A DNA stretch of 32,000 nt, from NCBI GenBank assembly GCA_030614005.1, contig JAUWKS010000009.1:1-32000 (forward strand). The letters run 5' to 3'. The notes below the pieces were generated by a model. The model saw only the letters and a list, made by a program, of their open reading frames with translations, searched no databases and had not been told where the DNA came from. The DNA comes from Candidatus Heimdallarchaeota archaeon (GTDB lineage Archaea; Asgardarchaeota; Heimdallarchaeia; JABLTI01). Numbering within the stretch: the stretch's first letter is position 1; every line of letters begins with the position of its first letter. Positions 1 through 32,000 of this stretch are shown piece after piece. The position numbers and the translations under genes were made by a program.

Positions 1-2
1 AA

Positions 3-1157
3 GCTTTTGGAGAATATTTTGGTGGTGCTTTTGGTTGGCTCTTATGGACTGGTTATTTAGCTTCTTGTTCATTATATGCTTATACTTTTGGTTCCTTCTT
101 CGCACACATGGTTCTCAATGAACATGCGTCAGCGTTAGTTGTTGATATAGTTTCAGGTGTTTTTGCTGCGACTTTAATTGCTCTTGCAACGATTATTAAT
201 TTGGTTGGTGTAAAAGAAACTGGAAAATCTCAGAACATTATTGTTTTAATAAAAGTAATAATATTGATCGGTTTTGTAGCAATAACCATACCTGCGGCAA
301 TAAAAAATGCTCCAACAAATTTAACTCCCTTTTTTGCTGATGCAGAAAGAAATCCGCTTGATGTTATGACTGGATTAGCGATGGCTGTTGTTGGCACATC
401 AATATTATTTGTTGCTTTTGAGGGGATGGAATTGATTCCCAATGCTTCCGAAGAGATTCAAAACCCAGAAAAAAACATTCCTCGCTCTATCTATGGCACA
501 GTAATAATTGCTACTGTTATCTATCTCTTAGTTGCTTTTACAGCATTAGGTGGTACTGATTATACGATTTTTGCTGGTGATCCCGAAAAAGCTGAATATG
601 CTTTAGCTATCGCTGCAACTCCCATTTTAGGTCAAGCTGGATTCATAATTATCACTCTCGGTGCTTTATTTTCAACTGCGAGTGCATTTAATGCTTCTCT
701 CTATGGCTCTTCTCGTATGACTTATGTTATGGCTCGAGATGGCATTTTCCCCAGATTCTTCAAAACTGTTTCAAAGAAAGGAAGAGTTCCCTATATTAGC
801 ATTTTATCCATAAGTGGATTAACATTGATCTTTACACTTGCATTAGACCTTAGACAAATTGCTAATCTTGCGAGTTCGATATTTTTGTTATTGTTTGCAA
901 TTATATCATTATCAAGTTTAATTCTCCGCAAGAAAATAAAAGCAAACTTTATAGTACCTCTTGTGGGATTTTTACTTACTACAGCTCTTTTCGGAATATT
1001 TCTTTGGAACTTGATTAATCAAGTTATCAGTGAAGTTTCAGTGGGCAATTTTACCGAATCATTTGTAACTATAATTCTCCTGCCGTTCTTGATTATTGCT
1101 ACGTCAATTGGTAGTTTTATTACAATTAAAGCTCAAAAGAACAAAGTGCAAAATTAA
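3..1157 (+). CDS. APC-family amino acid permease, 5'-truncated by the window edge
   Basis: The frame is open from position 3 (AFGEYFGGAFGWLLW...), so the track start at 108 is internal. It has many TM helices and the APC motifs FVAFEGMELIPNASEEIQNPEKNIPRS and SRMTYVMARDGIFP. Confidence 0.9.
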   Translation, partial: AFGEYFGGAFGWLLWTGYLASCSLYAYTFGSFFAHMVLNEHASALVVDIVSGVFAATLIALATIINLVGVKETGKSQNIIVLIKVIILIGFVAITIPAAIKNAPTNLTPFFADAERNPLDVMTGLAMAVVGTSILFVAFEGMELIPNASEEIQNPEKNIPRSIYGTVIIATVIYLLVAFTALGGTDYTIFAGDPEKAEYALAIAATPILGQAGFIIITLGALFSTASAFNASLYGSSRMTYVMARDGIFPRFFKTVSKKGRVPYISILSISGLTLIFTLALDLRQIANLASSIFLLLFAIISLSSLILRKKIKANFIVPLVGFLLTTALFGIFLWNLINQVISEVSVGNFTESFVTIILLPFLIIATSIGSFITIKAQKNKVQN

Positions 1158-1175
1158 TTTCTTTCCAGGTGAATC

Positions 1176-2252
1176 TTGTTGTCTCCTAAAAACAATGAAA
1201 AGAAAAATCCTTTACCGAGGAATTATCACATTTTGCGCGTCATTCTATCTGATGCTGATGCACGAACCATTGGTTTTGAAAGGAATCCTGATATGATTCC
1301 AACAATTCTTAAATCCAATTTAACGGAGATTTTAATTCGCTTTTTACAAGATGAATCAAAGAGACTCGTTCTCCTAACAAAATATGCAAAAGAATTAGCT
1401 ACTACAGATTTGAGAACTAGACAATTACATGAAACAAGAGAAGTAGTATTCAGTTTGCGTGAAACAGATAAAACATCTGATGATGCATTAGATTTTTTAC
1501 AAGAAAAACTAACACTCCTACAACAAGAGCGTGTAGATCACGATAAGTATATTTTAGATATGTTAGACGCTTTAGACCAAATAACCTCTACAGAAACGTT
1601 GCTTGAAAATATTGCCTCCTTTGTTAAAAATTTCACCTTCATTAATACTGATAATTGGGAAGACGATTTAGATTATTTCAGAACGCGATTTCTTTTACAG
1701 CGCAAGCAAGAGGAAGATGATCAGCGTTTGAAAGATGAATTCATCCCTGTTGAAGATACTATTCAAAAATCAAAAGAGGGCGAACCTCAACAAATCCGAC
1801 AAGCAACAGCGATAGAATATTTCTTCATTGCAATTCATAAGAAATATTATACGAAATTAAAACACTTGATTCAAGAATATAATCAGATAAAATTAGTACA
1901 ACATCCCGACTCAAGTGTCTCTCTCGAGGAGAAATCCGAGGAAGAGCTCATGGAATTGATTGCGCAACAGGAAAAAGAAAGTTTTGCAGTAGGAAAGAAG
2001 ATGTATACTTTGAAACGAGAGCAAGGTATTTTGACTTTGAAAACATATGAACTCGTTCAAACATTGAAATCAAGATTACTTAACATTACAGGTTCAATTG
2101 CTTCCAGGCGTTTTATGAAAGCTGCTCTAAATGATTTGCTTGATATTGTTAATGATTCTGAAACTGTTTTTGAAATTAAAATGGAAAAAATAACCAAAGA
2201 TTTGAAACGGCTCCTTCGTATTGTTAGAAAAGAACCTTCTGAAGGAAAATGA
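1176..2252 (+). CDS. Hypothetical all-helical/coiled-coil protein
   Basis: 358-codon ORF with a TTG start (the true start may be internal). It is rich in E/K/L/Q with heptad-like spacing, has no TM segment and shows no recognised catalytic motif. Confidence 0.7.
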   Translation: MLSPKNNEKKNPLPRNYHILRVILSDADARTIGFERNPDMIPTILKSNLTEILIRFLQDESKRLVLLTKYAKELATTDLRTRQLHETREVVFSLRETDKTSDDALDFLQEKLTLLQQERVDHDKYILDMLDALDQITSTETLLENIASFVKNFTFINTDNWEDDLDYFRTRFLLQRKQEEDDQRLKDEFIPVEDTIQKSKEGEPQQIRQATAIEYFFIAIHKKYYTKLKHLIQEYNQIKLVQHPDSSVSLEEKSEEELMELIAQQEKESFAVGKKMYTLKREQGILTLKTYELVQTLKSRLLNITGSIASRRFMKAALNDLLDIVNDSETVFEIKMEKITKDLKRLLRIVRKEPSEGK

Positions 2253-2371
2253 TCCAGTTGTTAGCATTGATTACAAAAATATTTTTCTTTTAAAAAATTA
2301 TTTTTTCTTTTTAATTTCAATTACATAGTTTTAAAAGACTGAAGAATGTGCTGTTGAAACAGTGAAAAATC

Positions 2372-3943
2372 ATGACTAAATTTTTGAAATTCTCTACTGG
2401 CGATAAAATTCCTGCTTCTGATAAGATTTTAGAAGATATTCCACTCGTCGGGGAGATGTCTTTTAACGAATTTGAAACCTCCAAAGAGGGAATTAAAGGT
2501 AAACCAATCAGTTGTTCTAATTGTGGTGCTGTACTAACCGACATCAAAAATGTCGAAACAAGTAACAAAGTTGGCACTTTTTTCAAATGTCTGTTCTGTG
2601 CAACAGTAAACGTAATTGATCCAAAGGATTTACCTACTAATATTGATATAAACATAGATTGGTATTTGCCTCCCGATACAACCAAAGGTGATTTTGGGAA
2701 AGGATTACACAAGGGTAATTCTTTAATCGCTGCATTAGATGTATCTGGCTCCATGCATAGAGCAAGACTTGAGGGAGTAAAACAGAGTTTAATTTCAACT
2801 CTAAAAGCTTATTCAATATCAAAACCAGACTCAATTTTTGGTATGGTGACTTTTGAGAGTGCAATAAGAATTTACTCTGCAGATGGTGAAGTTGTAGAGC
2901 AATTATCTGGTGATATACTCTATAATGTGAAAGCAATTGAGAAAAAGGTTGCTGGAAATAGTTGGGTAAAGAACCAATTGCCCAAAATGACTATGAAAGC
3001 TGTTGCCAAAGATTGGCAAAGAACAATACAAAAAATGGTCTCCCTTGGATCGACTGCACTTGGTGCAGCAGTTGTTGCAGCAAGAATCATGTCTTTAGCT
3101 GCTGGAACTGGGCGCGTTCTTCTTTTAACTGACGGAATGGCAAATGAGGGAATTGGTAGTCTTTCTGGAGCAAGTCCAGAAGGAAAGAAGTTTTACAAAT
3201 CAATAGCTCAAGAACTGAAAAAGAATGGTGTCATTTTAGATATTGTAGGCATTGCAGGACAAGGATCATTAGAGCTAAAAACGCTGGCACAAATGCCAGA
3301 AATAACTGGAGGAGATTTGTTCTATGCTGACCTTTCTGAACTTTCAGATAGCTTCTCAATGATTGCTGGAGATACACTTATCGGAAGAAATGCTCGAATC
3401 AAAGTTATCGTTCCAGAAGAACTTGAACTAACTAATTTGAGTGGTGCTGGAGCACATATTACCCGACTCAAAAGCGGAGAAGATATTTCCCTTGGGGGAC
3501 TTACTAAGTCTCGCTCAATAGCTTTTGAGTTTAAACCCAAGAGGAAAGTGAAAGATCGCAAAAAAGTTCCAGTGCAAGTACAAATTCGCTACAAAGACGA
3601 AGATGACAATGAACGTATTAGAATTGTAGAACACGAACTTGAAGTTTCAGAAATCAAAGAGGAACTTGAGAAAAACCTTGATGCTGATTTAATTGCTGGT
3701 TATACTGTGCAAAGAGCTGCACAAGTAATGCAAAAAGATCGAAAGAAAAGCAAGGAAATGATGAAAGATATGCGTTTAACACTTTCTCGTGTTGCACCAC
3801 AAGCCGCTGAAGCACAAGCTTATCTCGAAGAAGAGATGGAAGATCTCGATGAATTAATCGAGATGGAAGAAGAAGGTAAAGCTATGGCCGGTGATAGAGT
3901 GCAATCAAGCTCTTATCGTATGGCTAAAAAGCGAAAGAGATAA
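2372..3943 (+). CDS. Sec23/Sec24-like Zn-finger + vWA (trunk) + beta-sandwich + helical domain protein
   Basis: Zn finger CSNCGAVL...FKCLFCATVN; vWA with DVSGS, GSTALG and GRVLLLTDGMANEGIGSL; beta-sandwich-like GRNARIKVIVPEELELTNLSG and VQVQIRYKDEDDNERIRIVEHELEV; helical C-terminus starting NLDADLIAGYTVQRAA. Confidence 0.75.
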   Translation: MTKFLKFSTGDKIPASDKILEDIPLVGEMSFNEFETSKEGIKGKPISCSNCGAVLTDIKNVETSNKVGTFFKCLFCATVNVIDPKDLPTNIDINIDWYLPPDTTKGDFGKGLHKGNSLIAALDVSGSMHRARLEGVKQSLISTLKAYSISKPDSIFGMVTFESAIRIYSADGEVVEQLSGDILYNVKAIEKKVAGNSWVKNQLPKMTMKAVAKDWQRTIQKMVSLGSTALGAAVVAARIMSLAAGTGRVLLLTDGMANEGIGSLSGASPEGKKFYKSIAQELKKNGVILDIVGIAGQGSLELKTLAQMPEITGGDLFYADLSELSDSFSMIAGDTLIGRNARIKVIVPEELELTNLSGAGAHITRLKSGEDISLGGLTKSRSIAFEFKPKRKVKDRKKVPVQVQIRYKDEDDNERIRIVEHELEVSEIKEELEKNLDADLIAGYTVQRAAQVMQKDRKKSKEMMKDMRLTLSRVAPQAAEAQAYLEEEMEDLDELIEMEEEGKAMAGDRVQSSSYRMAKKRKR

Positions 3944-3956
3944 TCAAAATTGAAAT

Positions 3957-3989
3957 GAGGATATGTATTTAAATATCCTCTTTTTTTTT
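3957..3989 (+). terminator. Hairpin + T-tract after the vWA gene
   Basis: GAGGATAT (3957-3964) pairs with ATATCCTC (3973-3980) around an 8-nt loop, followed directly by T9. It lies between convergent genes. Confidence 0.6.
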
Positions 3990-4033
3990 AAATTTACTAC
4001 TCATTTTTTTCTGGATGTTCACTGTTATATTGA

Positions 4034-5836
4034 TTATTTAATAATTCGATTTTTTCGAGTGATCCACAAACCAGCGCCCAGAAGTCCAAACATAATTACA
4101 ATAAAACTGAAGGACAAGGAAATAACATAGCTATTGGGACCTTCAGGAAGTGAGTAGCTGATATCGAAACCAGCTTGAGCCATATGATACTTGGCAAGCT
4201 CAATATTATACTCATACGGGATCAAAGAATGATTATAGCCAACAGCAACTCGAGGACAACCAGTTGTTGCTGGTACAGCAAGACCTTTGAAAATTTCATT
4301 AGTGATTATTTGTCTGGGTACCATATGACTAATTGCTTTTCGAATGTGTTTAGCAGACTCAACACCAGCTATTGGACAGAGTACTCCAGTACCAAGATAG
4401 GGATGTTCCATATTGATAGCTATTTCTGAAGCTCCAGGGTCATCAACCAAGGTATAGGCAACATTGGGAAGAGCAAGTTCAACAAGTCGTGGTGAAAATT
4501 GGGCATCAACCATATCTATTGCTTCTGCTGAAAGTGCAGCTAATGCATTTTCTATTCTGTCAAAGAATTCGAAGTAGATATCAGTAAAACCCGGGTCAGC
4601 ACCAAGCCAGTCAGTAAAGTGTGGATTTGCTTCTAAGTGAATGACACTATTTGTAGCATTATAATCAGCTAGCATGTAAGGACCGGCACCAAACATCTTT
4701 TCGGGGTGATTGGTAGTCCAGTTTGCAGCAGTGGATTGGTGATCGGCTGGAGCAATTGCACCCCAAATATGTTCAGGGATTAGATTGAGAGTTAAATTGC
4801 TATCTTGGAAAACATAAGATTGATTGAAGGTAATTGAAAATGCTTTATTATTTATTTTAGTAATAGAATCATTATCCCAGTATTGGATATTATGAGAATA
4901 TTCCATTCCTCCTAAATCAGGTGTAACTGCTAATTGATAATTGTAAATAATGTCATCTGTGGTTAAATCAACTCCATCAGCCCATACAGCACCCTCTTTG
5001 ATGATAACAGTATAAGTAATTCCGTCAATACTGCTGACTGATTCTGCAAGCCAAGGACTATACCCATTGTCTAATGCAGGATTTCTTTGAAGTAAACCGT
5101 TGTAGATCTGGTGTAACCATTGAGCATCATAATAAAACTTAATGGTATAAGGGTGGAAATCTTCAAAGTCAGCTGGAGTGGCATAGTGAAATTCAGTTTC
5201 ACCTAGCATAGTCATATTAAAAAATGGATAATGGTCACCAGCCCAAAGTAACCCTTCAAAATTTCTCACATTGGGATCATGTGGAAAGCAAGATAATGGA
5301 TAAGTAGTGCTTATCTGAGGCAGGTCTTCGTAGAGCAGTGATTGAATTTTACCAACGAAGTTAATTCTATCAGTTGAAGTAAATGAGGATGTATAGCTGT
5401 TAATAGCATTGTCCATTTCAGGATTGTTGTATTGATAGAAATTATCACCATTGGGGGTAATAGAAGGACTATCATATAAACCAGTAGGATCCCAATCAAA
5501 GCCCCAACTCCAGCTAATGAAAAAAAGATCATACCCGCCTTTGGAATATTCGGGAATAGGATACGGACCAGGGTATCCCCAGGTTCGAGGACTGATTTGC
5601 GCCCAAACAGTATGATCAAAAACATCAATGCCAATGCCAATTTTTGGTAACTGTTCTACCATAACTGATGCCACAGTAGTTATCCATTGATGATATGTAC
5701 TCGGTACTAAAATACTAATATAAAAAAATGGTTCAGGATTTCCATTCTCTCCGGAAGCAACCTGTTGAATAGGTATAAGAAGAAGGTGCATAATAATCAC
5801 AAAAGCTAATTTCTTCTTCCAAAGATACGTACGCAT
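4034..5836 (-). CDS. ABC transporter substrate-binding protein, family 5 (oligopeptide/dipeptide-type), membrane anchored
   Basis: N-terminal signal-like segment; SBP_5 features PWLAESVSSIDGITYT, WADGVDLTTDDIIY, GAGPYML and IRKAISHMVPR; C-terminal TM followed by a basic tail (TRKNRIIK). Confidence 0.85.
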   Translation of the reverse strand: MRTYLWKKKLAFVIIMHLLLIPIQQVASGENGNPEPFFYISILVPSTYHQWITTVASVMVEQLPKIGIGIDVFDHTVWAQISPRTWGYPGPYPIPEYSKGGYDLFFISWSWGFDWDPTGLYDSPSITPNGDNFYQYNNPEMDNAINSYTSSFTSTDRINFVGKIQSLLYEDLPQISTTYPLSCFPHDPNVRNFEGLLWAGDHYPFFNMTMLGETEFHYATPADFEDFHPYTIKFYYDAQWLHQIYNGLLQRNPALDNGYSPWLAESVSSIDGITYTVIIKEGAVWADGVDLTTDDIIYNYQLAVTPDLGGMEYSHNIQYWDNDSITKINNKAFSITFNQSYVFQDSNLTLNLIPEHIWGAIAPADHQSTAANWTTNHPEKMFGAGPYMLADYNATNSVIHLEANPHFTDWLGADPGFTDIYFEFFDRIENALAALSAEAIDMVDAQFSPRLVELALPNVAYTLVDDPGASEIAINMEHPYLGTGVLCPIAGVESAKHIRKAISHMVPRQIITNEIFKGLAVPATTGCPRVAVGYNHSLIPYEYNIELAKYHMAQAGFDISYSLPEGPNSYVISLSFSFIVIMFGLLGAGLWITRKNRIIK

Positions 5837-6004
5837 GATTCAACCATTCCTTTTTTTAAGATTATTATTCCAACAATGATTGAAATACTTTATTCACACC
5901 ATGTTTCTTTGAGTGTTTTGCTATCATAGGTAATTCTAATTTTCCACAAGTTGGTGTGGAACGGAAGCTCTTATCATAATTGTTAAGAAAAAGGTCTACG
6001 GTTC

Positions 6005-7282
6005 TTATCCCTGAATATCCTTAGGGAAGAAATCCTCGAGAGTTTTTTGCGTTCTATATATTTTGTAAGTTTTGCTTACATTTAACCATCGTTCTAAAGG
6101 TAGAGCAAGCCGTTTCTTCAATTCGACAAAAGCATTATCCATTGTATCGAATTTCATTGGTGGGTGCTTCAAAGCTTCTTTAGCAATTTCTCTAAACCGC
6201 CAGACTCCCATTGGAACCCAGTCACGATCAACTTCCATAAATACAAAAGCACCCGATTGTCTATTTATTTTCATTAAATATTCCAATACAGGTAAACGAG
6301 TGCAATAGTAAGCACCACAAATTACATCTGCGTATTTCTTTCGCCCTTTCCAAGTTTCCCAATCTGTTTCAGGGTTACCTAAAGGTGAGATACGCCAATA
6401 TTCTAATGCTTCAAACATCCAACCACTTGGATACAATAAAATCTGAACATTATTTCCAAGTGCTTTATGTCCATAAAGTTGAAAATCATTAATCCAATTT
6501 TTGTTTAGAATTTGCTTCCAATATCTTTTCCCTAATATATCATCTACAGCAGTTATAGACCATGTCGTTGGAACCAATTTTCTTCTCTTTTTCACACCAA
6601 ATAATCCGGCAGATAATAGTCTAGTAATTTGTCTTTGAGGGATTTTATCGTCGTAGAGATTTAATATCCCTCCAGTTGCTTTTAGATCTGTATCTCCAAC
6701 AACTTTATCCACTGGTTTTGGTACTTTTGGATTTTCAGTTATTCTAGCACTTTTCAATATCCCTGAAGGACCTGAAGGGGCTGTTCTAGGAGAAAAAACA
6801 ATATCTAATTTCGGACGTTTTATGAACGACATTTCAGTATCAATTGGTTTACCTGACATAACTAATTCTTGCGTGAGGGAGAGTATTTTTCCGGGATCTT
6901 TCGCAGATTTTACACTAGTAGCTGCTTTGCCACGAACAAGAGCTGTTCTGTAACCAATGATCTCTTCCATTGATTTTTCTATCCAAAGATCCTCTGCATC
7001 ATAAATGGATGTATCTTGTGATGCTAAAGGTGGAACCAATGGCCCAATGGATACTTTTGGATAGCCATATTCTCCCACAAAAAAACCCGGTGGGGAAGCA
7101 CCAAAGAATTCTGTTTTAGAAAAGGTTTTTTGGATTTCTGCTATGGATTTAGCTTTAGCTAAAATCGGGCACAAACTTTTGCCACAGAGTTTTCTAAAGC
7201 CTTTGCATTTTTGGCACAAATTACGATTAATCTCGGAGGGAGAGGGTCTAAGGGTGAGATTTACTGAAGACATTATTATCAC
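6005..7282 (-). CDS. nreA: Nre family DNA repair protein (NreA)
   Basis: N-terminal CQKCKGFRKLCGKSLCP zinc motif; FFGASPPGFFVGEYGYPKV; LVPTTWSITAVD; GAYYCTRLPVLE; VPMGVWRFRE; C-terminal PIP box QKTLEDFF. An alternative ATG lies at 7273. Confidence 0.9.
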   Translation of the reverse strand: MIIMSSVNLTLRPSPSEINRNLCQKCKGFRKLCGKSLCPILAKAKSIAEIQKTFSKTEFFGASPPGFFVGEYGYPKVSIGPLVPPLASQDTSIYDAEDLWIEKSMEEIIGYRTALVRGKAATSVKSAKDPGKILSLTQELVMSGKPIDTEMSFIKRPKLDIVFSPRTAPSGPSGILKSARITENPKVPKPVDKVVGDTDLKATGGILNLYDDKIPQRQITRLLSAGLFGVKKRRKLVPTTWSITAVDDILGKRYWKQILNKNWINDFQLYGHKALGNNVQILLYPSGWMFEALEYWRISPLGNPETDWETWKGRKKYADVICGAYYCTRLPVLEYLMKINRQSGAFVFMEVDRDWVPMGVWRFREIAKEALKHPPMKFDTMDNAFVELKKRLALPLERWLNVSKTYKIYRTQKTLEDFFPKDIQG

Positions 7283-7297
7283 TAATTTTTTTCTAAA

Positions 7298-8038
7298 TTA
7301 TGCATCAAACTCATTGTATTGTTGTGCTTCATCTTCCCCCAAATCCTCAAGTGATCCAAGAGCATACTCAGGTAGTTCCTCTTGTTTCAATTTTTCTCGT
7401 TCTTTTAGAAGACGCTCTACTTCGTCTTCTTCTGGTGCTTTTTTCCTATTAACATATAGTACTATGATTATTATAAAAACCATTAACCCAGTGATACTGA
7501 TTAAACCATAAATTACTGTATCTAGCCAAATCCCTGCAAAAACATCAATATGCCAAGTAAATGTTAATGGTGTTATAGAAGCTCCCGCATACATAACTAA
7601 AATCCAATTATCAGTATAAGGTGCTTTTACTTGAAATGTACCACTCCGTTTATTATCAAATGGTATATCATCCATCATAAATAGCGGATCATATAAATAG
7701 AGCAAATTTTCACTTGGAATTCTATTTACAGCTTGAGTTAAATTATCGCTCTCAACCCAATTTTCAAAGCTAGCAGAGTCAATAATAAAAACTAGGAAAG
7801 GTGAAGAAAAAACATCCGCAGGAGTTACTTCCCAATCACCGCTTATTGCTTGCCCTTCCTCAACATGGACTGTTACATTGTGGAAGCCATATGGGGATAC
7901 GATGATTTGTTCATCTGCACTGATCGCTGACTTTTCTATTATCATACCAAATCCTTGATGCGCACTTAATTGAGAGAACAAATTCATAATTAGTATCAAT
8001 GCAGCTACTATTTTGACTCGAGACTTCAAGGAATACAT
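7298..8038 (-). CDS. Type I membrane protein with a GOLD/p24-like beta-sandwich ectodomain
   Basis: Signal-like N-terminus; beta-rich ISGDWEV...FLVFIID...SGTFQVKAPYTDNWILVM; one TM (TVIYGLISITGLMVFIIIIVLYV); charged/acidic tail. A GGTGG SD-like site lies upstream. The CDS is well supported, the GOLD call is tentative. Confidence 0.5.
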   Translation of the reverse strand: MYSLKSRVKIVAALILIMNLFSQLSAHQGFGMIIEKSAISADEQIIVSPYGFHNVTVHVEEGQAISGDWEVTPADVFSSPFLVFIIDSASFENWVESDNLTQAVNRIPSENLLYLYDPLFMMDDIPFDNKRSGTFQVKAPYTDNWILVMYAGASITPLTFTWHIDVFAGIWLDTVIYGLISITGLMVFIIIIVLYVNRKKAPEEDEVERLLKEREKLKQEELPEYALGSLEDLGEDEAQQYNEFDA

Positions 8039-8107
8039 TATACAACCACCTATGCTGTTGTTTTAATAATCAGAAAGTTTATTCAAGAATTTTTCTAGTT
8101 CATTAGT

Positions 8108-8143
8108 AAAGAAGAGAAAGAAGCGAGGGTGAGGTTCCCTCGC
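8108..8143 (-). other. GC-rich hairpin in the long intergenic region (terminator-like on the minus strand)
   Basis: GCGAGGG (8123-8129) pairs with CCCTCGC (8137-8143) around a 7-nt loop. On the minus strand it is followed by TTCTTTCTCTTCTTT. Confidence 0.45.
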
Positions 8144-8677
8144 AAAATGAATGCTGTTTTCTCTTACTTCAAAAAGCAATTGAAGATTTATGATGTCTGG
8201 AACAATTGCAAGCATTACTTTACTCAAATTCCCAAGTGTGTTGCAGTAGTTGTTAATGCATGAATTTTTCCATTGTTCTCTTGTCTTGCTTTTTTCTGGA
8301 TGGTTGTTATTTACTTCTTGAGTAGCACTATATGCTCTTCTAAGTTTCTTCTGCCTATCCGAAGATGATTTTATTCTATACTTTCTAGTTTATCTATATC
8401 AACTATAAAGGTTTACATTGTTTTTATTTTCAAGAAAGAATAGTACTTTCCTCAGACTGAAAAACAGAAAAAAATATCATCGTTTTAGTCATCTTTTTTA
8501 ATAATATATCGCTCAATGAATGTATATCTACTTAGAAAATAATTTATTATCGAAACAATTGTTAGTCTTTAAAAGAACGGTTGTATATAATCAACAAGAA
8601 GATTGGAAGAATCGAAAAGGCTGATATTCTTCGATTGTAGAATAACTATATAAAATTATTATAATCGAGAGATTACA

Positions 8678-10630
8678 ATGAGCAAAAAAACCGCCAAGAG
8701 GCCAGGCATAGCTGTAAAAAAGGAACCTTTGATAGATGTAAATATCAAAACAACTGCTGAAATTCCCGTTCCAACTAGATTAATTGATCAAGTTCTAGGT
8801 CAAGAAAGATCCGTTAATTTAGTAAAGAAAGCTGCAATTCAGAGAAGAAATGTTCTATTAATTGGTGAACCTGGTACAGGAAAAAGTATGTTAGGTACTG
8901 CAATGGCTGAACTTCTACCACGTGAAGATTTAGAAGATATTTTATGTGTACCAAATAGAAAAGACAGTAACACTCCAAAAATTGTCACTGTTGGTTCTGG
9001 AGAAGGCCGACGTATAGTTGATCGTTATAATGAAAAAGCATCAAAAGGTTCAAACCTAAGGATGATTCTAAGTTTAATCATACCTTTAGCTATTATGCTC
9101 TATGTTATCTTTGTTCCCGTACAAAGTCCATATCAAAGACCACAACTTGTGTTAATGGGTCTTTTTGTTTCATTCTTTGCATTCATTGCTATGAGTCAAT
9201 TAAGAAGTAGGTCAGAGAATCTTGTGCCTAAACTTCTTGTTGATACAAGTCAGCAAACTCATGCACCATATAATGATGCAACAGGAGCACATGCTGGTTC
9301 ATTATTAGGTGATGTTCGTCACGATCCCTTCCAAAGTGGTGGTTTGGGAACTCCTGCGCACGAACGTGTTGAGGCTGGTTTAATACACAAATCTCACAAA
9401 GGAGTACTTTATTGTGATGAAATTGCTACACTTGGCATGCGAACCCAACAACAACTTCTAACTGCTATGCAAGAAAGAGAATTCCAGATTACTGGTCAGA
9501 GTGAATTAAGCAGTGGAGCAATGGTTCGCACTGATCCTGTGCCTTGTGATTTTATTCTTATTGCAGCAGGTAACCTTCCTACTATGGAACATATGCATCC
9601 TGCCTTACGATCAAGAATTCGTGGGTATGGCTATGAAATTTATATGGATGAAGTGATGCCAGACACTCTTGAAAACCGAAATAAAATCGTGCGTTTCGTT
9701 GCTCAAGAAGTTTCTAAAGATGGTCGTATTCCCCACTTCTCAATAGATGCTGTTGAAGAAATCATTCGTGAATTCCGTAGAAGAGCCAATAAGAAAAATA
9801 GTCTTACTTTAATGTTTAGAGAACTTGGTGGTCTAGTACGTGCTGCAGGAGATATTGCTAGAGAAGATAACGATTCAGTAACTACTATGAAACATGTTCA
9901 TCGAGCAAAAACACTAGCTAGTTCCTTAGAACAACAAATAGCTGAAAAATACATTGCTAGAAGACGAGATTACCAAATTATACTTAATGAAGGTGCTCTT
10001 ATTGGACGAGTAAATGGTTTAGCTGTTCTTGGATCTAGAAGTGGTATAATAACAAATGTTGAAGCAGAAGTAACTCCGGCATTAAGCAATCAAGAGGGTA
10101 AGATTATTGCTACTGGTAAACTTGGTGAAATCGCTCAAGAATCTGTCTTGAATGTTAGTGCAATAATCAAGAAATATACCGGAATAGATATTTCTCAACA
10201 TGACGTTCACGTTCAATTCTTACAAACCTACTCAGGTGTAGAAGGTGATAGTGCAAGCGTTTCAGTTGCTACTGCGGTTGTTTCTGCACTTACGGATATA
10301 CCTGTTCGTCAAGATGTTGCAATGACTGGTTCACTATCCGTTCGTGGTGAAGTTTTACCAATTGGTGGTGCAACCTTCAAAATAGAAGCAGCTATAGAAG
10401 CAGGTATAAAAACTGTTATCATACCAATTGGCAACGTAAGTGATGTTGTGCTTGATGATGCACAAAGAAAACAGGTAAACATTATTCCTGTTAGCCGATT
10501 CTGGGAAGTGCTTGATATAGCATTGACTGGTGATGATCAAGGTATTGTTGATAAATTCAAAGCAAGTATTAGTGAATACGAACGCAAGCTTGAAGAGAAA
10601 TTAAAAGAAATAGTGAAAGGAAAAGCATAA
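8678..10630 (+). CDS. lonB: Archaeal ATP-dependent protease LonB
   Basis: Walker A GEPGTGKS; two TM helices inserted in the AAA domain; GDVRHDPFQSGGLGTPAH; Walker B-like LYCDEI; catalytic Ser region VEGDSAS; PIGGATFKIEAA (catalytic Lys). Confidence 0.97.
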   Translation: MSKKTAKRPGIAVKKEPLIDVNIKTTAEIPVPTRLIDQVLGQERSVNLVKKAAIQRRNVLLIGEPGTGKSMLGTAMAELLPREDLEDILCVPNRKDSNTPKIVTVGSGEGRRIVDRYNEKASKGSNLRMILSLIIPLAIMLYVIFVPVQSPYQRPQLVLMGLFVSFFAFIAMSQLRSRSENLVPKLLVDTSQQTHAPYNDATGAHAGSLLGDVRHDPFQSGGLGTPAHERVEAGLIHKSHKGVLYCDEIATLGMRTQQQLLTAMQEREFQITGQSELSSGAMVRTDPVPCDFILIAAGNLPTMEHMHPALRSRIRGYGYEIYMDEVMPDTLENRNKIVRFVAQEVSKDGRIPHFSIDAVEEIIREFRRRANKKNSLTLMFRELGGLVRAAGDIAREDNDSVTTMKHVHRAKTLASSLEQQIAEKYIARRRDYQIILNEGALIGRVNGLAVLGSRSGIITNVEAEVTPALSNQEGKIIATGKLGEIAQESVLNVSAIIKKYTGIDISQHDVHVQFLQTYSGVEGDSASVSVATAVVSALTDIPVRQDVAMTGSLSVRGEVLPIGGATFKIEAAIEAGIKTVIIPIGNVSDVVLDDAQRKQVNIIPVSRFWEVLDIALTGDDQGIVDKFKASISEYERKLEEKLKEIVKGKA

Positions 10631-10666
10631 ATTCCCAAATTCATGTTTCCATCTTAACAATAATAT

Positions 10667-10699
10667 AATGCGGATTCCCGCATTCTCTTTTTTCCTTTT
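10667..10699 (+). terminator. Hairpin + pyrimidine tract after lonB
   Basis: AATGCGG pairs with CCGCATT around the loop ATTC, followed by CTCTTTTTTCCTTTT. Confidence 0.55.
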
Positions 10700-10766
10700 A
10701 TTCTATGTTTTTAACCGTTTAACTAATTAACAAAGAAGCAAACTATTTTCTATAGGTATGAGGTAG

Positions 10767-11792
10767 ATGAGTAAATATCGTGAAGCGTTGTATTATACAC
10801 AACAAAAGGATTCCAAAGTAAAATGCAACCTTTGTCCACATAATTGCATTATTTCTCCTAACCATAAAGGCAAGTGTAATGTGCGATTAAATGTGGATGG
10901 AAAGCTATTCACGTTGAACTATGGCTTAGCTACTTCCGGAACTCGAGATCCAATTGAGAAAAAACCTCTCTATCATTTTCAACCTGGAACTTACTCTTAC
11001 AGTTTCGGAACTGTAGGTTGTAATTTATTCTGTCAGTTCTGTCAAAATTGGCATATCGCTCGTGCAGATCCGGAAAATAGCAAGTATGGTTTGGATTATC
11101 TTTCTCCAGATGATGCTGTTAAAACAGCAAAGAAATCTGGTTGCCCATCTGTAGCCTATACTTACAATGAACCAATTGTTTGGTATGAATGGGTGTTAGA
11201 TACTGCGAAGAAAATGAAATCAAATGGTTTGAAAAATGTGTTAGTTACAAACGGGTATATCCAACAAGAACCATTAGAAGAGCTTTTACCATATATAGAT
11301 GCAGCAAATGTAGACTTGAAAGGAGATGCTAAATTCTACAAAGAATTATGTAAAGTCTCGCATCGAGAAGCTGTACTGCGAACTTGCAAGTTAATGGTAC
11401 AAAATAACGTTCATCTCGAGATAACTAATCTAATTGTCACTTCCAGTAATGATTCCAAAGAGCAGATTCAAGACTTAATCGATTTTGTAAAGAATGAACT
11501 GGGACCTGAGATTCCTTTACATTTCTCTCGTTATTATCCTCAGTATAAACTTGATTTACCTGCTACTCCAGTCGAGACATTATTAATGGCTCGAGAAATG
11601 GCAATTAAGTCTGGATTGAAATATGTTTATCTAGGAAATGTGCGAGATGCAGAACATAGTAATACGTACTGTAGAACTTGTGGCGAGCTCTTAATTCGAA
11701 GAACAGGTTATTCTGTTCGTTTTCCAAATATCACCAAAGATAAAAAATGTAAAAAATGCTTTGATTCTAATTCGATTATTTGGCATACTTAG
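10767..11792 (+). CDS. amrS: AmmeMemoRadiSam system radical SAM enzyme
   Basis: N-terminal CNLCPHNC...GKCNVR; DPIEKKPLYHFQPG; radical SAM motif GCNLFCQFCQNWHI; AYTYNEP; PLHFSRYYPQY; YVYLGNV; C-terminal Cys pairs. Confidence 0.93.
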   Translation: MSKYREALYYTQQKDSKVKCNLCPHNCIISPNHKGKCNVRLNVDGKLFTLNYGLATSGTRDPIEKKPLYHFQPGTYSYSFGTVGCNLFCQFCQNWHIARADPENSKYGLDYLSPDDAVKTAKKSGCPSVAYTYNEPIVWYEWVLDTAKKMKSNGLKNVLVTNGYIQQEPLEELLPYIDAANVDLKGDAKFYKELCKVSHREAVLRTCKLMVQNNVHLEITNLIVTSSNDSKEQIQDLIDFVKNELGPEIPLHFSRYYPQYKLDLPATPVETLLMAREMAIKSGLKYVYLGNVRDAEHSNTYCRTCGELLIRRTGYSVRFPNITKDKKCKKCFDSNSIIWHT

Positions 11793-11931
11793 AAATTCAC
11801 TAAAATGCTTTTGCTTCCTTTGCTGTTCAAAATTTTATCTTTCTATTTTGTATGGTTTAAATAGGTGAATGAACGGTATATATTTACCACGATGGTAGTA
11901 ACTAAAAGACATTTAACGGTGGAAAAGATAA

Positions 11932-13173
11932 ATGACAAACAAGTTCTGTGTTTATTGTAGTCAAGAATTAGAAGAAAACAACAAGTTCTGTTACAAGTGC
12001 GGAGCAACGGTAGGTAATCAGAAAGTTATTCCCCCTGCTCAAAAACGAGACGACAGATTACATAGCAATAGTCTATCAGCTCCAGTAAAAAAAGAGAAAA
12101 AACAACATTCTACAAGAAATTTGAAACCATTATTACTTATCCCAATAATACTATTTTCAATAGCATTGCCTATTATAATTCTAACCTCCTTAGGAGCAGC
12201 AAGAACTCCACTTGGAACATTGGATTATGATATTAGTTCAGTGGAATATTTGGATGTAGAATTAGTTATCGATAATAGTATTGGATTGGTTGAAATAACG
12301 TATGATGATTCGATGGATGCTCTCTTTGAAGCAACAGTAGAAGTTCGCGGTGGAATTAAAGCTTCTATTGAAGATGCGAAAAACTTCCAGCATGAGGTGA
12401 TAAACAATAAAACAGTGATCACCTTTGATTCCGATGATGCTATCATTCCATTTTGGAGTTTCAGATCTATAATTCACGATCTTTACATATCTTTGAATCC
12501 AGATGCAATAATTGATTTTGCGGTCCATTCTTCTACAGGAAGTATAAGTTTAGATTTAGATGGTATCGATGATCTAATAATAAGAAATGTGCAATTATCA
12601 TCATCAACAGGTTCAGTGGATTTCTACTCTGGCAATGTTATCAATACTACAATGGACGATATTGATTTAGCAATTAGCACTGGTAGAATATTGTTTGATT
12701 TTGATGATGCATTGGGAACAACTGTAAACGAAATGACCTTCGATGGTTCCACAGGTAGTATATCAGCATTTTTAGGAGAAGCAATGAACATTAATTCTGC
12801 TGATGTAATTGTATCAACTTCAACAGGTTCAATAGAATTAACTTTTGAAGACATAATCTTTAATGCAGATACAAATTGGGATGTTGAAACATCAACAGGA
12901 TCAATTTCAATAGACTTCATTCAAAACATCATCCTTCCAATAAATTTCACAGCAGTATTTGATGTAGAAACATCTACTGGTAGTATTTCTGTTGCAGGAG
13001 AAATTGCAAGTGATTTAGGCATTGAGATTACAGCCACTACAGGTACAGGTAGCATTAATATTCCTGGTGGACTCAGTCACTACGCTTCCACAGACTATTA
13101 CTTGAAAAACAATCAATTCTCTTTTACACTTTTGACCTCTACTGGTAGTATAACTGCAAACATTGAATACTAA
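11932..13173 (+). CDS. Zinc-ribbon + TM + DUF4097-like beta-strand repeat (adhesin-like) protein
   Basis: FCVYCSQ...FCYKCGA zinc ribbon, one TM (LLLIPIILFSIALPIIILTSLGA), then nine copies of a (S/T)TG(S/R)(I/V) repeat. Confidence 0.75.
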   Translation: MTNKFCVYCSQELEENNKFCYKCGATVGNQKVIPPAQKRDDRLHSNSLSAPVKKEKKQHSTRNLKPLLLIPIILFSIALPIIILTSLGAARTPLGTLDYDISSVEYLDVELVIDNSIGLVEITYDDSMDALFEATVEVRGGIKASIEDAKNFQHEVINNKTVITFDSDDAIIPFWSFRSIIHDLYISLNPDAIIDFAVHSSTGSISLDLDGIDDLIIRNVQLSSSTGSVDFYSGNVINTTMDDIDLAISTGRILFDFDDALGTTVNEMTFDGSTGSISAFLGEAMNINSADVIVSTSTGSIELTFEDIIFNADTNWDVETSTGSISIDFIQNIILPINFTAVFDVETSTGSISVAGEIASDLGIEITATTGTGSINIPGGLSHYASTDYYLKNNQFSFTLLTSTGSITANIEY

Positions 13174-13178
13174 AAAAT

Positions 13179-13236
13179 GAAGTAGTTTCTTACTCCTTCC
13201 ATATTTGAAAACTTGGAGGAGTAACAAAAACTCTTC
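13179..13236. other. Long imperfect intergenic hairpin
   Basis: GAAG-T-AGTTT-C-TTACTCCTTCCA pairs with TGGAGGAGTAA-CAA-AAACT-CTTC around a 12-nt loop. Confidence 0.5.
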
Positions 13237-13358
13237 CAAATGAGGGATATTACTATAGCATTTTTATAAGAAATATGTAAGTCCCTCCTTCATTTTCAAC
13301 CATTTAGAAATGAATATATTTGTAGACTCAAATAAAATTATTAGTTTGAGGTAATGTA

Positions 13359-14384
13359 ATGAAAAACACAAGAAGAAATAAACAAATACTCATTTCTGCA
13401 TTTGCATTATTCACAATCTTGCTTATTGTTTTAGCATCAAGTAATCAAATGGTTAATGCAAGAAAAATAACTAATATCATTAGCTTAAACAATTCTGGAT
13501 TTTCAATGATTGATACAGACTTCTTCGAAATCAATACAGATGGAGATCACAAACTAACATTGCTTGAATATTCACATTTCAATAGACCTATCTATCCTAA
13601 TTATACTCAAGTAAATTTAGCTGTCGTTTTAGAAGGAGAAGAATATGATATATCTGATATTGATATTCATTATTCTCAAGACAGAATCAACTGGACCACA
13701 ATAGCTTTTACTCAAATCAAAACTCTATCAGAGAATTCTTCTTTGTTTGAAGTAACTATTGGTCCCTTCTCTGAGTCAGGTATGTATTTCATAAAAATTA
13801 ATGCTACAAGAGGATCACTTGAGCATGCTACCATTTTCTTTTCTATACAAGTCGAAGAAATTACTGGTCTTGTTTTCCTTGATTTTGATCATCAAATAGT
13901 TGAATTAGAAAATAAAACAAGTCTGGTCAATCTTCAAGTGAGCGTTCTTGGTAATAATTTGATTAATGACTCTGTAAGAGTAGTAGTTGATCAAATTGAT
14001 TACAATTCTACCACAATGAAACTCATAAATGGGTCAACGAATAGATATAATGCCACTATGGGTTCAATAATGCACTGGGAAGAATACGTTCATGTAACCT
14101 TTATTGGTAGCACTACTCTAGGAATAGATTACAATAATTCTAACTTTTTGTTCCATAAAGCTTATCCAAAATTTGAAGAACCATTTCTCACTTCACTTCT
14201 CCCAGCAATTGTTGTTGGCTTGCTAGTTGTTGCTTCAATGTCCACTATTTTTATTATGGCTAAACGACGTGCGCCCAAAAAATTTGACATCGAAACTTCT
14301 GATGATAAAGAATTGAAAGCACAACTAAGAAAGAATATGAAAAAGGAAAGGAGAAAGAAAAAAGAAAAAGATGATTTATTCTAA
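13359..14384 (+). CDS. Hypothetical surface protein (signal peptide, Ig-like beta-rich region, C-terminal TM, basic tail)
   Basis: N-terminal basic+hydrophobic signal; many N-x-S/T sequons; TM LLPAIVVGLLVVASMSTIFIMA; K/R-rich tail; GAGGT SD-like site upstream. Confidence 0.75.
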   Translation: MKNTRRNKQILISAFALFTILLIVLASSNQMVNARKITNIISLNNSGFSMIDTDFFEINTDGDHKLTLLEYSHFNRPIYPNYTQVNLAVVLEGEEYDISDIDIHYSQDRINWTTIAFTQIKTLSENSSLFEVTIGPFSESGMYFIKINATRGSLEHATIFFSIQVEEITGLVFLDFDHQIVELENKTSLVNLQVSVLGNNLINDSVRVVVDQIDYNSTTMKLINGSTNRYNATMGSIMHWEEYVHVTFIGSTTLGIDYNNSNFLFHKAYPKFEEPFLTSLLPAIVVGLLVVASMSTIFIMAKRRAPKKFDIETSDDKELKAQLRKNMKKERRKKKEKDDLF

Positions 14385-14389
14385 TATTT

Positions 14390-15406
14390 TCATTTCATTT
14401 TTTCTGACCGAAGATCAATTAGAGCTTCTGCTTCTGGACCAGTTCCAACAAAAGTTACAGGGACATTTGTCTCTTTTTCGATTTCTGCAATGAATTGGAG
14501 TGCTTCTTCTGTTAGTTTATCCGCAGAATTTGCTCCTGCAATTTCGGGAAACATTATATCCAATTTTGTTAAAGCTATTTGTGTTGCTCCATTAAGTCGA
14601 ACTGTTTTTCTAGCAATATCGAAATCGATTGGCGCGGATCTTCTTGCTCTGCCAGTTACTGTACCATGTTCTGTCCAACCCCTCTTCTCCATTTCTTCTT
14701 CAGAGAGAGTGCCAGGCATAGGGCCTTCACCAACTCGAGTCATAAAAGCTTTGAATACAATAATGACTTCGTCAACTTTTGTAGGACCAATACCAACATC
14801 AGAACAAATTTGAGGAGCGGATACATCTTTGCTGGTAACAAAAGGATAGGTTCCATGCCAGAGTGAGAGCATAGTTCCTTGAGTTCCTTCAAGAACGACA
14901 TTCTTTCCCGCTTCAATTGCTTCGTTTATCTCTTTGGAAACATCAGTTAAGTAAGGTTTTAGCTCAGGAATGTCTTTAGCTAATCTTAATGTTCTTCTCG
15001 CACGATCTTCGTTAGCTGGGCCACAACCTGTTCCTGTGCTGCCAATTTTATCTTTGAGATGCTTATCTGTTTGATCTTTTTCTTTGTGTTCTTTATCAAT
15101 TACTCCTGTCTGAAAATCAATACCAATTCGATCTTTGCAACCCGTTTCATTTATCTCTTTAAGGAAGATTTCCGGATCAACAAGTACACCAGCACCAACC
15201 AACAAACGTGATTTCTTACTTGTAAAACCACTTGGTATCATTCGCAGACCATACGTCTTCCCTTCAAAGACAACAGTATGTCCTGCATTTGTTCCTACAC
15301 CACCTCGAGCGATGATTGCTGGATCTTCAGCATAAGCAATATAGCTGATGATTTTTCCTTTACCTTCATCGCCCCAAAAGCCACCTACAATAATTGTCGT
15401 TGTCAT
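14390..15406 (-). CDS. purA: Adenylosuccinate synthetase (short archaeal type)
   Basis: GGFWGDEGKGK, ARGGVGTNAGHT, IGSTGTGCGPA, EGTQG, YPFVTS, EHGTVTGRARR and TKLDI motifs. The ATG at 15406 (MTTTIIVGG) fits the family N-terminus better than the track start at 15433. Confidence 0.97.
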   Translation of the reverse strand: MTTTIIVGGFWGDEGKGKIISYIAYAEDPAIIARGGVGTNAGHTVVFEGKTYGLRMIPSGFTSKKSRLLVGAGVLVDPEIFLKEINETGCKDRIGIDFQTGVIDKEHKEKDQTDKHLKDKIGSTGTGCGPANEDRARRTLRLAKDIPELKPYLTDVSKEINEAIEAGKNVVLEGTQGTMLSLWHGTYPFVTSKDVSAPQICSDVGIGPTKVDEVIIVFKAFMTRVGEGPMPGTLSEEEMEKRGWTEHGTVTGRARRSAPIDFDIARKTVRLNGATQIALTKLDIMFPEIAGANSADKLTEEALQFIAEIEKETNVPVTFVGTGPEAEALIDLRSEKMK

Positions 15407-15471
15407 GGTTCGTTCGTGTGAAAAATAATCCATAATAATTAAAGTCCTTTTGTTAACTTAAAGGTGATAAT

Positions 15472-15506
15472 TTTTGCATAGCACTACGAAAACTTAATAT
15501 GCAAAA
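15472..15506. promoter_or_regulatory. Inverted repeat in the divergent purA/rtcB promoter region (possible operator)
   Basis: TTTTGCATA (15472-15480), 17-nt spacer, TATGCAAAA (15498-15506). Confidence 0.3.
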
Positions 15507-15636
15507 CATTTCGGATAATTGTTAGTGCAGTTGATGAGTCCGATACAGGTCTTTCCTCCAGAAGTTTCTCAGTCGTTTCCTCATCAATCGTAGTGAACTA
15601 GTTGATATTCATACAAGACGTAGAGGTTAGTAGAAG

Positions 15637-17094
15637 ATGTCAGAAAAGAAAAACATTGTTCCTAAAAAGATTAGTAATGGAATTTATGAAATTCCTAAAG
15701 AAACGAAAAAATACATGAAAGTTCCTGCAAGGATTTTTGCAGATGAAAAGATTATCCAAGCGATGGAACAAAGGATGTTTTTACAAGCAACTCATGTAGC
15801 TTGGCTACCTGGGATTTATAAAAATGCCTTAGTTCTACCAGACGGGCACATGGGTTACGGGTTCCCAATTGGTGGAGTAGCCGCAACTGATTATGAGGAA
15901 GGCGTAATCAGCCCTGGTGGTGTAGGATATGATATTAATTGTGGCGTACGTGCTGTACGAACAAATCTGAAAAAGAGCGATATTATGCCAAATAGTCAGA
16001 AATTGGTTGAAGCTCTATTTAACAATATTCCAGCAGGACTTGGTTCTAAAGCAAAAATTCGTCTCTCAAAAGCTGAATTAGATGAACTCTTAATAGAAGG
16101 AGCAAGTTATTGCGTGAAGAAAGGTTTAGGTTGGAAAGAAGACCTTGATCATTGTGAAGAAAACGGTCAAATGAAGAATGCTGATATTTCTAAAGTTTCG
16201 GAAAGAGCGTTATCTCGAGGCATTCCACAAGCAGGAAGCTTGGGTAGTGGTAACCATTTTCTTGAAATTCAATATGTTGATAAAATCTATGATGAAGCCT
16301 TGGCAAAGAATATGGGCATCATAGAAAAAGACCAAGTAATAGTAATGATTCATACAGGAAGTCGTGGTTTAGGTCATCAAATTTGTGGTGATTATCTGCG
16401 AAAAGTAGAACAAGCGATGCCAAAATACAACATTCAACCACCTGATAGGGAATTGTCCTCTGTGCCAATACAAAGTGATGAAGGTCAAGATTATTTTGGA
16501 GCAATGGCATGTGGAGCTAATTTCGCTTGGGGAAATCGTCAAATGATACTTCATTGGGTACGAGAAACCTTTGAGAAACAATTCAAAACTTCTGCAGAAG
16601 ATCTTGATATGCATCTCATTTATGACGTTGCACACAATATCGCCAAGAAAGAAGAACATACAATTGATAAGAAAAAACGAACAGTTATTACTCACAGAAA
16701 AGGTGCAACTCGAGCATTTCCAGCAAATCATCCGGAAGTTCCACAAGCATACCGCTCAATGGGACAACCAGTTCTATTACCTGGCAGTATGGGTACTGCT
16801 TCTTACATTCTTGTTGGACAACCAAAATCAATGGAAGTAAGTTTTGGTAGCACTGCCCATGGCGCTGGTAGAGTCTTAAGTAGACGTGCTGCCCTTAAAC
16901 GATTCTGGGGTTCAACAGTAAAAGATGAATTGAAAAGCAAAGGAATTACTGTAAAAGCAGCAAATCCAAAAATGATCGCTGAAGAAGCACCCGGTGTCTA
17001 CAAGGATATCGATGCTGTAGCTGCTGTAAGTGATTCACTTGGTATTGGTAAGAGAGTCGTTCGATTGAAACCTATTGCTGTAGTAAAAGGGTAG
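15637..17094 (+). CDS. rtcB: tRNA-splicing ligase RtcB
   Basis: LPDGHMGYGFPIGG, GYDINCGVR, GSLGSGNHFLEIQ, IHTGSRGLGH, VAHNIAK, HRKGATRAFP, STAHGAGR and EEAPGVYKD. Confidence 0.98.
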   Translation: MSEKKNIVPKKISNGIYEIPKETKKYMKVPARIFADEKIIQAMEQRMFLQATHVAWLPGIYKNALVLPDGHMGYGFPIGGVAATDYEEGVISPGGVGYDINCGVRAVRTNLKKSDIMPNSQKLVEALFNNIPAGLGSKAKIRLSKAELDELLIEGASYCVKKGLGWKEDLDHCEENGQMKNADISKVSERALSRGIPQAGSLGSGNHFLEIQYVDKIYDEALAKNMGIIEKDQVIVMIHTGSRGLGHQICGDYLRKVEQAMPKYNIQPPDRELSSVPIQSDEGQDYFGAMACGANFAWGNRQMILHWVRETFEKQFKTSAEDLDMHLIYDVAHNIAKKEEHTIDKKKRTVITHRKGATRAFPANHPEVPQAYRSMGQPVLLPGSMGTASYILVGQPKSMEVSFGSTAHGAGRVLSRRAALKRFWGSTVKDELKSKGITVKAANPKMIAEEAPGVYKDIDAVAAVSDSLGIGKRVVRLKPIAVVKG

Positions 17095-17098
17095 TTTC

Positions 17099-17129
17099 GA
17101 GGAGTTTTCTCCTCAAATTTTTTTCTTTT
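17099..17129 (+). terminator. Hairpin + T-tract after rtcB
   Basis: GAGGAG-TTTT-CTCCTC, then AAA and TTTTTTTCTTTT. Confidence 0.55.
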
Positions 17130-17202
17130 ATCAACTTTATCTTAATTGTTAAATGTTCTATTCTCATAGTTATAAGTGTGACATACTTGAGAAGATGAGA
17201 AA

Positions 17203-17814
17203 ATGGATATTTTAATTCGTCAATTCCCTGTTTATCGATTTTTATGGTTTTGTGAAAAAAGTGAATTAGAAAAGAAAGTTTTAGATTGTGGAGCTGGAGG
17301 TATTTTACCACCTTTAACTCTATTCAATCAGAGAGGATATGAAACCCATGGTATCGATATCTCTGAAACACAGGTACAAAAAGCAAAGGACTTTTGTATT
17401 GAATTGGGATTTGATTTGAATATTATAAAAGGGGATATGAGAAAATTACCGTATGAGAGTGAATCATTCAGTTTTGTTTATAGCTATAATACAATATTAC
17501 ATTTAACTAAAAATGATATTAAATTAGCATTAACTGAAATAACTCGAGTGCTGAAACAAAGTGGTCTTATCTACGTCAATTTCCTTTCAATAGACGATGA
17601 TCTATTTGGTGAAGGTCAAGAAATAGGTAAAGGAGAATATTTACAGAAAGAGGGGAACGGTGAGGTAGTACATACATTCTTTGAGAATGATGAACTAAAA
17701 GAATATCTTGGAAATTTTGACATCTTGCTTTTGGAAAAAACAAAAGAGAAAATGCCAAAAAGGTGGGGTAATTATACGGCAAGCTTCTTTCACTGTATCT
17801 TACAAAAGAGATGA
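17203..17814 (+). CDS. Class I SAM-dependent methyltransferase
   Basis: Motif I VLDCGAGG, post-I GIDIS, GDMRKLPYESESFSFVYS, RVLKQSGLIYVNF. Confidence 0.9.
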   Translation: MDILIRQFPVYRFLWFCEKSELEKKVLDCGAGGILPPLTLFNQRGYETHGIDISETQVQKAKDFCIELGFDLNIIKGDMRKLPYESESFSFVYSYNTILHLTKNDIKLALTEITRVLKQSGLIYVNFLSIDDDLFGEGQEIGKGEYLQKEGNGEVVHTFFENDELKEYLGNFDILLLEKTKEKMPKRWGNYTASFFHCILQKR

Positions 17815-17864
17815 TTAGTTGTTTTCGAATATAATGCTTTATTACCTCGGAATACAAATACTAT

Positions 17865-18614
17865 TTGTGGAAAAAATTGTCACGAGAAAATTCAAGGTAC
17901 TGCAAATTTTGTGGTGAATTAGTAGAATATCTTATAGATTTTGATGACTACTTCTGCAATTTTTGCAATTCATATCAAACCAAAAGTGTCCCTATTCAAT
18001 CTAAGGGTAAGAAGGCAGAAAGAATTAATACAAGTATTGATTCCTCACCACCGCCTTTACAAAAACCAATTTTACCCCCCGAGTGGCAGGATAATATTCC
18101 AATTTTTCGTCATAGTGAATATTTAATAGTTCAAGCAATTCTTAGCTTGGGTCCAAAGTATACTATCTATAACGTTAGTGGATTGAAAATGGGTGAATGC
18201 CAAGGAAAAATACTTTCGTGGGGCGGAGAATTTGATTTTTATGATAATGATGGACGCCATGTAGCCAAAGTAAAAGGTAGCCCAACTCTATTGTCAATTC
18301 AAACAAAAACATGGAATATAACTGATTTTCGTGGTACATTTAAAGGAGCAATCAAATCACATTATGGTTTATTCAAAAGATCCTGGGAATTATATGATGA
18401 ACATGGAACCTTAATCGCTCGACCAAATGAACAAGTATGGTTTAAGTATAATTGGCAAGCAGTCAGTCCTCAAGGACAAATATTGGTTTCTGTGGATAAA
18501 CAATTGTTCACAATCCGCGATAAGTTCAGCGTAAAAGTTAGTCAAAATATTGACCCTCTAATCGCGCTTGCATATTCAATTGCAATTGATTATATGTATT
18601 TCAAAGGCGATTAA
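17865..18614 (+). CDS. Zinc-ribbon + LURP-one/scramblase (Tubby C-like) domain protein
   Basis: YCKFCG...FCNFCN zinc ribbon; Pro-rich linker SSPPPLQKPILPPEW; repeated beta-hairpin units (YTIYNVSGLKMG, FDFYDNDGRHVAKV, WELYDEHGTLIA); terminal helix DPLIALAYSIAID. TTG start. Confidence 0.7.
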   Translation: MWKKLSRENSRYCKFCGELVEYLIDFDDYFCNFCNSYQTKSVPIQSKGKKAERINTSIDSSPPPLQKPILPPEWQDNIPIFRHSEYLIVQAILSLGPKYTIYNVSGLKMGECQGKILSWGGEFDFYDNDGRHVAKVKGSPTLLSIQTKTWNITDFRGTFKGAIKSHYGLFKRSWELYDEHGTLIARPNEQVWFKYNWQAVSPQGQILVSVDKQLFTIRDKFSVKVSQNIDPLIALAYSIAIDYMYFKGD

Positions 18615-18722
18615 ATCTTTTTTTCTCGCCTCATTTTCTCTTTTCTGATATTGAACATTCAATTATTTTTAATCAATCAATAGCTTTTTAACAAAGGATT
18701 TTTGTTTTTATGCTGAATCCAT

Positions 18723-20042
18723 ATGATACGCAAAGACCGCTTTAAACTACTCATTCCTATTAGCCTTTTCCACACAATGGCCCATATATATCCATACTTG
18801 TTACCCGTTCTTTGTTTAGTTATTCGTGAAGATATTATAATGGATTACACTCAAGTTGCCATTCTTTCAATGACAGGAATGTTAGTTACTATTCCTTTAA
18901 TAATTGTTTTCGGTTTTATTGGAGATCGAATTAGTAAATGGCGATTGGAACTTGTTATTGCAGGTTTTCTATTAATTTTTGCACATTCTTTCATAATTTT
19001 TGCTGCTCAAACATATGCGGTTTTAATCATTGCTGCAGTTGTTGCTGGTATCGGCGCTTCTGTATTTCATCCAATTGTTTTACCAATGCTTTCGCAAGAA
19101 TTTGGTGCTGAACGCAATTTAGCTTTAAGTATCAATTTAATCTTTGGAGCCTTAGGTTCAATTATTACTCCAATAGTTTCAATCTCTCTTAGTGATTGGT
19201 TAGGTTGGAGAACTACTGCGCTTATCTTTGGTGTTGCTGGATTAATCCTCTTGCCAATTTTATCTATTAGTATTCTATTAGGAAAGAAATACATAGAATA
19301 TAATCCAGAAGAAGCACTGGTGAAAAATGAAATAGTGGTTGAAACAAGTACATCCAACAATAAAAATGGTCGAAAAATTATGAAACTAACATTCATTACA
19401 GGACCATTTATTGCCTTGGTATTAGCTCAAATATTTAGAGCAGGCACGTTTAGGATTTTGAACACCTTTACAGCTTTTATCTTTGAAGACCGTTTTGGCG
19501 CTTCAAAATTAACGAGTGCACTGATTATGTCTATCATTCTTGGATGCGGGGGCATCGCAGCTCTAATAAGTGGTTTCGTTTCAATGAGAAAAGGTAGTTT
19601 GCGAGTATTTCTTTTTGCTAAATCAACAACCGTAATTGCGTCTCTATTTGTAATTGTATTTGTAGTATATATAGCTCTTACGAATATTGTAATGGGAGTC
19701 ACATTCCTCATCTTAGCAATATTTCTTTTCATATTCTTAGTTATGTCGTTCTATTTTGGAAGTCCATCATCAAATGCACTCTTTGCAGAAATGGTTCCTC
19801 AGAGAGTTTTGGGTTCAACTTTTGGTGTAGTGAACGCTTTAATGACTGGCTTCTCTGCAGTTACACCGCTAATTTTCGGTGCAATAGTTGATAAGCACTA
19901 TAGCTTCCCTTACGAGTATTTCTTACTCTTTCTCTTCTCGATCATCCCTCTAGGACTTTTAATTTATATTAAAGCAAAAATCGGCTTTAAAACACCAGAA
20001 GAAGTAGAAGAAGCACGAAAGAGAGGTGTACACTTCCATTAA
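18723..20042 (+). CDS. MFS transporter
   Basis: About 12 TM helices in two halves; motif A-like GFIGDRISKWR; GIGASVFHP. Confidence 0.9.
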   Translation: MIRKDRFKLLIPISLFHTMAHIYPYLLPVLCLVIREDIIMDYTQVAILSMTGMLVTIPLIIVFGFIGDRISKWRLELVIAGFLLIFAHSFIIFAAQTYAVLIIAAVVAGIGASVFHPIVLPMLSQEFGAERNLALSINLIFGALGSIITPIVSISLSDWLGWRTTALIFGVAGLILLPILSISILLGKKYIEYNPEEALVKNEIVVETSTSNNKNGRKIMKLTFITGPFIALVLAQIFRAGTFRILNTFTAFIFEDRFGASKLTSALIMSIILGCGGIAALISGFVSMRKGSLRVFLFAKSTTVIASLFVIVFVVYIALTNIVMGVTFLILAIFLFIFLVMSFYFGSPSSNALFAEMVPQRVLGSTFGVVNALMTGFSAVTPLIFGAIVDKHYSFPYEYFLLFLFSIIPLGLLIYIKAKIGFKTPEEVEEARKRGVHFH

Positions 20043-20047
20043 GGTTG

Positions 20048-20930
20048 CTATATAATAAATTCGAAGAGCACTAAACTACCCGCCATAATTAACATACCTA
20101 GAACTACTCCAGCCATTACTAAATGTCCACTGCCATATTCATGAGCAACAGGAATTAATTCGTCAATTGAAATATACACCATTATTCCTGCTACAGATGC
20201 CAGACTAATTGCCAAAACAGCAGCATTTAGAAATGGACGAAGAATTAAGTACGCGATTGCTGCTCCAATGGGTTCTGCCATTCCCGAAGCAAGGGATAAA
20301 CCGAAACTTTTCCATTTACTTTTAGTAGCATAATAAATGGGTATAGAAACGCTGATTCCTTCTGGAATATTATGAATGGCAATCGCAACTGCTATAGTAA
20401 TACCAAGAGAAACATCATCAAGAGCCGTAGCAAAAGTTGCTATTCCTTCTGGGAAATTATGAATAGCAATTGCTAATGCTGTTAAAACACCTGTTCTTGT
20501 TAATGAATTTGTTTTTGCTTTTTCACCCGTTTCTTCATCTGTAACTCTTAGATCAACTAATTCTTCTTCATCGGATTTCTTCTCGTCCTCGCAATCTTGG
20601 CATTCACCCTGAATTTTGCTTATTGAATTGCAATCTTTAGTCATGTGATGAAGGTTTTTTTCATGGGGAATCAGAAAGTCTATTAGAGCAACAATTCCCA
20701 TACCGATGAAAAAAGCAAGATAGACCCAGTAGCTTTCAAGGGACTGAAGAGCTTTAACTAACCATAAGCTCCATAAAAGAAACAATAATCATTACTCCGG
20801 CTGAAAGACCAAGGAAGAAAGCCAAATATTCTTTTTTAAATTTCTTAAAGAAAAATGGAATGGCACTACCAATGCCTGTAGCTAATCCTGCTCCTGCTGT
20901 TAACAAAAATGCTGCTAATACTGGATCCAA
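20048..20930 (-). pseudogene. zupT: ZIP-family zinc transporter ZupT, frameshifted by a 4-bp duplication (pseudogene or assembly error)
   Basis: The ZupT N-terminus (TTG at 20930: LDPVLAAFLLTAGAGLATGIGS...FLGLSAGVMIIVSFMELM) stops at 20754-20756. The C-terminal frame carries AIAIHNFPEG and AIAIHNIPEG. TAAC is tandemly duplicated at 20755-20762; removing one copy gives one continuous 293-codon frame. Confidence 0.85.
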
Positions 20931-21107
20931 TGAAATTCCATCCGAAAATATTGAATAGATCTATCATTAGTACAGCTTTATTGTTTATAATATTCTTTTG
21001 TTAATAAAAATAGATTAGTGAACATCACTATTGGGTTTTTGCTGAAAATATAACTATTTGCCTTTCTTAGGAACATCTTTTTTAAACAATTATTGAATAG
21101 TAGTCAT

Positions 21108-21599
21108 ATGGAAACTCAAAATAAAATGGTAAATTATGTAGCTCTTATAGCTGTTGCAATTTTAAGTTTAGTAGCAATGATATTAGCACTTACTACTGAT
21201 TTTGGTTGGCAATGGTATGGCGGTTCTAGTGATACCTACTATTTTTGGCTTGGAAGCCCAAATGTTGAAGCTTGGCCTCAGTTTTTTCTGGTAGTAATAG
21301 CACTGGTATTTCTGATTTCATTAGGCTATTCGATACTATTACTCATTATTAATCTTGGAAAAATCTCCTTGAACATCCCATCTAAATTGCATGCCATTTT
21401 CGGATTAGTTTTGGCTTTAGCTGCTTTCGTATCAACTCTATTTACTCTAGGAATGTGGGCAATTGCTTCTTCTAATTATTATTGGGGCGTATCAACAAGC
21501 TTCTATACCTCATTATTTGAATCAATAATTATAGGTATATTCTATGTAGTCTATTTTGTAAATACAAGAAAAGAATTGACTGAACAACCTGCTAAATGA
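21108..21599 (+). CDS. Hypothetical 4-TM membrane protein
   Basis: Four hydrophobic segments. The ATG at 21108 is preferred over the track's TTG at 21093. Confidence 0.7.
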   Translation: METQNKMVNYVALIAVAILSLVAMILALTTDFGWQWYGGSSDTYYFWLGSPNVEAWPQFFLVVIALVFLISLGYSILLLIINLGKISLNIPSKLHAIFGLVLALAAFVSTLFTLGMWAIASSNYYWGVSTSFYTSLFESIIIGIFYVVYFVNTRKELTEQPAK

Positions 21600-21754
21600 A
21601 AAGTTGCTAGACTCTACAATAAATTACTTGCTAATTATAGTACTTGGAAATAGGAAAAACATCCAATTCAGGCTTATTATTTTGAAGTTAAGAATCTTTA
21701 TTAAGAATCAAAAGACTACCCTATATTATAATAATAGTAACTGGAGGGTAAAAG

Positions 21755-24271
21755 ATGGTAAAATCTTTGCCAAAAATTATACTGGTTTTAACCCTAATTT
21801 TTAGTAGTTTTTTGATGTTTAATACTGTGAATAATGGTACTTCTAATAACGATTATACTCAAGAAATCAGTTTTAGAAGTTCTAATAAGCTAATCGACAA
21901 TGATTTGCTTATTTCAGAATTCAAGACAACGCCATACGAACCAAGCTTTGGATCTAAAGCAGCAAGAACGGGTGCCCAAAGTTTTGTTGTCCTTCTTGTT
22001 CATTTTTCTGATTATGTGACTCCTAGATGGACACCAGCTGAGCATGAGGACATTATGCAAACAATTGATGATTATTGGTTTAATGCTACAAATGATTTAA
22101 TGTGGATTGATTGGGCCGTTGAAGGGTGGTACGATTTAGGAAATAACCTAGCACACTATGCACATCTTACTGCTGGTGGTTCTTTAGATCTAGATGTTAA
22201 TTGGAATACCATCGCAACTGAAGCAGTAGCTTTGGCTGATGGAGATGTTGACTTTTCTGCTTTTGATAATATTATTATCATGCTAAGTAATGTTTGGTGG
22301 CGTGGCGTAAGCACTCTCGGAACAAAGATAGCAATAAATACTGCTGAAGGTTCCTTCAATCGGGAAGCTACACTCGTTGCAGAAAGAGATGGTGATACCG
22401 AAGAAGCAGTTTGGGGTCGAGTGGCTCACGAAATGGGTCATTGTTTTCTCTTACAACATACACATGGTAATAGTGCTGTTAAGAATTATGCCAGTCATTA
22501 TAGTTTAATGGCTCGAGCTTATCCATCTGCTTGTAATATTTATACTCAGCTCATCGATAATCATGCGGGTTGGTTTGATGCTCCAACGAATGAAGAAGTA
22601 ATCGCTGCGGGTCAATCATTATCGTTTCAAGTTAGACCACGCCATCTGGACACTACTTTAGATGTTCAAGCCTTGAAAGTTCCTTTCTCCGCTACGAAAT
22701 ATTATCGTGTTGAAGTAATCGAGCAAAAATCAGAGGATGCTTGGTTGCCTGATGAAGGTGTACTTATTTACCTGGTTGATGAAGGTGATCCTACTAATGA
22801 TCAATGCACTGATATGGATAGCACTCCAGGAAGCACAGATCCCGATTATCTTGACTGTCTGTATGACGTAGGTCAAACGTTCACAGATGCAACTAACGAT
22901 ATAACAATATCAATAGATAGTTTCTCCTTTGATGGCTATGGTATAACAGTCACTAATGATGCAGGTGGAACTATTGATTTAATGATCAATGAATGGGGTG
23001 ATCCTCCAGGTTCTCCAGGTCCCTACGAATCAATAGATATCTACATCGACAACCCTGTGAATGGATGGGATTGGTATAGATACAATGATGGAAATGGTCA
23101 CAATCCAGTAGGAAATGGAGATGATCCACTTCTAAATCATGAGAATAGATTGTATGCAAAAATCCATAATATCGGTGATACAGATGCCAGCGATGTTATT
23201 GTTAAATTCTATGAGAATACTCCTATTGGAGCTGGTGCAAGTGGTTCTTGGACTCTCATTGATACCTTAACAGGACTTTACGTTACTAAGGGTACCACTC
23301 AAGATGTTTTTGTTCCTTGGACCCCAACGTATGCTGTTTCACCAACAGACACTGGAATATTAGATATGCACTCTTGTGTTAGAGTTGTCATCGATAGCCA
23401 TCCCTTAGAAGATACTTGGGGAAATAATGATGCACAAGAAAATATTGACTTTTTTGAAGTAACTACTGGTACCCCAATGCTTGAATTGATGTATCCTGCT
23501 GCTACTTATGGAGCTGTAAGCAAAGAATTCACAATAGTTAATCCTTGGAAAGAAACAAAAGAAATCCATATCAATGTCTTAGGTGTAACCGGTGGCTGGA
23601 CAGTAACTGGAAATGGAATAGGCGAGTTCCACACTTTTTCATCTAATGAAGCCAAAGTTTTCAATATTCAAATAACGCCCAATCCAGATGCCCGTATAAC
23701 TGATTCGGTGCAAGCTGATCTCGTAGCATCAACGAATGTTATGTACGAAAATGAGAATGGTACTTTCGATGGAGATATGCATCTCACTCCGTTTGGAGGG
23801 GTATCATTTTCTGCAACCATCATGTATCGAAGTACTTTGAATATTGATGCCACAATTAGAGATGAAAATAATTTCTTAATCAAAGGAGAACTTAATTTCT
23901 TGGATAGCATTCCGCAGCAGTCATTACCCGAAGCCGATGGTGACCGAATGGTATATCTGCTTGTTGAGGAAGTTAATACCGGTGATATATCAGACGCTAC
24001 GGTTGTTGTAGACCCATACGGAGACTTCCAACTTGAAGTCATTGGCAAACCTGGTCTATTCGCAATAAATGCTTATTATGCTGGTACTGGCATTATCACA
24101 AGTAGTGCTTCTGTAACCCTTATGGTTGACTTAAATGCAAGCTCAGTATGGACCAGTACTACTACTTTTGGTGGTTTTATACCAGGGTTTACTTTAATTA
24201 TTGCAATAACTGGAATCCTTCCAATATGTGTAATAGTAATTGTAAAACGCAAGAGAAAACTAGCTACCTGA
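21755..24271 (+). CDS. Surface M6 (immune inhibitor A)-like zinc metalloprotease with a CARDB/Ig-like region and a PGF-CTERM-like anchor
   Basis: Signal peptide; M6-like FVVLLVHFSD; AHEMGHCFLLQH zinc motif; YSLMA Met-turn; YYRVEVIEQ...DEGVLIYLVDE; CARDB-like YAKIHNIGDTDASDVIVKFY; C-terminal IPGF + TM + KRKRK. Confidence 0.8.
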   Translation: MVKSLPKIILVLTLIFSSFLMFNTVNNGTSNNDYTQEISFRSSNKLIDNDLLISEFKTTPYEPSFGSKAARTGAQSFVVLLVHFSDYVTPRWTPAEHEDIMQTIDDYWFNATNDLMWIDWAVEGWYDLGNNLAHYAHLTAGGSLDLDVNWNTIATEAVALADGDVDFSAFDNIIIMLSNVWWRGVSTLGTKIAINTAEGSFNREATLVAERDGDTEEAVWGRVAHEMGHCFLLQHTHGNSAVKNYASHYSLMARAYPSACNIYTQLIDNHAGWFDAPTNEEVIAAGQSLSFQVRPRHLDTTLDVQALKVPFSATKYYRVEVIEQKSEDAWLPDEGVLIYLVDEGDPTNDQCTDMDSTPGSTDPDYLDCLYDVGQTFTDATNDITISIDSFSFDGYGITVTNDAGGTIDLMINEWGDPPGSPGPYESIDIYIDNPVNGWDWYRYNDGNGHNPVGNGDDPLLNHENRLYAKIHNIGDTDASDVIVKFYENTPIGAGASGSWTLIDTLTGLYVTKGTTQDVFVPWTPTYAVSPTDTGILDMHSCVRVVIDSHPLEDTWGNNDAQENIDFFEVTTGTPMLELMYPAATYGAVSKEFTIVNPWKETKEIHINVLGVTGGWTVTGNGIGEFHTFSSNEAKVFNIQITPNPDARITDSVQADLVASTNVMYENENGTFDGDMHLTPFGGVSFSATIMYRSTLNIDATIRDENNFLIKGELNFLDSIPQQSLPEADGDRMVYLLVEEVNTGDISDATVVVDPYGDFQLEVIGKPGLFAINAYYAGTGIITSSASVTLMVDLNASSVWTSTTTFGGFIPGFTLIIAITGILPICVIVIVKRKRKLAT

Positions 24272-24277
24272 TAAAGT

Positions 24278-24310
24278 AAAGGATTAATCCTTTCTTTTCT
24301 CTTTTTTTTT
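24278..24310 (+). terminator. Perfect palindrome + pyrimidine tract after the protease gene
   Basis: AAAGGATTAATCCTTT (24278-24293) is a perfect 16-bp palindrome, followed by CTTTTCTCTTTTTTTTT. Confidence 0.5.
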
Positions 24311-24412
24311 ATCAAGTCCTTTTCTAATAATTAGGTTTTAACGAGTATTTGGTATCATTTAATTATTGGTAGATACAATATATATTAGAACAATTCTTTG
24401 GAGAAAGGTAGA

Positions 24413-25153
24413 ATGAACGTAAAACGAAAAAGTAACCATAAACCAATTTACTTTTTACTAATTATCATACTAATTTTATTCTTTGGATATATGCCTACAG
24501 AGTATTCTCAGAGTAATCCTATTCCAACAGTTATTTATGCGGCTAAATTTGAGGAAATCAATCAATGGGATGTGACCCTTTCAACTGAAGGGAGCTCTTT
24601 AACTAGAGACACTACACTAAACTATTCCTTAGAAAACTCTGGAAAATTAATTGGTAGAACAGTTTGTTATTATGATTTTACCAAACATAGTGCAAGTGGA
24701 GAACCGATAAGCTTCAAAAATTCTAGATATGTTGAATTTGGCTGGTATTTCACAAACATCAGTAGTAATTATGTTGGCGTGATGCTTAACTATTCCGATA
24801 CTCAAGTTTATTGCATAGCGGATTTTTCAGGTGAATATTCGAATAGCAGTACTGAATATTGGTTTCTTAACAATGATACTATTACCGAGAACTGGTTTGA
24901 ACATCATTTATCACTAGATTCTTTTGGTGATCAGTTATACGGTGTTGCAATTATCAATAGTGGTTATGATAATGGGATAGATTTGGAACCTTGTAATCAG
25001 ACAACAAATTTCGCTTATATTGCTATAGGACATGTCGGTGAGGGATGGACACCTTTCATAGCAATTCCAGTATTTCCAATAATAATCGGGTTAGCAACTA
25101 TTGGAATTATAAGTTCAAAATTAGTGACAAAAAAATCGAAAGAAAAGAAATGA
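24413..25153 (+). CDS. Hypothetical secreted, membrane-anchored beta-rich protein
   Basis: Signal-like N-terminus, N-x-S/T sequons, C-terminal TM and basic tail (TKKSKEKK). The ATG at 24413 has GGAG/AGGT upstream; the track starts at TTG 24398. Confidence 0.7.
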   Translation: MNVKRKSNHKPIYFLLIIILILFFGYMPTEYSQSNPIPTVIYAAKFEEINQWDVTLSTEGSSLTRDTTLNYSLENSGKLIGRTVCYYDFTKHSASGEPISFKNSRYVEFGWYFTNISSNYVGVMLNYSDTQVYCIADFSGEYSNSSTEYWFLNNDTITENWFEHHLSLDSFGDQLYGVAIINSGYDNGIDLEPCNQTTNFAYIAIGHVGEGWTPFIAIPVFPIIIGLATIGIISSKLVTKKSKEKK

Positions 25154-25388
25154 ATGATTCTTTTCTTATATTTTTCCTATTACTTTTCCTGTTTTTTTAT
25201 CAAATGGAAAGAATCGTATGTTCTCAATCTAGTTGAATTACGTTCAATTTTATTCTGTATATAGCATTATAGAGAATATACTTACCAAAATTATCTGGAA
25301 ATGTTGGAATATAGCCTATTTACTAAAAAGATATACTTTCTGAATTCAATAGTATTAATTGATAACCAAAAATGATGGTGGTCAATCA

Positions 25389-25529
25389 ATGCAAATAAAA
25401 AACAAAATAATATCGAAAAAAGAAATTAAGGATATAATGCTGATTTTATTTATTACTGGAGTACTGTTACTATTGTCCCTTGCTTTAGATTTTAATCATC
25501 ACTTTACTAATCTGTGGTTTTGGGATTAA
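25389..25529 (+). CDS. Candidate small single-TM protein (46 aa)
   Basis: MQIKNKIISKKEIKDIMLILFITGVLLLLSLALDFNHHFTNLWFWD; basic N-terminus, one hydrophobic helix, GGTGG upstream. It is below the track's length cutoff. Confidence 0.3.
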   Translation: MQIKNKIISKKEIKDIMLILFITGVLLLLSLALDFNHHFTNLWFWD

Positions 25530-25689
25530 ACAAGAATCACTTTTTGTTTAAAACAATTAATTTTGCTATTGAATATGGTCTTCTTTTGTAAGTTCTAATA
25601 ATATCCAAGGAAAAAAGTAATTTCTTCTTCTCACCGTAAGTATTTTAAATGGAAACTGGAAGGAAAAATATAATTAATAATATTAAGCT

Positions 25690-25795
25690 AGGCCCGTAGC
25701 GCAGTTAGGATAGCGCACTTGCCTTCTAATCAGTTCACTCGATGATCTGAGAAGTAAGTAAGGGGTCGAGGGTTCAAATCCCTCCGGGCCTGCCA
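25690..25795 (+). tRNA. tRNA-Arg(UCU) with a 28-nt intron at 37/38 (25729-25756), CCA encoded
   Basis: Acceptor AGGCCCG/CGGGCCT, discriminator G, CCA; D stem GCGC/GCGC with A20; anticodon stem CTTGC/GTAAG; anticodon TCT at 25725-25727; T arm GAGGG-TTCAAAT-CCCTC; strict BHB (CTTC/GAAG helix with two TAA bulges, outer helix TCAG/CTGA); downstream T-tract. Confidence 0.96.
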
Positions 25796-25872
25796 TTTTG
25801 TTTTTTCCATAAAAGTTTATATGTATTTAAACTCTAATTTGTTTTATTCAAGATATTAGGAGTTATGTAATT

Positions 25873-26064
25873 ATGTCTAGTAAAGAGGAATCAAAAACAA
25901 TTGATGCATTAGAGAAAATTGCTAAAGAATTAGAATTAGCTAATAGACTGAAAATATTTGAATTAATAATGATTAAATCTAATGTTCTCGTACAACATTT
26001 TGACAAATTCAATGATCCTGTTACTGAATTTGAAGAAAAAATAAGGTCTATAGAAGAGCACTAG
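25873..26064 (+). CDS. Small hypothetical helical protein (63 aa)
   Basis: ATG with GGAG upstream; amphipathic E/K/L-rich sequence. Confidence 0.5.
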   Translation: MSSKEESKTIDALEKIAKELELANRLKIFELIMIKSNVLVQHFDKFNDPVTEFEEKIRSIEEH

Positions 26065-26183
26065 TTTTGTCTATTTTTAGTTAATAAATATAGCGAATTT
26101 CTGAATTTAGAAAATTAAATTGTCTTTCAGATTTTCTCTAATAGGTTATGTAATAATTTCTTCAACCATCTCTTTCCGATTAA

Positions 26184-26531
26184 CCTTCTCCTTTGATTGA
26201 TTTTATCAGTGATACAAATCAAACTTTTGTTGTCTAATTTGAAGATAAGATTGTAGCTGCAACACGCGGTGTCATTGACTCTAGCAATTTAGATCTTCTG
26301 AATCACCCCAAAACAATTGCGATAAATTTTGCTTTTACTTATCCAAAATTCAGAGGATTGGGTTTAGGATCTCATCTAGTAAATGAAGTTCTCAAAAGTG
26401 GTCAAACACATCAGTGTACTAGATGTACAGTGGATTTTGAATCAGCTAATCTATTAGCAAACCGGTTTTGGTTATCCCATTTTACCCCCATCGCCTATAG
26501 GGCTATTCGAAAAATAGATAATCGTCTTTAA
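26184..26531 (+). pseudogene. GNAT acetyltransferase remnant
   Basis: The frame reads PSPLIDFISDTNQTFVV*FEDKIVAA...AFTYPKFRGLGLGSHLV...VDFESANLLANRFWLSHFTP...RKIDNRL*. It contains the GNAT motif A (RGxGxG) and motif B (N..A..FW), has in-frame TAA at 26235-26237 and 26181-26183, and has no start codon. Confidence 0.75.
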
Positions 26532-26639
26532 CCAGATTCTCTGGATCTTTCTATTTTTGTTTGGAAAGTGTTAGATATCTGGTAGATTTGTAATTATTAT
26601 TTATATTCTATAATGATTATTTAGAAGCTAGGGATCATT

Positions 26640-27725
26640 ATGAAAAAAGTTATACAAATTTGGCCTTCATTTTTGAATAAAATAGAAACAAGCAATGTTG
26701 AAGAAACATATTTCTTTGATTTTAGTGATAATAAAGATGAAACTTGTGCACTTCAAATAAATAAAGGAACATGTCAATTCATAGATGGTGTGCCTGAAAA
26801 TTATACTATTAAGATTACAGTAGAAACTAATGATTGGATTTCAATCTTATCGAAGGAACAATTGATTGAAGATGTTATTGCTCAAGGGAAACTAGCTATC
26901 GAAGGTGATGATAGGAAACTAACTAAATTTGAAAAATATTTTTCCGGTGATCCCGACGGTCTTCATTTCAAATCTAGTAATTATGTAATGACTGAGAATG
27001 AGAAAGAACAGCAAGAAGGAAAATGGACTAAACCTCGTAAAATCTTAGGTCTAATTGGTTCTCCTAGAAAAGATCGAGGAGTAACATCATTAATTTATTC
27101 ATTTCTCAAGCAAGGGTTGGATGACTGTGATTGTGAAATTGATACCATCTATTTAGCTGATTTAGAGAATAAGACCTGTAAGGGATGTTTTACTTGTTGG
27201 AATGGAAAAGAGAAGAAATGTGTATATAGTGATGATGTTAATGATTTAATTCTTAAAATACCCACATATGACTTGATGATACTAGCAGCACCTGTTTATA
27301 TTGATGGCCTTCCTGGTGCTCTCAAAAATTTCATCGATAGAATGCTCTGTTTAATAGCTCCTGAATTTATCATAAAAGATGATCATTGTAGACACCCAAG
27401 TAGATATCCAAAAATGCCTCATCTTCTCCTTTTATCCACCTGTGGATTTACAGAATTTGATAATTTCTCTCCAATGATCGAACATGTGGAAGAAATTTGC
27501 AAAAACATTCATTTTTCCTACATCGGAGAAATACTTCCACCAACTGCTTGGTTAGCGACGATACCAAACCTACAACCTTTGTACTTGCCTGTGATTGAAG
27601 CGATAAAACAAGCTGGCAAAGATATTTTCAATTCAGGTAAAATATCAGAGAAACTCTACGAGAAAATTACTAAACCTATTCTTTCACGGGGGCAGATTTT
27701 TTCGATTTACAATCGTGTTGAATAG
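26640..27725 (+). CDS. SCP2 (sterol-carrier-like) domain fused to an iron-sulfur flavoprotein / NADPH-dependent FMN reductase domain
   Basis: N-terminal SCP2-like LQINKGTCQFIDG...TIKITVETNDWISIL...GKLAIEGD; then GLIGSPRK, CKGCFTCW...C, AAPVYIDGLPGALKNFIDR and STCGF. Confidence 0.85.
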   Translation: MKKVIQIWPSFLNKIETSNVEETYFFDFSDNKDETCALQINKGTCQFIDGVPENYTIKITVETNDWISILSKEQLIEDVIAQGKLAIEGDDRKLTKFEKYFSGDPDGLHFKSSNYVMTENEKEQQEGKWTKPRKILGLIGSPRKDRGVTSLIYSFLKQGLDDCDCEIDTIYLADLENKTCKGCFTCWNGKEKKCVYSDDVNDLILKIPTYDLMILAAPVYIDGLPGALKNFIDRMLCLIAPEFIIKDDHCRHPSRYPKMPHLLLLSTCGFTEFDNFSPMIEHVEEICKNIHFSYIGEILPPTAWLATIPNLQPLYLPVIEAIKQAGKDIFNSGKISEKLYEKITKPILSRGQIFSIYNRVE

Positions 27726-27739
27726 ATTGTATCGAAGAT

Positions 27740-28639
27740 CTAAATCTTCTTAACAAAATGTTCTAGTTTCTTTAACCAAAAATCAGAATTCTTACTTTTT
27801 CTTTCATTTATCATGTACCAGTGTGTAAGAGATGAAATTGCAAATCCTTTCCAAGCATTTACTTCTCGTTGTAAATGTAGAGGGGGGTGCACCTTCGAAT
27901 ATTCTTGAGCATATGCTAAGTCATAATAAATTGAACCTTTGGTTGCAAATTCCCAATCAATAATGGCATATTTTGGTTCTTGTTCTTTGGTAGTAGGATA
28001 GATTTGGAGAATATTGCCTTCATGAAAATCTCCATGAATTAAGTGAGTAATTGTTAATTTTGTCTTGTTTTGCTGCTCTAAGAACTCAGTAATCAGTTGT
28101 AAATACATTATCCACTTTTCCTCATTTTCTTGTTCTTTGTTTAGAGGTTGTGTTAATTTTTTGACTACATCTTGCTCAAATGAAAATTTAGTTGGAAAAT
28201 GTTTTCCTGCTCTTTTCATAAGATCAATTAAATCAGTTACTAACTGAAAATCTAGATAAGGTTCCATACTTGCAAATGCTTGCCCATGAATCCAAGATAA
28301 TGCTCGAATAGAATAACCTGCTTCTATAGTAGGCCACTCGTCAACAATATCTGGAACAATGATTGATTGTTCATCTAAAAGCACGTGTTTCACTTCTTTT
28401 GCGATTGCTTCTAGAGCTGCACCCTCTCGTTCGAAACGATTTTGATAATAGTCATTGTTCGGATAAATGCGAAATATTACTTTTTGCCCCTTATAGTTGC
28501 CAGTAAATTTCTGGATTGATTCACCTAATATCAAAGGATGCAAATTAGTTGCATTTGTAATGTCTTCCAATTGATTGATAGTCAAATTCATTTTCTTGTT
28601 AGACCCCTTGATACAAAATACGTTATCTATTGTTTGCAT
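27740..28639 (-). CDS. Aminoglycoside phosphotransferase / choline kinase-like protein
   Basis: Brenner motif LIHGDFHEGNIL, IIDWEFA, and FEREGAAL (helix C Glu). The start may be the internal MNLTINQ. Confidence 0.8.
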   Translation of the reverse strand: MQTIDNVFCIKGSNKKMNLTINQLEDITNATNLHPLILGESIQKFTGNYKGQKVIFRIYPNNDYYQNRFEREGAALEAIAKEVKHVLLDEQSIIVPDIVDEWPTIEAGYSIRALSWIHGQAFASMEPYLDFQLVTDLIDLMKRAGKHFPTKFSFEQDVVKKLTQPLNKEQENEEKWIMYLQLITEFLEQQNKTKLTITHLIHGDFHEGNILQIYPTTKEQEPKYAIIDWEFATKGSIYYDLAYAQEYSKVHPPLHLQREVNAWKGFAISSLTHWYMINERKSKNSDFWLKKLEHFVKKI

Positions 28640-28742
28640 CTATTACCATTTTGATGTCTAATTGATATTATTGATGTTAAAGAAAAAGATTTAGTCTATT
28701 TATACTAGATAATATGTGATAAAACATTTCGAGAGATGACTT

Positions 28743-30908
28743 ATGGTTTCAAAAACTGCTTCTATTAAACCAACGATTACCGATATGATTTCATTAGAAT
28801 TTGTTTCACATGCAAAAATCTCTCCATCTGGAGATAAAATAGCCTATTGTATTAGAAATACTAATTGGAAAAGGGATGCATATGAGAGTGAATGTTTTAT
28901 CTTTGATATTGAGAAAAATAAAACCTTTCAATTAACTAGATATGGTAAAGTAAATGAGATCGCTTGGATGAACAATGAATCTCTTGCAGTATTAAAAGTA
29001 GACCCCGAAATGAAAGAAAATGCTAATCAAATTTTTGTTTTTGAAGACCTTATTGGTGAGCCCATCAAAATAACCGATCATAAAAACGACATTCAAAACT
29101 TCAAGATATTTGGTGAAGGAATAGTTTTTCTATCAAAAGCTGTTGAAGGCGTAAAAAAGAACGAACGCAAGAATAAGTTTGGTTCTTTCATTCATTTTGA
29201 GCAAGAACGTAGTACTAGTGCTCTTTATTATGTTGATTATAATAAAATGAAGAATTATCTCGCTGAAAAGAAAAAAAAGAATGGAAATAATTCTAAGATA
29301 CCAATTAAACCCGTGATAGAAATTACTAAATTATTGAAAGAGCCGTTATCAATTTTGAGTTACATTGTTTCTCCACAAGATGATGCAATTTATCTAAATT
29401 GCCAATCTCGAGATGATAGAGTATACGAACAAGACTCAAGTAATTATCAAATTAGAATAAATCCCAATGAGGCATTAAATACCTATCTCCAAAAACAATC
29501 ATCTGATAAAAAGGAAACTAAGAATAATAATAACAAAGACGTCAAAGATGATGATGTGTCTTATCTTGGTGCTCTAACTAAAATAGCATTTCCAATTGTG
29601 ACTTCTATTGTCAATATTTCTCCGGATGGAAAGAAACTTCTCATAGCAAGAAGAGAACGTGATAATTTCTACTTCACACAAAGTGATTTGTGGATATTAG
29701 ATGTAGATGAATGGCAGTCCCTTCTTGCAAAGGAAGAAATTATTGACAAATTAGTGAAAATTACAAGCAGTTTAGATAGAACTGCTATGAGTACACATTG
29801 GGTGAAAGAAGGTATATTCTGTTCTCATGTTGATGGAACAAAAACAGCTATCTCCCACATTTCTGAATCTGGGAAAATTACTACATTAGATTTAGGTGGG
29901 AATTCCACTTCGCTTTTCAATACTTTTGACATTTCTGAGAGTGGTCGTTTATGTTTATTAATTTACAACTCTTCAAAAATGGAAGAGCTCTATATTTCTC
30001 AAAATCCCCTTACACTAAGTGAATTAGAACTCATACAAATAACCAATATTGGCAAACAAGTTCAAAATTGGCAATTTGGTACCGTTGAAACTATAAGATG
30101 GCCTAGTAAAGATGGGGCTGAGATTGAAGGCGTACTTAGAAAACCTGAAGGTTTCAATCCAAAGAAAAAATATCCATTAGTTTTCATCATTCATGGTGGA
30201 CCAGCAAGTTTTGATGCTGAAAATATCTTGCCACGAAATGATCTCTATTATTATCCTGGTATTCAATTTAGCAATTTAGATATGCTTGTTTTGAAAGTAA
30301 ATTACAGGGGATCCATTGGAAGAGGACAAGCATTTCTTGAGTTAAATAAAGATAATCTTGGAATTGGAGATATGTGGGATATAGAAAGTGCCATAGATTA
30401 TCTTGATCAACAAGGGTTTGTTGATACTACTAAAATAGGTTGCATGGGATGGAGTCAAGGTGGATACATCTCTGCTTTTGTTGGCATTCATTCAAAACGC
30501 TTCAAAGCAGTCTCTGTTGGTGCAGGTATAGCGGATTGGTACACTTATCATATTAGCAATGATATCCCCCAATTCACTACTCATTATCTTTCTGGCAGTC
30601 CGTTCAGAAACAGAGAATTATATGAGAAAACAGCTCCAATAAGCAATATCAAAAATGCCAAAACACCTACGTTAATTCAACACGGAGAAATAGACCAAAG
30701 AGTACCACTATCAAATGCAAAAGAGCTCTATCGTGGTTTAAAGGAGATGAATGTACCAGTTGAATTGTTCATTTATCCAGGAATGGGGCATCCAATACAC
30801 AAACCAAAAGCAAATCGCTCTGTTATGTATCAAAATTTGAATTGGTTCAGTCATTACTTGTTAGGTGAAGACTTGAATCTATTTGATGAGAAGAAAATGG
30901 AAAAATGA
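28743..30908 (+). CDS. S9-family (acylaminoacyl/dipeptidyl) serine peptidase
   Basis: ISPSGDKIAY propeller start; YPLVFIIHGGP; VNYRGSIGRG; nucleophile GWSQGG; HGEIDQRVP (Asp); YPGMGH (His). Confidence 0.92.
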   Translation: MVSKTASIKPTITDMISLEFVSHAKISPSGDKIAYCIRNTNWKRDAYESECFIFDIEKNKTFQLTRYGKVNEIAWMNNESLAVLKVDPEMKENANQIFVFEDLIGEPIKITDHKNDIQNFKIFGEGIVFLSKAVEGVKKNERKNKFGSFIHFEQERSTSALYYVDYNKMKNYLAEKKKKNGNNSKIPIKPVIEITKLLKEPLSILSYIVSPQDDAIYLNCQSRDDRVYEQDSSNYQIRINPNEALNTYLQKQSSDKKETKNNNNKDVKDDDVSYLGALTKIAFPIVTSIVNISPDGKKLLIARRERDNFYFTQSDLWILDVDEWQSLLAKEEIIDKLVKITSSLDRTAMSTHWVKEGIFCSHVDGTKTAISHISESGKITTLDLGGNSTSLFNTFDISESGRLCLLIYNSSKMEELYISQNPLTLSELELIQITNIGKQVQNWQFGTVETIRWPSKDGAEIEGVLRKPEGFNPKKKYPLVFIIHGGPASFDAENILPRNDLYYYPGIQFSNLDMLVLKVNYRGSIGRGQAFLELNKDNLGIGDMWDIESAIDYLDQQGFVDTTKIGCMGWSQGGYISAFVGIHSKRFKAVSVGAGIADWYTYHISNDIPQFTTHYLSGSPFRNRELYEKTAPISNIKNAKTPTLIQHGEIDQRVPLSNAKELYRGLKEMNVPVELFIYPGMGHPIHKPKANRSVMYQNLNWFSHYLLGEDLNLFDEKKMEK

Positions 30909-31044
30909 GTTCCTTTTCTTTCTATTGTTTATCATCATTATCTACTATTTTCTTCTATGTACTACTATTTTCTCTCTATACCCAACACATAATATTGATT
31001 CTAAATGCATATGGAAGTAGATTGAAACTGACTGTTGAATTGTT

Positions 31045-31905
31045 ATGGTGTCAAAAACCAGTGATATATCAGAATCAACTTCTATAGCAATAAAAATTGC
31101 TAATGAACTAATTAATAGTTCAGAAATCACTCAAGATGAAATATTTGAAGAAAACGAAGTAAAAATGGAAGTAGTGAATTTATCACATTGGTATGGTGAT
31201 AATCAAGTTTTATCTGGTATATCTATGCCTATCTTCAAGAACAAAGTTACAGCTATTATTGGTCCTTCTGGTTGTGGAAAATCAACCTTTCTTCGCGATT
31301 TGAATCGGATGAATGATTTGGTGTCTATCTCTAGAACATCAGGTGATATTCTATTAGGAAACAAAAACATCCATGACAGTGATGTAGACGTAGTTCAATT
31401 GAGAAAACGAATTGGTATGGTCTTTCAGAAACCAAATCCTTTTCCTATGCCAATAGAAAATAACATAGCTTATGGACCTTATATCCATGGGGTAAAATCA
31501 GACCGTATTCCTGCAATTGTGAAAAGTTGTTTGCAAAAAGCAGTTCTGTGGGATGAAGTCAAAGATCGATTAAAAGACAATGCTCTTTCTCTCTCCGGTG
31601 GGCAACAACAGAGGTTATGTATTGCACGAACTTTATCCGTTCAACCTGAAGTAATTTTGTTTGATGAACCTTGTAGCTCTCTTGACCCGCACGCTACCGC
31701 TAAGATTGAGGACTTGATTACAAAATTGAAACAAGATTATACAGTAGTGATAGTTACTCACAATATGCAACAAGCAGCTCGAGTGTCTGATTATACTGCA
31801 TTCTTCAACTTAGGCGATCTTGTAGAATTTAATAGTACTAAAACAATATTCAGATCTCCGGAGCAAAAAAAGACAGAGGAGTATATTTCCGGTCGATTTG
31901 GTTAA
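31045..31905 (+). CDS. pstB: Phosphate ABC transporter ATP-binding protein PstB
   Basis: [60 protein letters not shown] and YISGRFG. The start may be the internal MEVVNL. Confidence 0.95.
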
Positions 31906-31930
31906 CTCGCTTCTATTGGTGATTAGTGCA

Positions 31931-32000
31931 TTGAATGAAAATAATGAACAGTTTGATGAAATTTTACGCTCCAAAGAGTTAATGAGCAAATATGTGAATA
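31931..32000 (+). CDS. Probable start of the next CDS, truncated by the window edge
   Basis: TTG at 31931 preceded by GGTGA; the frame (LNENNEQFDEILRSKELMSKYVN) is open to the edge. The product cannot be assigned. Confidence 0.35.
   Translation, partial: MNENNEQFDEILRSKELMSKYVN

Follow-up and report, generated by a model that had tools for sequence, protein, structure and literature searches.

A Sec23/24-like protein with an intact MIDAS in a Heimdall-type Asgard archaeon, and its relation by sequence to eukaryotic CPRas1-type proteins

The open reading frame at positions 2372..3943 (+ strand, stop codon included) of the window, i.e. the whole 32,000-nucleotide stretch of DNA analysed here, encodes a cytosolic or soluble Sec23/24-like protein of 523 amino acids, named P0001 below and identified from the ORF list, the translation and Pfam. 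P0001 is another member of the published Asgard Sec23-like family, from which it differs in nothing essential. By sequence comparison, its nearest relatives outside the Asgard archaea are eukaryotic CPRas1-type/ZnF-vWA proteins, Sec24, Sec23 and crenarchaeal ArnB being much more distant. The placement of CPRas1-type proteins as closest eukaryotic relatives, ahead of the COPII coat, is apparently new. P0001 likely acts as a MIDAS-dependent adaptor, possibly linked to a GTPase, rather than as a COPII-type GAP.

Gene, domains and predicted fold of P0001

The gene is real and originates from a Heimdall-type Asgard archaeon. It starts with ATG, and searches with both the trunk and the beta-sandwich profiles found it as a single copy in a 3.6-Mb, 90%-complete genome. 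Sequencing runs containing its DNA are labelled as marine sediment and cold-seep metagenomes; no RNA run was listed among the runs matching the gene. A 119-nt A/T-rich spacer lies upstream and encloses the TATA-like TTTTAAAA (2329..2336, + strand, 36-43 nt 5' of the ATG), a candidate for a promoter of its own as read from the sequence. Downstream, a putative terminator-like run of nine T (3981..3989, + strand) is found 38 nt 3' of the stop codon, and a convergent gene starts 91 nt 3' of the ORF.

From the N-terminus, and with all coordinates on the + strand, P0001 consists of beta-strands (residues 1-30, 2372..2461; model strands E5-7, E12-14 and E25-30), a C4 zinc ribbon (residues 45-81 with C48, C51, C73 and C76, 2504..2614; alignment and a weak Pfam match), a vWA trunk (residues 117-333, 2720..3370; Pfam Sec23_trunk and VWA, and the model), a Sec23-type beta-sandwich (residues 336-426, 3377..3649; Pfam Sec23_BS and the model) and a helical tail (residues 429-515, 3656..3916; model helices). 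Alignment located the MIDAS residues in the trunk: the motif D123-V-S125-G-S127 (2738..2752), Thr228 within GSTALG (3053..3055) and Asp254 within LLTDG (3131..3133). The final strand of the beta-sandwich carries Y407-K-D409 ... R414-I-R-I. The last eight residues, R-M-A-K-K-R-K-R (516-523, 3917..3940, read from the translated sequence), form a polybasic C-terminus. In the alignment of relatives, KKRKK-type C-termini are common to the close clade, and most other clades have basic tails.

Conservation was assessed on an alignment of 25 relatives sharing 28-91% identity, which come from Heimdall-, Thor-, Hermod-, Jord/Frey-, Odin-, Borr- and Loki-labelled genomes. C48, C51, C73, C76, D123, S125, S127, T228, D254 and D409 are invariant in all 25, and Y407 is nearly so. 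The nine Zn and MIDAS positions are likewise kept in 32 of the 32 representatives that cover all of them, drawn from 39 Asgard-type representatives, and the D123-x-S125-x-S127 motif is kept in 107 of 110 eukaryotic-type relatives. The motif set is thus more than chance. All the motifs that the earlier note had read in this gene (CxxC...CxxC, DVSGS, the T of GSTALG, the D of LTDG and Y-x-D...R-I-R-I) are present at 2372-3943, and Pfam, the model and the alignment bear out both its domain order and its description of the vWA MIDAS as intact and conserved.

The same note had named four Pfam profiles by which its Sec23/24 assignment could be checked, and the outcome was divided. Sec23_trunk (PF04811) matched residues 122-320 with 43.2 bits against a cut-off of 27, and Sec23_BS (PF08033) matched residues 340-425 with 34.2 bits against 33.5, over profile positions 3-85 of 86; both were matched by 25/25 family members. 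In contrast, zf-Sec23_Sec24 (PF04810) reached just 11.9 bits against a cut-off of 25 on residues 45-83, and was detected at E <= 0.01 in 5 of the 25 family members; the four-Cys ribbon nevertheless aligns with the Sec24C zinc finger, at the expected place in the domain order. Sec23_helical (PF04815) matched neither P0001, even at E <= 10, nor any of the 25 relatives.

An AlphaFold2 model of P0001 (pLDDT 86.8, pTM 0.85) contains N-terminal strands, the Zn ribbon, an alpha/beta trunk (117-333), the beta-sandwich (336-426) and helices (429-515). In the model, the N-terminal strands are predicted to pack against the beta-sandwich, as in Sec23/24. The top 46 Foldseek matches of the model are Sec23/Sec24 chains (E 1e-27 to 3e-19), followed by ArnAB 8s05 (E 6e-16). 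With VIA-align, the model superposed on Sec24b with Z 27.0 (482/523 residues aligned), on Sec23a with Z 24.4 (478 residues) and on ArnB with Z 24.7 (358/380 residues). More generally, COPII Sec24 and Sec23 structures (PDB 3eh1, 3eh2, 1m2v and 1m2o) agree with the model in overall fold and in the succession of domains, N-terminal strands and helical domain included (Z 24-27, 478-483 residues aligned), which is the superposition that had been proposed as a check. The alignment to Sec24b/c covers model residues 1-523, the beta-sandwich aligns to Sec24C residues 351-527, and the model helices 429-515, without any PF04815 sequence match, lie inside the stretch superposed on the helical domain of Sec24 and Sec23. 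A homodimer prediction with two copies of residues 1-500, run without controls, scored 0.00 and is evidence neither for nor against dimers.

Relatives among Asgard archaea and eukaryotes

Sec23/24 homologues have, as the earlier note stated, been reported in Asgard archaea. These Asgard Sec23-like proteins, all without a gelsolin domain, are already published and read as COPII precursors (PMC11914678, Nat Commun 2025), so that neither the absence of this domain nor the precursor reading is new. They show beta-barrel strands, Zn finger, trunk and helical parts in a Sec23-like arrangement, they lack the Sar1-contact residues, and three of them co-precipitated weakly with Asgard Arf in yeast, whatever the nucleotide state (PMC11914678). 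In the literature searched, we found no mention of an invariant MIDAS, of a CPRas1 relation or of Roadblock/GTPase clusters for Asgard Sec23-like proteins.

A homologue is present in 71 of 200 genomes of the phylum. Among 45 homologues of P0001, PF04811 was found in all and PF08033 in nearly all, with E values down to 0. Orthologues at 67-91% identity occur in Heimdall-labelled MAGs, and a homologue is found in the cultured Ca. Lokiarchaeum ossiferum (on CP104013.1). Among species-representative genomes, full-length matches come from Asgard-labelled MAGs and a few genomes with other archaeal labels, and bacterial records give partial vWA matches only (E about 1e-8). Some homologues bear bacterial labels (Zixibacteria, Armatimonadota, Eremiobacterota), and the gene contexts of two of them were not decisive.

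The strongest matches of the family outside the Asgard archaea are eukaryotic. A profile of the Asgard family scored 200-245 bits, along profile positions of about 24-525, against more than 100 clusters of eukaryotic type, as compared with about 64 bits for Sec24, over about 410 residues, about 32 for Sec23 and about 34 for ArnB. P0001 alone gave the same picture, with E values of 1e-37 to 1e-20 against CPRas1-type proteins (21-27% identity over residues of about 43-500) and 9e-5 against Sec24C. Twenty eukaryotic-type clusters were looked up, and the 10 with an organism name all come from eukaryotes (10/10), including 'circularly permutated Ras protein 1-like' of Diadema and Physella. The comparison with CPRas1 drawn in the earlier note is therefore right, and stronger than it had been put.

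CPRas1, which is present in Dictyostelium, carries in eukaryotes a Ras-like domain fused to a ZnF-vWA module; its C-terminal half and the cpRAS-less ZnF-VWA proteins were described by Elias & Novotny 2008 (PMC2430557). Both share with P0001 the four-Cys finger and the complete MIDAS. They give weak Sec23_trunk and Sec23_BS matches and, like P0001, no Gelsolin or Sec23_helical match, and most of the eukaryotic proteins stop within about 30 residues of the helical tail. On the other hand, eukaryotic members have N-terminal extensions or the circularly permuted Ras domain, whereas P0001 has no fused GTPase domain by Pfam. A search at 917-2615 aa found no fused or longer relative of P0001, which is weak evidence. 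In an unrooted tree of Asgard and eukaryotic-type proteins, 45 Asgard rows and 45 eukaryotic-type rows were separated by one branch, long and fully supported (SH-aLRT 100). Since the sequence is far closer to these non-COPII ZnF-vWA proteins, the 'intermediate toward COPII' suggested by the earlier note is only one of several possible histories.

Gene neighbourhood and small GTPases

Directly upstream of the Sec23-like gene lies a gene (1176..2252, + strand) for a 358-aa helical, coiled-coil-like protein, with no Pfam match and no usable Atlas match. Its AlphaFold model consists of long helices (pLDDT 77, pTM 0.49) and gave nothing at E <= 0.001 with Foldseek. The gene occupies the same place in the relative L015 and in 5/6 further loci of the Heimdall genus (40-80% identity); the protein is confined to the genus and belongs to no known family. 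An operon partner conserved throughout the Sec23-like family was rejected, because neighbourhoods vary among Asgard lineages.

Small GTPase genes are found near the Sec23-like gene in three lineages, with GTPase subfamilies that differ from one to the other. In all Thorarchaeota loci with enough flank, a divergent Roadblock gene precedes the series Sec23-like > Roadblock > Roadblock > small GTPase > Roadblock. In seven loci of Loki type, the gene directly upstream, on the same strand, encodes a GTPase. In the P0001 genome a Ras-like GTPase gene (C62:4824-5414) is found some 4.3 kb upstream (about 5 kb between centres), and likewise upstream in L015 and in 5/6 further loci of the genus. The loci of Hermod, Jord/Frey, Odin, Borr and Lokiarchaeum ossiferum showed no GTPase at a distance of up to 6 kb. 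Asgard genomes carry many such genes (at least 40 in the P0001 genome and at least 73 in a Loki-type genome), so that about one lineage in ten should by chance have a GTPase within 5 kb. Moreover, the Thorarchaeota region is wholly syntenic, including SMC, ScpA and UppS, so that retention alone is no proof of coupling.

The Ras-like GTPase about 4.3 kb upstream was also considered as orthologue of the GTPase in the Thorarchaeota cluster, and rejected: in the P0001 genome the orthologue is at C63:7327-7890 (62% identity), on another contig and in an unrelated neighbourhood, where none of the genes next to it encodes a Roadblock protein.

Proposed role and competing readings

The explanation that we favour overall, by a modest preference, is that P0001 is a MIDAS-dependent adaptor of the Asgard Sec23/24-like family, whose partner system would most likely be a small-GTPase module. 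Probably, then, the adaptor is metal-dependent: by analogy with other MIDAS vWA domains, Mg2+ or Mn2+ may be bound at D123, S125, S127, T228 and D254, an acidic residue of the partner completing the site. The zinc ribbon, the beta-sandwich and the helical tail would build a rigid Sec23/24-like body, and the basic C-terminus may touch an acidic surface, that of the membrane or another. Regulation of the GTPase would fall to Roadblock-type proteins and not to P0001 itself.

An unlikely alternative to this adaptor is a working proto-COPII inner-coat subunit, which an Arf/Sar-like GTPase recruits to the membrane and which polymerises, and bends the membrane or selects cargo. It agrees with the published interpretation of the Asgard proteins as COPII precursors (PMC11914678), with the complete Sec23/24 body fold of the model, with the polybasic C-terminus and with the many Arf- and Ras-like GTPases of the genome, but several features of the COPII coat are absent from P0001. 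Sec23 acts as a GAP for Sar1 through a catalytic residue in its gelsolin domain (PMC11914678), and COPII Sec23 and Sec24 both end with this gelsolin-like C-terminal domain, whereas P0001 is without one, as the earlier note had seen: Gelsolin (PF00626) matched neither P0001, even at E <= 10, nor the 25 relatives, and the stop codon is followed by the T-run and the convergent gene, which leaves no room for a gelsolin extension. P0001 therefore cannot carry the catalytic residue of Sec23, and it is without part of the Sar1 interface; Sar1-contact residues are missing from the Asgard proteins and their Arf binding was not GTP-dependent (PMC11914678). A separate gene with two gelsolin domains is found elsewhere in the P0001 genome.

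Two further differences bear on the proto-COPII subunit. COPII is built on paired Sec23 and Sec24 paralogues, forming a heterodimer, and the single Sec23-like gene of the P0001 genome means that no such pair exists there. The MIDAS, intact in P0001, is a feature that COPII subunits have given up. In Sec24 it is degenerate, as had been claimed for eukaryotes: yeast Sec24 keeps DVSQS but has F at the Thr228 position and G at the Asp254 position, and human Sec24A has DVSHN, with S and T at these two positions respectively. To this is added a bit score about four times closer to CPRas1-type proteins than to Sec24.

It is also improbable, in our estimation, that P0001 serves as a signalling scaffold in the manner of ArnB, with a zinc finger of ArnA type in cis, interactions switched by phosphorylation of the tail and no tie to a GTPase or to the membrane. 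ArnB has been described as an archaeal vWA/beta-sandwich/helical counterpart whose MIDAS is occupied and whose C-terminal domain is helical, the zinc finger coming from the partner ArnA; related architectures in Heimdallarchaeota were remarked on in the same paper (PMC12852372). The ArnB structure 8s05 is the best match of the model outside Sec23/24, and together with ArnE (vWA2) of Sulfolobus and a Catenulispora vWA protein (PDB 5a8j and 4fx5) it reached Z 21-25, all having in common with P0001 a vWA domain with MIDAS, a beta-sandwich and a C-terminal helical domain. However, ArnB has no fused Zn ribbon (ArnA acting in trans), which P0001 has in cis. ArnB-type alignments span just 339-366 residues, and the relation in sequence is marginal, covering about 60 residues, compared with Sec24 over its about 410 and CPRas1-type proteins above 200 bits. 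ArnB takes part in regulating the archaellum, together with FHA and kinase partners, and such partners were not seen beside P0001: Pfam found no FHA or protein-kinase domain in the ten neighbouring ORFs of the window (3-15433), and about 24 kb separate the gene from the nearest kinase-like ORF. Finally, the genes conserved beside the Sec23-like gene in other Asgard lineages encode Roadblock proteins and GTPases.

A generic metal-binding vWA protein of prokaryotes (BatA/YfbK-like), superficially similar to Sec23, is a very improbable reading of P0001: VWA (32.8 bits) and VWA_2 do match it, and bacterial vWA segments are the next-best prokaryotic matches outside Asgard, yet the BatA-type model NF047508 gave 16.3 bits where 380 are required, the profile specific to the Sec23 beta-sandwich exceeded its cut-off, all 523 residues superpose on Sec24, full-length relatives come from the archaeal genomes described above, and Sec24/Sec23 rank best among the matches in sequence and in fold, in agreement with the Sec23/24-type assignment of the earlier note. 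The outcome that the note had set as refuting this assignment, best matches to generic bacterial vWA proteins, was not obtained.

The MIDAS-dependent adaptor may also be placed in a broader history, which we propose tentatively and regard as possible rather than probable: Asgard Sec23/24-like proteins as prokaryotic counterparts of a LECA-age CPRas1-type ZnF-vWA lineage, and not as stalled COPII precursors, COPII being derived. That lineage would have kept the ancestral state, a working MIDAS without gelsolin domain, functioning beside a small GTPase. Eukaryotes have this GTPase fused in cis, and in Thorarchaeota its gene stands in the same cluster as those of the Roadblock regulators. The Sec23/24 of COPII would form a derived paralogue branch in which the MIDAS was lost and the gelsolin GAP module acquired, and P0001 would serve a small GTPase under Roadblock control as its MIDAS-dependent effector or scaffold.

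Taken by itself, the gene at 2372-3943 adds one ordinary member to a family that is already published. Few Asgard proteins are linked to the origins of vesicle coats; the Sec23/24 homologues belong to these, and their usual framing is that of an unfinished COPII. If CPRas1-type proteins are the true eukaryotic counterpart, the history of the COPII inner coat gains a third eukaryotic branch, and the place to look for what the Asgard proteins do is MIDAS-mediated binding and Roadblock/GTPase signalling rather than GAP activity on Sar1.

The Sec23-like protein and its gene

The ORF at 2372-3943 (+) encodes P0001, a 523-aa protein which the earlier note had described as a Sec23/24-like coat protein with an intact MIDAS and without a gelsolin-like domain. 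As to the sequence features, this observation was correct, and all the motifs it named were present in the translation. In the Pfam search, Sec23_trunk (43.2 bits, cut-off 27), Sec23_BS (34.2 bits, cut-off 33.5) and VWA (32.8 bits) were matched, zf-Sec23_Sec24 reached only 11.9 bits, and neither Sec23_helical nor Gelsolin gave a match. As a single query, P0001 already matched Sec24C (E 9e-5) and Sec23 among PDB sequences. A generic BatA-type vWA protein was the other reading checked, and the NCBIfam BatA model, whose cut-off is 380, scored 16 bits. The same Pfam signature was found in all 45 homologues of P0001, and when 25 of these were aligned (28-91% identity), the Zn site and the complete MIDAS proved conserved, with C48, C51, C73, C76, D123, S125, S127, T228, D254 and D409 invariant.

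Structural comparison gave the same picture. Foldseek with the AlphaFold2 model of P0001 (pLDDT 86.8, pTM 0.85) placed 46 Sec23/Sec24 chains first (E 1.7e-27 to 3e-19), which, together with the Pfam trunk and beta-sandwich matches, makes the Sec23/24 assignment sound. ArnAB (8s05, E 6e-16) and a Catenulispora vWA protein came next. When aligned with VIA-align to 48,161 representatives, the model superposed on Sec24b with a Z of 27.0 (482 residues aligned, model 1-523), on Sec24c with 25.6, on ArnB with 24.7 (358 aligned) and on Sec23a with 24.4. In both comparisons, the body of P0001 follows that of Sec23/24 exactly, starting with the N-terminal strands and continuing through the helical domain, and it ends at the point where their gelsolin domain starts.

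The gene lies in archaeal DNA of ~35% G+C, among neighbours that include Nre, LonB and RtcB. A 119-nt A/T-rich spacer containing TTTTAAAA (2329-2336) directly precedes its ATG, and its stop codon is followed by a run of nine T (3981-3989) and by a convergent gene starting at 4034. The gene thus looks monocistronic, and the T run and convergent gene leave no possibility of a C-terminal extension that would carry a gelsolin domain. P0001 is most likely cytosolic, since it has no long hydrophobic segment. An antisense ORF of 145 aa (2317-2754, -) lies over the 5' part of the gene and was also seen at 12 related loci. Most likely it is not a gene but a shadow ORF produced by conservation of the sense frame. 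Elsewhere in the window, the sole match of an 838-aa ORF (21755-24271, +) was Reprolysin_5 (M12 metallopeptidase), weak at 20 bits and below cut-off.

Distribution

The gene is present in one copy in its own genome (3.6 Mb, 90% complete). Matches were found in 71 of 200 genomes of the phylum and, within the window's own class, were confined to its own family. Among species-representative genomes, those with full-length relatives are labelled Heimdall (67-89% identity), Thor, Hermod, Jord/Frey, Odin, Borr and Lokiarchaeum ossiferum, and a few bear unexpected archaeal labels (Bathyarchaeia, Undinarchaeota); the next matches were partial bacterial vWA proteins (E ~1e-8). Several homologues (P0011, P0013, P0058, P0063; locus L044) come from MAGs labelled Bathyarchaeia, Zixibacteria, Armatimonadota or Eremiobacterota, some being 74-75% identical to P0001. 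For the near-identical ones, mis-binning or mislabelling is probably the cause; for the two distant ones, the gene context did not point either way. In a same-genus genome, a second piece covering only the first 77 residues (G186:C84:20828-21058, 68% identity) lies ~10 kb from the full-length gene and may be a duplicated fragment or remnant. The gelsolin building block does exist in the window's own genome, unfused to the Sec23-like gene, as a separate 217-aa ORF with two gelsolin domains (C31:6643-7188; 49.9 and 36 bits).

Kinship with eukaryotic CPRas1-type proteins

The 25 aligned Asgard sequences were made into a profile, with which 1.84 billion representative proteins were searched. Some 40 Asgard-type clusters were found at E <= 1e-79 and, below a step in score, more than 100 longer proteins at 200-245 bits over profile positions ~24-525; the same profile scored ~64 bits against Sec24, ~32 against Sec23 and ~34 against ArnB. 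Twenty of the longer proteins were looked up, and all 10 clusters with an organism name were eukaryotes: Diadema and Physella, both named 'circularly permutated Ras protein 1-like', Salpingoeca, Entamoeba, Pellita, Pyxidicula, two Anaeramoeba, Stentor and Chrysoparadoxa. Elias and Novotny have described this family (PMC2430557). In Pfam, these eukaryotic-type proteins gave weak zf-Sec23_Sec24, trunk and beta-sandwich matches and no Gelsolin or Sec23_helical match, and the Diadema protein has an N-terminal Ras domain. Most of them terminate at most ~30 residues past the helical tail. P0001 alone reached them with E as low as 1e-37, and the kinship of the two families is shown at the sequence level.

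The four cysteines and five MIDAS residues were present in all Asgard-type representatives covering those positions, and were kept in 107 of 110 eukaryotic-type ones, 19 of which, as aligned, are without the first CxxC but have all the other residues. By contrast, yeast Sec24, though it retains DVSQS, carries F at the MIDAS Thr position and G at the Asp position, and human Sec24A has DVSHN at the motif. In a quick IQ-TREE tree (LG+C20, 90 rows), a single branch (SH-aLRT 100, ~1.4 changes per site) split 45 Asgard from 45 eukaryotic-type rows; the tree is unrooted, excludes canonical Sec23/24, does not give the order of events and leaves the Asgard-side base unresolved. As judged from these sequences, the divide shows an old split, not a recent transfer.

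Neighbouring GTPase genes and proposed function

Window 1-127 is identical to the final 127 nt of contig C62 (C62:7041-7167), so the two contigs abut, the break splitting an amino-acid permease gene (window 3-1157), and C62 genes are the upstream neighbours of the Sec23-like gene. The order agrees with that on a 2.26-Mb contig from the relative L015: pyruvate:ferredoxin oxidoreductase genes, Ras-like GTPase (C62:4824-5414, minus; Ras 184 bits), Usp, permease and, directly upstream, a helical protein of 358 aa that belongs to no known family (window 1176-2252, +). The genus preserves this order: the GTPase, ~4.3 kb away (~5 kb centre to centre), and the helical ORF each recur in L015 and at 5 of the 6 other loci from the genus. 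The helical ORF evolves much faster than its neighbours (40-80% identity); its model consists of long helical hairpins, and no fold match reached E <= 0.001.

In Thorarchaeota, all loci with enough flank (24 of 24 in the detailed analysis) share one arrangement: a divergent Roadblock gene lies beside the Sec23-like gene, which is followed by two Roadblock genes, a small GTPase gene and a further Roadblock gene. Insertions were confined to the gap that separates the second Roadblock gene from the GTPase gene. This cluster (L023:6740-11049 and ~35 loci, L055-L115), with LAMTOR5-like then MP1/LAMTOR3-like Roadblock matches and an Arf/Ras-type GTPase, resembles a Ragulator/Rag- or MglA/MglB-like module. 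A 62%-identical orthologue of its GTPase occurs in the window's own genome, within a cluster (C63:3095-7890, L041) that also holds a Fuz_longin_1 longin-domain protein, a 552-aa N-terminal-Ras protein and a 493-aa protein without Pfam match and that possibly serves GTPase/longin regulation. Seven Loki-type loci ('Promethearchaeota'; L026:6394-7065, L091, L094, L097, L102, L105, L116) have a small GTPase of another subfamily immediately upstream on the same strand, some with a second 4-6 kb downstream. Neither arrangement was found in Hermod, Jord/Frey, Odin, Borr or L. ossiferum loci. Because each genome has as many as 26-73 GTPases and 10-13 Roadblock genes, synteny in Thorarchaeota extends over the entire region and the GTPases of the three lineages belong to different subfamilies, these neighbourhoods and the eukaryotic Ras fusion are suggestive of a GTPase link, not a demonstration.

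The core of this finding is already published. All Asgard Sec23-like proteins were reported to be devoid of the gelsolin domain, Foldseek with them returns Sec23, three of them bind an Asgard Arf weakly regardless of nucleotide state, and the authors interpret them as COPII precursors (PMC11914678). ArnB, for which ArnA provides the ZnF, combines vWA, beta-sandwich and helical parts, has an occupied MIDAS and was termed an 'ortholog of the Sec23/24 core motif' (PMC12852372). Tran et al. place MK-D1 GTPases generally outside operons with Roadblock genes (PMC10933270). Our literature search found no mention of the MIDAS of Asgard Sec23-like proteins or of a tie to cpRAS proteins, and the papers searched held no description of the Thorarchaeota cluster. 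We propose that the MIDAS of P0001 would serve metal-dependent partner binding, that its basic C-terminal tail may also have a role, and that the protein could be coupled to a Roadblock-regulated small GTPase. Coat formation and dimerisation found no support in any of the analyses. The gene is a further member of a published family, to which the present analysis adds the conservation of the MIDAS, the relation to CPRas1-type proteins and the lineage-specific Roadblock/GTPase clusters.
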